In this document: positions 1 to 64,000 of the stretch, one piece after another
Layout of the letters: each line of letters begins with the position of its first letter
How positions within the stretch are numbered: the first letter of the stretch is position 1
Assembly: GCA_009784815.1 (NCBI GenBank)
Contig: WQXN01000001.1
Coordinates: forward strand, 140,876-204,875
Length of the DNA: 64,000 nt
Source: Alphaproteobacteria bacterium
Lineage (GTDB): Bacteria; Pseudomonadota; Alphaproteobacteria; Rs-D84
Reading direction: 5' to 3'
Position numbers and translations under genes: made by a program
The notes under the pieces: model-generated
Databases searched by the model: none
Seen by the model: the letters and a program-made list of their open reading frames with translations, nothing else
What the model was told of the DNA's origin: nothing

Positions 1-2
1 AC

Positions 3-776
3 AGAAAGACTTTGGCCAAGAGGGCTTTTTCAGCGGTCGGTACAAGGCACGCTACTAACGCGGGGATGAGCTTGATGCGTGTTATAACCAAACGCATAGC
101 CGAGAATGATTGCGCGGTGGTAAGCGGAATGGCAATCGGCACCGACACCGCGGCGCACGAAGGTGCGCTTGCCGTGGACGGAGATTCAAATACGATCGCG
201 GTTCTGGCCGGAGGCGTGGATTATGTTTGGCCGTTGGAAAATCAAAAGCTTTATGACGAGATAATTCGGCGAGGATGCGTGGTGTCGGAAATACCAGTTG
301 GACAACAGCCGACGCAAAGGCACTTCGCCCGCCGTGATAAAATATTGGCGGCTTTGGGAGAAAAGCTTATATTGGGCGAATCGAACGAAGGATCGGGAAG
401 TCTTATAACCGCAGGCTTTGCAAAAGAATTTGGGCGACGCATATATGCCATACCTTCGCACCCTTCCGATCCCAGGTCTTATGGGCCTAACAGACTGATT
501 CGGGAAAATATTGCAACCTTGTGCATGGGCCCTGATGATTTCTTTACAAAATTAGAATTAAGTGCCTGTGTTGTCAATACAAAAATGGCGGATTTTAGGG
601 CTAAAACGGGCATTGAATCACAGATTTTGGATCTGCTTGGCACAGTACCTGTGAACGAATCGGATATAGCGGTAGGGTTGGGTAAAAATGTATCTGTAAT
701 CAAAAGGGAATTGGTGGTGATGGAGGTTAGGGGATTGGTGGATAAAGTGGATGGAGGCTTTGTAAGGAAGGGTTGA
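3..776 (+). CDS. dprA: DNA-processing protein DprA/Smf (5' end cut by window edge)
   Basis: Frame is open to the window start. Motifs VVSGMAIGTDTAAHEGAL and SGSLITA are typical of the DprA Rossmann-like domain. C-terminal winged-helix-like tail. Confidence 0.8.
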   Translation, partial: RKTLAKRAFSAVGTRHATNAGMSLMRVITKRIAENDCAVVSGMAIGTDTAAHEGALAVDGDSNTIAVLAGGVDYVWPLENQKLYDEIIRRGCVVSEIPVGQQPTQRHFARRDKILAALGEKLILGESNEGSGSLITAGFAKEFGRRIYAIPSHPSDPRSYGPNRLIRENIATLCMGPDDFFTKLELSACVVNTKMADFRAKTGIESQILDLLGTVPVNESDIAVGLGKNVSVIKRELVVMEVRGLVDKVDGGFVRKG

Positions 777-931
777 TAATGGTACGTATGCGGCGGAAAT
801 CCTATGATTTTAAGATTTTGAATAAAAACGGCAGAAATCCGATCAAGTTAAAAGAACCGGAATTGTAATAAAAAAATTGTGGAAAAATTAGAGGCTTGGC
901 TTAGATTGTCCTTGTTGGAAAGGAAATTTGA

Positions 932-2281
932 ATGCCGCTGGGTGAAGTAAACGTATTTAAGGTTGCAAGCGACGCCGCTTCGTCTAAACTTAAAAAAGAC
1001 GAAGCAGCGTCGAAAACGGTTTTCCATAAATTTATGGATTCGGTTTGCGATGCCGTGAACGCGCAGGAATTCAATACTTGGTTTTCAAAAGTCACCGGAT
1101 GTGCTGAGGATGGAAAAATTATTTTGAATGCTCCGAACAGATTCGCGCTTGGATGCATCAAAAGCAAATATTCGGATACCCTTGTTTCACTAGCCGCCGA
1201 AATGCAGATGGGTCTTGAGTTGTCGGACAGGGTTGCGTCCGCGGGCGAGGCTTATATAAACGACAACAGGCCCATAGTTTCCGCGGCAAGTTCCGTGCGG
1301 GAGGAGATAGACGGCTGTTCGTTCGATAATTTCATCACAAGCCCCGGTAATGAATTCGCCGTGGCGGCGTGCAAAAAAATATCCGCCGGCGCCGTTAAAT
1401 TTTCTCCGCTGTTTTTGCACGGAGCCAGCGGAAGCGGTAAAACTCATCTTATGCGCGCGGTGCGTAACGGAATAATCGAAAAAGGCGGGCGCGATGTCGT
1501 CATGCTTTCCGCCGACCGGTTTGTTTCCGATTTCTTGCGCTCTTTGAAAAACGGATCCGCATTTGCGTTCAAGGATAAGATATTGTCCGCGGATGTTCTT
1601 ATTATAGACGGGATTCACGCCCTGGCCGGAAAGCGCGCATGCACGGCCGAATTCGAAAGCCTGCTGGCTGGCGTGGTGGAGAATGGCGGCAACGTCTTGC
1701 TGACTTCGGAATTGGCTCCTGGAGCGTTGGTGGATTTTCCGCGTAGGTTGCAGTCCTTGTTGTCTTCCGGTATCGTTGCGGATTTGTCCTTGCCCGAACG
1801 CGAAGCCAAAATCGCAATTCTGAAAGTCGCCGGAGCGGCGGACGATGTCGCGGGATTCATCGCGGACAATTCCGATGACAACGGCCATGTGATTTCCGGT
1901 ATTGCTAAAAAATTATCCGTTTGGAAGGAAGCATTTGGCAACGACATGACTATGCAGGAAGCTTCGCGCGCGCTGTCCGATTCTTTGCGCGCGAAAAACG
2001 CGCCGGAAGATTTTGTGAAAAAGATGTGCGATGCGCTGGCGGTTCCTATGGACGATATTTTGTCCGCGCGCCGCCACGCCCGCGTAGTCCGCGCCCGTCA
2101 GATGATGATGGCGGTTTTGAAAATTGACACGAATCTGTCCCTGGCCGAGATAGGGCGCGTGCTTGGAGGAAAGGATCACGCCACGGTTATTTACGGCATT
2201 GCCAGCATTGAAAAACAAAAATCTTGCGATCTGACGATGACGGCCGAAATCGAGATGCTTCGCGCCGCGTGCAAGGGTTAA
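932..2281 (+). CDS. dnaA: chromosomal replication initiator DnaA
   Basis: Walker A GASGSGKTHL. C-terminal DNA-binding signature LSLAEIGRVLGGKDHATVIYG. 449 aa. Confidence 0.85.
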   Translation: MPLGEVNVFKVASDAASSKLKKDEAASKTVFHKFMDSVCDAVNAQEFNTWFSKVTGCAEDGKIILNAPNRFALGCIKSKYSDTLVSLAAEMQMGLELSDRVASAGEAYINDNRPIVSAASSVREEIDGCSFDNFITSPGNEFAVAACKKISAGAVKFSPLFLHGASGSGKTHLMRAVRNGIIEKGGRDVVMLSADRFVSDFLRSLKNGSAFAFKDKILSADVLIIDGIHALAGKRACTAEFESLLAGVVENGGNVLLTSELAPGALVDFPRRLQSLLSSGIVADLSLPEREAKIAILKVAGAADDVAGFIADNSDDNGHVISGIAKKLSVWKEAFGNDMTMQEASRALSDSLRAKNAPEDFVKKMCDALAVPMDDILSARRHARVVRARQMMMAVLKIDTNLSLAEIGRVLGGKDHATVIYGIASIEKQKSCDLTMTAEIEMLRAACKG

Positions 2282-2288
2282 CGCGCCT

Positions 2289-2657
2289 CTATTCGTTTTC
2301 CATTATGGGCAGAATACATTTTGTTTGAGTTTCGTTCGGTATCAACTGGACTTTTCGGACATCGTCCCAGGGACAGAATTCGCACCGGTTGCCCAATGAT
2401 ATTTGAGTCGAGTCGCAGGGTATGCATTCCTTGGTCATGGTTTGAAATTCGTTCGGAGAGCAGGTGACGCTTTCGTCTATGTAGTCTTCGCGGCGGACGC
2501 ATCCTGTTTGGGTTGCGTTAGGGATAAGCTGTACACGGCCTTCCTTGGGACAGAACCGGCAGCGTCTTCCGTCCCAGAACTGCGCCGGGCTGCAATCTAT
2601 TTTTGCGTTTGCAGGGAGAGATAATGCCGCGAAGATAATCAGTATGGCGTAGCGCAT
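2289..2657 (-). CDS. small secreted cysteine-rich protein with internal duplication
   Basis: N-terminal signal-like MRYAILIIFAALSLPANA. Two copies of the unit C(R/E)FCP...VQLIPN(A/E)TQT(G/K)C. Confidence 0.5.
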   Translation of the reverse strand: MRYAILIIFAALSLPANAKIDCSPAQFWDGRRCRFCPKEGRVQLIPNATQTGCVRREDYIDESVTCSPNEFQTMTKECIPCDSTQISLGNRCEFCPWDDVRKVQLIPNETQTKCILPIMENE

Positions 2658-2660
2658 ATT

Positions 2661-3221
2661 TTACTTCTTTATTTTTTTCATTGCTGACAAAGTGTAACGC
2701 GCCGCGGACCAGGCGGTCATCAAGGTCGCGATCGCAAGCGTTGCCAAAGCCGAGTCCAGGATTATTCCATGCCAGTCGATCAGCAGGTCGTTCATATAGA
2801 GGTAGAAAAACAAGAAGAATATCATAAGGGAAATCATCTGCGCGACAGTTTTGATTTTGCCGCCTTTGTCCACCGGAAGATCCATCTTTTGCGAGCCCAT
2901 GAATTCGCGAAGACCCGAAACGTAAAGGTCGCGGCAGATCGCGATCGATACCATGACTATGACAAGCGGAGTCTGCACGGCAAGCATCGTGATTATCATG
3001 GCGATAGTCATCAGCATCTTGTCGCCCATATGGTCCAGTACTCCGCCCAGTTTGCTGGTAGCGTGAAATCGGCGCGCCAGAACGCCGTCTAGGTAGTCGC
3101 TTGCCGCGGCAAGAAGAAACAGTATCAGCGCAGCGCCCCAAAGCTGAAAAAACACAAGCGGCAGCAGCGCGAATGCCGATAGAATTCTGAATATCGAGAT
3201 TCCGTTTATAAATGTTTTCAT
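2661..3221 (-). CDS. pgsA: CDP-diacylglycerol--glycerol-3-phosphate 3-phosphatidyltransferase (CDP-alcohol phosphatidyltransferase family)
   Basis: Family motif DYLDGVLARRFHATSKLGGVLDHMGDK (DGxxAR...G...D...D). Multiple hydrophobic spans. Confidence 0.8.
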   Translation of the reverse strand: MKTFINGISIFRILSAFALLPLVFFQLWGAALILFLLAAASDYLDGVLARRFHATSKLGGVLDHMGDKMLMTIAMIITMLAVQTPLVIVMVSIAICRDLYVSGLREFMGSQKMDLPVDKGGKIKTVAQMISLMIFFLFFYLYMNDLLIDWHGIILDSALATLAIATLMTAWSAARYTLSAMKKIKK

Positions 3222-3261
3222 TAAAGTTTCCCTTTTTTATTTTTCTCTGTTTTGTCGCAAG

Positions 3262-4734
3262 CTATTCTATCATATCCGGATGGAAGAATAGAAAAATCTT
3301 TTCTGCCATGTCGGGCGAGATGCCCTTTGCCGCCGCGAGAGCTTTGGCCGGAGCGTCCTTTATAAGGTCCAGGCTTCCGAAATGCGCCAGCAGGGCGCGC
3401 CTGCGTTTCGGCCCGACGCCTTCGATTTCCGACAATATCGACGATGTCGCGGATTTTGCGCGCAGCCGCCTGTGAAACGTCACCGCGAATCTGTGCGCTT
3501 CGTCGCGCACCGCGCGCAGAAGTAAAAACAGCTTGGTGTCTTTTTCGATTTTTGCATCAATCCCGTCCGGCATTATGAAATGCTCGTCCCCGCTGCGCAC
3601 TTCGCCCTTTGTGACGCCCAGCACCGGCGCGGATATGTCCAATTCGCGCAAGACTTTTTGCGCTGCGTTCCATTGAGCGCGCCCTCCGTCCACTATTATC
3701 AGCGAGGGTGTCGAGCCGTCTATTTTCGCGCGGGAAAATCTGCGGCGCAAAAATTCTTCCATCATGCCTATGTCATTGCCGGCCTGCGATTTGTCTTCCA
3801 GTTTGTAGTGTCTGTATTCGGATTGAACGAAGCCTTCATGCGTAAACACTATCATCGCGCCGACCGGATTTTTTCCGAACAGGTGCGAGTTGTCGAACAC
3901 GTCGGCGCGGCGCAGATCTATCCCAAGCCATTCCTTGAGTTCTTTTATTGGTTCGTCCCATTTTTTTAGTTTGTATGCGAAAAATTTCCCTTCCGTTGGA
4001 ACTGCGCGGTCGGAAATTTTCCCCATCTGCGCCGTGGTTGCGAGAGCCTTTAGTCTGTCGCGCATACTGGCTGCGGTTTCGAAATCCTGCGCGTCGCCTG
4101 CCGCCTGCATGCGTTGTTTTAAGTCTATGCTTATGTCCGCGGAATTTCCCGACAGGGTTTTGCGTGCAAGTTTCACGTCTTGGTTATAATTTTCTTTCGA
4201 TATTTTCCCGCAGCATGGAGCGCTGCATCTTTTGATTTGATAAAGTATGCAGGGTCGCGCGCGGTTCTTCAGCTGCGCGTCGGAGCAGGTTCTAAGCATG
4301 GTCGTTTGCTGAAGGGTTTTGATCGCGTCGTTAAGTTCGGCGCCGGACGGATAGGGGCCGAACACGTCTTTGGATCCGGTTATTTTGGCGCGGAATTTCA
4401 GCAGCCTTGGATAATCCGATTTCGTAAGGGTAAGCATCGGATACATTTTGTCGTCCCGCATCAGGATATTGTATTTCGGTTTTTCACTTTTTATCAGGTC
4501 CTGTTCCAGAATCAGCGCTTCCGATTCGGTGGGCGTAGTCTTTATATCTATTTTCGACACCTGGGAAACCATTCCTGCAAGCCGGGCGTCCAGCCGGTTC
4601 TGGTCCGAGTATTGTTTAAGGCGCGCCGCTAGATTCTTGGCTTTCCCGACGTAAAGCAGCACGTCGTTCGAGTCGTAAAACATATAGACTCCGCAACGTT
4701 CTGGCGCGCCTTTTATCAAATCGGAAAATTGCAT
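3262..4734 (-). CDS. uvrC: excinuclease ABC subunit C
   Basis: N-terminal GIY-YIG (GVYMFYDSNDVLLYVGKAKNLAARL). C-terminal HhH (IEGVGPKRRRALLAHFGS). 490 aa. Confidence 0.85.
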   Translation of the reverse strand: MQFSDLIKGAPERCGVYMFYDSNDVLLYVGKAKNLAARLKQYSDQNRLDARLAGMVSQVSKIDIKTTPTESEALILEQDLIKSEKPKYNILMRDDKMYPMLTLTKSDYPRLLKFRAKITGSKDVFGPYPSGAELNDAIKTLQQTTMLRTCSDAQLKNRARPCILYQIKRCSAPCCGKISKENYNQDVKLARKTLSGNSADISIDLKQRMQAAGDAQDFETAASMRDRLKALATTAQMGKISDRAVPTEGKFFAYKLKKWDEPIKELKEWLGIDLRRADVFDNSHLFGKNPVGAMIVFTHEGFVQSEYRHYKLEDKSQAGNDIGMMEEFLRRRFSRAKIDGSTPSLIIVDGGRAQWNAAQKVLRELDISAPVLGVTKGEVRSGDEHFIMPDGIDAKIEKDTKLFLLLRAVRDEAHRFAVTFHRRLRAKSATSSILSEIEGVGPKRRRALLAHFGSLDLIKDAPAKALAAAKGISPDMAEKIFLFFHPDMIE

Positions 4735-4791
4735 TTATTCGCCTTTTGTGGTATCATTGCCTTAATAATAAAACAAATGCCGGAGGTTGCA

Positions 4792-5265
4792 ATGTATAAA
4801 AACGAATCGGGTAGGTCCATGATAGAAATGATGGGCGTGCTGGCTGTTATGACTATAATCACTATCGCGGCTTTTACAATGGTGCCGAACTTGCTTAGGA
4901 ACCAAAAAAAGCTTCAGGTGCGCGAGGAGATTTCCATGATGGTGCAGAACGTTCGCATGCTTATGTCCGAGTACGAGGATTTTAGCAATATCGACGGAAA
5001 TCTTATATTCGGCGCGATCGGAATGTCTCAGAAAAATCCTTATGGCGGGACTTATGAAATCCTTGCCGATCCGCAGAATCCGCGACAGTTTATCATCGTG
5101 ATCACCGGACTGTCCGGCGACGACTGCAAGTATTTCCGCATGATGGGCTGGAAGGATTCTATCGGTTACTTGCGTTCCGACGGTCGGCAAAGCGGCGCGA
5201 GTTCCGAACCACTGGATTGTTCGGGCCGTGACGGCAACAACATTGTGATGATAACGTTCGGTTAG
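4792..5265 (+). CDS. prepilin-type N-terminal cleavage/methylation-motif protein (pilin/pseudopilin-like)
   Basis: GRSMIEMMGVLAVMTIITIAAF resembles the G/FTLIE prepilin leader plus hydrophobic helix. ATG at 4792 with GGAGG at 4782-4786 is preferred over the upstream track start. Confidence 0.55.
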   Translation: MYKNESGRSMIEMMGVLAVMTIITIAAFTMVPNLLRNQKKLQVREEISMMVQNVRMLMSEYEDFSNIDGNLIFGAIGMSQKNPYGGTYEILADPQNPRQFIIVITGLSGDDCKYFRMMGWKDSIGYLRSDGRQSGASSEPLDCSGRDGNNIVMITFG

Positions 5266-5319
5266 AAAAGGCCGGGTTTTCGCAGTTTTATTCAGCGCAT
5301 TTGTGTGACAGGATTTCTC

Positions 5320-5350
5320 TTGACAAAATACGGGGGGGGGGAGGTAGAAT
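5320..5350 (+). promoter_or_regulatory. sigma70-like promoter with a G10 tract in the spacer
   Basis: TTGACA (5320-5325), 19-nt spacer containing G x10 (5332-5341), TAGAAT (5345-5350). Lies 40 nt upstream of the ATG at 5391. Confidence 0.45.
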
Positions 5351-5390
5351 TACCTAAGTTAATGCAATAAAACAACTTAGGGAGTTTAAA

Positions 5391-5867
5391 ATGTGTGTGC
5401 AGAAAAATTTCGTGAAGTACAACCCCGGTAAATCATTTGAAGATCTTGACCCGTCAAATTATTCGATTGAGAATAAGGGCGGGTTGACCGCCAAGCTTAA
5501 TTATTCAATCATAGAAATCAATGTGATTTCGCCCACTATAACCAAAGAAGACGCGGATAGTAAATTTAAGTGCGTGATGGATTGTTGGGATTGTGCGAAT
5601 CTTCAAAAATGCGCCGCGGAACAGAATTCTCTTGGAAATCATGTTTTGGATTCTACGCGTGCCACTGTGCAGGACAAGGGTTGCAATCTTCCGCATATAG
5701 TTACAGATTGGGTGAAGGCGCAGTTCCCGAAGTCCAAAATATTTATGAATGTGACTTTTAACGATAGGGACGGATCAAGGCGCAAGAAGGTGATAGATCT
5801 TTATCCTTGCGATACGTTGAATTCTATCAAAAAGTTCGCCATGCAGAATGGGTATCGTATAATTTAA
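5391..5867 (+). CDS. hypothetical protein (AT-rich accessory gene)
   Basis: 158-aa ORF with GGGAG RBS. Candidate promoter upstream and hairpin terminator downstream. No recognisable motif. Confidence 0.45.
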   Translation: MCVQKNFVKYNPGKSFEDLDPSNYSIENKGGLTAKLNYSIIEINVISPTITKEDADSKFKCVMDCWDCANLQKCAAEQNSLGNHVLDSTRATVQDKGCNLPHIVTDWVKAQFPKSKIFMNVTFNDRDGSRRKKVIDLYPCDTLNSIKKFAMQNGYRII

Positions 5868-5877
5868 GTCCAAAAAC

Positions 5878-5903
5878 TTATCGCCGCTCTCGCGGCGATA
5901 AGT
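5878..5903. terminator. bidirectional intrinsic terminator hairpin
   Basis: cttatcgccgc-tctc-gcggcgataag stem-loop flanked by AAAA and TTTT, between convergent genes. Confidence 0.6.
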
Positions 5904-5904
5904 T

Positions 5905-6861
5905 TTAATAGCGGTTGGAGGATTTTAGGACTTTGGTGTTTTTGTGCTTATAAAGTTCTATCATCTCGTCCCGGGCGGCGCCAAGGTATCCGCGCGGATC
6001 GAACGCGTCGGGAGATTCTATCAGGAACTTGCGCACCGCGGCGGTAAACGCCAGGCGCGAGTCGCTGTCCACGTTTATTTTGCATACGTTCTTTTCCACG
6101 GCCTTTATCAATTGGTCTTCCGGTATGCCGATCGCTCCTGAAATCTTTCCTCCGAACTTGTTTATTTGTTCGACCAGGTTTTGCGGGACGCTTGACGCGC
6201 CGTGCAGCACCAACGGAAAGCCGGGTAGGCGCGCAGCGATTTCATCCAGTATGTCGAAGCGCAGCATATCGGATTCCGATTTGAATTTATATGCCCCGTG
6301 CGAGGTGCCGATCGAGATCGCAAGGCTGTCAACACCGGTGGCCGTAACGAATTTTATTACGTCGTCTGGATTCGTATATACTGATTTTGCTATATTCAGA
6401 TCGTCCTCGATTCCTTTCAGCGCGCCCAGTTCTCCTTCCACCGATACGTCGAATTTTTTCGCATAGTCGACTACTTGTTTCGTAAGTTTGATATTTTCTT
6501 CAAGCGGCAGGGCCGAGCCGTCGATCATCACGCTTGAAAATCCTGAGTCTATGCATTCCTTGCATATAAGAAAATTTTCGCCGTGGTCCAGATGCAGCGC
6601 GATCGGAGCCTTCATGCCCAAATCATTCGCGTATTTCGTCGCGCCGCCCGCCATTGCGGAAAGCAGCGTGGCGCCTACGTAATTACGCGCGCCGCGGCTT
6701 ACTTGAAGTATCACGGGCGACCGGGTATCGGCGCAGGCTTTTATGATTGCTTGTAGCTGTTCAAGGTTGTTGAAGTTGTATCCTGGAACCGCGTATTTTT
6801 CGGATTCCGCTTTTTTAAGCATTTCGGCGGTGTTTGAAAGGCCTAGATCTTTGAATTTCAT
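5905..6861 (-). CDS. fba: class II fructose-bisphosphate aldolase
   Basis: IALHLDHGENF and VLHGASSVP motifs of the class II FBA/tagatose-bisphosphate aldolase family. Confidence 0.85.
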   Translation of the reverse strand: MKFKDLGLSNTAEMLKKAESEKYAVPGYNFNNLEQLQAIIKACADTRSPVILQVSRGARNYVGATLLSAMAGGATKYANDLGMKAPIALHLDHGENFLICKECIDSGFSSVMIDGSALPLEENIKLTKQVVDYAKKFDVSVEGELGALKGIEDDLNIAKSVYTNPDDVIKFVTATGVDSLAISIGTSHGAYKFKSESDMLRFDILDEIAARLPGFPLVLHGASSVPQNLVEQINKFGGKISGAIGIPEDQLIKAVEKNVCKINVDSDSRLAFTAAVRKFLIESPDAFDPRGYLGAARDEMIELYKHKNTKVLKSSNRY

Positions 6862-6900
6862 GACATTGACTCCTATCTGTTCTTAGTTTAGCATAAGCTT

Positions 6901-7479
6901 ATGTTCGATGCAAAATGGTTTTTTAATTTGGAAAAACGCTTGGTTAGGGCCGGTCTTGGCTCGGACTTGGATAGTTTTGACGTCATAAAAAAGCGTCTAT
7001 CAAGCGGTGAAAAATTCGATGCCGACGAATTCGCGCGCCAAGCGGCTTATGTAATCTTGGCGGGCGGGTTTTCTCAAAAAACCGCCAAGGCCAAGCATGT
7101 GGAAATTATGGACGCTTTGAAGAAGGGTGCGCCGCTGGAAAATATTTTTAGGAATAAAAACAAGACCCGCGCGATTCAAAAAATTTGGAATGATCGGAGC
7201 GCTTGTCGCGACGGTTATTACAAATGCGTGGGCTTGGACGCCAAGCTTGATTATTTGGCCAAGCTGCCGCATATAGGAAAGATCACAGCGAATCATTTGG
7301 CGCGTAATCTGGGCGAGGATATAGTGAAGTATGACGTTTGGATAATGCGGCTTGGATCAAGGTTCCCGGGCGGGGCGGACAAAATGTTCGCGCATCTTGT
7401 TAAGGAAACTGGTTTGCCGCGCGGGTATATCGACGTGGTGTTATGGAAGGCTATGCAGCAGGGGTTGATTAATGATTGA
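6901..7479 (+). CDS. hypothetical protein with helix-hairpin-helix-like motif, possibly DNA-repair related
   Basis: LPHIGKITANHLARNLG resembles an HhH element. Overlaps the ung start by 8 nt, which suggests an operon. Confidence 0.35.
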   Translation: MFDAKWFFNLEKRLVRAGLGSDLDSFDVIKKRLSSGEKFDADEFARQAAYVILAGGFSQKTAKAKHVEIMDALKKGAPLENIFRNKNKTRAIQKIWNDRSACRDGYYKCVGLDAKLDYLAKLPHIGKITANHLARNLGEDIVKYDVWIMRLGSRFPGGADKMFAHLVKETGLPRGYIDVVLWKAMQQGLIND

Positions 7480-8137
7480 TGTAAAGATCGAGGAATCTTG
7501 GAAACAGGTATTGGCTGATGAATTCGCAAAGCCTTATTTCAAAGAGCTGACGGATTTCGTCCGCGCGGAATATAAATCGGGAAAATATATTTATCCGAAA
7601 GCGTCCGATATTTTCAACGCTTTCAACTTGTGTCCCTTTGATAAAGTCAAGGTCGTGATCATAGGTCAGGATCCTTATCACGGGCCGGGGCAGGCTCATG
7701 GGCTTTGTTTTTCCGTTAGGGAGGGCGTGGATCTGCCGCCCAGTTTGCAAAATATTTACAAAGAGATTAAGTCCGATCTTGGACGCGATTCCGCGACCAG
7801 CGGCGATCTGACCAAGTGGGCCGAGCAGGGCGTTCTGTTGTTAAATTCGACTTTGACCGTGCGCGCTCATGCCGCGGCTTCGCACGCGGGCAAAGGCTGG
7901 GAGCAGTTTACCAGCGCCGTTATTAAATCATTGACCGCGCGGAGCGGGATCGTGTATTTGCTTTGGGGAAGTTACGCCAAGCGCAAGGCGGAATCCGTCG
8001 ATCCGTTCGCGAATCTTTTATTAGAGTCCGTGCATCCCTCGCCGCTTAGCGCGCACCGCGGATTCTTCGGAAATCATCATTTTTCCAAGGCGAACGAGTA
8101 TCTGGCGAGCAAAGGCGGCGAGCCTATAGACTGGTGA
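7472..8137 (+). CDS. ung: uracil-DNA glycosylase (family 1)
   Basis: VVIIGQDPYHGPGQAHGLCFSV and HPSPLSA motifs. Confidence 0.9.
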   Translation: MIDVKIEESWKQVLADEFAKPYFKELTDFVRAEYKSGKYIYPKASDIFNAFNLCPFDKVKVVIIGQDPYHGPGQAHGLCFSVREGVDLPPSLQNIYKEIKSDLGRDSATSGDLTKWAEQGVLLLNSTLTVRAHAAASHAGKGWEQFTSAVIKSLTARSGIVYLLWGSYAKRKAESVDPFANLLLESVHPSPLSAHRGFFGNHHFSKANEYLASKGGEPIDW

Positions 8138-8138
8138 T

Positions 8139-9611
8139 TTAATGCCGTTCGGTGGTGCGGCCGGGTTTACCCCCGAAAGCTGCGGTTATCAGGACGTTGT
8201 TTCCAAATCTTCCCTGTATGTCCTTTGCTATATCGTCGTATACGGACATCGGAATATCGGTCGATACGAACGTGCTGAAGTTGAGCGTGTCTACGGAATT
8301 TATTTCGATCTTTAATAGTTTCCCGTCCGGGCCTCGGTGCTCGTGGTTTTCCTTAACTTGGGTCAGCGCGTACGACACCCGCGAAACGTCCTTTATTTTC
8401 ATCAGATTGTTCGCAAGCTGCTCGCGTTCGGCGTAATCAATTTCCGCGGGCGAACCGTTGGGGTAGAACATGCGTACTTCGACTTGGTATCCGTCCACGC
8501 GTTTGCCGTCAAGTGTCACGCCGGTTGTGGAGATCGTGTTGCAGAGAGTCACATAATGCTGGGACAGCTTGTCCAGATCACTATAGTTGGCGATCCATCG
8601 CCCTAATATTTCTCCGGCCGCGCTTCGCATTTCTTTGAACCTGTCGTTTATTACTCCGTCTATTCCGCGCGATCCGTGGCCGTTGTTATCGGCGGTGTTC
8701 AAAAGCGCGGCGAAATACTGGCGTGTCTTCCATGTCGGGTCTAGTTTTTTTATTTTTCCGCTGGCTATGGCTTGTTCGATTCTATATCTGACTATTGCGT
8801 CGCATATTCCGGTAAAGTCTAAGGATCCATTATCAAGGGTTCCGTCTACGCGCACTCCTAAACCAGGGCCGGGGAAGGCCGGTTGATTATATAATTCCAT
8901 GCTTAGTCCAAGATGCTCGCCCAGAGAAATAACCTGATGCTTCCAAATCCATTCCAAGGGCTCGACCACTTCTATGTTCGAGTTTTCCAAGCGTTCTGCC
9001 AGCCAGGGCACTTCGTTATGATGCGTTTTGGTAAAAACGCCGGTTTTGCCCTTGCCGGATTCCGACTTGTCCGCCGCGTTGGATCCTTGGAAAAAATACT
9101 GTATGTCGCCGCGCATATCCGCATAGTCTCCGAATATGTCGGCGAACAGGTTCCCTATGATCTGACGGCGACCAAGATCCGTTTCTGCATCGTCGAAGCC
9201 TGTGGCTTTGGCGAGTTCTTTTATGTAACGGACCCTTTCGTCGAGATATATGATGTCGCCGAACTGTTCTTGGAGAAGTTTGAGAAGTCGGTCCGTTTCA
9301 TATCCGAAATCGTCTTCGGAACTTAGAGGATAATCGCGGCGCAAGAGGCCGGTGTTAACGAATACCGGAATTACTTTGTCATGGCCGTAAAATTTTCTGA
9401 GAGCGGCCAGCAATGTTGTGGAGTCTATCCCGCCGGATACCGCGACCATGACTTTCTTTCCCGGAGCAAGAGGGTAATTATTGGTTAGGTAGTCGAATAT
9501 TTGCTGTTCTATTACATCGGGGGCGATCTCAGCGTTTTTATCCGCGGTTGGAATTTTTTCTTTGGTAGGAAATTTTGAAACAAAATTATTAGGTCGTTTT
9601 AAAGATTGCAT
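8139..9611 (-). CDS. GMP-synthase-like PP-loop ATP pyrophosphatase without a glutamine amidotransferase domain
   Basis: PP-loop VAVSGGIDSTT. FPGPGLGVRV. C-terminal GGKPGRTTERH resembles the GuaA C terminus. ATG at 9611 with AAGGA RBS. The track's N-terminal extension runs through tRNA sequence. Confidence 0.55.
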   Translation of the reverse strand: MQSLKRPNNFVSKFPTKEKIPTADKNAEIAPDVIEQQIFDYLTNNYPLAPGKKVMVAVSGGIDSTTLLAALRKFYGHDKVIPVFVNTGLLRRDYPLSSEDDFGYETDRLLKLLQEQFGDIIYLDERVRYIKELAKATGFDDAETDLGRRQIIGNLFADIFGDYADMRGDIQYFFQGSNAADKSESGKGKTGVFTKTHHNEVPWLAERLENSNIEVVEPLEWIWKHQVISLGEHLGLSMELYNQPAFPGPGLGVRVDGTLDNGSLDFTGICDAIVRYRIEQAIASGKIKKLDPTWKTRQYFAALLNTADNNGHGSRGIDGVINDRFKEMRSAAGEILGRWIANYSDLDKLSQHYVTLCNTISTTGVTLDGKRVDGYQVEVRMFYPNGSPAEIDYAEREQLANNLMKIKDVSRVSYALTQVKENHEHRGPDGKLLKIEINSVDTLNFSTFVSTDIPMSVYDDIAKDIQGRFGNNVLITAAFGGKPGRTTERH

Positions 9612-9681
9612 GGTTGGTTCCTTTTGGTTCTTCTCTCTCCAGAAGGCGGCCCGCCGCCCAAAGCTGCGCAGCAGCGAAGGG

Positions 9682-9726
9682 TGGTGCCCGCAGCAAGAAT
9701 CGGACTTGCGCCTGGTCCTTACCAAG
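9682..9726 (-). pseudogene. 3' half of a disrupted tRNA-Thr(GGU)-like gene (anticodon loop to CCA)
   Basis: Minus strand reads CTTGGTAAGGACCAGGCGCAAGTCCGATTCTTGCTGCGGGCACCA. It pairs perfectly with the 5' half at 16772-16809. Confidence 0.7.
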
Positions 9727-9830
9727 TATGACCTGCATTTACCCAATGACTGACCGGGCGACAGACCGCAGATAAGAACCAGATACGCTTTATACGCTTC
9801 CCGCTTGGGGCACGGTTTATTGTAATCTGA

Positions 9831-9904
9831 TGGTGCCCGTAGCAAGAATCGGACTTGCGCCTGCCCCTTACCAAGGGGCTGTTCTACCACTATACTATAC
9901 GGGC
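9831..9904 (-). tRNA. tRNA-Thr (anticodon GGU), element-borne intact copy
   Basis: 74-nt cloverleaf. Acceptor GCCCGTA/TACGGGC, anticodon stem GCCCC/GGGGC, loop TTGGTAA, T arm GCAAG-TCCGATT-CTTGC, encoded CCA. The T loop is atypical (C at position 55). Confidence 0.7.
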
Positions 9905-10033
9905 ACTGCCCGCATATTATAACAGCAGATTTTGCGAAATCAATGTAAAATTCAGCAGATATTCAGTCCCCAGTTGAACCATTGCACAAACGATTATATA
10001 ATTAGATAAGAACTAGATAAAACCAAGAAAAAA

Positions 10034-11221
10034 GTGAGATACAATAAATTCGTCTTCGATAAGCCAACATTAAATAAACTGCCATTTCCCTTGCTTCCAA
10101 TAACCAAATACACCTATTACGATTCTTGCCAACCGGGCTTGGCTCTTATCATTACCTATGGTGGAACAAAAGCATTCTACTTTTGCAAGACGCTAAACAA
10201 TCGCACCATGACCTATAAAATCGGCGACTTCCCGTATATGAGCGTCGAGCAAGCACGAGCTAAAATATTTGAGATGTTGCAAGACTTGCAACAAGGTATT
10301 ACGCCAATGGATACCAAAAGTCAAAAACGCAAGACCGCTATCACACTCGCGGACTTCTTTAATAATGAGTATATTCCAAAACACCTAAAATTCAAAGTCG
10401 GCGAAAAACGCTGCGGAAGAATGACAAGCTATTTCAATCGGTGCTTTAAGCATATTAGCCATAAGCTACTCGGCTCTATAACGAAAGAAGAATTGGACAC
10501 CATGCATAAATCATTGGGTCAGAATAATGGAATATATGCTGCCAATGCCGCTATATGTTTAATCAAGCGCATATATAATCGGGCTATTGATACCGAATTC
10601 GCCATTAGCAATCCTGCTACGAAAATAAAGCTGTTCAAAGAAAAATCACGCGAACGATTTATCCAGCCTGATGAAATGCCTCGGTTTATGAAAGCATTGT
10701 TGGAAAGCGAAAACGAGCAAATGAAGAACTACACCCTTTTATTGCTTTTAACTGGTCAACGAGGTTGCAATGTAAAATCGCTTAAATGGTCGGACATTGA
10801 TTTCCATAATAATTCATTATATTTGGAGCAGACTAAAAACGGAGAATCGCAACGGATACCATTGACCGAACAAGCTATCGGTTTATTAAACCAAATCAAA
10901 GACAAGCGCACAGACAATAGCGACTTTATATTTCCGTGTCGGAATACTCAAAGCAAAAATGGATATATGAATAATCCAAATCCTTATTGGCGTGAGCTAT
11001 TGCAAAAAGCCGAAATAACAAATTTGCGTATGCATGACCTGCGCCGGACTATGGCAAGTTATCAAGCCATAATCGGCTCGTCATTAAACATTATCGGTAA
11101 ATCATTAGGTCATAAATCCATTCAAGCTACGACCATTTATGCCAAACTGGACTTGAATCCAGTTCGTGAAAGTATGCAGAAAGCCACTGATAAAATTTTC
11201 AATTTAAGCAATAATCAATGA
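10034..11221 (+). CDS. int: tyrosine recombinase / phage integrase (P4-like)
   Basis: LRMHDLRRT and LGHKSIQATTIYAKL catalytic motifs. N-terminal GLALIITYGGTKAFYF arm-binding-type domain. GTG start. Confidence 0.9.
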   Translation: MRYNKFVFDKPTLNKLPFPLLPITKYTYYDSCQPGLALIITYGGTKAFYFCKTLNNRTMTYKIGDFPYMSVEQARAKIFEMLQDLQQGITPMDTKSQKRKTAITLADFFNNEYIPKHLKFKVGEKRCGRMTSYFNRCFKHISHKLLGSITKEELDTMHKSLGQNNGIYAANAAICLIKRIYNRAIDTEFAISNPATKIKLFKEKSRERFIQPDEMPRFMKALLESENEQMKNYTLLLLLTGQRGCNVKSLKWSDIDFHNNSLYLEQTKNGESQRIPLTEQAIGLLNQIKDKRTDNSDFIFPCRNTQSKNGYMNNPNPYWRELLQKAEITNLRMHDLRRTMASYQAIIGSSLNIIGKSLGHKSIQATTIYAKLDLNPVRESMQKATDKIFNLSNNQ

Positions 11222-11454
11222 GTTATTAAACGCATAAGAATATTTTGCGTATGTGTCAAATTTGCTGCCCATTCCCATATAAATAACTTATATATCGGAT
11301 TTTAATTATTGCACTGATTGTGAGTCTTTATATTAAAATTTGTGTCTGAAATTTTTAATAGCGATTTTTGGCTATGTTAAAATTCTATTGTTAAAATAAT
11401 ATATTTTCAGAATGATTGATTTAGTGAAATTTGATAGTAGGAAGGTGGATTGCG

Positions 11455-12048
11455 TTAGTCAATGTATGTTTGGAATAGCATATTGGAAGTGAATAGGTTG
11501 CTTGTATCAATATATGGTTTGTTTAGCTTATATTCTTTGATAATATATTGGGACAATTTTTGTAAGTCATATACAGGTTTAATCAGCAAATGGTTTTGTT
11601 TAGGTGTATAGCATTTGTTTTTGGCCGATGGTGATTTGGATAAATCAATATCAAATGTGAATTTAGCTTTTTGATTGTTCATTGTCTTTATAAGTGATTT
11701 TTCTAGGTCTTCGATAGTTTTATGTTCAATATTCAAAATGGTATGGGCGTGTAATATATGAAGTTTGCCATGTTCGATAATGGTAAGGCTTTTATATGGG
11801 TGCTTATACCATTTTTTATTTTGCAATTTCGATAATAGTCCGGCAAGAATTGGGCGCAATGTTTCTTTGGCGGTTTCAATGTCTCTTTTGGGGTGGCAGA
11901 AATGAAGCGTCAAAAATATTAGGTTTTGAGGCTTGTCGGATTCGGATAAGACAAGGCTTCGTATCCAAGCGGCGAGTTCATGTTTTAATTGGTTGGCTGT
12001 ATCAGTCATGGCACAATAAGCATATAACTTTTGGGCAGGACAAGTCAA
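11455..12048 (-). CDS. putative HUH-endonuclease / rolling-circle Rep-like protein
   Basis: Ordered motifs IFLTLHF (motif I-like), LHAHTIL (HUH) and SQYIIKEYK (Tyr motif). The start is uncertain (TTG at 12048 or ATG at 12009). Confidence 0.4.
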   Translation of the reverse strand: MTCPAQKLYAYCAMTDTANQLKHELAAWIRSLVLSESDKPQNLIFLTLHFCHPKRDIETAKETLRPILAGLLSKLQNKKWYKHPYKSLTIIEHGKLHILHAHTILNIEHKTIEDLEKSLIKTMNNQKAKFTFDIDLSKSPSAKNKCYTPKQNHLLIKPVYDLQKLSQYIIKEYKLNKPYIDTSNLFTSNMLFQTYID

Positions 12049-12404
12049 TTTATCGCTGGAATAGTTAAATTATCATCGTTTTTAATTTTCATTGCATTGG
12101 ATATATGATTTTAGCGAAAGCGCATTGTGGGGCGATAAAATCGAGTGTTTTTGCAGTATTATTTGCTGGTTTGTATTTGGAACTTGATAAATTGGCTATT
12201 TCCTATTAAAATCCTAGGGAACCAAGTGGGAACTTGTGTTCAGGAGTGTCATAACTCCACATTTACACGGTGCGAAAGCATTGTTATCCAATAATGGTGT
12301 GATTGCACCGTTATTCCTGACTATGGTCGGGAAGTCGTGGCTATATAATACGAGCAATCGGAAAACCACGGAATCATCTGTAAATGTGATTTATGAACTT
12401 CCTG

Positions 12405-12434
12405 ACCACCTGTTTTCACAGGTGGTTTTTCTTT
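12405..12434 (+). terminator. intrinsic terminator
   Basis: accacctg-ttttca-caggtggt followed by a T run, 24 nt before the ATG at 12458. Confidence 0.6.
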
Positions 12435-12457
12435 AACGAAACAAAAGGGAGTTAGGA

Positions 12458-13351
12458 ATGAAAAAGTTTATTGTCTTATCGGTCGTTGTTGGACTATGTG
12501 GTTGTGTGTCTTTAACACCGGAAGAATTGCAACATCAAGACGATATTAGAAACAGCAAAGAAATAGCAAATTGGACACGAAAAGCAGTTATAGGCGACTT
12601 TTCAGATTCCGATATTGCAAAATGTAATACGGCATATCCAAGATTTAATGATTTAGCTCAAAAGGCAAATTTTACCGATAAGGAATCGAATGAGTTTAGG
12701 TCTAATGGTAGAATTTTAGACAAATGCATCAAAGTTAAAAAATCAGTAGAAGACGCTAAGGAATGTATTAGTCTGTGGGGCAACGAAATACCGGGAACAA
12801 CATTCTGGACCAAAAGCAAAGCAGAAGAACAATGCGATTGGTGGGGTGTTGACTCTTATTCACATAGCGACGGATTCTATCGTTCCAAGTCGGCGAATCA
12901 GTCTAAATATTGTTCTCGATATAAGCGTATTTTCGAGTTAAAGGCTTGTGCTGAAGCTACGGAAAAAGAATTGAGTCGGATAAACTCCATGATTGCTATT
13001 GACTCGGACAAAGCAAACGAAAATGTAGCTAAATATAGAGAAAATCGTGAAAAAAAGCTATGTAATGAAAACTATATAAAAGGTTGTTTGTTTAATATTC
13101 CCTCAATGCAAGTATCATCAGTCCATAAAGACGGAGTTCTGCTAAGAACATCAAACGCTGCTTTGGAAGCAGGCATTTTAACTGGTGGTATATTCGGAAC
13201 ATTATCGCCAGGTAATAATATTTTTGTTTATACGAAAGATACTTATTTCGACGGAAAAACATTTGATGATGGTAATTATTATTACGAATATGTTGGTTTA
13301 TACCAATATGGCAGCAGGACAATTCCAGCCTTCAAGCGTTCCCTATATTGA
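12458..13351 (+). CDS. probable lipoprotein, Cys-rich
   Basis: MKKFIVLSVVVGLCGC signal with lipobox-like motif. GGGAG RBS. 297 aa. Confidence 0.55.
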   Translation: MKKFIVLSVVVGLCGCVSLTPEELQHQDDIRNSKEIANWTRKAVIGDFSDSDIAKCNTAYPRFNDLAQKANFTDKESNEFRSNGRILDKCIKVKKSVEDAKECISLWGNEIPGTTFWTKSKAEEQCDWWGVDSYSHSDGFYRSKSANQSKYCSRYKRIFELKACAEATEKELSRINSMIAIDSDKANENVAKYRENREKKLCNENYIKGCLFNIPSMQVSSVHKDGVLLRTSNAALEAGILTGGIFGTLSPGNNIFVYTKDTYFDGKTFDDGNYYYEYVGLYQYGSRTIPAFKRSLY

Positions 13352-13364
13352 TAAGGAGTTAAAA

Positions 13365-13910
13365 ATGAAATTTGATACTTTCTTCTTTGATTCTATACCC
13401 TTGAAATGGAATAGGAAAACTCGTGAAATAGATAAGTCTGTATTTTGGAAACAGGCTGAAACAAAGCAAGGCTTTCAAGGAATATCAGAAGCGAAAGGTT
13501 GTTATATATTCGGTTTATCGTGCGCCGGTGGGTTAATGCCTTATTATGTCGGACAAGCGAAGAAGACATTTAAGCAAGAAGTATTTGGTCTTCATCAAAT
13601 GCGCATATACGATAAATGTATAAACAATAATAAAGGAACGCCAGTCTTGATTCTCGTATCCGCTATGACAGGCAAGAACGAGTTTTCAAAAGCTAATCAC
13701 GATAAGGTAATAAATTGGGTTGAAGACTTGCTTATAAGTTATGCGTTAGAGCGAAATCCGAAAGTTGAGAACTCATCAAAGACGGCTTATTGGAAGAATG
13801 TCGAAATTCCTGGATTATGGAAAACAGGCTGGGGCAAGAACACAAAAGACAGCAACGCATTGAAAAGAATGTTCTTCGGACAGCAAAGAAAAAAGAGTGC
13901 TTGCAAATAA
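13365..13910 (+). CDS. GIY-YIG-like nuclease-fold protein (tentative)
   Basis: GCYIFG-x8-PYYVGQAKKTFKQEVFGLHQ resembles GIY...YIG...R/H. Later Glu in WVEDLLI. ATG at 13365 with AAGGAG RBS, 13 nt after the lipoprotein stop. Confidence 0.4.
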   Translation: MKFDTFFFDSIPLKWNRKTREIDKSVFWKQAETKQGFQGISEAKGCYIFGLSCAGGLMPYYVGQAKKTFKQEVFGLHQMRIYDKCINNNKGTPVLILVSAMTGKNEFSKANHDKVINWVEDLLISYALERNPKVENSSKTAYWKNVEIPGLWKTGWGKNTKDSNALKRMFFGQQRKKSACK

Positions 13911-14019
13911 TCAAGCCAAATATAATGTTTTGTTAAAGTTAAAGGCGGTTCCTTAAAAAATACTGGAATTGTTGCCTATATTTTTGTAGCCTAGCCATTG
14001 AAGGGAATAATACTAGCCA

Positions 14020-15243
14020 ATGGCAAATAAGAATACAGACTTTTTCAAGAAAAAGCACGACTGGTCTATAATCAAAGACGAGTTGCTAGGGTGGTATCTT
14101 GCGCCATATTTTGCCAAGGTATTACAGACAAACAAGCCGATACTTTATATAGATTGTTTTGCTGGTAAAGGAAAATTTGAAGATGGTGCAGACGGCTCTC
14201 CATTGATTGCATTGAAAATAAAAAAGCAGACATTGGAACGCACAACGGCAACAAATCCACAAATTACGACTGGCTTTATTGACGCTAATCATGCAGACGA
14301 CCTAAAAGCGAACATTGTGTCTTATTTTCCTGACAATACAAAGCTACCAGTTATAGATGGTAAATACGAGGAACATATCGAAAACGCTCTTAAAAACAAG
14401 GGTAAGGCAAATGTATTTTTATACATAGACCCTTATGGTATCAAGGCATTAGACTATAATATGCTAACGAAATTTGCTAATTCTGATTTCAATAGCATTG
14501 AGCTTCTTATCAATCTAAATTCTTTTGGATTTTTGCGTGATGGTTGCAGGGTGCTAAAAGTCAAGGAAATGGAAGATTTTAGTAGCGAACTAGTTGAATA
14601 TGAACCGACCGAAGTTAAAGCTGATGACGAGTCAACCAAGTTATTGAATAGTATAGCTGGTGGTGATTATTGGCAACAAATTATCCGTGATTATAATGAC
14701 AATAAGATAGATATGTATCGTGCGGAGAAAATATTTTCGTTCCAATACAAAGAAAAATTGCGTGAAAAATATAAGTATGTTGTTGATATGCCATTGCGCT
14801 TAAAAAGCGAACAATTGCCGAAGTATCGCATGGTTCATGCTAGCAATCACCCTGACGCTTGTGTTCTTATGGCAGAAAATATTAGTTCAAAAGCGAAAGA
14901 GCTTGTGTTTGGCATAAGACGCAAAGGACAGCGGAGTCTGTTTGATATGAGTGCTGATTCAGACATTATAACAATAGATGAAATAAAAGACGGAATAAAA
15001 AAGGTATTGGATAAATTTACAACCGATACTCATTTGAACGAAGTCCTGGCAACATTTTTTAGCGATTATGGTGTAATATGTAATGTCAAAGATGTGAAGG
15101 ATGTTATGGAAGAAATGGAAAAAGTGAACGAAATAAAAGTTTCAAGAATTCCAGACAAAACGGATAAAGGTGCGAAAACGACTTTCTTTTCGGAACATGG
15201 AAAAAATCAAGTTATGATAGGAAAAGTATTAGGAAAAGTATAA
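14020..15243 (+). CDS. TcmP-like (three-Cys-motif partner) protein with methyltransferase-like motifs
   Basis: YIDCFAGKGKF...GSP (FxGxG) and LYIDPYG (DPxG). Homologous to the ORF at 29160. Stop overlaps the next ATG (TAATG). Confidence 0.55.
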   Translation: MANKNTDFFKKKHDWSIIKDELLGWYLAPYFAKVLQTNKPILYIDCFAGKGKFEDGADGSPLIALKIKKQTLERTTATNPQITTGFIDANHADDLKANIVSYFPDNTKLPVIDGKYEEHIENALKNKGKANVFLYIDPYGIKALDYNMLTKFANSDFNSIELLINLNSFGFLRDGCRVLKVKEMEDFSSELVEYEPTEVKADDESTKLLNSIAGGDYWQQIIRDYNDNKIDMYRAEKIFSFQYKEKLREKYKYVVDMPLRLKSEQLPKYRMVHASNHPDACVLMAENISSKAKELVFGIRRKGQRSLFDMSADSDIITIDEIKDGIKKVLDKFTTDTHLNEVLATFFSDYGVICNVKDVKDVMEEMEKVNEIKVSRIPDKTDKGAKTTFFSEHGKNQVMIGKVLGKV

Positions 15244-16019
15244 TGCCGAAAGTGAATGGATATATTGAACGGAAGTCAATGCTTTACAAGACAGGCGTAG
15301 AGTATGGCGACTACACAATGAATCATGCGATTGGTTGTTCGCATGGTTGCAAATATCCGTGTTATGCTTTTTTAATGGCTCGCAGGTTCGGCAAAGCGGC
15401 CAATTATGAAGAATGGATAAAGCCTATTCTCGTAACGAACACACTTGAATTATTGGATAAGGAAATTCCAAAAATGAAAGACAATATAAAGTCTGTGCAT
15501 TTGTGCTTTACAACAGACCCTTTCATGTATGGCTATGAAGAAATAAAGAAGATGAGTTTAGCGGCTATAAAGAAACTAAATGAAGCTGGCATAAAGTGCA
15601 CTGTTTTAACCAAGGGCATTTTACCGAAAGACCTATCAAAGCTTTCAAAGAAAAATGAATATGGGATAACGCTTGTTTCCTTAAATGATAAGTATCGTAA
15701 AGATATAGAGCCTGGGTCTGCGCCATATAAAAGCAGAATTGCCGCATTAAAAGCCTTGCATGACGCAGGATTCAAAACATGGGTTAGTATTGAGCCTTAT
15801 CCAACTCCGAATTTAGTGGAACAGGATTTAGACGAAATTCTAGAAATTTTAGCATTCACGGATAAAATCATATTTGGCAGAACGAATTACAATTCCGAAG
15901 TTTCAGCATACAAACAACATAAAGCCTTTTATAATGAGCAAGCTAGGAAAGTCATAGAATTCTGCAAAAAGCGTAAGATTGATTACCATATAAAGAATGG
16001 AACTATTACAGAGGCTTAA
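15243..16019 (+). CDS. radical-SAM-fold protein of the SplB / DNA-photolyase-like (COG1533-type) class, with a variant Cys triad
   Basis: GCSHGCKYPCYAF (C-x3-C-x3-C), CFTTDPF, LTKG, RIAALKALHDAGFKTWVSIEPYP. Confidence 0.6.
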   Translation: MPKVNGYIERKSMLYKTGVEYGDYTMNHAIGCSHGCKYPCYAFLMARRFGKAANYEEWIKPILVTNTLELLDKEIPKMKDNIKSVHLCFTTDPFMYGYEEIKKMSLAAIKKLNEAGIKCTVLTKGILPKDLSKLSKKNEYGITLVSLNDKYRKDIEPGSAPYKSRIAALKALHDAGFKTWVSIEPYPTPNLVEQDLDEILEILAFTDKIIFGRTNYNSEVSAYKQHKAFYNEQARKVIEFCKKRKIDYHIKNGTITEA

Positions 16020-16771
16020 AGTCTTCGGATAAATAATAGTATGATTATCAATGCGTTTCAGCGAGGGTCGGTTGTATATGTTTATGGCAGGCATAAAAGG
16101 CTGCTTGGGTCTTACAATGGCGACTTGCAAAACCACACGAAAAATACGGTATCAATAAAAAGGGGCAATGTGGTCTATGTTTACGATTTCGAGGGAAATC
16201 AGGTCGATAGCTACAATTATTAAAATTGTATAACTCTTTGATATTAGCTTATTTCTGGTTTTTGGCGGAAAATTGAAATTATTTTTTCTTATGTTATAGT
16301 GCTTATTAAACATATCAATAAATGGTATGTATAACAAAAGAAAAAGAGAGAAAGTATGCAGTATTATTATACGCTAAAAAACAAAGTCAAAGAATATGAA
16401 GAATGGAGAGAAAAAACCCCAAAAACAGAATATAAAACTCTATATCATATAGGAAAAACACTCGATGAGTTAAAAGAATTTTTATCCTATCTAGACAGGC
16501 TTCATCAAATCAACGAACAAAAAGTTTTACTTTCTTAAAAGTAATCCTATCTCTATTATTTTATATAATAGAGATATAAAACGGAACATGACGCCATTTA
16601 TTTTTTTGCAAATTTTCTGATTTTTTACGCATTTTTAATTTCAAAAACTTGATAGAAACTTGAAACACGACGCAGTATGCGGGTCATCAAAAAACATCAA
16701 TATCTTTATCTAGTTGAAAATTGTTGAATCTTTTGTGCAACCGAGTGGGGATTGGGCTAGTGACTCGTATT

Positions 16772-16809
16772 CTTACCAAGGACCCGTTCTACCACTATAC
16801 TATGCGGGC
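16772..16809 (-). pseudogene. 5' half of the disrupted tRNA-Thr(GGU)-like gene (acceptor to anticodon loop)
   Basis: Minus strand reads GCCCGCATAGTATAGTGGTAGAACGGGTCCTTGGTAAG. TATAAT lies 10 nt upstream (16820-16825). Confidence 0.7.
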
Positions 16810-16829
16810 GATCCCGCAGATTATAACCT

Positions 16830-17573
16830 TTATATGAAGAAAATCAACAATATTATTCCAAGGACTACCCGGTAGGCCGCAAACGCCGCGAATGAGAAAT
16901 GGCGGACGAATCTAAGCATGAATCTTATCGCTAACAATGAGAATATGGCAGAAAGTCCCACCGTCCAGGCGGTAGCCGCCCAGTTTATGGCTTCGTCGCT
17001 GGTTACGGCCTTGATAAGTTCGTAACAGCCGGCCGCGCCGATCGCCGGCATCGACATTAAAAACGCGAAGTCCAAGGCGTCTTTCCGAGAAACGCCACGC
17101 GCACGCATCGCCGTGACCGTTATTCCGCTGCGCGATACTCCGGGTATAAGCGCAAGCACTTGCGCGCAACCCGCTATGAAGGCTGTGCGCATTGATACCT
17201 CGCGTTCGCTTTTGCCGAACCGATCTGCCGCATATAAGAGGATTCCGAATACTATTGAATTTATCGCTATGATCGTAATTCCGCGCGGTGGGTTTATCAG
17301 AAGTCCAAGCGCCAGTACGGGCACAACAGATACGGCGAGTTTTGCCGTCAGAGACCAATCCTTGAACGTCAAAATCTGGGCCACCCGCGCGCGGTAATGC
17401 CACATGACCGCAAGCAGGGCGCCCACATGAGCTGCTACGTCTATAAACATTCCTTGGTCCTCTACGTTTAGGACCGAAGGCAAAAGCGCCAGGTGCGCGG
17501 ACGAGCTTACCGGCAGGAATTCCGTAAATCCTTGTATCGCCGCGAGAAGCATTATGTAATCGAGTGTCAGCAT
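16830..17573 (-). CDS. uppP: undecaprenyl-diphosphate phosphatase
   Basis: FTEFLPVSSSAHL and PGVSRSG motifs. Polytopic membrane protein. Confidence 0.85.
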   Translation of the reverse strand: MLTLDYIMLLAAIQGFTEFLPVSSSAHLALLPSVLNVEDQGMFIDVAAHVGALLAVMWHYRARVAQILTFKDWSLTAKLAVSVVPVLALGLLINPPRGITIIAINSIVFGILLYAADRFGKSEREVSMRTAFIAGCAQVLALIPGVSRSGITVTAMRARGVSRKDALDFAFLMSMPAIGAAGCYELIKAVTSDEAINWAATAWTVGLSAIFSLLAIRFMLRFVRHFSFAAFAAYRVVLGIILLIFFI

Positions 17574-17644
17574 GGCTTTTATTATACGCTTGCAAATTTT
17601 GATTGCAAGCGTATAATATCCAACGGTAATACAAGGAATATCCC

Positions 17645-19411
17645 ATGAATCTTAACAGCGTTTACAGAACTTATACCTGTGGCAATCTGTCGCATAAAAA
17701 CGTCGGAGAATCCGTGGTGCTGTCCGGATGGATTCACCGCAAGCGGGATCACGGCGGGTTGTTGTTCGTCGATCTTCGCGATAATTACGGCATCACGCAG
17801 TGCGTGTTCGATTTGTCCGCCGCGGGTTTGGCGGGAATTGAAAAAATTCATCCCGAAAGCGTGATCACCGTGCGCGGAGATGTTGTTGCTAGGGACGCTT
17901 CGCAGGTCAACGACAAGATTCCGACCGGAAAGATCGAGGTAAAGGCCGCATCTTTCGAGATGCTGACCGAATCCCTTCCGCTGCCGTTCCAAGTCTTCGG
18001 AGAGGAGGAGACAAACGAGGAATTGCGTTTGAAGTACCGCTATCTTGCCCAGCGGCGCGAACGGCTTCACGCGAATATTCTTGGACGCAACCGCATTATA
18101 AAATTTATACGCGATCAAATGTGGGAATTCGGTTTTTCGGAATTCCAGACGCCGATTCTTACTTCGTCTTCGCCCGAAGGGGCGCGCGATTATCTGGTGC
18201 CTTCGAGATTGCATCACGGGCAGTTTTACGCTTTGCCCCAGGCGCCGCAGCAGTTCAAGCAGCTGCTTATGATCGGCGGGTTCGATCGGTACTTTCAGAT
18301 CGCTCCGTGTTTCAGGGACGAGGATCTGCGCGCGGATCGCACCATGGAATTCTATCAGCTGGATCTTGAGATGTCGTTCGTCGAGTTAAAGGACATTCAG
18401 GCCGTCGGCGACAGACTTATTCCGGCGGTTATAAAAGAATTCGTGCCGGATGCTAAATTAAGCGACGAAATTCCTCATATATCTTATGCAGACGCCATGC
18501 TGAAGTATGGCAGCGACAAACCCGATCTTCGCAATCCGATCGAGATCGCCGACGTATCGGAAATTTTTGCGAATTCCGATTTTGCGGTATTTGCCGATAG
18601 CGTCAAAAAGGGCAGCGTAGTGCGCGCGGTTCCGGCGCCAACCGTATCCGACAAACCGCGTTCGTTCTTTGATAAATTGGGCGAGTTCGCAATAGCGGAA
18701 TTGAAGCTTGGCGGATTGGGTTATATAGTTTTCGCGCCTGGCGAAGCCAAAGGTCCGGTTGCGAAAAAATTGACGCCGGAACAGGTCGAGGCGATCAAAG
18801 TGGCTTCCGGTGCCAAGGAAGGCGACGCCGTATTTTTCGTGTGCGAGGAAAAGAATGTCGCGGCAAAGGCCGCAGGTAAGCTTCGAGAAAAACTGGGCAA
18901 TGATTTGGGATTGATCGACGCGCGCGAATTCCGTCTGTGCTGGGTCGAAGATTTTCCGATGTACAATATAAATGAAGAGACGGGTAAAATCGATTTCGGT
19001 CATAATCCGTTTTCGTTGCCCAAAAGCGGTTTGGACGGCGATCCGCTGGAGATTCTTGCGAACCAGTTCGATTTGGTTTTAAACGGTTGGGAGATATGTT
19101 CGGGAGGGTTGCGCAATTATAATCCCGAAACTATGGTCAAGGCTTTTGCGATTGCGGGATATTCACAAGAGGATGTCAAAGAAAAATTCGGTGGAATGTG
19201 GAATGCGTTCCAGTATGGCGCGCCGCCGCACGGAGGATGCGCTTTCGGAGTGGACCGCATAATCTGCCTGATTTTGGGCGAGCCGAATCTTCGCGAATGC
19301 CACGCGTTCGTGACCAATCAAAAGGGTCAGGATTTGATGCTTGGGGCGCCGCGCGAAGTGTCCGAGCAGCAGCTGCGCGAAGCCCATATTCAAATTAGGA
19401 AGAAAGCTTAA
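17645..19411 (+). CDS. aspS: aspartate--tRNA ligase
   Basis: FQIAPCFRDEDLRADR and GGLRNYN motifs. 588 aa. Confidence 0.9.
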   Translation: MNLNSVYRTYTCGNLSHKNVGESVVLSGWIHRKRDHGGLLFVDLRDNYGITQCVFDLSAAGLAGIEKIHPESVITVRGDVVARDASQVNDKIPTGKIEVKAASFEMLTESLPLPFQVFGEEETNEELRLKYRYLAQRRERLHANILGRNRIIKFIRDQMWEFGFSEFQTPILTSSSPEGARDYLVPSRLHHGQFYALPQAPQQFKQLLMIGGFDRYFQIAPCFRDEDLRADRTMEFYQLDLEMSFVELKDIQAVGDRLIPAVIKEFVPDAKLSDEIPHISYADAMLKYGSDKPDLRNPIEIADVSEIFANSDFAVFADSVKKGSVVRAVPAPTVSDKPRSFFDKLGEFAIAELKLGGLGYIVFAPGEAKGPVAKKLTPEQVEAIKVASGAKEGDAVFFVCEEKNVAAKAAGKLREKLGNDLGLIDAREFRLCWVEDFPMYNINEETGKIDFGHNPFSLPKSGLDGDPLEILANQFDLVLNGWEICSGGLRNYNPETMVKAFAIAGYSQEDVKEKFGGMWNAFQYGAPPHGGCAFGVDRIICLILGEPNLRECHAFVTNQKGQDLMLGAPREVSEQQLREAHIQIRKKA

Positions 19412-19415
19412 AGAA

Positions 19416-19437
19416 AATCCCCGCGAAAGCGGGGATT
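19416..19437. terminator. bidirectional terminator hairpin
   Basis: aatccccgc-gaaa-gcggggatt between convergent aspS and the 1351-aa gene. Confidence 0.6.
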
Positions 19438-19443
19438 CAAGTT

Positions 19444-22400
19444 TTATATTCCCAGGCGATGTCTTAGTTTGAACATTAGGATAGACTCGTTTCCGAATTG
19501 GGCCGAGTTGTCCGGGTTAAACCGATAGATCATGCCCATATTCGCCGTAGTCCAATCGCCCAGGTTTGCTTGGTAGGACGCGTCTAGGCGCAGCTCGCGG
19601 TTATTATTCGCCATATTGATCGTTCTGTTCTGCGCGTCTACCATCAGGTCAAAACCATGATCCGCTTCTACATTCTGCATGCGGACGTCCAGGTAACTTA
19701 CGTGGCCGCTTGTGACTGCAAGGGGCAGGGCCGCTCCGAACGAGAAATTGCCAAGGTCCAGTTTCGCCGATACTGCCGTAGAAGTAAACGGCGATATTTC
19801 CGACATGACCAGATTGCTTGTTCTATCCGGCGTAGTTCTTGCCATTTCCGCTGTTGCGCTGAACTTTATATCGTCCGAAAAATTCAAGCCGAAGTTACCG
19901 CGGGCGAAGGTCGTGCCGCTTCCGCCCATGTCCATCAGACCCGATCCGTACGCGCCCAAGATCGTGTCGGTTTCATAAACTTGTCCGACCGTCAGGCTTA
20001 GGTTATCGAACCCGGCTGTTGCTCCGAATCCGTACATTCTGCCAAGTTTAGGATCGCGCGCGTCTATGTCGTAGACAAGATTATCGCTGGCTTTGATAGT
20101 TCCCATAAAGCCGTCCATCCCAAGTTTGAACTTGCCGCGCTTGATGCCCGCGCTTGTCGAAATATTGTCCGACGCAAGGCCCATCAGGCCGAACGAGTCT
20201 ATCGCCCGCGCCTTATACTGCGTGTTCACGAAGGTTCTGTCGCCGTTCATGCTGAAGCTTAGTTCGCGCATATAGTTGTTGTCGCGCGCGTCCTGGCTGT
20301 TTTGGAGCGACAGTTTTACCCCGTTCATGTCCAGCGCGGTGACTGGGCCGTTCGATCCGAACTGGCGGAACTGGTCCACAAGGTCAAGGTTGCCGCGCAC
20401 GCTTTGGAAGTCCGCCGACTGGTTGAATATGCGGAACATGGAAAGGTCTTGGTCAGCTGATTCCACCGCGTCGAACATCGACACCGATATGCCGTTAAGT
20501 TTCGATCCGAAGGCCGAGCTTGGAACAAGCGCGGTATTGTTCAAAAACCTTTCGCCGACCAGTATAGCCGAGCCGTCGCTAAGCGCCGCCCCGCGGTTCT
20601 GAGACGAAATCAGTTGACCGGTTGTCGCGTTGCGGAATACAGCAAGCCTGCCCGGGGTGGTGGCGCGGTTTAGGTTCACTAGACCGTAGCCGAAGACTTC
20701 ACTGAACACCGTGCGGTAGTCTTCGCCCGCCGCGACGCGCGCCGCGTAATCAGCCGGCAGGTCGTAACGGTCGCGCAGCTGCGCTTCCGTCAGTTGGAAT
20801 CTATCCGCAGTAATCGCAAGCAGCGTGAATATTTCGCGCGTGGTCATATAGCTGAACGCGCCCATGACCACTCCGACTGATCCGGCCAAGGAAGCTACAC
20901 TCTGGTCGCTTGTTATTCCCGGAGAGGCGAAGCACCACGGGTCTAGGTTGTTAAAGCCGCGTCCTGTGACGGCGCCGCAGGCGCGGGCGCGCAGCACGTG
21001 GCCGTCGGGATCGCCGTATTGCGACAGGACTATTTTATTGGTTGAAGACAGTCCAAGGTTGCCCGTGATATTGCCGGCGATAGTTCCGTTCTGGGCCATG
21101 ACCGCGACCGAAGTCATAAACATATTGTTAAGTCCGGTCCAAAGTTTTGGCGCCAAATTTTCGACCGTGGCTGTAAGCGTCGTGGACATGCTTTCATGCG
21201 CGTAATAATCCCCTGCGCCGAATATCAGCATCGGCAGTCTGGCGTCGCCTTGATAACTTCCGAACAGGTTCACCGCGTCGACTCCGGGAGAGGTCGGATT
21301 GCTGGCTATGTAATTCGCAAAATCAGTCTGAGTCAAGCCTGTGCTTGTAAAGTCTTCCAGTTTTACGCGGTAATAGCTGTTGATTATGTCGCGGTATCTG
21401 TCTTGGCCCGTGCTGTTGGCGGGCAGCGAGGCGAAAAAGTCGGCGGTCGCCATGGACGCGCTGCGGGTGAATTCCGGAGAATTGGCGTTCGCGATTATAT
21501 GTATACCCAAATTCGTCGCGTTTTCGCGAGCTATGCGCATCGCGCGGAAATTCATGTGGTCTATCGGTCTGCCGTTCGAGTCGCGGCCGTTTCCTGTTCG
21601 CGCGATAGTCAGCTGGCCGTTAGGCATATATCCCGGAAAGTCTCCTATAATCATGTCTCCGGCGATGATTTTTGCAAGAAACGAATCGTCCAGGTAGTTG
21701 TTGTCTTGGACCAGCCTGTATTGGTTCCACGCGTTTTGTGCGCGCACCAATCCCGCCGGAGCCACTAATTCGCATCCAGTTCCGCCCGCCGGCGTGCAGT
21801 TGTCGAAGTTGCCCCATGTGCCGCCTTCCATAGCGTTGTAATAGATCACGAAGTCGGCAAAGCTGGCCGTGCCTTTATAAGTGCGGAACAGTATGCCTGT
21901 CAGCTGGCTTAGCTGGCTTGGGGTGAAGGACGGTGCCGAGCTTAGGATAAGGCCTGTTCCAAGGTCCGTCAGAGAATTGGACGACGAGTATATGGATGCG
22001 AAGTCATTCAAATTCGCCGTGCCCTGATAGCGGCGCCACTCGGCTTCGGCAAGCGTGCGGTCGTTGTTGGCTATGAACAGGCTGCCTATGTTGCAAGCCG
22101 AGTTCAGACCCGTGAACGATATGTCGCAGTTGGTGATCGCGGTGTCGGGAGCGCCAAGGCTTGCCATAGTGGAACCCGTCTGCGCGTAGTAGGTCAAAAA
22201 GGTTTCCCATGTCGCTTGTCTTGTGAATTTTAGGTATTCGAATCTTGCGGTGGTGTTCGGCGCAACAACTCCGGCGTATGCGTTCGTGAAGAGCGACTGC
22301 GCCGCCAGAGGATTCGTCCCTAGGAAAAAATTATATTTGGCGAATTGCAGGTCTCCCCACGACGAGGCGCTGAACACGTTAAACGCCGAGCGGCTGAGGG

Positions 22401-23499
22401 TGGTGTTGAAAGCCGAGTTTGAGCCGTCGAGGACCCAGCGCATATCTTCCGGATCAAACATAACTGCGCCGCTGTTCAGATGGGTTGGGATGTTCGCGAA
22501 TTTATTCGCGGGCATCGCGACCAGCGAAGGAGTGCTTGCGAAGCCTAGATTGTTCAACGCGCAGTTGCCTTGGCATTCCGCCCAGACTACGTCCGTCGTG
22601 CCGTCGTTTCTTGTCGCGCTGTCAGTTATGTTGCCGGCGCGTGTAACCCCAAGCCCTGTGACGAGCGCGACGTTGATCGGGCGGCCGCCTGTTGCTGGCA
22701 CTCCGCCTATGCTGCCCGCGTCGGCGGGATCTATGGTCGAGCCGTTGGCATTGCGCAGAGTCGACTGGCCTAGGTATCCGCGCGAATAGGCGTTATATGC
22801 GCTGTTCAAAAACAGGTAGTTGGTGCGGTTGCGAGGCTGGAAGTCGAATCCAAGCGGAACGTTCATGTCGCGCGTGATGTAAAGCGAGGCTTCGCCCAAT
22901 AGCGACGGCGCTCCGGACAACATATTGGTTTCGCCAGTATAGCTGCCGATTTCAAGATTTGGCTGCTGGGCCGCGGGTGCCAGCACAAGTTCCGATGTAG
23001 GGGGAGTTTCAGTATCTCCGCCGCCTCCGGGTCTGCCGCCGCCTCCGGTCGAGGGATTATTATTGTCGGATGTGTAAAGACCGGCCAGGTACGCAAGCGC
23101 CCCGACTCCTAGAGCGGCTCCGCCCGCGACAAGCAATGTGCTTTGCGTTGTGGTTAGTCCCGAGAATAATCCCACGTCTCCGCCTTGTTCGTTGTTGCGG
23201 CGGAACGCTCGGATTTCTTCGTCGCAGCGTGACGCGTCGGCTCCGTATCTTTGCAGCATTTGCGCCGTTCTGACGTCGTTGTTCATAATCGCTGTGCAGA
23301 CCAGACTCATGCCGCTTGGATCGCGGTAGTTGACGTTGACGCCTGACTGGACCATTGTGCGGACCGTGTTTTCATCGCCGGCGCGCGCGGCTTGGAGCAG
23401 TGCGCTGGCCTGTTCGAACGTGGTGCGCGCATAGGATGCAAGCGGAAGCGCTATTGCGGCGAAAAACAACGCGATTTTCACGAAATGCGAATTAAGCAT
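19444..23499 (-). CDS. very large secreted / outer-membrane protein with N-terminal ankyrin repeat and C-terminal beta-barrel-like region
   Basis: Signal peptide MLNSHFVKIALFFAAIALPLASYA. Ankyrin-like AARAGDENTVRTMVQSGVNVNYRD...TAIMNNDVRTAQMLQRYGAD. Gly-rich linker. Last ~280 aa show an alternating beta-strand pattern. Confidence 0.55.
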   Translation of the reverse strand: MLNSHFVKIALFFAAIALPLASYARTTFEQASALLQAARAGDENTVRTMVQSGVNVNYRDPSGMSLVCTAIMNNDVRTAQMLQRYGADASRCDEEIRAFRRNNEQGGDVGLFSGLTTTQSTLLVAGGAALGVGALAYLAGLYTSDNNNPSTGGGGRPGGGGDTETPPTSELVLAPAAQQPNLEIGSYTGETNMLSGAPSLLGEASLYITRDMNVPLGFDFQPRNRTNYLFLNSAYNAYSRGYLGQSTLRNANGSTIDPADAGSIGGVPATGGRPINVALVTGLGVTRAGNITDSATRNDGTTDVVWAECQGNCALNNLGFASTPSLVAMPANKFANIPTHLNSGAVMFDPEDMRWVLDGSNSAFNTTLSRSAFNVFSASSWGDLQFAKYNFFLGTNPLAAQSLFTNAYAGVVAPNTTARFEYLKFTRQATWETFLTYYAQTGSTMASLGAPDTAITNCDISFTGLNSACNIGSLFIANNDRTLAEAEWRRYQGTANLNDFASIYSSSNSLTDLGTGLILSSAPSFTPSQLSQLTGILFRTYKGTASFADFVIYYNAMEGGTWGNFDNCTPAGGTGCELVAPAGLVRAQNAWNQYRLVQDNNYLDDSFLAKIIAGDMIIGDFPGYMPNGQLTIARTGNGRDSNGRPIDHMNFRAMRIARENATNLGIHIIANANSPEFTRSASMATADFFASLPANSTGQDRYRDIINSYYRVKLEDFTSTGLTQTDFANYIASNPTSPGVDAVNLFGSYQGDARLPMLIFGAGDYYAHESMSTTLTATVENLAPKLWTGLNNMFMTSVAVMAQNGTIAGNITGNLGLSSTNKIVLSQYGDPDGHVLRARACGAVTGRGFNNLDPWCFASPGITSDQSVASLAGSVGVVMGAFSYMTTREIFTLLAITADRFQLTEAQLRDRYDLPADYAARVAAGEDYRTVFSEVFGYGLVNLNRATTPGRLAVFRNATTGQLISSQNRGAALSDGSAILVGERFLNNTALVPSSAFGSKLNGISVSMFDAVESADQDLSMFRIFNQSADFQSVRGNLDLVDQFRQFGSNGPVTALDMNGVKLSLQNSQDARDNNYMRELSFSMNGDRTFVNTQYKARAIDSFGLMGLASDNISTSAGIKRGKFKLGMDGFMGTIKASDNLVYDIDARDPKLGRMYGFGATAGFDNLSLTVGQVYETDTILGAYGSGLMDMGGSGTTFARGNFGLNFSDDIKFSATAEMARTTPDRTSNLVMSEISPFTSTAVSAKLDLGNFSFGAALPLAVTSGHVSYLDVRMQNVEADHGFDLMVDAQNRTINMANNNRELRLDASYQANLGDWTTANMGMIYRFNPDNSAQFGNESILMFKLRHRLGI

Positions 23500-23604
23500 G
23501 ATTATCCCTCTATTCTCTATAATAGGGATTATATCATAAAAAAGGTAAAAGGTAAATGGGAAAAGGAAGATCCCGATTACACCCCGTCTCCTATAAGGGG
23601 GCGG

Positions 23605-23659
23605 GGACGCGAATAATCCCCTATGACTAGCAAGCCGGGTTCCCGCAAAGCGAAGTGGA
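23605..23659 (+). repeat. 55-bp perfect direct repeat, copy 1
   Basis: ggacgcgaataatcccctatgactagcaagccgggttcccgcaaagcgaagtgga, identical to 25921-25975. Confidence 0.9.
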
Positions 23660-23663
23660 TTTT

Positions 23664-25091
23664 TTAGCGCAAGCCTTCAAGCGATCTTAAAAAAATCGAT
23701 ATTTCGCAGTAAGCTCCCATTTTCTGAAACGGAGAGTCGTCTCTAAAAAACACCGCATGATGCAAAATCATATCGCCGGTCCAAGAATTAATTATTTTTG
23801 AAAAATTTTCGGGAGAAAAATACTGACAATTATAATTTATACCTTTCAAAATTCCATGGTGATCGCAATTGTCGGCGACAAACACTTTTTTGAATTTAGG
23901 AAACACTTCGGATTCTATCTGTCCCTTTTGAAAGTTTATGGCGTCCGCCGAGTCGCTGCTTGTAAAAATATTCGATATGACCAGCGCGGGATCAAAATAA
24001 TAGTTGTTCGACAATTCTTTCAGTCGCGACGACAGGGTCACGTCTCCGTCAAAAATAATTTTCTTGTTCATATAATCGAACGCTTTGATTCTATTTTCCT
24101 TTGGAACAAACGAACTTACGGCCCGTTCGATATTTTCTCCGCGGATTCCTATGTGTGAAGCTATCGCAGAGCATGCCAGTATCTGAGAAACCGAGAGCCT
24201 AGTCAGCAGGAAAGGAGCGCAGGACAGTATTGAAGCCCCATCTTTCAATATCGAAACATTGTTTTCCCTGAAATCCACGGAATAGACCGGGTCGTTTGCT
24301 TTATCAATTCCAAACGTTATATAAGGCCGGTTTATCGACGCCAGATTTCTACGAGTGACATTGTCATCAAGATTTACGAACGGAAGGGTATTTTTCTGAA
24401 AAAGCCTAACCTTGGAATTAAAAATATCCTGATGAGTTCGTATGTCTTCCATACCTAAATGAGCATCCCCTATATTTAAAATCGATGCGAAATCGGGTAG
24501 CAGTATTGACGCCAGTTCGCCGACATGGGAAAATCTGTTCAGTGACGCCTCGAAAGCTATATATTCATGGTATTCTTCAAGAAAATTTATGACCATCGAA
24601 TACAAATTCAGAGGAGTGATCCTTTTGCTATATAACCGCAAAACTTGTTTTTCGGTCGCTATAATATCCTCGATCAATGCTATGGCCGTGGTTTTCCCGA
24701 CGCTTCCGGTTAATGAAATAATTTTGGGGTTTGAAAATTTAAGCGCAAAATTAAATAGATCAATAATAGATTCAGAGATATTATCCACGTATATGGTTCT
24801 AAAATGCGAACTGTATTTTAAACATATATCCGCGTCCTCGGTCAAAATTGCTCCGTTGGGATTATTTTCAACGAACAGATTGACTTTCGATTTTTTATCT
24901 ATATCCGAATTGTACCAGCCGTTGTCATTCTTCTCGAAAAGCGCGAAGTAAAGAGGTTTGGAATAATCAATGCTTAAGGCTAACTCGCCCGTGGGCTTGG
25001 CAATGTCCAGGAAACTAAACCTATAGTCATCCTGCAAATTAAAACTCTTTCCTTTAATAATTTGTTTCAATAGGCCCGCGTAAAACTTCAC
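23664..25091 (-). CDS. Mur ligase family protein (MurF-like)
   Basis: ATP-binding motif LTGSVGKTT. 475 aa. AT-rich. 4-nt overlap with the upstream hydrolase gene. Confidence 0.5.
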   Translation of the reverse strand: MKFYAGLLKQIIKGKSFNLQDDYRFSFLDIAKPTGELALSIDYSKPLYFALFEKNDNGWYNSDIDKKSKVNLFVENNPNGAILTEDADICLKYSSHFRTIYVDNISESIIDLFNFALKFSNPKIISLTGSVGKTTAIALIEDIIATEKQVLRLYSKRITPLNLYSMVINFLEEYHEYIAFEASLNRFSHVGELASILLPDFASILNIGDAHLGMEDIRTHQDIFNSKVRLFQKNTLPFVNLDDNVTRRNLASINRPYITFGIDKANDPVYSVDFRENNVSILKDGASILSCAPFLLTRLSVSQILACSAIASHIGIRGENIERAVSSFVPKENRIKAFDYMNKKIIFDGDVTLSSRLKELSNNYYFDPALVISNIFTSSDSADAINFQKGQIESEVFPKFKKVFVADNCDHHGILKGINYNCQYFSPENFSKIINSWTGDMILHHAVFFRDDSPFQKMGAYCEISIFLRSLEGLR

Positions 25092-25822
25092 TGTCTTTCT
25101 TTAGTTTTTACAAAATCCCGTATAATAGCCAAAATATCGTCGGTGTTGGTATTGGCTATGTCATGGGTTCCGCCTTTCAATACATGAATACAACCTTTCG
25201 CCGACGGTTTTTTTTCAATCAAAAGCTCAGGCGGAGTCGCCGTGTCTTTTTCTCCGAAAATAAAGCAGAGGTCGTTCAAGTTCGCGTCCGATAGATTATC
25301 GGATAAATCTATCCCGACTATGCCCAAGTACGATTTCTTAAGAAACTTTGTTCCTTGTGCGTAAAAGGGATTTCCAATAACTCGCGACAGATAAAAATCA
25401 CGCAGCAAGTCTTTTGCGAACTTTGGAACAGCGCCGGAAACCGAAGAAATTATTTTCTGCTTTTTAGTCTGTTCCCTATACCGACGGCATATGGCCGGCG
25501 AGATTAAAATCAATTTTTGGTTCAAATCGAATTTTAACTTATAATTCAATGCGACGGCGGCACCAAAGGAATATCCTAGCATAAAGTCCGGTTTAAAGCT
25601 TTCAAGATTATCCCTGACAAATGACGCAAAGTCGTCCAAAGTCCAAGGATTTTTTGGTTCTTCCGCGCCGCAAAATCCCGGAAAAGTTATAACTTTTACT
25701 TCATATTCCTTCTCAAGCGCGTCAACAAATTTTCGCCTATTGCGCCAAGGATCGGTCATGCCTGGGCATTGCGAAGTATAATTGGCGTTATCCCAGCCGT
25801 GAAGTAAGGCAAGCTTTGTCAT
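25088..25822 (-). CDS. alpha/beta hydrolase
   Basis: Nucleophile elbow GYSFG. C-terminal GGTHD. 244 aa. Confidence 0.6.
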   Translation of the reverse strand: MTKLALLHGWDNANYTSQCPGMTDPWRNRRKFVDALEKEYEVKVITFPGFCGAEEPKNPWTLDDFASFVRDNLESFKPDFMLGYSFGAAVALNYKLKFDLNQKLILISPAICRRYREQTKKQKIISSVSGAVPKFAKDLLRDFYLSRVIGNPFYAQGTKFLKKSYLGIVGIDLSDNLSDANLNDLCFIFGEKDTATPPELLIEKKPSAKGCIHVLKGGTHDIANTNTDDILAIIRDFVKTKERQ

Positions 25823-25920
25823 GCGCGCAACCTACAATGCTTTAAAAAGAATTACAATCGGGATAGATTCCTAAAATCATTGTGAAAAAATTTATCGCTG
25901 CGCAACAGCCATTAAAGCCC

Positions 25921-25975
25921 GGACGCGAATAATCCCCTATGACTAGCAAGCCGGGTTCCCGCAAAGCGAAGTGGA
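25921..25975 (+). repeat. 55-bp perfect direct repeat, copy 2
   Basis: Identical to 23605-23659. Lies 10 nt beyond the grpE stop. Confidence 0.9.
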
Positions 25976-25985
25976 GTCGTATGGA

Positions 25986-26438
25986 TTAAGCTGATACTAT
26001 GACCATCGCGTGGCGAAGCGGCTGGCCGTCAAGTTCGAAGCCTGTTTGGATCTCTTCTATTATGATGCCGCTGTCCGTATCGGATTGCGCGGTGCTTATC
26101 GCTTGGTGAAGTATTGGATTCAATTTCTCGCCGACTGATTTGATCTGCCTTATGCCGGATTTTTCCAAAGCCGCTATAGCGGCGTTAAGGATCATCTTGA
26201 TGCCTTCGTCGTTCGGATTATGTTTCAGCGCGGAAAGGGACGCGTCCACTACGGGAAGAATATTTTCCGCCAGATTGATCATTTTTATGCGCGCGGCGTT
26301 CTCGGAATCTATTTTCGAGCGGCGCTTGATATTTTCGGTTTCCGCGACGCTTCGAAGGTATTTGTCCTGAAGCGCGTCGAGTTCGGCTTGAAGCGGATTC
26401 GTTTCTTCTATGGCTTCTTCTTTTTTAATATCTTCCAT
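25986..26438 (-). CDS. grpE: nucleotide exchange factor GrpE
   Basis: YLRSVAETENIKRR and RHAMVIVS motifs. The start MEDIKKE at 26438 is preferred over the Lys-rich track extension. Confidence 0.8.
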   Translation of the reverse strand: MEDIKKEEAIEETNPLQAELDALQDKYLRSVAETENIKRRSKIDSENAARIKMINLAENILPVVDASLSALKHNPNDEGIKMILNAAIAALEKSGIRQIKSVGEKLNPILHQAISTAQSDTDSGIIIEEIQTGFELDGQPLRHAMVIVSA

Positions 26439-26498
26439 TTTACCTTTTACCTTTTTACTTTTACCTTTATATATGGACAAGCCGTATAGTTTCAAGTC

Positions 26499-27191
26499 CT
26501 AAACCGATGTTATTATGGGTATGAAGTCTTCGGGCGTTAAACTGGCGGCGCCTACCAGTACTCCGTCCACGAACGGGATGGACATGATTTCCGCGGCGTT
26601 TGCGGCTTTGACGCTGCCGCCGTATAAGATCGGATTCAGGTATCGCTTCATGTTTTCCATGGTTTTTTGGATATGGGCGTGCGCTGAAGCGATTTCCTTG
26701 GAAGTGGCGGATTTACCCGTGCCTATCGCCCATACCGGTTCATACGCTATTATTACTTTGCCCTCGGCGGGGAGGGATTTTTTAAGCTGGTCGGTAAGTA
26801 CTTCGTTCGTTCTTTTCGCCTTCTTGTCCGCCAAAGTTTCGCCGACGCATATTATTGGCGTTATGTCGAAGCTAAGCGCTTGCTGGGCTTTGGCGCGAAC
26901 GGTTTCGCTTGATTCGTTATGGTATTGCCTACGTTCGGAATGACCCAGTATCACGCATTTAGCGCCGGATTCCGCCAGCATTCCGGCGGATATTTCGCCG
27001 GTATAGGCGCCGGTCAAATGGGCCGAACAGTCTTGTCCTCCGACCGGCGTTTTGCCGAATTTGTCCAGCAATGTGAAGGGCGGGCAGATTACCACTTGGT
27101 TTTTCGTTTTGATCTTGGACAGAGCCCGGGCCATGGCTTTTGCCTTTGCGGCGTCTCCGTTCATTTTCCAATTTCCAGCTATGATTTTCAT
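26499..27191 (-). CDS. tpiA: triosephosphate isomerase
   Basis: AGNWKMNG, ILGHSERR and AYEPVWAIGTG motifs. Confidence 0.9.
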   Translation of the reverse strand: MKIIAGNWKMNGDAAKAKAMARALSKIKTKNQVVICPPFTLLDKFGKTPVGGQDCSAHLTGAYTGEISAGMLAESGAKCVILGHSERRQYHNESSETVRAKAQQALSFDITPIICVGETLADKKAKRTNEVLTDQLKKSLPAEGKVIIAYEPVWAIGTGKSATSKEIASAHAHIQKTMENMKRYLNPILYGGSVKAANAAEIMSIPFVDGVLVGAASLTPEDFIPIITSV

Positions 27192-27268
27192 GCGTCACCT
27201 TTTTTGTTGCATTCGTCCGGCGGATTCTGCTATAAATCGGGGGATAAAGCAAGAAAAAGGAATAGGAC

Positions 27269-28753
27269 ATGTTGCAAAAATTCAGAAGCGCTAACGACAC
27301 AGTATGGGCAAAGATACTTATGGCTGTACTTATATTCTCGTTCGTGGGATGGGGGGCGGCAAGTTGGATTTTCGGAGATACCGCGACCGACGATTCGATC
27401 ATAAGCATAGGGGGAGATCGCGTTCGCATAGCAGACTTCGAGGCCGAGCAGAACAGGCAGCTTGCTCAGATGGAGCGGGCGATGCGCCGGTCGATTTATT
27501 CGGACAAAGTCGTTAGGTTCTATTTCTCGCAGCAGATCTTGTCCAACCTGGCAAGCCGTATGCTTCTTGAGCGCCGCGCGCACGACATAGGGCTTGACGT
27601 TTCAAGCGCAAGCGTCGCCGCCATGATCAAGAACGCCCCGGAATTCCAGTCCAACGGATTCTTCAATGCCGATAAGTTCGACGCGATCCTGTCCGCCAAT
27701 CATTTGTCCGAGGCCGCTTTCGTCGACATACTTCGCCGCAATATGCTGCGCGAGATGCTGCTGACCGGAATCGCCGAAGGCCTTAGGTCGCCCGACTTTG
27801 TTAACACGATCCTGTTCAATACGCGCTTTGAAAACCGACGCATAGATTACGCCGCGATACGGTTTGACGATTACTCGGCTCAGGGCCGACCGACTGAAGA
27901 CGATCTGCGTCTTATTCACGCTCAGGCCAAGCGGATGGTGCCGGAATTCCGCACTTTCGCCATAGCCAAGGTAGGCGCCAAGGAAATGGATAACCCGGAC
28001 GAATTCGACGCGGCTTATGCGAAAATTCAAAAGCTTGAGGACGCGTTGATCGGCGGAGCGAATTTGAAAGAAGCCGCCGAGATCGCCGGTGCTAAGGTCA
28101 CCGAGGTAGCCCCCATAACGATCCAAAGAAAGACCGCCGCCGGTCGCGACGTAAATATGGATATTCTTACCGAAAGTCTGACGGCCGAGCTGTTCGGGCT
28201 TGATGAGGGCAGCGACACCGCCATAATAGAGTTGAAGGACGGATTTGCGATCGTGCGCGTCATGAAGGTCGAATTCGCGCGCGCGGTTCCGTTTGACGAT
28301 ATGAAAAAGGAATTGGAGGAGATATGGGTCGAGCGCGAGAAGGAAAAACAGGCCTATGTGCGCGCGAACGCCTTGCTGAAAGAATTGAACGAGAATCCTG
28401 CCGCCGGATTTCGCGCCGCGGCCAACAAGGCCGGAGTGCGCAGCTTTCAGCTGAACGCGAACATTACTCGCGCTATGACTTCGGTGTTCCCCGAGGAGGT
28501 TTTGAACCAGTCTTTCGCCGCCAAGCGCGGAACTCATATATTAATTCCGGGGCGCCGCGCGTTCTATGTGTCTTCTATTCGTAGCGTTGCGGCTCCTAAG
28601 ATGGATGCCGAGAGAATGGCCGCGATAAGGACCGAGGCTGATGCGCTGATGTCCAGGATGATCATGGATGATTACACGAACTTTTTGGCGCGTCAGTATC
28701 CGGTCAAGACCAATACCAGAATGTTTAACCGGCTGTTTAATATAAACGATTAA
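27269..28753 (+). CDS. periplasmic chaperone PpiD-like (SurA N-domain family)
   Basis: N-terminal anchor WAKILMAVLIFSFVGWG. Overall PpiD-like layout. 494 aa. Confidence 0.6.
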   Translation: MLQKFRSANDTVWAKILMAVLIFSFVGWGAASWIFGDTATDDSIISIGGDRVRIADFEAEQNRQLAQMERAMRRSIYSDKVVRFYFSQQILSNLASRMLLERRAHDIGLDVSSASVAAMIKNAPEFQSNGFFNADKFDAILSANHLSEAAFVDILRRNMLREMLLTGIAEGLRSPDFVNTILFNTRFENRRIDYAAIRFDDYSAQGRPTEDDLRLIHAQAKRMVPEFRTFAIAKVGAKEMDNPDEFDAAYAKIQKLEDALIGGANLKEAAEIAGAKVTEVAPITIQRKTAAGRDVNMDILTESLTAELFGLDEGSDTAIIELKDGFAIVRVMKVEFARAVPFDDMKKELEEIWVEREKEKQAYVRANALLKELNENPAAGFRAAANKAGVRSFQLNANITRAMTSVFPEEVLNQSFAAKRGTHILIPGRRAFYVSSIRSVAAPKMDAERMAAIRTEADALMSRMIMDDYTNFLARQYPVKTNTRMFNRLFNIND

Positions 28754-28801
28754 TATTTTAGTTGCAAATATGGCGCGATGCGGTTATAGTCCCGGTTACG
28801 T

Positions 28802-28877
<76 letters not shown>

Positions 28878-29159
28878 TTACTCTGCGGAGTGTATAGAAT
28901 CTCTGCAATTATCTAAATTATCCTGCAGTTCTGCGGGATTTTTCATGCCATTGACTATGGTATACCCAAAAGGTACGCCTTAACTATCCCCCTTTCTATA
29001 CAATGGCCTATTTCGCCGAGTTAATAAAATTATCTTGATTTTTAAGACGTTTTGTGGTATGCTTACAAGCAAGTAAATAGTGGCAATTTATCTGCCACAA
29101 TCTATTTAACCCCGTTTTTTGTGGGGCTTTTTTTTATCCAATTTTTTTGAGGAGAGAAT

Positions 29160-30011
29160 ATGAAACAAAACAACAACTTTTTTGTTGAGCAGTCTCGCAA
29201 TTCTGAAATAAAGACGCAGATTGTTTTGACAATGTTCAGTTTATGGCTGAAAAATAATAAAACCAAAAAAGATTTATCATATATTGATTTGTTTTCTGGG
29301 CCCGGACTTTACGACGATGGAACATTATCGACACCAGTATGTATTTTGCAGGAAATATGTGCGACCAAGGCCATGGCGCAAAAATTTAATGTAGTTCTAA
29401 ATGACCATAAGGCAGGAATCATCGCAAAGCTTCGACGTGCGATTGCGAATATCAGGAATGCTAAATTTCTAAAAACTTTGGCAACTTCGGTTGCCAATAC
29501 CGGGGAAAAACCGCAAGTGCTAAATAGCGAGCATTGTTTTATGTTTCTTGATCCTTGGGGCTGGAAAGGCATGCATAGAAATTACATCAATACGGCATTG
29601 CAAAATAAAAATTGCGAAATGGCACTAATGTTCAGTTTTAACCAATTTAATCGATTTATGAATTTTGATAAAATTAAAGGGATTTTTGACGATTTATTTG
29701 ACGCTAAAACATTAAAAGAAATAAGAGATTTTTGTGCAAATAATCCAAAAGCCAATAAAGAGAATTTCGTGTTGAATAAATTTATTAAAATGATTACTAG
29801 CACTTGCGACAATTGTCATTGCCTGCCGTTCAAGTTCAAAATGGAAAATTCATTAAAGACAAGCCATTATGTGATTTTCATAATCCGCGATAAAAAGAGA
29901 TTCAAGGTTGCACAGGCAAAACTGGAGCAATTCGCCAATTATGCGGACGATGTTTTATGTTATTCTCCAAAACATGCTGATAAAAATATGTTGCTGGAAT
30001 TATCAAAATAA
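29160..30011 (+). CDS. TcmP-like (three-Cys-motif partner) protein, short form
   Basis: YIDLFSGPGLY...STP and MFLDPWGWKG, collinear with the motifs of the ORF at 14020. GAGGAG RBS. Confidence 0.55.
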   Translation: MKQNNNFFVEQSRNSEIKTQIVLTMFSLWLKNNKTKKDLSYIDLFSGPGLYDDGTLSTPVCILQEICATKAMAQKFNVVLNDHKAGIIAKLRRAIANIRNAKFLKTLATSVANTGEKPQVLNSEHCFMFLDPWGWKGMHRNYINTALQNKNCEMALMFSFNQFNRFMNFDKIKGIFDDLFDAKTLKEIRDFCANNPKANKENFVLNKFIKMITSTCDNCHCLPFKFKMENSLKTSHYVIFIIRDKKRFKVAQAKLEQFANYADDVLCYSPKHADKNMLLELSK

Positions 30012-30029
30012 AATTGATAGGATCGTGTC

Positions 30030-30770
30030 ATGGCTATGAATTCTAATCTTGAATGGACTGATGCGACATGGAATCCGCTCGTCGGATGTTCAAAATACAG
30101 TGACGGGTGCAAAAATTGTTATGCCATGCCAATTGCGGAACGTCTGCGCGAACAAGGTATAGCCGGGTATGAAAATGGATTCAAATTAACTTTGCGACCA
30201 GAGCGGTTGGAAATGCCCTTGCATTGGAAAAAGTCGCGCCTGGTGTTCGTAGATTCCATGTGCGACCTATTTCATGACGATGTGCCCTTGGAATATATAC
30301 AGAAAGTTTTTGCAATTATGAAACGTGCCGATTGGCATATATATACAATATTAACCAAACGCTCGCGTCGTATGCGTGAGCTGTCTAAGCACTTGGAATG
30401 GTTGCCGCATATTGTTGCAGGCATAACGATTGAAAGCGACAAATATATTGACCGACTTGACGACCTGAAAGCCGTGCCCGCACAAATGCGATATCTGTCG
30501 TTAGAGCCATTGCTATCGTCGATTCCGCGGCTGGATTTAACCGACATAGATTGGGTTATAGTTGGCGGTGAATCCGGTTCGAACGCACGACCTATGGATG
30601 CGGATTGGGCGCGCAAAATCCGCGATTGGACATTGTCGCAAGGCAAGGCATTTTGGTTCAAACAATATAGCGGGCATGGTTGTTATGGCGCAATGCCACC
30701 ACCGGTTTTAGATGGAAATGAATACAAGCAATTTCCAGAATTCAAGCGCGGCGATTTAAGCTTATTTTAG
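30030..30770 (+). CDS. DUF5131 / phage Gp37-Gp68 family three-Cys protein
   Basis: N terminus LEWTDATWNPLVGCSKYSDGCKNCYA (C-x6-C-x2-C) and later WVIVGGESG are characteristic as I recall the family. Confidence 0.7.
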   Translation: MAMNSNLEWTDATWNPLVGCSKYSDGCKNCYAMPIAERLREQGIAGYENGFKLTLRPERLEMPLHWKKSRLVFVDSMCDLFHDDVPLEYIQKVFAIMKRADWHIYTILTKRSRRMRELSKHLEWLPHIVAGITIESDKYIDRLDDLKAVPAQMRYLSLEPLLSSIPRLDLTDIDWVIVGGESGSNARPMDADWARKIRDWTLSQGKAFWFKQYSGHGCYGAMPPPVLDGNEYKQFPEFKRGDLSLF

Positions 30771-30876
30771 GCAAAAGAGTTACAAGTTCATACCATGTGT
30801 GCCAGACTATAAATTTCTTGCCTTATGAATTGAAGTATGGCAAAATTAGCAAAAGAATACTGGCTCACCAAAAATC

Positions 30877-30896
30877 AAACGCCCCGAAGGGCGTTT
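30877..30896. terminator. bidirectional terminator hairpin
   Basis: aaacgccc-cgaa-gggcgttt with flanking A and T runs, between convergent genes. Confidence 0.6.
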
Positions 30897-30959
30897 TATT
30901 TTTGTAATGGAGCGCAGGGTCGAACCGACGGGCCAAGCCGCGAAGCGTCGGGCGGTTCG

Positions 30960-31679
30960 CTAGGCCATATTGATCCGAATATCGCCTTTTGATTTGGCGT
31001 TGTCTATAAAGTCCAAAAAGGCTTGCGTAATTACTTTTTGTCCGTTTGTGTTCGGGTGCGTGCCGTCTTCGCACAAAAGCAGGTCCGGTCTGCGGTGTTT
31101 CAAAAACGCGCCGCGAAGATCTATCAAAAGAGTACCTGTTTCGGCGGCTATTTTTTCCACGGCCCTTGAGTAGCGCTCTTGATGACGATATATAAGCTGT
31201 ACGTCTTCCAGCCATTTCATCACGTTTTCTTTATTCAGCCCCTTGCAGAACCAATTGAAAAACTTTTGCGCGTCCAAGGGCGGCAGGGTGGTCAAAATAG
31301 GACGTATGCCTTTCTCTTTTAATAAATTGATGGCTTTGCGGTAAGTGTCTATGAAAATATCCAGCGGTGTGCTTGGAAGATGTTCTTCGTTTGGACGCTC
31401 GGCTATTTCGTGCCATTTGTAATCGCAATCGTTGCCGCCAAAGTCCATCACCACAGCGTCGCAGATAGGTTCGTCGCCGCTTAGACGTTTATCTATTAAC
31501 GAAAATCCCTTGGTTATCGTGCAGCCGAATTTTGAAAAGTTCTTTATATCCAAAAAATACGTGCTTTCTATCGACGAAATGTCTATGTTGTTGTTGATAT
31601 GATAGCGCATGCCGGAATCAAGCTGTATGCCTTTTAGTATAGAGTCTCCAAAAACTTCAACCTTTTTTCTTACTTTCAT
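30960..31679 (-). CDS. SGNH/GDSL-family hydrolase
   Basis: N-terminal VFGDSILKG (GDS block). C-terminal DGTHPN (DxxH block). Confidence 0.65.
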   Translation of the reverse strand: MKVRKKVEVFGDSILKGIQLDSGMRYHINNNIDISSIESTYFLDIKNFSKFGCTITKGFSLIDKRLSGDEPICDAVVMDFGGNDCDYKWHEIAERPNEEHLPSTPLDIFIDTYRKAINLLKEKGIRPILTTLPPLDAQKFFNWFCKGLNKENVMKWLEDVQLIYRHQERYSRAVEKIAAETGTLLIDLRGAFLKHRRPDLLLCEDGTHPNTNGQKVITQAFLDFIDNAKSKGDIRINMA

Positions 31680-31707
31680 GTTTTTCCCTCTTGTTTTTAA
31701 TCCTTTC

Positions 31708-33288
31708 TTACTCTTTCTTGATTGGATAATCGCCCGCGATCAGTTTTTCGCGCACTACGTGGTGGCGCACTTTCTTTGTCGATGTTAGCGGAAGTTCGTC
31801 CGTTGTTATCGCGTAGTGCGTTACCCATTTATAGCTGGCGACTTTTTTATTTGCGTCCGCTATATGCGCGCCAAGCGACGCCAAGTTCACACCTTCTTCG
31901 ACGGAAAACACGGCGTAGGCCACGGTTTTGTCTTTTACCGTATGTTCGAATACCGCGACATTCTTGACGCCGGGCAGGGTTATGTACATTCCTTCCAACT
32001 CGTCCGGGTAGAGGTTTTTGCCGCTATCAAGCACTATGACTTGCTTTTTTCGCCCGCGAAAACGGTATTCGCCGTTCTTGTCTATGGACACCAAATCTCC
32101 GGTGTTGAACCAGCCGTCCTTGTCGAATACTTCCTTGTTCGCTTCGGGATTGTTCAAATACCCTTTGAACACGTTTGCTCCGCGCAGCCATAACGTTCCT
32201 ATGCCTTCGGAGTTAACGCTGCGCATTTGCGCTTCATTGCCCTTTAACGGTTTTCCGAATGAATAAGGCATGCGTCCCGGAACCGGGTGCGAGCCGCAGA
32301 TCGGGCCGACCGTTTCGGTAAGGCCGTATCCCTGGGTGAACAGCAGTCCCAAATTGGCGTAGAAATCCTCGACCTCGGGCTTGGTTGCGGCGCCGCCGGC
32401 GACAAGCAGCCGCGCGCGGCCTCCGAATACTTCCAGGATCTTGCCTTGGATTTTACGCACCAGGAATCCCAAGCCGATCTTGGTCAAAAATTTATTGTGC
32501 TTTAAAACGAAACTTACCAATCCAAGTTTTTTCTGACGTTTTAATTCGTCCAATATTTTCCCGCGGAACAACTCGAATACTCGGGGGACGGCCGGTATGA
32601 TTTGCGGCTTGAATTCTTTGAAATCCGCTATTATAAGTTTTGGGTCCACCGTCGGTTGCAGCAGTACCTGCGCGCCGAATTTCAAAGTCAGGAATATCGC
32701 GGCCGCAAATCCGAACACGTGATACAGTGGTAGGAACCCGTACACTATGTCCGAATCATTGAACGCATAACTGAACGATTCCAGAGACTCGACGGTTCCG
32801 ACCAGGTTGTAATGGTCAAGCGGCACGATTTTCGGCACTCCGGTCGATCCTGACGTGAAAGACAGGGTGGCTATGTCTTCCGGCTTGCTGTCGAACGGTT
32901 TTAATTTTGGATCGGCTTTGCCGTCTTTGGTCGCGATGTCGTAAAATTTAAATTCTTTGGAATCGTAAAAGAAATCCTTGTTCGCTATTATGATTTTGCA
33001 TTTGGTAGTTCTTGCCATATTGTCATATTCGAACGAGGTAAGGTTCGTGTCCAGCAGCAATACGCGCCCGCCAAGATACCATATTGCGAACAACGTCAAA
33101 GGCCATTCCATAGTGTTGTAAGCCAGTAGCCCGACCGTATCGCCGTTTTTAACGCCCGCGGCCGAAAGCGACGTCGCCCGCGCGCGCACCCTGTCCACAA
33201 ATTGCGGGTAAGTGATTTTTTCGCGGGTTAGAAACACGTTGTTCGGAAAACGCTTTGCGGTATTTTCCAATAATTCATACATATTCAT
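31708..33288 (-). CDS. AMP-dependent acyl-CoA synthetase/ligase
   Basis: SFTSGSTGVPKIV, GYGLTET and TGDL motifs. 526 aa. Confidence 0.8.
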   Translation of the reverse strand: MNMYELLENTAKRFPNNVFLTREKITYPQFVDRVRARATSLSAAGVKNGDTVGLLAYNTMEWPLTLFAIWYLGGRVLLLDTNLTSFEYDNMARTTKCKIIIANKDFFYDSKEFKFYDIATKDGKADPKLKPFDSKPEDIATLSFTSGSTGVPKIVPLDHYNLVGTVESLESFSYAFNDSDIVYGFLPLYHVFGFAAAIFLTLKFGAQVLLQPTVDPKLIIADFKEFKPQIIPAVPRVFELFRGKILDELKRQKKLGLVSFVLKHNKFLTKIGLGFLVRKIQGKILEVFGGRARLLVAGGAATKPEVEDFYANLGLLFTQGYGLTETVGPICGSHPVPGRMPYSFGKPLKGNEAQMRSVNSEGIGTLWLRGANVFKGYLNNPEANKEVFDKDGWFNTGDLVSIDKNGEYRFRGRKKQVIVLDSGKNLYPDELEGMYITLPGVKNVAVFEHTVKDKTVAYAVFSVEEGVNLASLGAHIADANKKVASYKWVTHYAITTDELPLTSTKKVRHHVVREKLIAGDYPIKKE

Positions 33289-33431
33289 TTTTTATTCCTT
33301 TTTTTAACGCCCGTGCGCAAATCTGTGCAGGACCTGCTGATTATATGTAATAAAATATTAAAAATCAACCTTGATTTTTTAATTTATTGTGTGTACAATA
33401 AATTATTCCGCGGATAACAGGGGAGAATAAA

Positions 33432-33758
33432 TTGGCAATAGTGAAAAAAATTTTGTCGCGCCCGAAGAAAATAGGGATAAAAATCAGGTCTTTGCATGAA
33501 ACCTACAAGACGATCACGACGATCGAAAAAAAATTAACGGCATTGAAACGGCTTGCGCGGGTAAAGAAGGCCGCCGCTAGGTTGCGCGCTGTGAAATCGG
33601 CCCGAGGACGCCCGAAAAAATCCGTCACTAAACAACGCGTCGATATGAGGTTTGATCCCGACGTGATCAATGGGCTGAAATCTCACTTTGGACGCGGGTG
33701 GTCTACAAAGGTTAATGATGAAATGCGCAAGCTGCTGGTTAAATCCAAGGTGTTGTAA
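33432..33758 (+). CDS. BrnA-like antitoxin-family protein (no adjacent toxin)
   Basis: RGRPKKSVTKQRVDMRFDPDVINGLKSHFGRGWSTKVNDEMRKLL matches my recollection of the BrnA C-terminal pattern. TTG start after GGGGAG. Confidence 0.5.
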   Translation: MAIVKKILSRPKKIGIKIRSLHETYKTITTIEKKLTALKRLARVKKAAARLRAVKSARGRPKKSVTKQRVDMRFDPDVINGLKSHFGRGWSTKVNDEMRKLLVKSKVL

Positions 33759-33781
33759 AATTAAATTTCCGACTTTTTTAA

Positions 33782-34666
33782 TCATGTGCGCATTTTTATT
33801 TGTTCTTGCAGAGATGCGCGGTCTTCGTCGGGCGCGTAGGTGTAAAAATGCGCGTGAGAACAGAACGAATAGTCCCATATTTTATTTATATCCAATTCTA
33901 TGCCGGAGAGCTGTTCGTAATAATCGACTATTCGCGATAATGTTTCAAGATTGTAATGCAGTCCCATTTGGCTGAAGTCGAAATGTATGTCGCCTATGCC
34001 GCTGTCTCCGAAATCGTATATGCCCGCGATTTCCTGTCCGTCGAAATCGAACGCTATGTTTTTCGGCATTATGTCGAAGTGAGAAAATTTTATGATCGCG
34101 CGGTCGTGGGTCAGGGAAAAATTTTCATAGAAGGATTTTAGGAATTCTTTTTCTGGCGCAGAAAAATTATTATCATTTAGCGTCATTTCCAATACTTCGT
34201 TCGGTTTAAGATATTTTCTGAAAAACCTGTCCCATTCGGGCAGCTGTATTTTTTCCGTGACCTTGTCGGTTAAGGAATGGAGTTTAAAAACGAAGGAGGC
34301 TATGTTTTCGCAAAATTTTTGTTGCGCCGCGGCGGGTAGTTTTGACAGCTGGTTTTGATCTATGTTATCGCCGGGTATCTTTCTATAAAAGCTGTAAAAA
34401 TATTCTTGGTCGCTAAGTTTTGGTTCGGGGATTTTTAGGTTTGTTTCGCCTTGCAGCAGGTTCAAAAGATCTCTTTCTAAAACCAGCTTTTGTATTTTGC
34501 TTTCTTTCCTTGGGAATTTGGCTATCGTGTCGCCGTTTATTTCGAAGGCGTAGGTGTTTTCTGCATTTTTGCAGGGCGGGGCAAGCGATTTGATTTCAAA
34601 GTCGCGGGATAGGAGGTCATGCATGAACTGCGCGTCGAAGGCTTGTGCGGGGGATAGTATTTTCAT
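33782..34666 (-). CDS. aminoglycoside-phosphotransferase-like (APH/ePK-fold) kinase
   Basis: Catalytic loop HFDIMPKN (HxDxxxxN) and IYDFGDSGIGD. 294 aa. AT-rich. Confidence 0.65.
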   Translation of the reverse strand: MKILSPAQAFDAQFMHDLLSRDFEIKSLAPPCKNAENTYAFEINGDTIAKFPRKESKIQKLVLERDLLNLLQGETNLKIPEPKLSDQEYFYSFYRKIPGDNIDQNQLSKLPAAAQQKFCENIASFVFKLHSLTDKVTEKIQLPEWDRFFRKYLKPNEVLEMTLNDNNFSAPEKEFLKSFYENFSLTHDRAIIKFSHFDIMPKNIAFDFDGQEIAGIYDFGDSGIGDIHFDFSQMGLHYNLETLSRIVDYYEQLSGIELDINKIWDYSFCSHAHFYTYAPDEDRASLQEQIKMRT

Positions 34667-34692
34667 AATGCCATGATACTGTCTGTCGGGAA

Positions 34693-34974
34693 TTAAAGCA
34701 ATGTCAAACTGTCCGTGTTTTGTTTATTTTTATTAAATTCCCTTCGGGCGGCGCGCCAAATTTCTATAAATTCTTCCAAGTCGGTATCAGTTGCTTCAAG
34801 AACCTTGCATACTGTTCTTACGGTGGGCCACCGGGCTTGGCCGAATTTTGAAAGCCTTTTGCTTGGATTCATGGCGGTCGCGTCAAGTCCGGACATTCTT
34901 GCAAGTCCGCTTAAAGTCTTGCCGTTTCTTTCCGCTATGATTTCCATTATTCTCCAGGTTTCTTCGTGCGTCAT
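34693..34974 (-). CDS. XRE-type helix-turn-helix regulator
   Basis: GKTLSGLARMSGLDATAMNPSKR...ARWPTVRTVCKVLEAT resembles the HTH N-domain of phage-repressor-like proteins. Lies 26 nt upstream of the kinase gene. Confidence 0.6.
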   Translation of the reverse strand: MTHEETWRIMEIIAERNGKTLSGLARMSGLDATAMNPSKRLSKFGQARWPTVRTVCKVLEATDTDLEEFIEIWRAARREFNKNKQNTDSLTLL

Positions 34975-35021
34975 AGTTTCCTCCGGTTGGTTAATGAAAA
35001 ACCACCCAGAAGATTCTAAGT

Positions 35022-35150
35022 GGTTGGAGGTTAAGAACTACACATAGCATAGTGCGGCTTATTCTATATATTCGCCGCCCTCCAACCTGGGTTGGATACG
35101 CTATGTGGTCAGGTTCTTACACCTCGGCGCGGGCAACTCGCCCACGCTGG
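35022..35150. ncRNA. candidate structured RNA, unclassified
   Basis: Nested Watson-Crick complementarity in a 223-nt intergenic gap. 35027-35048 pairs with 35100-35125, gcggc with gccgc (35054/35074), and ccaac with gttgg (35082/35091). There is also an 8-bp GC hairpin at about 35127-35147. Confidence 0.3.
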
Positions 35151-35197
35151 GCGCATTGTATCATAGGTTTGTTTTCGGGTCAAGTTTTTGGAAAGCT

Positions 35198-35599
35198 TTA
35201 GATTTTTCCTGAAATCACGTTGCCGTGAGGATCGGCGTAGCAGCGGCGGCCCGACATACTAGCTTTGAAAAATCCGCCCGGATAGACTTTGATGCCGCGT
35301 TGGTTCTGCGCCAAAATTCTGTCCGATCCGATAAGGTCCGCGCGACGACCCATGACCAGTCGCCCTATGCTGTCGCGAAGGCCCGAGCAGGTTTCGCTTC
35401 GGTACGGAGCAAGCACAACGGGTCCGGTTTTCTTCAAGCCGGAAAGATCGTATTTGTAGTAAAAATTCCTGATTATATGCGCTTGGTATGGCGAAAGCCG
35501 CATCAGGTCTATCAAACGCTCTACCTCGAAGAAAATCATTTCCAAATGCTCCATTTCTAATCCTGTTTCCATTACAGAAAATTCCGCTGTCGCTTTCAA
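35198..35599 (-). CDS. hypothetical protein
   Basis: 133-aa ORF with no recognisable motif. Confidence 0.4.
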   Translation of the reverse strand: MKATAEFSVMETGLEMEHLEMIFFEVERLIDLMRLSPYQAHIIRNFYYKYDLSGLKKTGPVVLAPYRSETCSGLRDSIGRLVMGRRADLIGSDRILAQNQRGIKVYPGGFFKASMSGRRCYADPHGNVISGKI

Positions 35600-35713
35600 T
35601 AAGCCTCTATCCCTAGGAATTCAGAGCTCCATATCTGCGCAGCATAAACGCTTGCAGATATGGGGACTCTGGTCCCAAACATGGGAAATTTAAGGAAAAT
35701 ATTTGAAAATAGC

Positions 35714-35741
35714 TTGACTTTTTGGGAAGCATGATTATAAT
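35714..35741 (+). promoter_or_regulatory. sigma70-like promoter of the str operon
   Basis: TTGACT-16 nt-TATAAT. The extended -35 TTGACTTTTTGG is shared with the rplQ promoter at 56415. Confidence 0.5.
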
Positions 35742-35914
35742 TAATACACTTTGATCGAAAATGATCAATAGTGAAAAACACAAGAAAACTGCAAGAAAAC
35801 TGCGAAAAATTCAGAGTTTTCAGCAGATTTATAAACCAGGCGATTGGGCTTGGAATAAATCTGTCCGGGTGTCTTGTCGTTAAGTAAAAACGAAATTAAA
35901 ACAAAGGGTTATTG

Positions 35915-36292
35915 ATGCCAACCGTCAACCAACTGATTCGCAAAGGTCGTACTAATAAAACGAATCGAAAAAAGACGCCCGCTATGCAGTCTTGTCCGCA
36001 AAAGCGTGGAGTTTGCACAAGGGTTTATACTACGACTCCGAAAAAACCTAACTCGGCGCTTAGAAAAGTTGCCCGCGTTAAATTGGCGAACGGTTTGGAA
36101 GTTACGGCTTATATCCCGGGAGAAGGACATAATTTGCAAGAGCACTCGGTAGTAGCAATTCGCGGTGGGCGTGTTCCGGACTTGGCCGGTGTGCGCTATC
36201 ACGTAATTCGAGGAGTGCTGGATACTCAGGGCGTCGCCGCCAGGAAACAGGCCAGGTCGCTGTACGGTTCGAAAAAGAAAAAGCAAGGATAA
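35915..36292 (+). CDS. rpsL: 30S ribosomal protein S12
   Basis: [12 protein letters not shown] and [14 protein letters not shown] at 35915 is preferred over the TTG at 35912. Confidence 0.95.
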
Positions 36293-36295
36293 GAC

Positions 36296-36763
36296 ATGTC
36301 AAGACGCAAAGCAGCTATTCATCGTGAAGTTTTGGAAGATGCGGTTTACGGCAACAAGGTCGTGTCGAAACTTATGAACGCCATAATGGAGGACGGCAAG
36401 AAGGAAGTCGCCGAGAAAATCGTTTACGGCGCTTTGGAAAGGTTGAAAAAGATTCATAAAGACGAGCTGAGGGCTTTGCTTGACGCGATTGATGCCGTGA
36501 AACCGTCCGTCGAAGTCAAAGGTCGCCGCGTCGGTGGCGCCACCTATCAGGTTCCGGTTGAAGTGTCGGGCCTGCGCCAGCAGACTTTGGCTTTGCGTTG
36601 GATTGTCGCCGCGGCGAAAAAACGCGGCGAGCGTTCCATGACCGAGCGCTTGTTCGGAGAGCTTCGCGACATACTTAATGGCAACAGCGCGTCGCTGAAA
36701 AAGAAAATCGATACTCATAAAATGGCGGAGGCTAACAAGGCTTTTGCCCATTTTCGTTGGTAA
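36296..36763 (+). CDS. rpsG: 30S ribosomal protein S7
   Basis: MSRRKAA...[11 protein letters not shown]. Follows rpsL. Confidence 0.95.
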
Positions 36764-36778
36764 TAAAAGGATAAGAAA

Positions 36779-38860
36779 ATGGCCGTCGGTAAATACGTTC
36801 CTCTTAATATGTGCCGCAACATCGGCATCATGGCGCACATCGACGCCGGAAAAACTACGACCAGCGAGCGCATTCTGTTCTTTACCGGAAAGACGTACAA
36901 GGTCGGCGAAGTTCACGACGGCGGAGCCACGATGGACTGGATGGAGCAGGAAAAAGAGCGCGGCATCACCATCACTTCGGCCGCTACGACTTGTTTCTGG
37001 CGCGACCATCGCATCAATCTCATAGACACTCCGGGCCACGTCGATTTCACCATGGAGGTCGAGCGTTCGCTCCGCGTTCTTGACGGCGCGGTCGCGGTGT
37101 TCGAATCTGTTTCCGGCGTTCAGTCCCAGACTATCACCGTATGGCGCCAAGCCAACCGTTATAATGTTCCGCGTATCTGTTTTATCAATAAAATGGACCG
37201 CGTAGGCGGTGACTTCTTCCGTTGCGTTGACATGATCAGAGAACGACTTGGTGCAAACCCGGTCGTTTTAAATTTCCCGATCGGAGCCGAAGACCAGTAC
37301 AAGGGCGTGGTGGATCTGGTGGAAATGAAGGGTTTGATTTGGGAGGGCGACATTGGCGCCGCTCCGACCGTGATCGAAATCCCCGCCGAGCTTAAAGCAA
37401 AGGCTGACGAACTTCGCGCTAAGCTGATCGAAGCCGCGGTCGAGCAGGACGACGCCGCGATGGAGGCTTATATGGAAGGGAAAGAGCCCGATACGCAGAC
37501 TCTTAAAAAGCTTATCCGCAAGGCGACCATCTCGCAGTCGTTTGTTCCTGTTCTTAACGGGTCTTCTTTCAAAAACAAGGGAGTTCAACCGTTGCTTGAT
37601 GCGGTTGTCGATTATCTGCCTTCTCCGACGGATATTGCCGCGGTCAGGGGCGTTAAGATGGATGGCGAAACCGCCGACGAGCGCAAGCCCGATCCGTCCG
37701 AACCGTTTTCGGCCATGGCCTTTAAGATCGCTAACGATCCTTTTGTCGGTTCATTGATGTTCGTGCGCGTATATTCCGGAAAGCTGCAGTCGGGTTCTTA
37801 TGTATATAACTCGACCCGCGACAAGCGCGAGCGCATAGGTCGCATGTTGCTGATGCACGCGAACACCCGCGAAGAAATCAAAGAGGCCGAAGCCGGCGAC
37901 ATCGTGGTTCTGGTCGGTCTTAAGGATACTTTGACCGGCGATACTCTTTGCAGCGAAGACAAGCCGATCATATTGGAAAAAATTCACATTCCGCCTACCG
38001 TCATGGATTTGGCGATCGAACCCAAGACCAAGGCCGACATCGAGAAGATGGCTTTGGGACTGCAGGCTTTGGCCAAGGAAGATCCGTCGTTCCGCGTTTC
38101 GACCGATCAAGAGTCAGGCCAGACCATTCTGTCGGGCGTCGGCGAATTGCATCTTGAAATTATCGTCGATCGTCTTATGCGCGAATTCAAGGTCGAGGCC
38201 AATGTCGGCGAGCCGCAGATTGCTTACCGCGAAACCATTCGCAAGACTATCACGAAAGAATACACTCATAAGAAGCAGTCCGGCGGATCGGGTCAGTATG
38301 CTCAGGTAAAAATTATATTCGAACCTTTGGAAGCCGGAAAGGGCGAGGAGTTTGAAAACAAGGTCGTCGGCGGCGCGATTCCGAAAGAATTCATTCCCGG
38401 TGTCGAAAAGGGTATCAAGATGGCCAAGGCCACTGGTCCCATAATCGGCTATCCGACAATAGATTTCAAAGCAACATTGGTCGATGGAAAATACCACGAA
38501 GTCGACTCGAACGTTCTGTGCTTTGAAATTGCGGCGCGCGCTGCGTTCCGCGAGGCCATGTCCGAAGCTTCGCCAAAGCTTTTGGAGCCGATCATGGCGC
38601 TTACCGTGACTACCCCGGAAGAATATGTCGGCGATATTATCGGCGACTTGAATTCGCGCCGCGGGCAAATTAACGGTATGGAAACCCAGTTCGGCGAACA
38701 GGAAATAAAGTCATATGTTCCAATGGCTTCCCTGTTCGGGTATGTCAAGACTCTGCGCTCGCTTAGCCAGGGAAGGGCGAACCCGTACATGGAGCTTTCG
38801 CACTATGCGGAGGTCCCGGCCAATGTCGTCGAAGAAGTCGTAAAAAAGCACAAAAAGTAA
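36779..38860 (+). CDS. fusA: elongation factor G
   Basis: [20 protein letters not shown] and DTPGHVDF. 693 aa. Confidence 0.95.
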
Positions 38861-38899
38861 TTATAAACTAAAAACTAACCAGCCAAAGGAGAAACCAAG

Positions 38900-40078
38900 A
38901 TGGCAAAAGAAAAGTATATAAGAACACTGCCTCACGTTAACGTGGGTACTATCGGTCACATTGACCACGGAAAAACAACTCTGACCGCCGCGTTGGTTAC
39001 CAATTATGGTCCGGCCGGCAAATCGGTGAAAGACATCGAAAACGGAGTCGAAGCGAAAGAACGCGGCGTTACAATCTCGGCGGCTCACGTCGAGTATAAC
39101 AGTGCTACGCGCCACTACGCTCACGTCGACTGCCCGGGACACGCCGACTATGTTAAAAACATGATCACCGGCGCCGCCCAGATGGACGGAGCGATATTGG
39201 TCGTCGCCGCAACGGACGGCCCGATGCCCCAAACGCGCGAACACGTTCTGCTTGCCCGCCAGGTCGGTATTCCGAAAATCGTCGTGTTCCTTAACAAGTG
39301 CGATATGGTCAACGATCCGGAACTTTTGGACTTGGTCGAAATGGAAGTTCGCGAACTGCTGACCGCCAACAAGTTCGACGGCGAGAACGCTCCGGTTATC
39401 CGCGGTTCCGCTTTGTCCGCTTTGGAAGGAAAATCCGACGGTCTTGGAAAGGAAGCTTTGGACAATTTGCTGAACGCCCTTGATACTTATATTCCGATTC
39501 CGGAACGCCAGGTCGACAAGCCGTTCTCGATGCCGATCGAAGACGTGTTCTCGATCTCGGGACGCGGCACCGTCGCTACGGGCCGTATCGAAACCGGTAT
39601 AGTAAAAGTCGGCGAGGAAGTCGAAATCGTTGGAATCCGTCCGACTCAGAAGACTGTCATCACCGGCGTCGAAATGTTCCGCAAGCTGCTTGACGAAGGC
39701 CATGCCGGCGATAACGTCGGATTGCTGCTTCGCGGCACCAAAAAGGAAGATATCGAGCGCGGACAGGTTATCTGCAAGCCGGGATCGATCACTCCGCACA
39801 CCGAGTTCGAAGCGGAATGCTATATTCTGACGAAGGAAGAGGGCGGTCGCCACACGGCGTTCTTCTCGAACTATCGTCCGCAGTTCTTCTTCAGCACCAC
39901 CGACGTTACGGGCACCATCAAGCTGCCGGAAGGCAAGGAAATGGTTCTGCCGGGCGACAACCTGAAGTTCACCGTGACGCTGATTCAGCCGATCGCCATG
40001 ACCGAAGGAAGCCGCTTTGCTATCCGCGAAGGCGGACGCACGGTCGGTGCCGGTGTTGTAACTAAAATACTTAAATAA
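38900..40078 (+). CDS. tuf: elongation factor Tu
   Basis: [18 protein letters not shown] and NKCD. 392 aa. Confidence 0.95.
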
Positions 40079-40102
40079 AACGTAAGCCAAGGGAAATAGG
40101 TC

Positions 40103-40411
40103 ATGTTATCTTCGAAAATCCGCATTACGCTGAACGCCTTCGATCACAGGATTTTGGTGTCGTCAGTAGACGAGATCGTAAAGACTGCGAAAAGGACGGG
40201 CGCGGAGTTGGCCGGACCTGTTTCCCTGCCTACGAAAATCAAAAAGTTTACTGTCAACCGTTCGCCTCACATCGATAAAAAATCGCGTGAGCAATTCGAG
40301 ATACGCAACCACAAGCGCGTTATCTACATTGTTAATCCAACCCCTCAGACCGTCGATGCCTTGATGAAGTTGGATTTGGCGTCCGGAGTTGACGTGAAGA
40401 TAAAACTATAA
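40103..40411 (+). CDS. rpsJ: 30S ribosomal protein S10
   Basis: [14 protein letters not shown]...[13 protein letters not shown]. Confidence 0.95.
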
Positions 40412-40424
40412 GAAGGCATAAATT

Positions 40425-41228
40425 ATGAAACGATCTGGGCTTATAACAGAAAAAGTGGGAATGACGCGGTTGTTTGATGACAACGGCTCGTCCACTCCGG
40501 TCACGGTCTTGGCCGTAAGGGACTGCACCGTCGTCGGGCAGCGCACCAATGACAAGCACGGCTATGTCGCCGTGCAGGTGGGTATCCGCGAGGCGAAAGA
40601 CAAACATGCCGCGAAGCCTCAGATTGAAGCCGCAAAAAAGCAGGGTGTGAAAGTCTTCCGCAAGATGTCCGAATTCCGCGTCACAGAAGACTGTCTGATA
40701 CCGGTCGGAACGAAAATGTCCGCCGAGCATTTTGTTAAGGGACAGTTTATCGACGCGCAGGGAACTTCCAAGGGAAAAGGATTCCAGGGTGCCATGAAGC
40801 GCCATAACTTTGCGGGACTTGAAGCTTCGCACGGTGTTTTGAAAGCTCACCGTTCGATCGGTGGTACCGGAATGCGCGAATGGCCGGGTCGTGTTTTCAA
40901 AGGCAAGAAGATGGCCGGACATATGGGTGCGGAAACCGTCACGGTTCAGAACTTGAAAGTGTTCGGGCATGATATGGATGACAATCTGATATTCGTCGAA
41001 GGCGCGGTGCCGGGCGCGAACGGGTCCTTCATAATTCTGACCGACGCCATGAAAAAAGATTTGCCGAAAGATCTTCCGGTTCCGACCGTGATGGCCGAGG
41101 TTCCGGTTGCCCCTGCGGCGGCCGAGGAAGCTGCGCCGGTTGTGGAAGAAGTTCCGGCGGCGGAAAAAATTGAAGAGGCCGTGGCTGCGTCGGACGCGCC
41201 GGCGGCAGAAGAAAAGGCAGGCGAGTAA
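40425..41228 (+). CDS. rplC: 50S ribosomal protein L3 (with Ala/Glu/Pro-rich C-terminal tail)
   Basis: GLITEKVGMTRLF and FKGKKMAGHMG. 267 aa. Confidence 0.95.
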   Translation: MKRSGLITEKVGMTRLFDDNGSSTPVTVLAVRDCTVVGQRTNDKHGYVAVQVGIREAKDKHAAKPQIEAAKKQGVKVFRKMSEFRVTEDCLIPVGTKMSAEHFVKGQFIDAQGTSKGKGFQGAMKRHNFAGLEASHGVLKAHRSIGGTGMREWPGRVFKGKKMAGHMGAETVTVQNLKVFGHDMDDNLIFVEGAVPGANGSFIILTDAMKKDLPKDLPVPTVMAEVPVAPAAAEEAAPVVEEVPAAEKIEEAVAASDAPAAEEKAGE

Positions 41229-41854
41229 TGAAACTTGATATTTTAAATTTTGACGGAAAAGCCGTTGGACAGATCGAGCTTAGCGACGCGATCTACGCCG
41301 TTGAGCCGCGCGCGGATATTCTGCATCGCGTGGTGGTTTGGCAGGAAGCCAACGCGCGTTCGGGTAATCATGCGACGAAAACTATATCGGACGTTTCCGG
41401 CACCAAGAAAAAACCTTTCAATCAGAAGAAGGGCGGCCGCGCCCGTCAGGGCTCGCTTAGAAATCCGCACCAGCGCGGAGGAGCCGCTTCTATGACTGCG
41501 CCCAAGACTCATTCCCACGCGATCGACCTTCCGAAAAAGATCCGCGCGCTGGGTTTGAAAATGGCGTTGTCAAGCAAGGCGAAATCAGGAAGTCTGATCG
41601 TTATAGATTCCGAAGTCATGCCCGCCGTAAAATCGGCCGCTTTGGCTAAGTCGTTGAAAAATTTGAAACTTTCAAAGGCTTTGTTTGTCGGCGGTGCGGC
41701 GATTGACGCGAACTTCAAAAAGTCCGCGGCGAACATTAGCAGCATCGACGTTCTGCCGACCATAGGTCTGAACGTTCGCGACATACTTAACCACAATACC
41801 GTGGTTCTGACAAAAGACGCGGTGGCGGGAATAGAAAAAAGGCTGGGGGCGTAA
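41228..41854 (+). CDS. rplD: 50S ribosomal protein L4
   Basis: KKPFNQKKGGRARQGS. Confidence 0.95.
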   Translation: MKLDILNFDGKAVGQIELSDAIYAVEPRADILHRVVVWQEANARSGNHATKTISDVSGTKKKPFNQKKGGRARQGSLRNPHQRGGAASMTAPKTHSHAIDLPKKIRALGLKMALSSKAKSGSLIVIDSEVMPAVKSAALAKSLKNLKLSKALFVGGAAIDANFKKSAANISSIDVLPTIGLNVRDILNHNTVVLTKDAVAGIEKRLGA

Positions 41855-41855
41855 T

Positions 41856-42188
41856 ATGGCGAAAGTCGAAAAGAAAAAAATTGAAAATAAATTGGTGGCG
41901 ACGCCTCGTAGCTTTGACCTTTTGTTAAGGCCCGTCATATCGGAAAAGGCGGCTAAGCTTGCCGATACGAATGCGATCGCTTTCGAAGTGGCGTCCGACG
42001 CCACCAAGCAGGAGATAGCTTTGGCTATAGAGACTCTCTATAAAGTCAAGGTGAGAAAAGTCAACATCGTGAACACCAAAGGAAAGGTTAAAACCTTCAA
42101 GGGGCGCACGGGTGTTAGGAACGCCGTCAAAAAGGCGTACGTAACTTTGGCCGATAATCAAAAAATTGACGTCATGGCCAAAATATAA
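41856..42188 (+). CDS. rplW: 50S ribosomal protein L23
   Basis: LLRPVISEKA...KVRKVNIVNTKGK. Confidence 0.9.
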   Translation: MAKVEKKKIENKLVATPRSFDLLLRPVISEKAAKLADTNAIAFEVASDATKQEIALAIETLYKVKVRKVNIVNTKGKVKTFKGRTGVRNAVKKAYVTLADNQKIDVMAKI

Positions 42189-42200
42189 GGGTAGAAGAAA

Positions 42201-43034
42201 ATGGCATTAAAACATTATAAACCGAACACGCCGGGTACCCGCGGATTGGTTCTTGTCGACAAGTCGGAACTGCACAAAGGCGCGCCGGAAAAGTCTTTGA
42301 CCAAGGGGCTTGTATCCAAGGGCGGCCGCAACAATTACGGTCATGTCACCGTGCCTCATCAGGGCGGCGGACACAAACGCAAATACCGCTTGATAGATTT
42401 CAAGCGCACGAAAAAGAATGTCGAGGCGAAGGTTCTGCGATTGGAATATGATCCGAACCGCACTGCTTTTATCGCTCTTATAGAATACAAGGACGGCGAG
42501 AAGGCTTATATAATTGCGCCGCAGAAACTGGCCGTCGGCGATACTGTGATTTCGTCCGATTCCGCCGACATCAAGCCGGGCAACGCCATGCCTTTGAAGA
42601 ATATGCCGATCGGCACAGTAGTTCACAATGTCGAAGTGAATCCGGGCGCCGGTGCTTCCTTGGCGCGTTCCGCCGGATGCTATGTTCAGCTTATGGGCAA
42701 GGACGGCATCTATGCTCAGATCAAGATGAATTCCGGCGAACTTCGCAAAGTTCTATCCGAATGCTTGGCCACGGTCGGAGTCGTATCGAATCCCGATCAG
42801 CGCAACATAGTTCTTGGCAAGGCCGGACGCGCGCGCTGGCTTGGCATACGTCCCAGCACCCGCGGCGTCGCTATGAACCCTGTCGATCACCCGATGGGCG
42901 GAGGAAACGGAAAGTCCAAGGGTCACGTTCCGGTGTCCAGAACCGGAGTTATCGCGAAGGGATATCGCACACGCAAAAATAAACGCACGCAGCGCATGAT
43001 CATTCGTTCGCGCCATGTTGCGAAAAAGAAATAA
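42201..43034 (+). CDS. rplB: 50S ribosomal protein L2
   Basis: [19 protein letters not shown] and [10 protein letters not shown]. Confidence 0.95.
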
Positions 43035-43046
43035 TAGGAGCGAAAA

Positions 43047-43331
43047 ATGGCACGTTCAATTTGGAAAGGTCCTTATGTTCATCCCTCGCTTTTGAAAAAA
43101 GTTCAAAAGGCGAACGAGGCGAACGACCGCAAACCGATACAGACTTGGTCTCGCGGCTCGACTATTATTCCGCAGATGGTGGGTCTGACTTTCAACGTTC
43201 ACAACGGGCAGAAATTCATTCCCGTTATGATCGTCGAGGATATGATCGGACACAAGCTTGGTGAATTCGCGCCGACGCGCGTCTTCAAGGGCCACGCGGC
43301 TAACAAAACGGCAAGCGCCGCGAAGAAATAA
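43047..43331 (+). CDS. rpsS: 30S ribosomal protein S19
   Basis: [10 protein letters not shown]...HNGQKFIPV...[11 protein letters not shown]. Confidence 0.95.
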
Positions 43332-43346
43332 TAAAGGTAAAAAGAA

Positions 43347-43787
43347 ATGGCTAAAAAATACGGTCTTAGCGACAATCAGGTCAGGGTGTTTAACCGCCTT
43401 ATCCGCACAAGCGCGCAAAAGTTGAATCTCATTGCGGCGCAGATACGCGGACTTGGCGCCGGAAAGGCGATCGAAGTTATGACTATGTCCAAAAAACGCG
43501 CCAGCGCGGACGTCAAAAAATCTCTGATGTCCGGAGTCGCAAACGCCGAGGCGAATCACAAAATGTCCGCCGACAGCCTGGTGGTCAAAGAGGTTTGGGT
43601 CGGAAAGGCAATAACAATGAAGAGAATCGTTCCGAAGAAACAGGGGCAGGCTCATCCGATACTTAAAAAGTTTTCAAGCTTGACGATTGTGTTGGAATCC
43701 GCGGAACCTAAAAAGGCCGCCGCAGAAAAGCCGGTGAAAAAAGAAAAAACCGCCGCAAAAAAAGTTGCAAAGAAAGAGGGTAAATAA
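43347..43787 (+). CDS. rplV: 50S ribosomal protein L22 (Lys/Ala-rich C-terminal tail)
   Basis: [16 protein letters not shown] and position in the operon. Confidence 0.9.
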
Positions 43788-44506
43788 TGGGTCAGAAAGT
43801 ATCGCCGATAGCGAACCGCCTTATGATTAACAAGACGTCGGACTCGCGGTGGACCGCGTCCAAGAAGGATTACGCCGTATGGCTTTTGGAAGATTATAAA
43901 ATTCGTGCGTTCCTGGAAAAGAAGCTTGAGAAGGCCGGTCTTGCCAAAGTAGTGATCGAACGTTTGGCCAAGAAGGTCGTCATCACTATTCACAGCTCGC
44001 GGCCTGGCGTCATAATCGGAAAGAACGGCGCGGACATCGAAGCGCTTCGCAATGAAATCAGAAGGCTGGTGAAAAACGATTCCATCATAGTGAACATAGT
44101 CGAAGTTCGTAAGGCCGATCTTAACGCAACTTTGGTCGCCAAATCCATCGCCCAGCAAATCGAAGGCCGCGTGTCCTTCAAGCGCGCAATGAAAAAGGCT
44201 ATGCAGAACGCCGAAAAATCAGGCGCGGGCGGAATCAAAATCACCGTGTCCGGCCGCCTTAACGGAGCAGAAATAGCCCGAGACGAATCCATGCGCGAAG
44301 GCCGCATTCCGCTTCACACTCTGCGCGCCGATATAGATTACGCTTCCGTTCAGGCCAAGACCACTTACGGAGTCATAGGCGTCAAAGTTTGGATCTATAC
44401 CGGCGATGTCAAGAACGAGGAAAAGCTTGCCCGAGAAATGTCCGCGCCGAAGGAATTCGCCGCCACCGCCGGAGCGCGCGGCCCGAAGAATAAAGAGGTC
44501 AGATAA
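43787..44506 (+). CDS. rpsC: 30S ribosomal protein S3
   Basis: MGQKVSPI...[17 protein letters not shown]. Confidence 0.95.
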
Positions 44507-44919
44507 TGTTGATGCCGATCAAGACAAAATTCCGCAAGCAGCACAAGGGGCGCATTCACGGAAACACCAAAGGCGGGTCCGAGCTTGCCTTCGGATCGTT
44601 CGGATTAAAAGCTCAGAGCCCGGAGCGCGTGACCGCGCGCCAGATCGAATCCGCGCGCCGCGCCATATCGCGCCACATGAAGCGAGCCGGCCGAGTTTGG
44701 ATACGCATATTCCCGGACGTTCCCGTTTCCAAAAAACCAGCCGAAGTCCGCATGGGTAAAGGAAAGGGGGCTATAGAATACTGGTGCTGCCGCGTCAAGC
44801 CCGGACGCATCATGTTCGAAATCGACGGAGTGTCCGAAGCGATTGCGAACGAGGCTTTGACTCTGGCCGCCGCCAAGCTGCCGGTCAGGACCAAAATCGT
44901 GGCTCGCCACGCAAACTAA
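44506..44919 (+). CDS. rplP: 50S ribosomal protein L16
   Basis: [16 protein letters not shown]...RMGKGKG. Confidence 0.95.
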
Positions 44920-44930
44920 TCGAGGATAAG

Positions 44931-45131
44931 ATGCCAGCAAAAAAAGAAAAGACAGAAAATTTGACAGGCGAGGCTTTGAAAAGCCGCTTGGTCGATCTGA
45001 AAAAGGAACAGATGAATCTGCGCTTCCGGAAGACCGCGGGTCAGTTGCAGCAGACGCATCTTGTTCGGAAAACACGCCGTGAAATCGCGCGCACCGCTAC
45101 AAAGATTTCAGCGGCAAAAAAGGGAGCATAA
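44931..45131 (+). CDS. rpmC: 50S ribosomal protein L29
   Basis: 66 aa. [20 protein letters not shown] at 44931 lies inside a longer track ORF. Confidence 0.9.
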
Positions 45132-45132
45132 G

Positions 45133-45414
45133 ATGCCGAAAAGAATACTGACCGGAAACGTCATTTCGACCAAAAACGACAAGACTGTCGTAGTGAACGT
45201 CGACCTTAGGTTCCGCCACCCGCTTTACAAAAAATTCGTGAAGCAAAGCAAAAAGTACAAGGCTCATGACGAGACGAACCAGTACAAAGTCGGAGATATA
45301 GTCGAAATTCAGGAAAACCGTCCGATTTCGAAAACGAAAACCTGGGTCGTCAAAGGGCTTGTCGGACGCGCCAAGGACACCACGGTTACGACTGCAGCGG
45401 AAGCCGCCGAATAA
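45133..45414 (+). CDS. rpsQ: 30S ribosomal protein S17
   Basis: [21 protein letters not shown]...HPLYKK. ATG at 45133. Confidence 0.9.
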
Positions 45415-45429
45415 TAAGGAACATAAAAT

Positions 45430-45804
45430 ATGATACAGAATGAAACAATTTTGAATGTTGCGGACAACAGCGGCGCCAGAAAGGCACAGTGCATCAAAGT
45501 CTTGGGCGGATCGCACCGCCGTTATGCCTCGATCGGCGACGTAATAGTCGTCGCGATCAAGGATGCCATACCGCGCGGTAAAGTTCAAAAAGGTACAGTC
45601 CAGCGCGCCCTAATAGTTCGTGTCAAATACGACGTCAAACGGGCCGACGGATCGGTTATACGATTTGACGACAATGCGGTCGTGTTGGTCAATAAGGGAA
45701 ATTTGGAGCCGATCGGAACCCGTATCTTCGGGCCGGTAGCGCGCGAAACAAGAAACAAGCACGATGTGCAGAAGATCATGTCTTTGGCACCGGAAGTCAT
45801 ATAA
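45430..45804 (+). CDS. rplN: 50S ribosomal protein L14
   Basis: [18 protein letters not shown]. Confidence 0.95.
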
Positions 45805-45816
45805 GAGGCGTAAAAA

Positions 45817-46119
45817 ATGAAGATCAAAAAGAACGACGAAGTAATCGTCATATCGGGAAAGTACAAGGGCGTCAAGGGCAAGGTCATAACGGCTATGCCC
45901 AAAGAGTCCCGCGTTGTAGTGTCCGGCGTGAACAAAGTCAAAAAGCACATCAAACCGACCGAACAAAAACCCGGCCGCATCGAGGAGGTCGAACGTTCTA
46001 TCCATGTGTCCAACGTTGCGCTGATCGACCCCAAGGGCGGCAAGCCGACAAAGGTGGGGTACAAGGTCAAGGATGGTAAAAAAGTCCGCGTCGCAAAAAA
46101 ATCCGGTTCGGAAATATAA
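45817..46119 (+). CDS. rplX: 50S ribosomal protein L24
   Basis: [18 protein letters not shown] (KOW motif). Confidence 0.9.
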
Positions 46120-46135
46120 TTAACGGAGCTAAGAA

Positions 46136-46690
46136 ATGCCAAAAGAAGTAAGTCGATTGAAAAAAATTTATCTGGATAAGATCGTTCCGGAATTGAAAAA
46201 AGAGTTTGGATACGAGAATGATATGGCCGTTCCGCGCCTGACCAAGATCGTTCTTAACATGGGTGTGGGCGCGGCCGCCGCGGACAAGAAAAAGTTGGAC
46301 GCCGCGATCATGGATCTGACCGCTATTTCGGGGCAGAAGCCCGTGACTACCGTCGCGAAAAAATCCATCGCGACTTACCGCCTTAGGCAGGGTCAGCCCA
46401 TCGGTACAAAAGTTACTTTGCGCGGCGCGCGCATGTACGATTTCTTGGACAGACTTGTCACGGTTGCGCTTCCGCGCATCAAGGACTTCCAGGGATTGTC
46501 CAAATCCAAATTCGACGGTCGCGGAAATTATGCTTTCGGAATAAAAGAGCATTTGATATTTCCCGAAATCGATTTTGATAAAATGGATTCTATCCGCGGA
46601 ATGGACATAGTGATCGGCACCACCGCGAAGACAGATGCGGAAGCCTTGCTGCTGCTGACGAAATTCAACCTGCCGCTTGTGCTTAAATAA
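46136..46690 (+). CDS. rplE: 50S ribosomal protein L5
   Basis: [14 protein letters not shown]...NMGVG...RGMDI. Confidence 0.95.
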
Positions 46691-46705
46691 ACATAAGGAA
46701 AAGAA

Positions 46706-47008
46706 ATGGCTAAAACATCCTTGATGGAAAAACAAAAAAAGATAAAGAAGATGGTCGAGGCGAAGGCAAAGACGCGCAAGACGTTGAAGGCCAAGATGTC
46801 GCTGAAATCGACCCCGGAGGAGCGCATCGAGGCTATGAAAAAGCTGGCAAAGCTTCCGCGCAACTCGGCCGCTTCGCGCGTTCGTAACCGCTGCGCGATC
46901 ACCGGTCGTTCGCGCGGGTTCTCGCGTCAGTTCGGACTGTGCCGCCAGCAGGTAAGGACTTTGGCGTCGGAAGGAAAGCTGCCGGGCGTACGCAAGTCCA
47001 GCTGGTAA
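46706..47008 (+). CDS. rpsN: 30S ribosomal protein S14
   Basis: 100 aa. [13 protein letters not shown]...LPGVRKSSW. Confidence 0.9.
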
Positions 47009-47039
47009 TAAACAAAAGATTAAATAAAGAGGCAAAAAT

Positions 47040-47438
47040 ATGTCATTCACACATCCAATCGGCGACATGATAGCACGTATCCGCAACGCCCAGAACGCAG
47101 GAAAGGAGCAGGTGGGCATGCCCGCCAGCAGCTTGCGTCAGAACGTACTTGGCGTCTTAAAGGACGAGGGTTTTATAGAAGGCTTTAAGCTGAAAAAAAT
47201 AACCGACGCGAAATCCGAACTGATCGTCGATCTTAAATACGTTCAGGGCGTTGGCGCCATACAGGAAATACGCATAGTGTCCAAACCCGGACGCCGCGTC
47301 TATTCCAAATCAACCAAACTGCCAAAAGTCTTGAACGGTTTGGGCGTCGTTATCGTGTCCACTCCGAAGGGGATCATGGCCGATTACAAGGCGCGCAAGG
47401 AAAACCTTGGCGGCGAAGTATTGTGCCAGGTGATATAA
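47040..47438 (+). CDS. rpsH: 30S ribosomal protein S8
   Basis: PIGDMIARIRNAQ...GGEVLCQV. Confidence 0.95.
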   Translation: MSFTHPIGDMIARIRNAQNAGKEQVGMPASSLRQNVLGVLKDEGFIEGFKLKKITDAKSELIVDLKYVQGVGAIQEIRIVSKPGRRVYSKSTKLPKVLNGLGVVIVSTPKGIMADYKARKENLGGEVLCQVI

Positions 47439-47460
47439 AAAGAAAAGAAGGTAGATCAAA

Positions 47461-48009
47461 ATGTCAAGAGCAGGAAAATACCCGGTCAACATACCAAGCG
47501 GAACCACCGTTTCCAAGACCGATGCGGCGATCGTAGTGAAAGGGCCGAAGGGAACAAACGAAGTGCCTTTGACGCACAAAAGTTCCGACTTGGTTAACGT
47601 AGAAATAAAAGACAATCAAGTGATCGTTACTCCGAAAGACGCCGAAGACAAGGCCTCGCGCGCAATGTGGGGCGCCATGACTAGGAACATCAAGATCGCC
47701 GTTGAAGGCGCTTCGGTTGGATTTAAAAAAGAAATGGCCATGAAGGGCGTCGGATACAAAGCGCAGGTCAAGGGCAAGGACTTGGTTCTTGTCGCGGGAT
47801 ATTCGCATGACGTAGTTATGCCGCTGCCTGCCGGAATTACTGTCGAAATCGTCGCTCCGACCGAGTTCAATATAGTCGGAATCGACAAGCAGAAAGTCGG
47901 ACAGTTCGCCGATACTGTGCGCCGCGTCAGAAAACCCGAACCATACAAGGGCAAGGGCATATTCTATAAGAACGAAACTCTGCGCCGCAAAGAAGGCAAG
48001 AAGAAATAA
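47461..48009 (+). CDS. rplF: 50S ribosomal protein L6
   Basis: MSRAGKYPV...PEPYKGKGI. Confidence 0.95.
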   Translation: MSRAGKYPVNIPSGTTVSKTDAAIVVKGPKGTNEVPLTHKSSDLVNVEIKDNQVIVTPKDAEDKASRAMWGAMTRNIKIAVEGASVGFKKEMAMKGVGYKAQVKGKDLVLVAGYSHDVVMPLPAGITVEIVAPTEFNIVGIDKQKVGQFADTVRRVRKPEPYKGKGIFYKNETLRRKEGKKK

Positions 48010-48024
48010 TACGAGGACAATAAA

Positions 48025-48378
48025 ATGAAGCTTAAGTTAGACACCTTTACTCGCCGCCTGAAAAGAAACCGCTTTGCGGCGAAAAGCAACAACCACGGCA
48101 AGGTTCGTATTTCGATCCACCGCACGGGACGCCACATATATGTTCAGGCCGTCGATGACGTCAAGGGCCGCACTTTATGTTCGGCTTCCAGCTGCGAGAA
48201 GGGATTCAAGGGCAAGGGCTGGACGGTCGATGGAGCAAAGGCTGTCGGATCGGCTTTCGCTGAACGCGCCAAGAAAATGAAATTGGGCGATGTGTATTTC
48301 GATCGCGGAGCCTACAAGTATCACGGACGAGTCAAGGCTTTGGCCGACGCGTGCCGTGAAGGTGGAATTAAGTTTTAA
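48025..48378 (+). CDS. rplR: 50S ribosomal protein L18
   Basis: RISIHRTGRHIYVQ...FDRGAYKYHGRVKALAD. Confidence 0.95.
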   Translation: MKLKLDTFTRRLKRNRFAAKSNNHGKVRISIHRTGRHIYVQAVDDVKGRTLCSASSCEKGFKGKGWTVDGAKAVGSAFAERAKKMKLGDVYFDRGAYKYHGRVKALADACREGGIKF

Positions 48379-48388
48379 CAAAGGGTAA

Positions 48389-48943
48389 ATGAAAATGGCA
48401 AGAATGCAAAACAATATGCAGGGCGACAATCTGACCGACAAGCTGGTTCATATCAACCGCGTGTCGAAAACAGTTAAGGGTGGAAAAAACTTTTCTTTCT
48501 CGGCTTTGGTCGTAGTAGGAGATAAGGCCGGAAAGATAGGATTCGGCTTGGGCAAGGCTTTGGAAATTCAGGCCGCCGTTCAGAAGGCCACCAAGGCGGC
48601 CAAGCGCGCCATGATCTATGTGCCTTTGAAGGAAGGTCGCACTTTGCACCACGATATGTCCGCGAAATTCGGAGCGGGACAGGTTGTCATCCGCTCGGCC
48701 TCTCAGGGAACCGGAGTCATCGCGGGCGGAGCGCTGAGAGCCGTGTTCGAATGTTTGGGCGTGACGGACGTCGTGTCCAAGTCCAAGGGTACCAACAATC
48801 CGTACAACGTTGTGCGCGCAGTGTTCGCAGCTTTTGCGAAAATGAATTCGCCCAAAACCGTGGCGGCTCGCCGCGGCAAGCCGGTGGTTGATATAATCGC
48901 CGCGCGCGATGGAAAATCCGCGACGGAAGTCACCGCTGAATAA
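48389..48943 (+). CDS. rpsE: 30S ribosomal protein S5
   Basis: [24 protein letters not shown]...GTGVIAGG. Confidence 0.95.
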
Positions 48944-48954
48944 GAGAGGAAAAA

Positions 48955-49131
48955 ATGAAGAAGATTAAAGTTACTCAGGTTAAAAGCAGCATCGGTGTTC
49001 CGGAAAAGCAGAAGAAAGTTCTGGCCGCTTTGTGTCTTGGACGCATCGCGAAATCCAAGGAACTGCCCGCGACCGAGTCGGTTCTTGGAATGGTTAAAAA
49101 AGTCGCGCACCTTATAAAGGTAGAGGAATAA
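48955..49131 (+). CDS. rpmD: 50S ribosomal protein L30
   Basis: 58-aa ORF read by hand, too short for the track: MKKIKVTQVKSSIGVPEKQKKVLAALCLGRI...VKKVAHLIKVEE. Confidence 0.85.
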   Translation: MKKIKVTQVKSSIGVPEKQKKVLAALCLGRIAKSKELPATESVLGMVKKVAHLIKVEE

Positions 49132-49181
49132 TAAAAAATCGTAAAAAGATAGAGAATGTAGTACAAAACAGGAAAAGTAAA

Positions 49182-50306
49182 ATGTTTAAGTCGAATGTTT
49201 ATAATGAAGTCGAAGTTATATTGGCTGATATATGGAATGAAACACAGCAGGCAGGCAAAGAAAAAATCGAAATAGCCGTTAATGCTGATGAACAGATTGG
49301 CGTTATGCGCGGCGACTTTGATCACAAAAGCGGTGATATAGTAAACTCCGGCTGGAGCTGTCATGAAGAATCTTCATACAATGAAGTTGAACAATATAAA
49401 AACGAACGCGCATACGAAGATGGGTATGCGGTCGAGGCTTATGTCCAGTTGCAGGAATATAACGAAAGGTATGAAGGCGCTGATGAAAAGCCGCTGAAAA
49501 TTAAAAAATTCTATGACATGGAAACTGACGATGTTATAGATGAAGAAGAGGCGGTTTATAATATCAAGGGCACGGCAAGGGAAACGCGCAAAAAACTTCG
49601 TCGCAAAGACAAGAAAAAGATTTTCGTAAATCCGTACATGGAAAACGAAGTCGCGAAGCTGAGCGAAGAATTCGAAAGGCTGTCGAAAGCCATCAGGAAT
49701 GCAGTCAAGATGATTAATGATTTGAAAAATCATAAGTCGATCAATTTGTTGAACTGTCACAAAATTTTATTTTTGGTAGCCTTCATTCAAAAGGCCGCGC
49801 CGCGCAAGGAGGCTATAGCCGAAGTGTTGGCGGACAGTAAAAAAGTCGTAAAGATTGCAAGGGCCAATGCCAGAAAAGCCAAGGAAGTCATGCTTGATAA
49901 TGCCGAGCTTCTTGTAGGGTTGTCGGCCGAGGCCGCGACGATCATAGCGGATATTACTCGCGTGCGTTTGGCCAATGCTGCCAAAGCTTCCAAGAGGAGG
50001 GTATCAAGAATCGAAAATGGAAAACCCAAAGTTGCAAAGCTTGCTGAAGCGACTTGTGATTTCAATTATACTTCCAATGAAAATATCCAAATCGGAATAG
50101 AGGAATCTTCGCAGGGCTTTGTGAACAGGCAGACGCATATTGCTTGCGCGCAGAAGCCTACGGTTGTGCAGGGTTCCAATAAATCCGCTGGTAGACAGCC
50201 CGCTCTGTTCGCGCAGAATACTTATGCGCACGGCGTTAACGCGGTTCGGCTGAATTTGGATAAACGGGTAAGTCACTTTAATAAAAGCTATGTTAAAGTT
50301 GCTTAA
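49182..50306 (+). CDS. hypothetical 374-aa protein inserted in the spc operon
   Basis: Long same-strand ORF 50 nt after rpmD and 23 nt before rplO. AGGAAAAG RBS. Highly charged, helix-prone sequence with no recognisable motif. AT-richer than neighbours. Confidence 0.55.
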   Translation: MFKSNVYNEVEVILADIWNETQQAGKEKIEIAVNADEQIGVMRGDFDHKSGDIVNSGWSCHEESSYNEVEQYKNERAYEDGYAVEAYVQLQEYNERYEGADEKPLKIKKFYDMETDDVIDEEEAVYNIKGTARETRKKLRRKDKKKIFVNPYMENEVAKLSEEFERLSKAIRNAVKMINDLKNHKSINLLNCHKILFLVAFIQKAAPRKEAIAEVLADSKKVVKIARANARKAKEVMLDNAELLVGLSAEAATIIADITRVRLANAAKASKRRVSRIENGKPKVAKLAEATCDFNYTSNENIQIGIEESSQGFVNRQTHIACAQKPTVVQGSNKSAGRQPALFAQNTYAHGVNAVRLNLDKRVSHFNKSYVKVA

Positions 50307-50329
50307 TAGGGAATAAAAGGAGAAAGTAA

Positions 50330-50866
50330 ATGGCTAAACTTAACGCATTGTGCGATAACTTGGGTTCACGTCCCGGCAAAAAGCGCGTCGGGCGCGGAAT
50401 GGGTTCCGGCAAGGGCAAGACCGCCGGCCGCGGACACAAGGGGCAGAAAGCCCGTTCAGGAACTTCCGGCGTGCGCACCTTCGAAGGTGGTCAGACGCCG
50501 ATTTATCGCCGCTTGAACAAGATCGGATTCTTTAACATCTTCCGCAAGAATTTCGCCGAAATCAATATCGGAAAAATCGAAAAAGCGATTGAAGAAAAAA
50601 AGCTTGTCGCGGACAAGGTTATTGACGTCGCCGCTTTGCAGACCGCAAGGCTTATTAATCGCGCCGAAGGCGGATTGAAAGTCCTTGGCGAGGGTAAACT
50701 TACCAAGGCTTTGAAAATCGAAGCCGTCAAGTGGACCAAATCCGCCGAGGAAGCTATTAAAAAAGCTGGCGGATCCATCGCGGCTCCGGCCAAGAAAGAA
50801 CCAAAAGCCAAGGCCGAAAAGCCCGCTGCGAAAAAGGTTGTGAAGAAAAAAGCGGTTAAGAAGTAA
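50330..50866 (+). CDS. rplO: 50S ribosomal protein L15 (Lys/Ala-rich tail)
   Basis: GRGMGSGKGKTAGRGHKGQKARSG. Confidence 0.95.
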   Translation: MAKLNALCDNLGSRPGKKRVGRGMGSGKGKTAGRGHKGQKARSGTSGVRTFEGGQTPIYRRLNKIGFFNIFRKNFAEINIGKIEKAIEEKKLVADKVIDVAALQTARLINRAEGGLKVLGEGKLTKALKIEAVKWTKSAEEAIKKAGGSIAAPAKKEPKAKAEKPAAKKVVKKKAVKK

Positions 50867-52188
50867 TGAGTCTGTTTAACGGAGTCTTTTCTAAGATGTC
50901 GGATCTGCAAAAGCGGATAGTGTTCACGCTTCTTGCCTTGCTGATCTATCGCATAGGTTCATTTATACCTTTGCCGGGCGTCAACGCGTCCGCCGTTATG
51001 CACTTGTTCCAGGGCGACTTCGGGTTGATGGGTATGTTCGACGCTTTTTCGGGTGGAAGCTTGTCGCGTATGAGCATTATGGCTTTGAATATATTCCCCT
51101 ACATTTCGGCAAGCATCGTAATACAGCTTCTTACCGCTACGTCCAAAGGTCTGGCCGAACTTCGCAAAGAAGGCGAATCCGGCCGCATAAAAATCAACCA
51201 GTACACCCGCTATCTTGCCGTGGTGCTTTGCGCCGTTCAGGCTTGGGCGGTGGCTTCGGGTCTCGAGGCTATGGCTCCGGTAAACGGTCAATTCGCGGTT
51301 ATAAATCCTGGTCTTGGGTTTAAGATTTCCACCGTCATTGCTCTGGTCGGAGGCACCGCTTTCGTCATGTGGCTGGCCGAACAGATCACCGCCCGCGGCA
51401 TAGGTCAGGGCGCGTCCCTGCTTATTATGGCGGGTATAATTGCCGAAGTTCCGGGCGGGCTTATCCGCTTGCTTGAGCTGGGCGGAGTAGGGCAGATTTC
51501 TCCTTTCATGATGATATTGATTATCGCTTTCGTCATAGGAATTATCGCTTTGATCGCGTTCTTCGAGCAGGCTCAGCGGCGCATTCAAATCCTATATCCG
51601 CGTCAGACGGCCGCCATGGGCGGGGCCGCTGCGCAGGCCAGCAGTTCGTATTTGCCGCTTAAGGTCAATATGTCCGGAGTCATGGGTCCTGTATTCGCGT
51701 CGTCCATTATGATGCTTCCCGCGTTCGTCGGAAAATTCGCCACCAGCGACAACGTTTATGTTCAGCAGCTGCTTGCTTTCTTTACTTATGGCACTTGGTC
51801 CTATATAGGTTTGTTCACATTGCTTGTCGCGTTCTTCGCGTTCTTCCAGACCGCCGTTATATTCAATTCCGAAGACACCGCAAACCAGCTGAAAAACAAC
51901 GGCGGATATATTCCGGGAATCCGCCCGGGCGAACAGACCCAGCATTTTCTGGACAATCTTGTATCCCGCACAACCGTAATAGGCGTATTGTACTTGGTCG
52001 CGGTCTGCGTGGTGCCGATCGTGCTTAACGCACAGTTCGGAGTGCCGATTATGATCGGCGGAACCTCGGTTTTAATCGTCGCCGGTGTCGCGCTTGACAC
52101 TATGACGCAGATACAATCTCATTTGATCGCCAAGCAGTATGCTTCCGTGATCAAGAAAGCAAACAGGAGAGGGCGCTTTAGGGTATAA
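50866..52188 (+). CDS. secY: preprotein translocase subunit SecY
   Basis: 440-aa polytopic protein. GIGQGASLLIMAGI. Position after rplO. Confidence 0.95.
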   Translation: MSLFNGVFSKMSDLQKRIVFTLLALLIYRIGSFIPLPGVNASAVMHLFQGDFGLMGMFDAFSGGSLSRMSIMALNIFPYISASIVIQLLTATSKGLAELRKEGESGRIKINQYTRYLAVVLCAVQAWAVASGLEAMAPVNGQFAVINPGLGFKISTVIALVGGTAFVMWLAEQITARGIGQGASLLIMAGIIAEVPGGLIRLLELGGVGQISPFMMILIIAFVIGIIALIAFFEQAQRRIQILYPRQTAAMGGAAAQASSSYLPLKVNMSGVMGPVFASSIMMLPAFVGKFATSDNVYVQQLLAFFTYGTWSYIGLFTLLVAFFAFFQTAVIFNSEDTANQLKNNGGYIPGIRPGEQTQHFLDNLVSRTTVIGVLYLVAVCVVPIVLNAQFGVPIMIGGTSVLIVAGVALDTMTQIQSHLIAKQYASVIKKANRRGRFRV

Positions 52189-52258
52189 AAAACCAATATC
52201 CTATTGACTTTCCCCATATTTCGGTTACAATAGCCGAACTAATAAAAAGGAGCGTAAA

Positions 52259-52636
52259 TTGGCACGTATAGCTGGTGTTAATATCCCGACAGAAAAAAGA
52301 ATCGAGACAAGCCTTACTTATATTTATGGCATAGGCCCCGTCCGAGCGAAACAGATCTGCAAGGCCTTGAAATTCAAGACGGAACTGAGGACCAAGGATC
52401 TTACCGACGCGGACATAATCAATATCCGCAATTATATAGAAAAGAACCTGAAAGTCGAAGGCGACGTAAGAAAAGAAACCGCAATGAACATCAAGCGTCT
52501 TCAGGACCTTAAGGCATACCGCGGAATTCGCCACAGGAACCGCTTGCCGGTTCGCGGGCAGCGCACGCGCACCAACGCGCGCACAAGAAAGGGCAAGCGC
52601 GTGGCTGTCGCCGGCGCGTCTTCAAAGGGTAAATAA
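52259..52636 (+). CDS. rpsM: 30S ribosomal protein S13
   Basis: ARIAGVNIP...YRGIRHR. TTG start after AAAGGAG. Confidence 0.9.
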
Positions 52637-52651
52637 TTAGGAGCTAAATAG

Positions 52652-53047
52652 ATGGCAGTAAAAGCAGCGAAAGCAACAAAGAAAAAAATAGTGCGCACAA
52701 AGGTGGGGCATGCGATAGCGCATGTGCTTGCCACCTTTAACAACACCCGCATAACTTTGACCGATATGTCGGGACAGGTTTTGTGCTGGGGAACTTCGGG
52801 CGCGGCGGGATTCAAATCCGCCAAGAAATCGACTCCGTACGCGGCCACCATCGTCGCCGAGAGTCTTGCCAAGAAGGCCGCCGACATGGGTGTCAAAACC
52901 GTCGATGTTCTTATGCGCGGCCCCGGTAACGGACGCGAGGCCGCCGTGCGCGGACTTGGCAACGCCGGAATCACTGTGAATTCTATAACGGATACGACGC
53001 GCGTTCCGCACAACGGATGCCGCGCGAAGAAAGTGCGCCGCGTTTAG
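52652..53047 (+). CDS. rpsK: 30S ribosomal protein S11
   Basis: TFNNTRITLTD...PHNGCR. Confidence 0.95.
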   Translation: MAVKAAKATKKKIVRTKVGHAIAHVLATFNNTRITLTDMSGQVLCWGTSGAAGFKSAKKSTPYAATIVAESLAKKAADMGVKTVDVLMRGPGNGREAAVRGLGNAGITVNSITDTTRVPHNGCRAKKVRRV

Positions 53048-53126
53048 GCGGCCGGATATTGCCGGTCGCGCGCTTGGCGCTTGCCCGGGATGACAATTGT
53101 TTTATTAATTAACAAAAGGATTTGGA

Positions 53127-54158
53127 ATGATCGAAAAAAACTGGACTACTTTAAGCAAGCCGAAAAAACTGGAAATAAAAGTTAATGTCGACAATCCGAA
53201 CCTTGCGACTATAACCGCGAAACCTTTGGAGAAGGGTTTTGGAAACACCATAGGCACCGCGCTTCGCCGCGTGCTGCTGTCCAGCCTTCAGGGTTGCGCT
53301 CCGCGTTCGATCCGCATCGACGGCGTTCAGCACGAGTTCTCTTCGATAAGCGGAGTTCGCGAAGACGTGCCTGATATAATCTTGAATCTTAAGGGCGTTT
53401 ATTTCAAGGCCGAGACCGACACGAATCTTAAAGCGACTTTGAAGGCGAAGGGCCCGATGGTTGTAACCAGCGGAATGATCGAATGTTCCAGCGGTTTGGA
53501 AGTCGTGAACAAAGACGCCGTGATCTGCCATATGTCCGAAGGATCGTCCTTGAATATGGAGATCAACCTGGGATTGGGCAAGGGATATGTTCCCGCCGAG
53601 CAGAACGCCGCCGAAGGCGATCCGATCGGATTCATCGCCGTTGATTCCATTTACTCTCCGGTTCTTAACGTCGCGATCGAAGTGTCCGAAACGCGCGTAG
53701 GGCAAAGGGTTGACTTCGACCAGTTGGTTATGAATGTCAAGACCAATGGAACGGTGTCGCCGGAAGACGCCGTGGCGTTCGCCGCGCGCATAGTCAGCGA
53801 TCAGATGAATCCCTTCATCAATTTCGAAGACACGACCGTAGAAGAAGTAAAGGATGAAAAGGACAGCCTGATCGCAAGCTTGCCGTTCAATCCTAAGCTG
53901 CTGAAGCACGTCGATGAATTGGAACTGTCCGTTCGCGCGAATAACTGCTTGAAGAACGACAAGATCAACTATATCGGCGAGCTGGTTCAGAAGACCGAGA
54001 ACGATATGTTGAAGACTCCGAACTTTGGCCGCAAGTCCTTGAACGAAATCAAGGCGCAGCTGGAAGCCATGGGTTTGACTTTTGGCATGGAAGTTCCTGG
54101 CTGGCCGCCCGAGAATATCGCGGAACTCTCTCGCAAGTTCGAGAATCCGTATAAATAA
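53127..54158 (+). CDS. rpoA: DNA-directed RNA polymerase subunit alpha
   Basis: [17 protein letters not shown] and C-terminal [11 protein letters not shown]. 343 aa. Confidence 0.95.
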
Positions 54159-54163
54159 AAATA

Positions 54164-54190
54164 ACCGCCCGAAAGGGCGGTCTTTTTCTT
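54164..54190 (+). terminator. intrinsic terminator after rpoA
   Basis: accgccc-gaaa-gggcggt followed by ctttttctt. Confidence 0.7.
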
Positions 54191-54222
54191 TATAAAAATT
54201 TGACTTTTATTAAACCGGGTTT

Positions 54223-55140
54223 TTATCTGAAATTCCATTCTGCGGCATGCTTAATTATTGGGCAAATTTTCATTTGTTTGGTATCAAGCTGCTTGTATTT
54301 ATCCTCGCATTTCTTGCAGTCCAGATGCGCAAGATTTCCGGAATCCTTGGCGTAGTCTCCGTAAAATTTTGCAAGTATGTCATAAAAAGGCGAACGTATA
54401 AGATTTGTCATGCAGAAAAGCCCTTTTAAATTCAGGTCGTATATGGAAACGTCGTTGTAATCGAGTTCTTTGAAAAAGCGCGCGGTTGCTTCATAATCGC
54501 CGGAAGCGGCGCGGCATATGTTGTAAACTACTTCGAAACTCCATGTTCCGTTTTCTATAAAATTTTCCATGGTTCGCTCGGAGTCCAAAATGCGGAGATA
54601 TTTCAGTTCGGCTATCATTGTATCCGAAGCTTTGTCATGGTTCTTTCTTTCATATCTTCCGTATTTCGAATCTTCTATAAGAAGATATGCCATGGATCCT
54701 TCTTTGATTATACGTCCGTATTTGTCGTTCATATCGTGTACGGAATAGGCCGTCATGTTTTCCGTGTCTGCGACTTTTGTTTGTTCTATGACAATAAGAA
54801 GCGATCCGTTTATGTATTTTGTATTGAATGTCTGCTCGTACGAGGCATTTGCGCTGATATGGTGTATGTGTTCCAATTTTCTGCAATCTGAAATGTCCTT
54901 GATCGATATTTGGGTTGATGATGGAAGCGTGATGCTGGTGACGCCCGTATAGTTCAAAGCAAGGGACATATCGCGCAGGTTGCTTTGGCTTGCGTCTAAC
55001 GCAAACTCGAGATTTGTTCCGAATCCTTTGAACGCGTCGTAAGCGAAGTGCGTTACATCTCTTGGGACAATGTATGTGCCGCTTATCATATCCGACGGGT
55101 CCGCAAGTATAAGGGTGTTGTTTTCTATTTGTGAGGACAT
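54223..55140 (-). CDS. hypothetical protein, paralog A (possible BspA-type LRR-like N-terminal unit, Cys-containing C terminus)
   Basis: 305 aa. GTYIVPRDVTHFAYDAFKG...TGVTSITLP aligns with paralog B. C terminus CKKCEDKY...KICP. Confidence 0.5.
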   Translation of the reverse strand: MSSQIENNTLILADPSDMISGTYIVPRDVTHFAYDAFKGFGTNLEFALDASQSNLRDMSLALNYTGVTSITLPSSTQISIKDISDCRKLEHIHHISANASYEQTFNTKYINGSLLIVIEQTKVADTENMTAYSVHDMNDKYGRIIKEGSMAYLLIEDSKYGRYERKNHDKASDTMIAELKYLRILDSERTMENFIENGTWSFEVVYNICRAASGDYEATARFFKELDYNDVSIYDLNLKGLFCMTNLIRSPFYDILAKFYGDYAKDSGNLAHLDCKKCEDKYKQLDTKQMKICPIIKHAAEWNFR

Positions 55141-55171
55141 AGCCAGGCTCCTTTGGTCATTTAGTAAGTCG

Positions 55172-55201
55172 ATACTACCCCCCCCCTAGACGTTTTGTCA
55201 A
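55172..55201 (-). promoter_or_regulatory. sigma70-like promoter with a G9 tract in the spacer
   Basis: Minus strand reads TTGACA-aaacgtcta-G x9-TAGTAT, an 18-nt spacer. The plus-strand C run is at 55178-55186. Lies 32 nt upstream of the ATG at 55140. Confidence 0.45.
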
Positions 55202-55375
55202 TCTAAAAAATACCGAGAAGGGCATTACAGATCGCAGCGGCTGATATTGTAAGACATGATGGGCAAGCCCGAATATATAAAAGATATTCCGAACGCTTGC
55301 GGAAATTTTGACGATATAAATATAGAGCCGGTTAAATTTATGTAGCGTTTGCCAGGGCAGGTTGGTTTTTAATTT

Positions 55376-56311
55376 TTAGATTATTTTCCATTTTGTGGCG
55401 GCGATTACTGCGGGGCATTTATTGCTTCGATGTTTGTCGTTATTATGGCAGATTCTACAATCCGTATTGAGCATTTTGCTTTCTTTTCCGTATTTGAGTT
55501 CCGCAAGGCAGATAAGATTTGCGTAGATTTTCGATAAGGTTAGGTTGGACAGGCATATTAGTTCCTTGAACGACATATTTCCGACTGAAATATTATTGTC
55601 CAGCATTTCCTCGAAAAAATCGTCTACGATTTCTTTTTCTTCTTCGCTCAAGCTGGATATATACACGGCTTTATGGCAGAGGCTATAAGCGGTTTGAAAA
55701 TCCATCGCTGTTAAAAAATCCATGCCTTTGAATTTTTCTTCCACTTGCGGATCGTTTGGATTCATCGTGTGAATAAGTCCGGCCTTAGCTATTTCCGGGT
55801 GTGGGTTTTGATAGGTTTTTCCGGAATTTGTATCTTGTGCTATTGCTACCTCTCTGCCTTTTTCAAGTCGTCCGTTTGAAGTTTCTATATGGAATGCTTT
55901 GTGTAGCTTTATGTTTTCGCAGATAATTTTTTCGTCTTCAGTTATGAATAACTTTCCGCATAGTTTTTTTACTTCGAAAAACGTTTCGTTGAATTTATCG
56001 CAATCCGCCTGACGTATATATTTCAATTTTTTGCAATAACTAACCAAAGTTATGGTAAGCGGAGCGCTATACGGAAGTGATATGCTTGTAACTCCTGTTC
56101 TGCGAAAAGCGTCGTATTCAACTTCTCTCAGATTGGATTTTTCTTCAAAATCTATTACAAAATCTGAATCTTCTTTAAAGTCACAGAAAGCGTAACCGCG
56201 TATTACGTTTACATCTTTGGGAATAAAATACACGCCGTTGGGGTTGATGTCTGTCGGGTGTACGTATTCCAAGTAATTAATTCCGTCGATGGTCGTTATT
56301 CTTGTAGGCAT
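55376..56311 (-). CDS. hypothetical protein, paralog B
   Basis: 311 aa. GVYFIPKDVNVIRGYAFCD...TGVTSISLP. C terminus CRICHNNDKHRSNKCP. Confidence 0.5.
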   Translation of the reverse strand: MPTRITTIDGINYLEYVHPTDINPNGVYFIPKDVNVIRGYAFCDFKEDSDFVIDFEEKSNLREVEYDAFRRTGVTSISLPYSAPLTITLVSYCKKLKYIRQADCDKFNETFFEVKKLCGKLFITEDEKIICENIKLHKAFHIETSNGRLEKGREVAIAQDTNSGKTYQNPHPEIAKAGLIHTMNPNDPQVEEKFKGMDFLTAMDFQTAYSLCHKAVYISSLSEEEKEIVDDFFEEMLDNNISVGNMSFKELICLSNLTLSKIYANLICLAELKYGKESKMLNTDCRICHNNDKHRSNKCPAVIAATKWKII

Positions 56312-56333
56312 TGCATTCCTCTTGTTTGATTAC

Positions 56334-56361
56334 ATGATAATGTAAATATTCATTTTGTCAA
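56334..56361 (-). promoter_or_regulatory. sigma70-like promoter of paralog B
   Basis: Minus strand reads TTGACA-16 nt-TATCAT, then an AGAGGA RBS. Confidence 0.4.
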
Positions 56362-56414
56362 TATAAAAATTACAATGGAAGGCGGTTGCCTGTGTTTATC
56401 AAAGCAAAGAATAG

Positions 56415-56443
56415 TTGACTTTTTGGCGGGGGTGGGTTAAAAT
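56415..56443 (+). promoter_or_regulatory. sigma70-like promoter of rplQ
   Basis: TTGACT-17 nt-TAAAAT. Shares AATAG..TTGACTTTTTGG with the str promoter at 35714. Confidence 0.5.
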
Positions 56444-56534
56444 CCTTGCGAACTAATAATGTCCAAGGTGCTGAAAGTCAGGCTTTGGCTATGTATAATC
56501 CCCCAAGTGGGGCAGAAACGCAAAAGGAGCGAAT

Positions 56535-57065
56535 ATGAGACATAAAATGTCAGGACGTAAATTCAGCCGCGATCACAATGCCAGAAAGGCCTTGTTTCTT
56601 GGACTGTCAAAAGCCTTGATCCAGCGCGAGCAGATCAAGACTACTTTGCCTAAAGCCAAAGACCTTCGCTCGATCGTCGAGAAAATAATCACAAATGCGC
56701 GTGTCGACAATGTCGCCAACCGCCGCAACTTAAATGCGTTTTTGCGAGACGAGACTTTGGTTAAAAAAGTATTCGAAGTTTTGGCCCCGCGTTATGCCAA
56801 GCGTCCGGGAGGATATACCCGGGTGTTGAAAGCCGGATTCCGTTATGGAGATGCCGCTCCGATGGCGATAATTGAATTTGTCGACCGCGATGTCGCCGCC
56901 AAGGCCGCAGGTCAGAAAAAGGAAGAAAAGAAAGAAGCGAAAGATTCCAAGGCTGTCGCGCCGAAAAAGGCTGCCGCTAAGGTCGCCAAAGATTCCGGAG
57001 TCAAAGCTACGACTACGGGTGCGACTAAGACGCCGACTATACGTCGCCGCGCTTCGGGAAGCTGA
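56535..57065 (+). CDS. rplQ: 50S ribosomal protein L17 (Lys/Ala-rich tail)
   Basis: [20 protein letters not shown]...GGYTRV. Confidence 0.95.
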
Positions 57066-57088
57066 TTGCCTGTAAAAAGGCATATAAA

Positions 57089-57115
57089 TCGCCCGGAGCA
57101 ATCCGGGCGATTTTT
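57089..57115 (+). terminator. intrinsic terminator after rplQ
   Basis: tcgcccgga-gcaa-tccgggcga followed by ttttt. Confidence 0.7.
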
Positions 57116-57172
57116 CATTGCAAAGCTATAAAAACAAAAGTAAAATTAAAACAATAAAAAAGGAACTAAAAA

Positions 57173-58906
57173 ATGTCTTATGATATAGAGATAATACGCC
57201 ACTCGATGGCTCATGTGCTTGCCGCAGCGGTGCAGAAATTATATCCAGGCGCTAAATTCGCGGGCGGTCCCGCGATCGACGCCGGATTCTATTACGACTT
57301 TGATCTTGATCATCGCTTTGTCCCGGAAGATTTTCCCAAAATAGAAAAGGAAATGAAGGACCTGATGAAATCCGACGGCCGGTTCGAACAAAAAAATATT
57401 AAGAAGTCCGAAGCGCTGGAACTTTTTAAGGATCAGCCCTACAAGATTGAATGGATAAGCGAAATTCCGGGCGATGAAATCGGAGTTTATAAATTCCGCG
57501 ATTTCGTCGATCTTTGCCGCGGGCCGCACGTTGCTTCATCAAAGGAGCTTCCGCGCGACTCGTGGAAAATTCGCAGCGTGGCCGGCGCTTATTGGAAAGG
57601 CGATTCCAAAAATAAAATGCTTCAGCGTATTTATGTCGATGCTTTTGCAACCAAGGCCGAACTGGACGCGCATCTGTTGATGATGGAGGAGGCCGCAAAA
57701 CGCGATCATAAAAAAATCGCTGCGGCGCAGGATCTTTTTCACTTCGAGCCCGAGTATGCTCCCGGTGCTCCGTTCTGGCATCCCAAAGGTTGGACTCTGT
57801 TTCAGAATATGATTTCACACATGCGCGCCAAGCAGGAAGAGGCGGGCTATGTGGAAATTGGAACTCCGTCCGTTAATACCAGAAAGATGTTTGAAACTTC
57901 CGGTCATTGGGGCATGTTTGCCGAGCATATGTACTATGCCAAAGTTCGTGATGAAGACGGAGAATTCGCGGTGAAACCAGTCAACTGTCCGGGTGGAATG
58001 CTTGTATTCAAGCAGGGTATTAAATCGTACCGCGATCTGCCTATGAAAATCGCCGAGTTCGGAAAGGTCGACCGGTACGAGTCTTCCGGCGCGCTGAACG
58101 GTATTTTGCGAGTGCGTGAATTCGTTCAGGACGACGCGCATATTTTCTGTACGAAGGATCAGATCGAGGACGAATGCATAAAAGTCATGGACTTCATAAT
58201 GGACACTTACAAGGACTTTGGATTCGACGCAAATCAAGTGCGCGTAAAACTTTCCACTAGGCCTGAAGTGCGTCTTGGAAGCGACGAGGTTTGGGACGCG
58301 TCCGAAGCCGCGCTTGAGAACGTTTTGAAAAAAGGCGGCTTCGAATATGAAATATTCGAGGGTGAAGGCGCGATATACGGACCCAAGTTGGAGTTCGTTT
58401 TGAAGGATGCCATAGGTCGCGATTGGCAGTGCGGAACTTTGCAGTTCGATATGAATCTGCCCGAACGGTTTGATCTTCATTACGTCGACAAAGACGGGGA
58501 GAAAAAACGTCCGATCATGCTGCACCGCGCGATATTCGGAAGTCTTGAACGTTTTCTTGGCGTTTTGATCGAGCATACTGCTGGGCGTTTCCCGGTGTGG
58601 ATCGCGCCGGTGCAGATCGCGATTATTCCGATTTCGGAATCTATGCACGATTACGCGGATAAAATCGCAGCTTCGCTTTCAGGGGTGCGTATTGAAAAAA
58701 TGTACTCGTCGGATTCTATGCAGAAACGTATACGCGATGCGCAGATGCAGCAGATTCCGTACATGATAGTTGTCGGCGAAAAGGAAATGGCCGAAGGGAC
58801 CGTGTCGATCCGTACCCGCGATAACAAGCAGATTAATGGTATCAAGCTGGATGAATTCATAAAAGATATGAAAAACAAAATCGAAGCCAAAACGCAGGGG
58901 TTGTAA
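57173..58906 (+). CDS. thrS: threonine--tRNA ligase (starts at the editing domain; no N-terminal TGS domain)
   Basis: RHSMAHVLAAAV, FVQDDAHIF and GTLQFD motifs. 577 aa. Confidence 0.9.
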   Translation: MSYDIEIIRHSMAHVLAAAVQKLYPGAKFAGGPAIDAGFYYDFDLDHRFVPEDFPKIEKEMKDLMKSDGRFEQKNIKKSEALELFKDQPYKIEWISEIPGDEIGVYKFRDFVDLCRGPHVASSKELPRDSWKIRSVAGAYWKGDSKNKMLQRIYVDAFATKAELDAHLLMMEEAAKRDHKKIAAAQDLFHFEPEYAPGAPFWHPKGWTLFQNMISHMRAKQEEAGYVEIGTPSVNTRKMFETSGHWGMFAEHMYYAKVRDEDGEFAVKPVNCPGGMLVFKQGIKSYRDLPMKIAEFGKVDRYESSGALNGILRVREFVQDDAHIFCTKDQIEDECIKVMDFIMDTYKDFGFDANQVRVKLSTRPEVRLGSDEVWDASEAALENVLKKGGFEYEIFEGEGAIYGPKLEFVLKDAIGRDWQCGTLQFDMNLPERFDLHYVDKDGEKKRPIMLHRAIFGSLERFLGVLIEHTAGRFPVWIAPVQIAIIPISESMHDYADKIAASLSGVRIEKMYSSDSMQKRIRDAQMQQIPYMIVVGEKEMAEGTVSIRTRDNKQINGIKLDEFIKDMKNKIEAKTQGL

Positions 58907-60052
58907 ATGGAACTGGTGCTGGTCGGAATTGTTTCTTTGGTGGTAGGATTTCTTATCGGGCGCATGTACGCGCAGAAGCGGTACGAGGTTATGCTGCAGA
59001 AATGCGCCGCGCTGGACGCCGAAAACCGCGCGGTGAATTCCAAGATGGCCGACCAGTTTAAACTTATATCGGCTGATCTTCTCGAGCATCAGAAAAAATC
59101 CGTGGCTGCTGCCCAGCAGGAAAAGCTGAGCGTGGTTTTGGATCCCTTCCAAAAGCAGATGGTCGATTTGAAGGCCGAATTCGACAAGCAGATCAAGGAC
59201 ATTATGAAGGACTCGGTCGAAAATAAAACCAGCTTTGCCAAGCACATGGACGACATGATCAGGCAGAGCGGCGCGCTTCAGAAAGAGGCAAGCGACTTGG
59301 CTAATGCTTTGAAGCATAAAAAACAACAGGGCAACTGGGGCGAATTCCAGATCGAGCGTATCTTCGAAATCCTGGACTTTACGGAAGGCCGCGAATATTC
59401 CAAAGAGGAATTTTCGCGCGGCGAAGACGGAAAAGGCGTCCGTCCGGATTACGTATTGAATCTTCCGAATGATCGCCGCGTGATAATCGACTCGAAGCTG
59501 TCGTTGGAAAGTTATATGTCTTTTGTGAATTCCGAATGCGAAGTTGAAAAGAAAAAACACATTAGGGAATTTGTCGCCGCAACAAAAAAACATATCGATG
59601 CTTTGGGCGAGAAGGACTATCAGGGCAAGCTTAAAAATTCGCAGTTGGATTATGTCTTTATGTTCATGCCTTTGGAACATTCTTATCTTGCCGCGCTGGA
59701 AGAAGCTCCGGACCTTTATCAGTATTCCTTCAGGAACAACGTTGCGCTTGTTACTCCTAGCCTGCTTTTCCCGATGATGAGGTTGATCGACACTATGCTG
59801 AAGATAGACAAGCGCGACAAAAACGTCGAGCTTGTGGTGGACAAAGTCAACAAACTTTGGGAAAAATACGCCGTCTTTACCGAGACCTTTAGAACCGTCG
59901 GAGCGAACCTGGATACGGCGCAGAAAAATTATCGCGAGGCCTTGGGGCAGCTTGCCGACGGCCGCGACAACTTGTCCGCGAAATTCGAAAAGATAAGGAA
60001 GGACAGCGGGATTCCAAGCAACAAAAAGATAGCGATAGAATATGAAGAATAA
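58907..60052 (+). CDS. rmuC: DNA recombination protein RmuC
   Basis: N-terminal TM helix, coiled coil, and RPDYVLNLPNDRRVIIDSKLSLESY. Confidence 0.8.
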   Translation: MELVLVGIVSLVVGFLIGRMYAQKRYEVMLQKCAALDAENRAVNSKMADQFKLISADLLEHQKKSVAAAQQEKLSVVLDPFQKQMVDLKAEFDKQIKDIMKDSVENKTSFAKHMDDMIRQSGALQKEASDLANALKHKKQQGNWGEFQIERIFEILDFTEGREYSKEEFSRGEDGKGVRPDYVLNLPNDRRVIIDSKLSLESYMSFVNSECEVEKKKHIREFVAATKKHIDALGEKDYQGKLKNSQLDYVFMFMPLEHSYLAALEEAPDLYQYSFRNNVALVTPSLLFPMMRLIDTMLKIDKRDKNVELVVDKVNKLWEKYAVFTETFRTVGANLDTAQKNYREALGQLADGRDNLSAKFEKIRKDSGIPSNKKIAIEYEE

Positions 60053-60545
60053 CATTGCGATTTTGCAAGTGGGTGATCCGGTGCTTCGAGAGAAGGCCGC
60101 CCGGGTGGATATCGTTGATTACGCTCTGCTGGACGCTATGGCGGACGCCATGTTCGCGGCCAAGGGCGCGGGTTTGGCGGCTCCTCAGGTCGGAGTGTCG
60201 CAAAGGGTTATTGTGATGCGGCCGGATCGCGGTATCGAAGTTTTGAAGATGATCAATCCCGAACTCTCTGAATTTTCCGACGACAAAATTTCCATGGAGG
60301 AGGGATGTCTTTCGGTGTTGGGTCCTGATGGCCCGGTATACGCGCATCTGACCCGGCCGGAATCCGTGCGGGTGAAATGGACCGACGAAAACGGAATCCT
60401 GCACGATGAAATTTTTGATGGCTTTAAGGCGCGCGTGATTCAGCACGAATTCGATCACTTGGAGGGCGTTCTGTTCATAGATCGCGTCAGCTCGTTAAAA
60501 CGCGCCATGATCATGTCGAAAGTTAAAAAGGCCGCCGCGTCATGA
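60042..60545 (+). CDS. def: peptide deformylase
   Basis: GAGLAAPQVG, EGCLSV and HEFDHL motifs. Confidence 0.9.
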   Translation: MKNNIAILQVGDPVLREKAARVDIVDYALLDAMADAMFAAKGAGLAAPQVGVSQRVIVMRPDRGIEVLKMINPELSEFSDDKISMEEGCLSVLGPDGPVYAHLTRPESVRVKWTDENGILHDEIFDGFKARVIQHEFDHLEGVLFIDRVSSLKRAMIMSKVKKAAAS

Positions 60546-61342
60546 AACTTATCCTTATGGGAACCCCGGATTTTGTCCGCCCGATTTTCGATAAGCTGGC
60601 CGAGGCTCATGAAATTATTGCCGTTTTTACTCGCGCTCCGAAACCCGTCGGCAGGAAGCAGGTTCTTACCAAATCTTCCGTGCATATCTGGGCCGAGGAA
60701 AAAAATATTCCGGTCTATACCGACATAAATGAAATAGAAAAACTGCCCAGGCCGGACTACATAGTCGTAGTGGCCTATGGTGTGATATTAAAGCAAAACG
60801 TTTTGGATTTTGCCACTTGCATCAATGTGCATTACAGCCTGCTGCCGGCTTATCGCGGCGCGCATCCTGTTGCCGCCGCCATTATGAACGGAGATAAGGA
60901 AAGCGGCGTCTGCTTGCAGAAAATGGCTTTGGGATTGGACGAGGGCGATCTGTATAGTTGCGAAAAATTTCCGATTCTTGAAAACGAAACCACCGAGGAA
61001 ATTCGAATCAAGGCAAGCGGTATTGCGGCCGGTATGCTGGTCAAGTTGCTGGCCGATCCATCCGCGTATCCTCTTGCGCCGCAGCTGGGCAAGCCCACTT
61101 ACGCAAGGAAAGAAATAGGTGAAAATATTATTATTGATTGGAAAAAAACCCCGCAACAGATACACGATTCTATTCGTGCTATAGGTGGAAAAACTAAGAT
61201 AAACGGAATAGACGTTCGGATTATTAAAACAAAAATTATTAATGGAAAACTTGAAATCGAACTTGTGCGGCCGGCGGGAAAAAATATTATGTCTTGGACG
61301 GATTTCATGAACGGGCAGAGGGGAAAATGCGAGTTCTTGTGA
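60542..61342 (+). CDS. fmt: methionyl-tRNA formyltransferase (short, 266 aa)
   Basis: HYSLLPAYRGAHPV. ATGA overlap with def. Confidence 0.85.
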   Translation: MKLILMGTPDFVRPIFDKLAEAHEIIAVFTRAPKPVGRKQVLTKSSVHIWAEEKNIPVYTDINEIEKLPRPDYIVVVAYGVILKQNVLDFATCINVHYSLLPAYRGAHPVAAAIMNGDKESGVCLQKMALGLDEGDLYSCEKFPILENETTEEIRIKASGIAAGMLVKLLADPSAYPLAPQLGKPTYARKEIGENIIIDWKKTPQQIHDSIRAIGGKTKINGIDVRIIKTKIINGKLEIELVRPAGKNIMSWTDFMNGQRGKCEFL

Positions 61343-62082
61343 TCTTGGAATATTTTGGAACCGGTCTTATAGGCTTTCAAAAAAACGAGCAGGGGCCGTC
61401 CGTGCAGTCATTGGTCGAGGAGGCTTTATTTAAATTCTGCGGCGAGCGCGTAAGCGTGGTCGGATGCGGTCGCACCGACGCCGGAGTTCATGCCGAGCGT
61501 ATGCCCGCGCATTTCGATATTGAAAAGAATCAGGATGCGGAGCGCATCCGCGCCGCGCTGAATTTTTATCTGCGTCATTCTCCGGTGGCTGTGCTGGAAG
61601 CGCGCGAAGTTCCCGAAGGTTTCCATGCGCGTTTTTCTGCGACTATGCGTCACTATCGCTATGACGTGCTGGGCCGTCGCGCGCCGCCGAAAATTTTTGC
61701 CGACCGCGTTTGGTGGGTGCCGCGTCCGCTTGATATTGATCGAATGGTTTCTGAATCGAAAAAATTAATCGGCCTGCATGATTTTAATTCTTTCCGATCG
61801 ACCGAGTGTCAGGCCAAGTCTTCGGTAAAGTCCATAGATGAAATCCGTATCGAAAAAAACGGAGACATGATCAGTTTTTATTTCTCGGCCCGTTCATTCC
61901 TTCATCATCAGGTCAGAAATATGGTTGGGACTCTGGTGGATATTGGTCTTGGGAAGCCTCTTGAGATGAATTCTGTTCTTGGGGCGATCTCTCGTCCGGC
62001 TGCGGGTCAGACGGCCCCAAGCGCGGGACTGTATTTCGTTGCGGCGGATTATGCCAGTGACGGTTCGCTTTTGCAAACTTGA
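61327..62082 (+). CDS. truA: tRNA pseudouridine(38-40) synthase
   Basis: YFGTGLIGFQ, GRTDAGVHA and SFLHHQVRNMVG. ATG at 61327 after AGGGGA. Confidence 0.85.
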   Translation: MRVLVILEYFGTGLIGFQKNEQGPSVQSLVEEALFKFCGERVSVVGCGRTDAGVHAERMPAHFDIEKNQDAERIRAALNFYLRHSPVAVLEAREVPEGFHARFSATMRHYRYDVLGRRAPPKIFADRVWWVPRPLDIDRMVSESKKLIGLHDFNSFRSTECQAKSSVKSIDEIRIEKNGDMISFYFSARSFLHHQVRNMVGTLVDIGLGKPLEMNSVLGAISRPAAGQTAPSAGLYFVAADYASDGSLLQT

Positions 62083-64000
62083 TGCGGCCGCTTTTATAGA
62101 TAACTAACGGTTTCATTTCGTTTATGATTTTAGCCTTGCATTCGGGATAGTCTATTATGTGATGCGAGATTATATAATCCGTATTCTCGCACAGATAATC
62201 CAAATTATGCACCAGGCCCACGAAGCGAAGCACTATCGCCGCCGTCCATTTCGGAGTGGTATAGATGCAGGTGTCGCTGGTCTTGATGCAACGCAGCGAA
62301 TATTTTTCTCCGCCGAATCCTTTGCCGAACGCGCGGCGCATTTCGCGTTTTGGAAACGGCTCGGCGTTTAGGCCTGACCATGATGATATGGCGAAGGGGT
62401 TGTCCGGGCTGCGCGGCATGTTGAATCTTAGGTTTCCGCTGTCGGTCATAAGCGCGACGACTTGTCTGTCCCGGCTTGCGTATAGTATCGGATATGGTTT
62501 TGCGAATATGTAGATGATCGAAAGAATAATCGGCGCGGCCGCGATCCATCTTATGCGTTCTTTTACAAGCAGCATGAATGCCGCACCCAGCGCCATGACG
62601 GCCAGAGTCCATCCAGGAATGCTTGGTATATAAACAAGCGAGTTCGGCATTTCGGATATGTAGGTTATTATCTCGTAGGTGAATCTGTATGCGTGCGCTC
62701 CAAGTTCCAGCAATCCGAAATATCCGAACAAAGACGCGATAGTTCCAAACAGCGTCAGCGGAAGTATCAGGAACGAAAATATCGAAAGGCAGAGCAGGTT
62801 GCCGATCTCTCCGTAGATCGCGATCGCCCTGAAGTGGTGCGCTATGAACGGCATAGTGAAGATCGACGATATAAGCGACGTCATAAACGCAAGATAAAAT
62901 AGTCTGCCAAATTTCTGCATGCGCGTGCGTTTGATGTATTCGCGCTGGCCGCCGAAGAAATATATCAATCCGAACACTGCGGCGAACGACATCTGAAATC
63001 CTGCTTCCAAAGCGTAGTGCGGCCTAAGCAGCAAAAGGCCGAACATGCATAGGCATAGTATGCGAAGCGACAGCGCGCGCCGGCCCGCGATCAGCGCAAG
63101 GAACCCAAGGCTTGCCATCGCGAACGCGCGCGTGGTGGCGATTCCGGCTCCGGATATTAGCAAGTATGCTATTAGACAAAGCCATGTTGCGACAGCGGCG
63201 AACTTTGCCGACGGTATGCGCCGCGTTAGGGGAGTTGCCAGCTTGAAAAGAAAATTGAATATGATGAATATCCATCCGCCGATCACGGTCATGTGAAGTC
63301 CGGAAATCGAGAATACGTGCGCCAATCCCGCGGCGCGGATTCTTTCCGCTTCTTCTCGGCTCATGGCGCGGGAATGGCCAAGCACCAACGAGTCGGCAAG
63401 CCAGGTCGCTTCGCGCGATGCGTTCGCGGCTATGTTCGTATGTATGTCGTTGCGGAGTTTTTGAAAGAAGCCTGCTTTGCCTCCTTGTTTCAACACGCGG
63501 TGGTTTTCCTGCGCGAATCCCGACGCTCCGATCCGGTTGAAGTACGACCATTTCGCGAAATCGAACGCTCCGGGCGAATCGGGAGGCTGGGGCCTTAACA
63601 ATGTCGCGCGAACGTTTATTGTATCGCCGACGTTCGGCTTGACGTCACCCTTGGCGAGAGTTATGCGGACCGTCATGGGCCTGGTGTCTTTGTCCGTTAT
63701 GGCATTCGGTATAAATACGCGGGTGCGGTCGTGGGCATAGCTTATTCTTGATACGGTTCCTTGGACCATTATGTCGCGCCACGGACGCGTGGCGGTTTCC
63801 ACATGTACCGCTTGCGTCCATGCGATCGAATAAAAGAATCCAAGCACGGCGAACAGGACTATTCGCGCGTAGTAATTCTTTATGCGGAATAAATTCGCCG
63901 CCAACAAAGCTGATATGATTGCAGGATACGCCACTATCGGTTCGGACGAAAGTCCGAAATAGATCGCTATTCCTATGGCAAAGAAAAATGGCGCGACCAG
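61913..64000 (-). CDS. comEC: ComEC/Rec2-family competence membrane protein (5' end beyond window)
   Basis: AGLAHVFSISGLHMTVIGGW motif and many TM spans. The frame stays open from 63934 to the window edge. Confidence 0.8.
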   Translation of the reverse strand: MVAPFFFAIGIAIYFGLSSEPIVAYPAIISALLAANLFRIKNYYARIVLFAVLGFFYSIAWTQAVHVETATRPWRDIMVQGTVSRISYAHDRTRVFIPNAITDKDTRPMTVRITLAKGDVKPNVGDTINVRATLLRPQPPDSPGAFDFAKWSYFNRIGASGFAQENHRVLKQGGKAGFFQKLRNDIHTNIAANASREATWLADSLVLGHSRAMSREEAERIRAAGLAHVFSISGLHMTVIGGWIFIIFNFLFKLATPLTRRIPSAKFAAVATWLCLIAYLLISGAGIATTRAFAMASLGFLALIAGRRALSLRILCLCMFGLLLLRPHYALEAGFQMSFAAVFGLIYFFGGQREYIKRTRMQKFGRLFYLAFMTSLISSIFTMPFIAHHFRAIAIYGEIGNLLCLSIFSFLILPLTLFGTIASLFGYFGLLELGAHAYRFTYEIITYISEMPNSLVYIPSIPGWTLAVMALGAAFMLLVKERIRWIAAAPIILSIIYIFAKPYPILYASRDRQVVALMTDSGNLRFNMPRSPDNPFAISSWSGLNAEPFPKREMRRAFGKGFGGEKYSLRCIKTSDTCIYTTPKWTAAIVLRFVGLVHNLDYLCENTDYIISHHIIDYPECKAKIINEMKPLVIYKSGRIKFAKANRHWHNPPQRNTVPRLGPSDPQPDERSPQEQNSSQEASQDQYPPESQPYF

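Follow-up and report, generated by a model that had tools for sequence, protein, structure and literature searches.

A 7-kb island has very probably been inserted into the anticodon loop of a resident tRNA-Thr(GGU) gene through a 9-bp core, with its own complete tRNA-Thr(GGU) supplying the function that was lost. The locus lies in a 64,000-nucleotide stretch of contig WQXN01000001.1, referred to here as the window, and the uppP, aspS and dnaA context identifies the host as bacterial; it would be an uncultured gut or termite-type alphaproteobacterium. In the proposed mechanism, a tyrosine integrase would have placed the integrative island in the loop by site-specific recombination, the core CTTGGTAAG alone being common to attP and the target, and no tRNA would be rebuilt at either junction. 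The promoter and 5' half would be left beside uppP and the 3' half beside guaA, while a complete tRNA-Thr(GGU) with its own promoter, located between the integrase gene and attP, would make up for the loss.

A resident tRNA-Thr(GGU) gene split at a 9-bp core

The resident gene is present as two pieces on the minus strand. The 5' half (16781-16809), on the host side of attL, comprises the acceptor 5' strand, D arm and anticodon-stem 5' strand, and the 3' half (9682-9717) comprises the anticodon-stem 3' strand, variable loop, T arm, acceptor 3' strand and CCA. Together with the core they read GCCCGCATAGTATAGTGGTAGAACGGGTCCTTGGTAAG (16809-16772) and CTTGGTAAGGACCAGGCGCAAGTCCGATTCTTGCTGCGGGCACCA (9726-9682), respectively. 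A sigma-70-like promoter, TTGATT-16-TATAAT (16820-16847, minus strand; 10/12 matches in the promoter scan), precedes the 5' half and overlaps the 3' end of uppP, and a guaA-like gene lies 70 bp downstream of the 3' half. The first-pass annotation had interpreted these pieces as halves of one resident tRNA-Thr(GGU) cut in its anticodon loop by an integrase-bearing island, and they read as it reported. Its expectation that the joined sequence would score as a tRNA was borne out as well: when 9727-16780 was removed in silico, ARAGORN called a new tRNA-Thr(GGU) at the junction, joining the 5' half with 9682-9726, and the resulting 74-mer forms a cloverleaf.

The stems indicate which pieces belong together. 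All three paired positions at which the split gene and the intact copy differ (6:65, 27:41 and 28:40) are compensated within each gene, including the island tRNA, confirming the earlier claim that the halves match each other and not the intact copy. Cognate joins give cloverleaves of about -25 kcal/mol with zero new mismatches, whereas the two host/island chimeras each gain two stem mismatches and reach only -16 and -17 kcal/mol. The stems of 16781-16809 pair only with the 9717-9682 half.

The common core covers the anticodon loop with one flanking base at either end and was located, from the sequence and a repeat search, at 16772-16780 (left, attL) and 9718-9726 (right, attR), both on the minus strand. 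On the plus strand the 9-mer CTTACCAAG occurs at 9718, at 9867, at 16772 and at one further site, 50699; a separate repeat search recovered the same two repeat pairs. Identity at the two junctions ends with the 9-mer. Since no other sequence is shared there, the repeat is taken as the crossover core, in agreement with the first reading of it as the sole junction identity. Because attP has only this core in common with the target, neither junction rebuilds a tRNA, and ARAGORN and Rfam detected none at either island junction. The sequence that follows the left core does not form a tRNA 3' half, so the target gene is not regenerated there and the retained 5' half stands, as had been described, without an adjoining replacement 3' half. 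The displaced 3' half (9682-9726) is 308 bp from the start of int.

Bounded by the direct 9-mers, the integrated island measures 7,045 bp (9727-16771) and is low in GC, at ~28-39% over most of its length versus ~48-55% in the flanks according to the composition profile. The fall from ~50% to ~36% takes place exactly between the 9-mers, while a 104-bp spacer between the island tRNA and the right junction has host-like GC. The island is absent from two syntenic relatives, L005 and L007 (AspRS-UppP-...-tRNA-Thr-guaA-...-UDG), which carry a single intact tRNA-Thr(GGU) at the site, as was expected of relatives without the island. The flank downstream of the 3' half in the window aligns with that downstream of the intact tRNA in both, and the resident promoter can be aligned with those upstream of the orthologous tRNA.

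A chimeric metagenome contig, in which two strains were joined at a repeated tRNA sequence, is barely credible as the origin of this arrangement. The sources are metagenome assemblies, tRNA repeats are able to mis-join contigs and, in the nearest relatives, contigs end shortly after int. Nevertheless, two other contigs, from assemblies ENA ERZ27264051 and Logan SRR10512954, which may not be independent of each other, agree with the window at 99.99% identity across both junctions. Furthermore, both junctions are consistent with one insertion event, and matching half-genes 7 kb apart with a common 9-mer are not what a mis-join would give.

The island-borne tRNA and the attP flanks

A third copy of the core, at 9867-9875, forms the anticodon loop of a complete tRNA-Thr(GGU) on the minus strand (9831-9904; Rfam tRNA, 62.5 bits), the only tRNA-Thr(GGU) that ARAGORN reports in the region when the sequence is left intact. 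It is preceded by its own predicted promoter, TTGATT-16-TATAAT with an extended TG (9916-9943, minus strand; promoter scan), and is oriented divergently from the integrase gene, with 104 bp separating it from the right junction and 130 bp from the start of that gene. As it lies between the two 9-mers, this copy is inside the island, which, the promoter being there too, supplies a complete replacement gene. The first-pass annotation had concluded that the resident function was simply destroyed, a view that has to be given up in this respect. From the sequence, the resident gene is disrupted and its lost function probably replaced by the island tRNA, which would be expressed and complement the loss. 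Another tRNA-Thr(GGU), or a tRNA-Thr(UGU) reading ACC/ACU, may exist beyond the visible 64 kb, in which case the island tRNA might not be essential. Sequence searches for the island-type tRNA (anticodon stem GCCCC/GGGGC) found no other occurrence.

A similar layout is present at a third syntenic locus, L013, which encodes an integrase 50% identical to that of the island and a host UDG 75% identical. There, int diverges from a full tRNA-Thr(GGU), which is followed by a decayed tRNA remnant that has lost its core. The contig stops 1.5 kb past int, leaving the left junction outside it, and this locus reads ambiguously.

These data bear on two other accounts of the intact copy. It is extremely unlikely that the host lost tRNA-Thr(GGU) function at the locus with no replacement, the intact copy being an unrelated resident paralogue. 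The 5' half at attL is indeed not followed by a 3' half, and the intact and split genes differ in sequence, but the intact copy lies between the cores, in the low-GC insert, with int 130 bp away; the syntenic relatives have just one tRNA-Thr(GGU) at the locus, and the pairing of int with tRNA-Thr recurs in L013. It is also highly unlikely that 9831-9904 is the true resident gene, with 9682-9726 a displaced fragment of an older, deleted canonical island and 16772-16809 brought in with the present island or by rearrangement. Tandem scars consisting of a tRNA and a displaced 3' fragment are frequent at tRNA hot spots, and both the host-like GC of the 104-bp spacer and the intact tRNA followed by a decayed remnant in L013 would suit such a history. 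Yet the 5' half of the intact gene makes two anticodon-stem mismatches with 9717-9682 whereas the distant 5' half pairs perfectly, the latter stands behind a promoter abutting uppP as the orthologous gene should, and the GC drop begins exactly at the 9-mer. Insertion into the resident gene by an island carrying its own replacement remains the preferred reading.

The flanks of the inferred attP were compared with tRNA-Thr by anchored alignment. On the minus strand, the island sequence directly 5' (in tRNA sense) of the right core, which forms the left attP flank (9727-9760), resembles a decayed tRNA-Thr 5' half (alignment to the host 5' half, shuffle p=0.006; score reached by 0/~950 island background windows), a resemblance that is suggestive only. 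At the corresponding flank of canonical relatives, a tRNA 5'-half resemblance was looked for and none was seen. The sequence directly 3' of the left core, forming the right attP flank (16732-16771, minus strand), is colinear with the tRNA-Thr 3' half and points weakly to a decayed copy of it (shuffle p=0.035; score reached by 2% of island background windows). In addition, a repeat search revealed a 22-nt inverted repeat, 82% complementary, near both island ends (9982-10003 with its partner at 16719-16740), whose arms are candidate arm-type integrase sites.

Integrase, related islands and cargo

The integrase gene (10034-11221, plus strand) is a full-length ORF whose predicted product, a tyrosine integrase, is 395 aa long. 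Pfam recognises an N-terminal Arm-DNA-bind_3 domain (E-value 7e-10) and a catalytic Phage_integrase domain (4e-27), and the protein also matches PHROG 1 (integrase, 5e-55). Across the family alignment, the catalytic-type residues R243, H334, R337, H360 and Y369 do not vary. At about 20 loci, related integrases belong to canonical islands, which have an intact tRNA (Lys, Met, Thr-CGU/UGU or Gln) at the far end and a 44-49-bp direct repeat, running from tRNA position 28-33 through CCA and usually located 141-234 bp upstream of int. An exact repeat of this length and starting point was found at 14 loci and a partial one at several more; L016, L018 and L021 also belong here. As the repeats of these relatives reveal, the integrase family crosses over in the anticodon loop and normally carries the 3' half. 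The 3' half carried by canonical relatives rebuilds their tRNA, whereas the present element has just 9 bp in common with its target.

Whether the island is still mobile is less clear-cut. It may be a fixed, immobile remnant in which the 9-bp repeat is the trace of an old event and no function continues past the completed gene replacement, an explanation that is doubtful but carries some weight. Neither an empty site nor an excised circle was found for the same species, the only two other contigs with these genes both bearing the island; a search for a second insertion of this exact element found none. No excisionase candidate was recognised among the island genes by family and PHROG searches, and the corresponding remnant in L013 is without its core. 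On the other hand, the integrase gene has a full-length ORF that retains the invariant catalytic residues of its family. The two host halves and the two cores show no decay and remain perfectly complementary, which favours a recent insertion. The inserted island could presumably still excise, restoring the host gene exactly.

Family searches identified no phage structural or lysis genes in the island, and PHROGs matched only the integrase and a radical SAM family of unknown function. A gene pair on the plus strand (14020-16019) encodes TcmP, a three-Cys-motif partner protein of 407 aa (NCBIfam TIGR04474, 8.7e-32), and a radical SAM protein of 258 aa (Pfam Radical_SAM, 1.6e-15). Judged from these matches and from the PADLOC candidates at the same position (PDC-M30A/B and PDC-M41A/B), the pair is a candidate defence system. 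The cargo further includes an ORF of 197 aa (11455-12048, minus strand) without a family match; comparing L013 with the window by tblastx showed a homologue of it beside the related L013 integrase.

Relation to known tRNA-targeting elements

The arrangement is not unprecedented, having been published as tRNA-dependent lysogeny in the temperate actinobacteriophages Fionnbharth/K4, Cluster L and Gaia (Guerrero-Bustamante and Hatfull, mBio 2024, PMC10865867), where Lj965 of Lactobacillus johnsonii is cited as a probable further case. Experiments with the mycobacteriophages demonstrated an 8-10-bp core and a cognate phage tRNA, beside sister phages with 43-44-bp cores (PMC10865867). By the definition of such lysogeny, integrants depend on the element tRNA to survive, the host tRNA being essential and single-copy. 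By analogy, the principle appears to match here in a non-phage island with candidate defence cargo. Both have a tyrosine integrase with an arm-binding N-terminal domain encoded inside the element (its catalytic role here being predicted from domains), use a host tRNA gene as attB and cross over in its anticodon loop. The core is short in both (8-10 bp there, 9 bp here), neither attL nor attR regains a tRNA, and the element itself encodes a tRNA that matches the target in isotype and anticodon. Close relatives of the integrase with a canonical 43-49-bp core are likewise common to both. In contrast to the phages, the host is an uncultured alphaproteobacterium and not an actinobacterium, the island tRNA falls directly between int and attP at a distance of 104 bp from the core, and the attP flanks resemble a second, decayed tRNA copy. 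The element is moreover a 7-kb island without recognisable phage genes and not a temperate phage; therefore, the label "lysogeny" does not apply.

With canonical anticodon-loop islands (Williams 2002 classification; PMC4383910) the element shares a terminal tyrosine integrase, a tRNA target, an integrase-proximal displaced 3' fragment and direct repeats at the ends. The Islander definition has the sequence of the island restore the interrupted tRNA gene at one junction, with the displaced fragment at the other end (PMC4383910), whereas here the target is not regenerated at attL and the repeat is 9 bp instead of ~45 bp. A tRNA gene of Sinorhizobium meliloti is described as substituted by phage-related sequences, which the authors of that study liken to tRNA-dependent lysogeny (PMC11476347). 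There, the host is likewise alphaproteobacterial and a same-isoacceptor tRNA of the integrated element substitutes for the host gene; the integrases and hosts differ from those described here, and the elements are called phage-related.

In archaea, split or fragmented tRNA genes, such as the Caldiarchaeum tRNA-Thr(GGU) locus (PMC3293823) and the split tRNAs of Nanoarchaeum, have been attributed to mobile-element integration. The Caldiarchaeum locus, coincidentally also Thr-GGU, resembles ours in having a tRNA gene in separated fragments beside a recombinase-bearing insertion (PMC3293823). The archaeal systems either involve introns or rely on the splicing machinery to rejoin the halves, whereas the present locus is bacterial and comes with a complete replacement gene. 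Expression of the split tRNA as halves of the Nanoarchaeum type was considered and rejected, the host being bacterial and the GC-rich complementary leader and trailer sought by eye at the halves amounting to just a 6-nt chance match (CCCAAT/ATTGGG).

It is possible, and proposed here only tentatively, that the element preserves an intermediate stage in how tRNA-dependent integration evolved. Its attP would then be a decayed duplicate of the element's own tRNA-Thr gene in which remnants of promoter, 5' half and 3' half surround an intact 9-bp core, while sister elements keep canonical 45-bp 3' halves. Carriage of a whole gene would free the element from the need for a 3' half fitting the stems of each host, given that chimeras here would be mismatched; if the intermediate reading is true, this independence from host stem compatibility would open a wider host range, and imprecise loss of the island would be lethal. 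Should the arrangement be general, replacement tRNA genes would serve small non-phage defence islands as both a host-range and an addiction device.

The split tRNA-Thr(GGU) gene

The resident tRNA-Thr(GGU) gene of this contig lies in two minus-strand pieces, a 5′ half at 16809-16772 and a 3′ half at 9726-9682, both identical in sequence to the transcription in the first-pass annotation. The only tRNAs found in the window by ARAGORN were an intact tRNA-Thr(GGU) at 9831-9904(-), with an Rfam score of 62.5 bits, and a tRNA-Ala at 28802-28877. Isolated tRNA halves went unreported by Rfam even at a permissive E-value and were therefore located by direct sequence comparison. As had been anticipated, in-silico deletion of 9727-16780 led ARAGORN to call a second tRNA-Thr(GGU) where the ends meet, and the joined 74 nt form a normal cloverleaf. 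The earlier argument that compensatory base pairs tie the two halves to each other was also borne out. Three base-paired positions, compensated within each gene, distinguish the split gene from the intact copy, whose island-specific stems include GCCCGUA and GCCCC/GGGGC; cognate combinations of halves bring no new mismatches (cloverleaf dG about -25 kcal/mol), whereas the two host/island chimeras gain two stem mismatches each (dG -16 and -17 kcal/mol). The feature is real, with clean boundaries.

The two halves are separated by an insert (9727-16771) bounded by a direct 9-mer, which starts in the window at 9718 (attR), 9867, 16772 (attL) and 50699. Such a 9-mer is expected at about 0.25 per strand in 64 kb, and the copy at 50699 is a chance occurrence. 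With CTTGGTAAG as the core, the synthetic junction of the unsplit host site (attB) reads ...GAACGGGTC-CTTGGTAAG-GACCAGGCG... and that of the circular element (attP) reads ...GCAGGTCATA-CTTGGTAAG-AATACGAGTC... Expression of the pieces as a Nanoarchaeum-type split tRNA was ruled out, as they have no complementary leaders.

Genes of this tRNA-Thr(GGU) family have an odd T loop, UCCGAUU, with C at the position of the near-universal U55; independent evidence for this loop comes only from the window, L005, L007 and L013, the metagenome tRNAs having been picked by a pattern with the T-loop motif. The D stem has an A·A mismatch that the host copy, the island copy and the relatives (L005, L007, L013 and L089-L117) all keep.

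The resident locus and the island

The genes next to the locus are uppP and aspS to one side, with a guaA-like PP-loop gene and UDG to the other, and the closest homologues of the guaA-like protein belong to MAGs labelled 'Rickettsiales bacterium'. Two relatives from among these MAGs, without the island (L005 and L007), carry one intact tRNA-Thr(GGU) each, as the first-pass annotation had expected, and neither integrase nor cargo, in the order AspRS-UppP-(GT2)-tRNA-Thr(GGU)-guaA-APH-UDG. The flank downstream of the 3′ half in the window aligns with that downstream of the L007 tRNA gene, and the promoter ahead of the 5′ half resembles those of L005 and L007. This synteny, shared 3′ flank and similar promoter identify, at the level of sequence comparison, the split gene as the orthologous resident gene and the insert as the island. 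UDG also frequently adjoins the tRNA-Thr gene in 29 metagenome contigs carrying the same tRNA family.

An empty site in the same species was sought through exact copies of UppP and the integrase in other assemblies, which returned two contigs (from ENA ERZ27264051 and Logan SRR10512954); each carries the island and matches the window at 99.99% identity. A JGI metagenome scan with the tRNA 3′-half pattern gave 29 matches, all full genes, none of island type and none adjoining an integrase homologue; the same pattern had no match in viral contigs.

The neighborhood differs in other respects. The guaA-like gene at 8139-9611(-) encodes the PP-loop/C-terminal part only (490 aa), whereas its closest homologues (P0122-P0128) have 650-690 aa, including a glutamine amidotransferase domain at the N terminus; the whole 64-kb window yielded no GATase-like sequence. 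Also missing from the window are the GT2 and APH genes of L005 and L007. Among the metagenome loci, several tRNA-Thr(GGU) genes (L097, L099, L100, L103, L107, L108 and L115) are without the usual TTGATT...TATAAT promoter and have recurring sequences upstream instead, for example gcgaaggagtgcccaccg...ggcgaaggcgggccagcc in L103 and L115, and downstream a number of them have motifs in common, such as ggtattaca. Other insertions at the same locus may account for these sequences.

Between the two 9-mers GC content is about 28-39%, compared with about 50% outside. In plus-strand order, the insert begins with the intact tRNA-Thr(GGU) (9831-9904, minus strand), which has a promoter, TTGATT-16-TATAAT, at 9943-9916, and lies 104 bp from the right core, divergent from the tyrosine integrase gene int (10034-11221(+); 395 aa, Arm-DNA-bind_3 and Phage_integrase domains). 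A 197-aa ORF without assignment follows, and then an sRNA-Xcc1-like element at 12326-12414(+) (Rfam 46.9 bits, just short of the gathering score of 53; E=4.8e-6), whose match ends in a terminator-like hairpin (12404-12427) upstream of a lipoprotein-like ORF. After this ORF and a 181-aa ORF comes a pair encoding TcmP (three-Cys-motif partner) and a radical SAM protein (14020-16019(+)), with overlapping start and stop codons, which corresponds to PDC-M30 and PDC-M41, candidate defence systems in PADLOC, and is likely the selective cargo. Two 60-aa ORFs come last, and no phage structural genes occur among the island genes. Near both island ends, a 22-nt inverted repeat (9982-10003 and 16719-16740; 82% complementary, sharing TTGCACAAA) could provide a pair of arm-type integrase binding sites.

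Integrase relatives and the attachment site

The nearest homologues of the integrase are 45-54% identical. The comparison covered 80 related integrase loci from species-representative genomes, most of them from Alphaproteobacteria of gut and termite origin (Candidatus Enterousia, 'Rickettsiales') and some from other phyla. In about 20 loci a tRNA gene (Lys, Met, Thr-CGU/UGU, Gln and others) lies intact 4-7 kb beyond int, and a stretch of 44-49 bp, usually 141-234 bp upstream of int, repeats this tRNA exactly from position 28-33 through CCA. Copies with these end points indicate that integrases of this family cross over in the anticodon loop and normally carry a 3′ half that rebuilds the gene, which is the canonical design. 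The window element is arranged in the same way, int lying close to the displaced 3′ half, but with an identity of only 9 bp. A transposon target-site duplication was ruled out as the source of the 9-mer, given that there is no transposase and that the integrase relatives use the same tRNA sublocation. Full tRNAs near int in L025, L029, L039, L063 and L072 were dismissed, being either normal host genes or canonical 3′ halves that ARAGORN had forced into a fold.

In the closest integrase relatives (L009-L012; 52% identity, Candidatus Enterousia MAGs) no tRNA or tRNA fragment was found near int. The sequences of L009 and L010 coincide until they reach a point beside a terminator hairpin, about 170 bp upstream of int (locus coordinate ~9830), and diverge from there, which suggests a non-tRNA target for this branch. 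In all five nearest relatives (L009-L013) the contig ends just beyond int.

The fifth of these, L013, from a termite-gut 'Rickettsiales' MAG (GCA_031279085.1), is a syntenic locus with an integrase 50% identical and a UDG 75% identical to those of the window. Its full tRNA-Thr(GGU) stands 109 bp from int, divergent from it, and is followed by a decayed tRNA remnant (GCCCGC|GGACCA...AGTCCGATTC...TTGC). L013 also encodes a homologue of the 197-aa cargo ORF; the contig stops 1.5 kb after int, and the left junction falls beyond it. This second instance supports, though not conclusively, the assignment of the tRNA gene to the int module of the sub-lineage of the window and L013.

The flanks of attP may carry traces of a tRNA gene. 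Next to the right core, 34 nt of island sequence show resemblance to the tRNA 5′ half, aligned in register with that core (shuffle p 0.006; none of ~950 island windows reaches the score), and the 40 nt after the left core weakly resemble the 3′ half (p=0.035). No 5′-side resemblance was seen in canonical relatives. Extended into the promoter, the resemblance gave p ~0.01-0.03 only, with some island background windows scoring higher, and ARAGORN called no tRNA in the reconstructed attP even at lowered thresholds. Descent of attP from a second copy of the tRNA-Thr gene, since decayed, is thus suggestive but not established.

Integration and its likeness to tRNA-dependent lysogeny

The window holds a split gene, an island and a whole tRNA copy. 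In the best-supported mechanism, Int would act on the 9-bp core of attP and on the anticodon loop in the resident tRNA-Thr(GGU), recombining the two; the resident gene is split and not rebuilt, and the island's own tRNA-Thr(GGU) would take its place. The structural reading of the first-pass annotation, a gene split by an insert, thus stands; its view that function was destroyed does not, as the intact copy inside the insert would replace it. The island tRNA is presumably expressed and complementing and may be essential, and the element may still be mobile. Were the island copy the only tRNA-Thr(GGU) gene in the genome, the reading of ACC/ACU would depend on it, barring substitution by tRNA-Thr(UGU). 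Precise excision would restore the host gene, because both halves are undecayed. Since host/island chimeras would be mismatched, a 3′ half of the canonical kind, taken from this element, would be unfit for the host, and carrying a whole gene would escape the stem-match constraint. The anticodon loop of the island tRNA (9867-9875) is a third direct copy of the core, and it is conceivable that Int recombines it with either junction, giving a chimeric tRNA and a smaller circle.

The design has published precedent and is not a new principle. Tyrosine integrase, attB in a tRNA gene, a ~10-bp core with the tRNA not rebuilt, and a same-isotype phage tRNA that complements the loss are the four defining features of tRNA-dependent lysogeny (Guerrero-Bustamante and Hatfull, mBio 2024, PMC10865867). 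Sister phages in that study use 43-44-bp cores, anticodon-loop crossover is common in mycobacteriophages, and Lj965 is cited as a likely case beyond actinobacteriophages (PMC10865867). In Sinorhizobium, phage-related sequences have been described as substituting for a tRNA gene (PMC11476347). The window element shares all sequence-level defining features of tRNA-dependent lysogeny but is not a phage, and it lacks target regeneration, the defining feature of canonical Islander-type islands. It appears to work like tRNA-dependent lysogeny and, judged by its sequence features, is best filed as a non-phage case of that kind.

As of 2024, experimental proof of tRNA-dependent integration came from actinobacteriophages only (PMC10865867). 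The present case would extend it to a non-phage island, to a different phylum and to an integrase family that is otherwise canonical. Within this one family, a 44-49-bp gene-rebuilding core contrasts with a 9-bp core plus a whole gene, which bears on the question left open by the phage authors, namely how the short-core design with its own tRNA relates to the canonical one. Island finders that need a regenerated tRNA and a displaced fragment will miss or mis-call such islands, and tRNA scans will list the island copy as a host gene. The locus offers a clear example from nature in a host group and element type new to this design, and its canonical sisters can serve for comparison.

Follow-up and report, generated by a model that had tools for sequence, protein, structure and literature searches.

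The closest described relatives of the locus analysed here are PDC-M30 and PDC-M41, two candidate defence systems of PADLOC-DB v2, flagged because they lie within known defence systems and counted in 104 and 75 instances, respectively (Payne et al., bioRxiv 10.1101/2024.01.29.577857). Both are pairs of TcmP and DUF5131 (phage Gp37/Gp68), and they share with our locus the A family (TIGR04474), the two-gene architecture, and the mobile and defence-island context. Their B protein is homologous to the radical-SAM protein of our locus (hereafter rSAM), with the common blocks GCS..GCK..CYA, LTK, and S(I/L)EP, and in a prophage this 258-aa rSAM is partnered by a full-length TcmP of the PDC-M30A type. 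However, unlike the PDC-M30/M41 B protein, our rSAM represents a separate family, which passes PF04055 but not PF07505 and has CX3CX3C instead of CX6CX2C. A preliminary description of this DNA had called the locus undescribed, which was overstated, as an NCBIfam model exists and PADLOC already lists related pairs under PDC-M30 and PDC-M41. Its statement that no experimental characterisation was known agrees with our literature searches, which turned up no experimental study of TcmP, DUF5131, or PDC-M30/M41; what they found were annotation tables, the list of PADLOC candidates, and unrelated radical-SAM systems (e.g. Ophion and HXS).

RlmJ, the 23S rRNA m6A2030 methyltransferase of E. coli (DUF519 fold; PDB 4BLV, 6QE5, 7P9O, and 2OO3), is the best structural match to TcmP. 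Common to both are motif I (KP.LY.D..AG.G plus an aromatic residue), GSPLIA, a D-P-aromatic motif IV, and an N-terminal Lys. Unlike RlmJ, TcmP lacks the helical insertion after motif I, carries DP(Y/F/W)G rather than DPPY, and has an extra C-terminal winged helix; and whereas RlmJ is a chromosomal housekeeping gene, TcmP pairs with a radical-SAM protein.

The spore photoproduct lyase (SPL) or COG1533 'SplB' group (RadicalSAM.org Megacluster 5) comprises small, single-cluster radical-SAM proteins with no auxiliary-cluster domain, as is our rSAM. DUF5131 and SPL are neighbouring subgroups of the radical-SAM superfamily, and the similarity between rSAM and SPL is weak and collinear. In contrast to SPL, rSAM falls far below the SPL, Rv2578c, and PA0069 cutoffs, has a non-canonical Cys spacing, is shorter (258 aa), and has a TcmP partner in a conflict-type context rather than one of sporulation or repair. 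The radical SAM mobile pair proteins A and B (TIGR04471/TIGR04470) are a further uncharacterised module of two genes that mobile elements carry. The pair-B model (TIGR04470) gave 52 bits on rSAM and the pair-A model 68–69 bits on DUF5131 proteins, against equivalog cutoffs of 355–410 bits. That pair consists of two radical-SAM proteins, whereas ours consists of one radical-SAM and one methyltransferase-fold protein. Like classical restriction-modification (R-M) systems, our pair has an amino-methyltransferase-like subunit with a variable, predicted DNA-binding domain, often has XRE/C-protein-like regulators upstream, is mobile, and is co-located with R-M genes. Unlike them, it has no conserved cognate endonuclease, and its second subunit is a putative radical-SAM enzyme.

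The island and its cargo

The window (the whole stretch of 64,000 nucleotides analysed, from an uncultured gut alphaproteobacterium) contains a 6.9 kb island inserted at a tRNA-Thr gene, together with a second pair outside it. The features are as follows.

9831..9904, minus strand: tRNA-Thr(ggt), the integration target (ARAGORN, Rfam)
9867-9904: left copy of a 38-nt direct repeat (repeat family D2), inside tRNA-Thr(ggt)
10034..11221, plus strand: tyrosine integrase of the island (PF00589, 95.5 bits; Arm-DNA-bind_3, 39.3 bits)
11455..12048, minus strand: 197-aa ORF, possibly a small Rep-like protein (weak PF23343 REP_ORF2-G2P match, 15.5 bits, below cutoff)
12458..13351, plus strand: 297-aa lipoprotein-like cargo ORF (N-terminal signal/lipobox-like VVGLCGC)
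13365..13910, plus strand: p181, a 181-aa protein with a GIY-YIG-like motif pattern (no profile match in Pfam, NCBIfam, PADLOC, or PHROG)
14020..15243, plus strand: TcmP, 407 aa (RlmJ-like class I methyltransferase-fold domain, residues ~1-295; C-terminal winged helix, ~319-407)
15243..16019, plus strand: rSAM, 258 aa, translationally coupled to TcmP (PF04055, 58.1 bits; DUF5131, 24.5 bits, below cutoff)
16041-16223 and 16356-16538, plus strand: two 60-aa ORFs at the distal end of the island (from the ORF list; predicted as genes in the source contigs as well)
16772..16809, no strand assigned: right copy of the direct repeat, made of a partial 5′ half of tRNA-Thr and marking the island boundary, 89% identical to 9867-9904
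29160-30770: second, canonical TcmP and DUF5131 pair (B protein at 30030-30770)

The ORFs, the TAATG overlap at 15241-15245, the integrase-borne island, and the motifs quoted in the preliminary description (GCYIFG-x8-PYYVGQAKK in p181; YIDCFAGKGKF...GSP and LYIDPYG in TcmP) were each verified in the window, and the three ORFs that it had described as co-oriented, at 13365-13910, 14020-15243, and 15243-16019, are indeed so. The mobile nature of the element was confirmed as well. The GC content of the island is ~35% vs ~50% in the flanks, and besides the tyrosine integrase and the tRNA-Thr target there is the 38-nt direct repeat, which is imperfect and whose unit is the tRNA 5′ half. In a relative (L095), the right copy (16772-16809) also finds its match in the 5′ half of tRNA-Thr and the flank upstream of it. 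The genome of a relative has tRNA-Thr ~1.2 kb from uppP-aspS and no island.

The 197-aa ORF contains LHILHAHTIL, an HUH-like motif by eye. No family match was found for the 297-aa lipoprotein-like ORF, and no significant one for the two 60-aa ORFs (16041..16538), upon Pfam and NCBIfam scans. The 297-aa ORF was also considered as a conserved partner of p181 and dropped, as the closest relative of p181 has a 290-aa neighbour that shows no similarity to it.

The PADLOC models of PDC-M30/M41 gave 56.8 bits for the A protein and 300–307 bits for the B protein of the pair at 29160-30770, around which no convincing att repeats were found. On the island pair (14020-16019), the same models gave 52.6 bits for A, covering residues 5-166 only, and 21.5–23.5 bits for B.

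TcmP, its partner, and their distribution

The assignment of the 407-aa protein to TcmP in the preliminary description was correct. TIGR04474 (NCBIfam) matched it with 111.1 bits vs a cutoff of 53 (E 8.7e-32; residues 14-285, model positions 1-256 of 263), and its homologues carry the name TcmP at NCBI and JGI. Its AF2 model (pLDDT 85, pTM 0.85) was used for a Foldseek search, in which ranks 1-9 were all RlmJ (E 2.9e-4 to 1.2e-3, prob 1.0), a match that is moderate with a TM of ~0.5 normalised to the target. Further fold matches were rRNA and tRNA methyltransferases, e.g. KsgA and Trm1. The motifs of TcmP and RlmJ correspond as KPILYIDCFAGKGKF vs KPFLYLDTHAGAGRY, DGSPLIA vs PGSPLIA, IDPYG vs IDPPY, and K19 vs K18, and these correspondences, together with the structural match, uphold the amino-methyltransferase-like character proposed earlier. 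DPYG was present as motif IV in 50 of 51 TcmP homologues, and D-P-(Y/F/W)-G in every TcmP examined.

Sequence profiles gave less. The hhalign comparison of TcmP with RlmJ aligned motif I alone, over 24 columns and with low probability; a Pfam scan at E ≤ 0.1 found no family at all, RlmJ included; and a PDB profile search returned no match at E ≤ 10. A global pairwise alignment of the two proteins was dropped as unreliable because of the RlmJ insertion, and correspondence is claimed at motif level only. TcmP resembles the N6-adenine methyltransferase RlmJ in fold and catalytic motifs, while no sequence profile placed it in the RlmJ family. The C-terminal domain showed weak matches to winged helix-turn-helix (wHTH) families of the DNA-binding kind (MarR, PadR, and GMT-wHTH) and is the most variable part of the pair, with a mean pairwise identity of 40%, as against 64% for the TcmP body and 74% for rSAM.

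The partner passed the radical-SAM model PF04055 with 58.1 bits vs a gathering threshold of 29.5 (residues 26-201, model positions 1-164 of 166), and its homologues bear the JGI product name 'DNA repair photolyase'; both results support the COG1533/SplB-like radical-SAM fold assigned to it before. We take this product name to be that of COG1533. Its cysteine motif, GCSHGCKYPCYA, is a non-canonical CX3CX3C (C32, C36, and C40), which was invariant in 26/26 aligned homologues and in all 72 locus partners; the canonical CX3CX2C was found in none of these 72. Because the motif is non-canonical, the radical-SAM activity of the partner is itself an assumption, although cysteine spacing varies in other radical-SAM enzymes too, so that CX3CX3C does not exclude activity.

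On PF07505 (DUF5131/Gp37-Gp68) the protein scored 24.5 bits vs a cutoff of 28.9, and hhalign supported homology to DUF5131 with an E of 1.7e-4, with cysteine spacings of CX3CX3C and CX6CX2C, respectively. On these profile comparisons, rSAM is a distant homologue of DUF5131. Similarity to SPL models was weak and collinear (PF20903, 12.9 bits vs 27), the TIGR04470/Rv2578c/PA0069 models gave 52–57 bits, far below their cutoffs, TIGR04070 gave no match, and a PDB sequence search gave no meaningful match, SPL included. By these results, rSAM belongs near SPL and DUF5131 within the radical-SAM superfamily; SPL, the characterised member of this neighbourhood, acts directly on DNA and is the precedent for a radical-SAM enzyme that does so. 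Across phyla the protein is conserved to an unusual degree (62–84% identity), suggesting a substrate under tight constraint, nucleic acid for instance. A conserved fourth cysteine (C88 here; C78 in the DUF5131 protein of the window) was considered as an SPL-like H-atom donor and rejected, being missing from actinophage and Streptomyces DUF5131 proteins.

The stop codon of TcmP and the start codon of rSAM overlap in TAATG. This coupling is general: rSAM was present in 76 of 79 TcmP loci and immediately downstream in ~72 of them, typically overlapping by 1, 4, or 13 nt, and the two proteins co-diverge (Mantel r = 0.41, a value reached in 0 of 999 permutations). The pair was found in Bacillota, Bacteroidota, Spirochaetota, Desulfobacterota, Actinomycetota, and Pseudomonadota, in mostly anaerobic gut bacteria, as well as on temperate phages and plasmids, and one search returned more than 1,600 relatives of TcmP and at least ~8,000 of rSAM. 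The tight coupling and horizontal mobility claimed before are thus well founded.

A recurrent R-M gene was located within 6 genes of the pair in 33/79 loci. Downstream neighbours were often DNA methyltransferases or HsdR/Res genes, upstream ones often XRE HTH regulators, Mrr, or HsdR, and recombinases were also among the neighbours. In a gut prophage, the closest rSAM (80% identity) and its own TcmP come directly after a CI-like S24 repressor, and in Gordonia phage Easley gp39/gp38 (TcmP/DUF5131) are placed directly after the immunity repressor. In INPHARED, TcmP was found in 11 records only, namely 10 Gordonia phage and one unannotated fecal contig, and in no virulent phage. DUF5131 without TcmP occurred in 176 phage records, which indicates that the B-type enzyme has TcmP-independent roles. 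Clustering of 719 neighbouring ORFs from the 79 loci and Pfam counts of the immediate neighbours revealed no conserved third gene, no nuclease family was found beside the pair in more than ~3 of 70 loci, and no self/non-self discrimination component was conserved with it. Accordingly, the restriction-modification-like or anti-phage architecture expected earlier stands in part: R-M neighbours, the prophage immunity cassette, and PADLOC candidate status agree with it, but the pair is not R-M-like in the strict sense because no nuclease is conserved with it.

Possible roles of the pair

We tentatively favour the view, held with somewhat less than even confidence, that TcmP (14020-15243) and rSAM (15243-16019) form a two-gene operon and act as a conflict module on nucleic acid. 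The data establish the families and folds of the two proteins, the motifs that they keep, the coupling and mobility of their genes, and the genomic setting, whereas the nucleic-acid substrate, the division of labour, the chemistry, and the defence phenotype are inferred. TcmP would be responsible for targeting: the variable winged helix at its C-terminus would bind nucleic acid, most likely DNA, and its RlmJ-like domain, with a pocket of the N6-adenine-methyltransferase type, would bind SAM and engage (flip) the target base, which it may either methylate or simply present. The chemistry would fall to rSAM, which may hold a [4Fe-4S] cluster on its three cysteines, convert SAM to a 5′-deoxyadenosyl radical, and use it on the same nucleotide. 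The predicted biological role is inter-element conflict, in which the host or a resident element would be defended against incoming phage or other foreign DNA.

We prefer this conflict-module reading because the two genes are coupled and co-diverge, because TcmP resembles RlmJ by fold and motifs with D-P-(Y/F/W)-G kept, and because the wHTH is the most variable part and rSAM lies in the SPL/DUF5131 neighbourhood. The R-M neighbours, the repressor-adjacent position in prophages, the lack of TcmP in the virulent phages of INPHARED, and the independent flagging of related pairs as PDC-M30 and PDC-M41 are further reasons. Several points count against it. The Foldseek match is moderate, the hhalign match is limited to motif I, the cysteine motif is non-canonical, DUF5131 also occurs apart from TcmP, the PDC models score weakly on the island pair, and neither a nuclease nor a self/non-self component accompanies it; by analogy with RlmJ, an rRNA enzyme and the closest solved relative of TcmP, the substrate could be RNA; and proximity to R-M genes would also fit an accessory or anti-restriction role.

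Such an anti-restriction role, in which the pair would put an unusual base modification (e.g. methylation followed by radical elaboration) on element or host DNA, to survive gut R-M and with no restriction by the pair itself, we regard as unlikely. The methyltransferase-like fold with motifs I and IV intact, the variable wHTH that could set sequence specificity, and the missing nuclease partner are in keeping with it, as is carriage on islands, prophages, and plasmids, with GC below the flanks in 41/66 pair loci. However, the temperate-phage pair sits in the lysogeny/immunity cassette by the repressor, whereas modification of progeny DNA would call for a place among replication or late genes; in addition, TcmP is not in the virulent phages of INPHARED, and relatives are embedded inside defence systems. 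Also decidedly unlikely in our view is a self-contained anti-phage or anti-plasmid system of a new mechanistic class ('radical restriction'), in which a base-flipping, methyltransferase-derived TcmP would present nucleotides of invading DNA to rSAM, which would damage or irreversibly modify them through the 5′-deoxyadenosyl radical in a nuclease-free manner.

The RlmJ matches at the top of the structural search, with KsgA and Trm1 behind them, also bear on a role in RNA modification. Here TcmP would act RlmJ-like on rRNA or tRNA and rSAM would modify the same or a nearby nucleotide, with an effect on translation, e.g. antibiotic or toxin resistance or a block of phage translation. In some prophages, the DUF5131 gene overlaps or lies next to a feature that bears the label 'RNA methyltransferase'. 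We nevertheless consider this highly improbable, given that the neighbours are mainly DNA methyltransferases, restriction subunits, and recombinases rather than translation or resistance genes, that SPL, in the nearest characterised rSAM neighbourhood, acts on DNA, and that the C-terminal domain of TcmP matches winged helices of the DNA-binding type.

DNA repair, with rSAM reversing a lesion as SPL does and TcmP as its lesion-recognition or SAM-handling partner in a fitness factor of mobile elements, is suggested by the 'DNA repair photolyase' name and the weak collinear SPL similarity. We give it very little credence: every SPL-type score is far below its cutoff, the PDB sequence search gave no match to SPL, most hosts are anaerobes of the gut, the pair is surrounded by R-M and immunity genes rather than repair genes, and SPL chemistry has no role for a methyltransferase-like partner.

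The preliminary description had included p181 as a GIY-YIG-like nuclease and had taken the three genes as one unit. p181 belongs to a large family (1,752 cluster representatives) with G45, Y47, Y61, G63, and N136 invariant and E72, E120, and N131 near-invariant. This G-x-Y...Y-x-G...E...N pattern and the topology of its model (pLDDT 74; b45-53, b56-65, a, a, b92-101, a114-130, i.e. bb-aa-b-a) speak for the nuclease, as do the recurrent, non-significant GIY-YIG proteins among its top fold matches: UvrC GIY-YIG (1yd5 and 1ycz; TM 0.43–0.48) and T4 EndoII were among the PDB matches but at E ≥ 0.4, and several GIY-YIG proteins were among the top BFVD matches at a sub-threshold E of 0.04–1.2. But PF01541 did not match p181, and a Pfam scan of 9 members of the family gave no GIY-YIG match with E relaxed to ≤ 10, PDB profile searches with 9- and 106-sequence p181 alignments were negative for GIY-YIG, and hhalign, comparing the 106-sequence profile with the N-terminal domain of E. 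coli UvrC, gave a short, off-register match (probability 1.6%) that left the motifs unaligned. Moreover, the position of the catalytic Arg is occupied by the near-invariant E72. Membership of p181 in GIY-YIG was rejected, as all profile tests were negative; its fold resemblance to GIY-YIG is weak. The p181 and TcmP genes are co-oriented, with a gap of 110 bp and no plus-strand terminator between them, and promoter and terminator scans between p181 and the pair gave counts at shuffle expectation, which are uninformative. However, no p181 homologue was found in any of 79 TcmP loci, and neither TcmP nor rSAM in the 4 contexts of p181 relatives, so that the trio is not a conserved unit and p181 is independent cargo outside the conserved module. 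A three-gene R-M-like system in which the p181 nuclease restricts DNA that lacks a TcmP/rSAM modification is thus hardly credible.

The window is a convenient test case, as it holds the CX3CX3C type (14020-16019) and the canonical DUF5131 type (29160-30770) side by side. TcmP pairs are widespread across phyla, temperate phages, and plasmids. If they prove to defend cells by radical chemistry that a methyltransferase-like reader directs, prokaryotic immunity would gain a new effector principle; and if their product is a new modification of DNA or RNA, the known repertoire of epigenetic marks would grow by one.

Insertion of the island at tRNA-Thr

A block of 6.9 kb in the window has a GC content of ~35%, against ~50% in its flanks. 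It starts at a tRNA-Thr gene, is opened by an integrase gene and is bracketed by a direct repeat of the tRNA. The following features were identified:

9831-9904, − strand: tRNA-Thr(ggt), start of the island
9867-9904 and 16772-16809: imperfect 38-nt direct repeat of the tRNA 5′ half (89% identity), bracketing the island
10034-11221: tyrosine integrase (PF00589, 95.5 bits), opening the island
13365-13910, + strand: 181-aa protein
14020-15243, + strand: TcmP, 407 aa
15243-16019, + strand: radical-SAM partner, 258 aa
16830-17573: uppP, housekeeping gene directly beyond the island
17645-19411: aspS, housekeeping gene after uppP

In a related genome (L095), tRNA-Thr and uppP-aspS are separated by ~1.2 kb and the island is absent, which confirms that the block is an insertion. 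A second, independent sample carries the same island. The integrase-borne island proposed in the preliminary description is borne out by the integrase, the tRNA-Thr, the 38-nt repeat, the low GC and the empty site in L095. The three ORFs, the motifs cited from them and the TAATG overlap of stop and start codon (15241-15245) were also found exactly as given there. AspS shared 82% identity with termite-gut 'Rickettsiales' MAGs and 63-72% with Candidatus Enterousia, indicating that the host is an uncultured gut alphaproteobacterium.

Four other observations were made in and around the island. A partial extra copy of tRNA-Thr (9682-9735, ~54 nt, 92-94% identity to the tRNA-Thr of related genomes) lies ~100 nt past the 3′ end of the intact gene, and may be the scar of a previous integration at this site or of an excision from it. 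A 197-aa island ORF (11455-12048, − strand) contains the HUH-like sequence LHILHAHTIL and weakly matches a replication protein (PF23343, 15.5 bits); the island could be an element that replicates or can be mobilised, and not a simple integrative one. Beside tRNA-Thr, a 528-aa ORF (8139-9725, − strand) has a marginal QueC/PP-loop match (22.3 bits) as its sole match; the source contigs call this short form, while the longest-ORF version reaches 9890 and overlaps the tRNA. The 1,351-aa ORF at 19444-23499 (− strand) has a signal-like N-terminus and ankyrin repeats (Ank_4, 23.8 bits), with no other family match, and might encode, in this gut alphaproteobacterium, an effector-like protein that is secreted or located in the outer membrane.

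The conserved pair and its genomic contexts

Our analysis of 79 TcmP loci taken from GTDB species representatives showed that the radical-SAM partner is encoded in 76 of them and lies immediately downstream of TcmP in ~72, the adjacent genes usually overlapping by 1, 4 or 13 nt. The hosts were Bacillota, Bacteroidota, Spirochaetota, Desulfovibrionaceae, Synergistaceae, Akkermansia and one Actinomycetota MAG. TcmP and its partner co-diverge (Mantel r = 0.41, reached by 0/999 permutations). No homologue of the 181-aa protein was found in any of the 79 loci, and neither TcmP nor its partner was found in four genomic contexts of relatives of the 181-aa protein, whose neighbours were toxin-antitoxin genes, transposases and a resolvase. 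The conserved unit is the TcmP-radical-SAM pair, and not the trio that had been proposed as one module; the 181-aa gene is not part of it.

The 181-aa protein had been likened to a GIY-YIG nuclease core. It had no match in Pfam, NCBIfam, PADLOC or PHROGs, and eight of its relatives had no Pfam match even at E ≤ 10. An exhaustive profile search (E ≤ 1e-3) placed it in a sizeable, uncharacterised family with 1,752 cluster representatives, for which there is no Pfam or NCBIfam model and some members of which are tandem duplications of ~380 aa. A resemblance to GIY-YIG is seen in both the conserved residues (G45, Y47, Y61, G63, E72, E120, N131 and N136) and the predicted bb-aa-b-a topology. GIY-YIG domains recurred among the top fold matches in both structure libraries, none of them significant (UvrC N-terminal domain, TM 0.43-0.48, E ≥ 0.4; BFVD, E ≥ 0.03). 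The profile searches do not support it, the hhalign alignment of the family with the UvrC N-terminal domain fails, and the position of the catalytic Arg is occupied by a near-invariant Glu. A GIY-YIG-like fold is therefore possible but unproven.

No conserved third gene was found among the neighbours of the pair in the 79 loci. These neighbours were varied and enriched in conflict genes: a recurrent restriction-modification (R-M) gene lay within six genes of the pair in 33/79 loci, and a recombinase in 12/79. About one quarter of the immediate downstream genes (n = 71) were DNA methyltransferases or restriction subunits, with N6_Mtase in 5, N6_N4_Mtase in 5, Eco57I in 4, C5 in 3, HSDR_N_2 in 3, ResIII in 2 and HNH in 2, counts that overlap as some proteins match more than one family. 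Upstream (n = 69), Cro/XRE-type regulators were found (HTH_26 in 8, HTH_3 in 5), and the nucleases Mrr, HsdR and YhcG recurred. The GC content of the pair was below that of its surroundings in 41 of 66 loci. In nine TcmP loci (L058, L060 and seven others), two tandem ~460-aa paralogues occupy positions −2 and −1 directly upstream, each containing several zinc ribbons and an ImmA/IrrE-like Zn-protease motif, HEIGH; together they may serve a subset of the modules as a dedicated regulator or sensor.

Two unrelated temperate phages carry the pair directly behind their immunity repressor gene. The nearest radical-SAM homologue (80% identity) is in a gut prophage (L090-L093, ~6300-8777), directly after a CI-like S24 repressor, where it overlaps a 353-aa TcmP (TIGR04474, 106.5 bits; PDC-M30A, the TcmP model of a PADLOC defence candidate, 170 bits over full length). 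In Gordonia phage Easley (L174, MH155867.1, 4323-6814), gp39 is TcmP (187 bits) and gp38 is DUF5131 (341 bits); both come directly after gp40, the immunity repressor, close to the integrase, and are convergent (gp39 +, gp38 −), not co-directional. On a Streptomyces plasmid the order is Gp37/Gp68, then TcmP. In INPHARED, TcmP was present in only 11 records, ten of Gordonia phages and one an unannotated fecal contig, with no known virulent phage among them, and DUF5131 was present without TcmP in 176 records.

The two subunits and a second pair in the window

The 407-aa protein scored 111.1 bits against TIGR04474 (cutoff 53), and its assignment to TcmP in the preliminary description can be retained on this match. 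No Pfam domain was recognised in it, and a PDB search at the sequence level gave no relative. An AlphaFold2 model built from 51 homologues was confident (pLDDT 85.3, pTM 0.85), and its nine best PDB matches were all E. coli RlmJ, the 23S rRNA m6A2030 N6-adenine methyltransferase (E 2.9e-4 to 1.2e-3, prob 1.0; TM ~0.5, normalised to RlmJ). Motif I was aligned by hhalign (TcmP KPILYIDCFAGKGKF, RlmJ KPFLYLDTHAGAGRY). Direct inspection of the RlmJ sequence gave counterparts, in conserved order, for the GSP segment (DGSPLIA in TcmP, PGSPLIA in RlmJ), motif IV (LYIDPYG and LILIDPPYE) and the N-terminal Lys (invariant K19 and K18). Motif IV, D-P-(Y/F/W)-G, was present in all TcmPs examined, including distant ones. 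Residues ~319-407 form a helix/strand unit in the model. Weak winged-helix matches were found among TcmP members (GMT-wHTH, MarR, PadR, MCM4_WHD); in the Gordonia phage TcmP, GMT-wHTH exceeded its threshold (31.9 bits). No other part of the system varies as much as this C-terminal domain: its mean pairwise identity was 40%, compared with 64% in the methyltransferase-like body and 74% in the partner.

The radical-SAM claim for the 258-aa partner was confirmed by PF04055 (58.1 bits, cutoff 29.5), while PF07505/DUF5131 was narrowly below cutoff (24.5 against 28.9). Its top NCBIfam matches, at 52-57 bits and far under their cutoffs, were the Rv2578c, PA0069 and 'mobile pair B' radical-SAM families, which we take to be COG1533-type. 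Its homologues carry the JGI name 'DNA repair photolyase', and DUF5131 and spore photoproduct lyase (SPL) belong to neighbouring subgroups of one RadicalSAM.org megacluster. The partner is strikingly conserved (62-84% identity across phyla). Its cluster motif, GCSHGCKYPCYA, is CX3CX3C where the canonical spacing is CX3CX2C, and this was invariant in 26/26 aligned homologues and 72/72 genomic partners. By hhalign, it and canonical DUF5131 are collinear homologues (E 1.7e-4 over 142 columns), with the common blocks GCS..GCK..CYA, C..F..D, LTK and S(I/L)EP.

A second, canonical TcmP-type pair was recognised at 29160-30770, in a patch of ~30-37% GC, where no integrase or att repeats were found:

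28802-28877: tRNA-Ala(ggc), with the second pair just downstream
29160-30011: TcmP-like protein, 283 aa (hhalign prob 95.8%, E 7e-9; PDC-M30A 56.8 bits), motifs DLFSGPG and DPWG, lacking the C-terminal winged helix
30030-30770: DUF5131 protein, 246 aa, starting 19 nt after the preceding ORF (Pfam 273.7 bits; PDC-M41B 307 bits, PDC-M30B 300 bits), CX6CX2C

Relation to catalogued systems and possible role

The preliminary description had called the module undescribed. TcmP with a three-Cys partner is in fact a catalogued, uncharacterised kind; as had been supposed, our literature search on TcmP and DUF5131 function returned annotation tables and no paper. PADLOC-DB v2 lists the candidates PDC-M30 and PDC-M41, with different A (TcmP) families and one common B (partner) family; they were assigned because they lie embedded inside defence systems already known (104 and 75 instances), and they were not among the nine PADLOC systems tested experimentally (bioRxiv 10.1101/2024.01.29.577857). 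In a P. aeruginosa survey, PDC-M30 was present in 32/100 strains, 68.8% of which were phage-resistant (correlation only).

The island pair is a distinct variant. Its B subunit forms a separate family, passing PF04055, carrying CX3CX3C and reaching 21-23 bits with the PDC B models, where the canonical copy reaches 300-307 bits. In the gut prophage, this same B family is partnered by a full-length PDC-M30A-type TcmP, so the two types of B subunit (CX3CX3C radical-SAM and DUF5131) appear interchangeable.

What the evidence supports is a module of two genes that moves horizontally. TcmP would be its nucleic-acid-binding subunit, which is of the N6-adenine-methyltransferase type and has a variable domain for recognition, and its partner would be a radical-SAM enzyme of the DNA-acting SPL/DUF5131 neighbourhood. 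The pair might instead carry out a self-protective modification, but we consider this unlikely. In prophages it lies in immunity cassettes, TcmP was found in no known virulent phage of INPHARED, related pairs are embedded in defence systems, this pair lies beside R-M genes, and XRE-type regulators are frequent upstream; all of this favours defence or conflict. Modification of RNA by the pair is improbable and DNA repair somewhat more so, and the three-gene model, given the separate distributions of the pair and the 181-aa family, is hardly credible. A role of the two-gene mobile module in defence or conflict is given nearly an even chance, and for this role we infer substrate (DNA or RNA), chemistry and phenotype alike.
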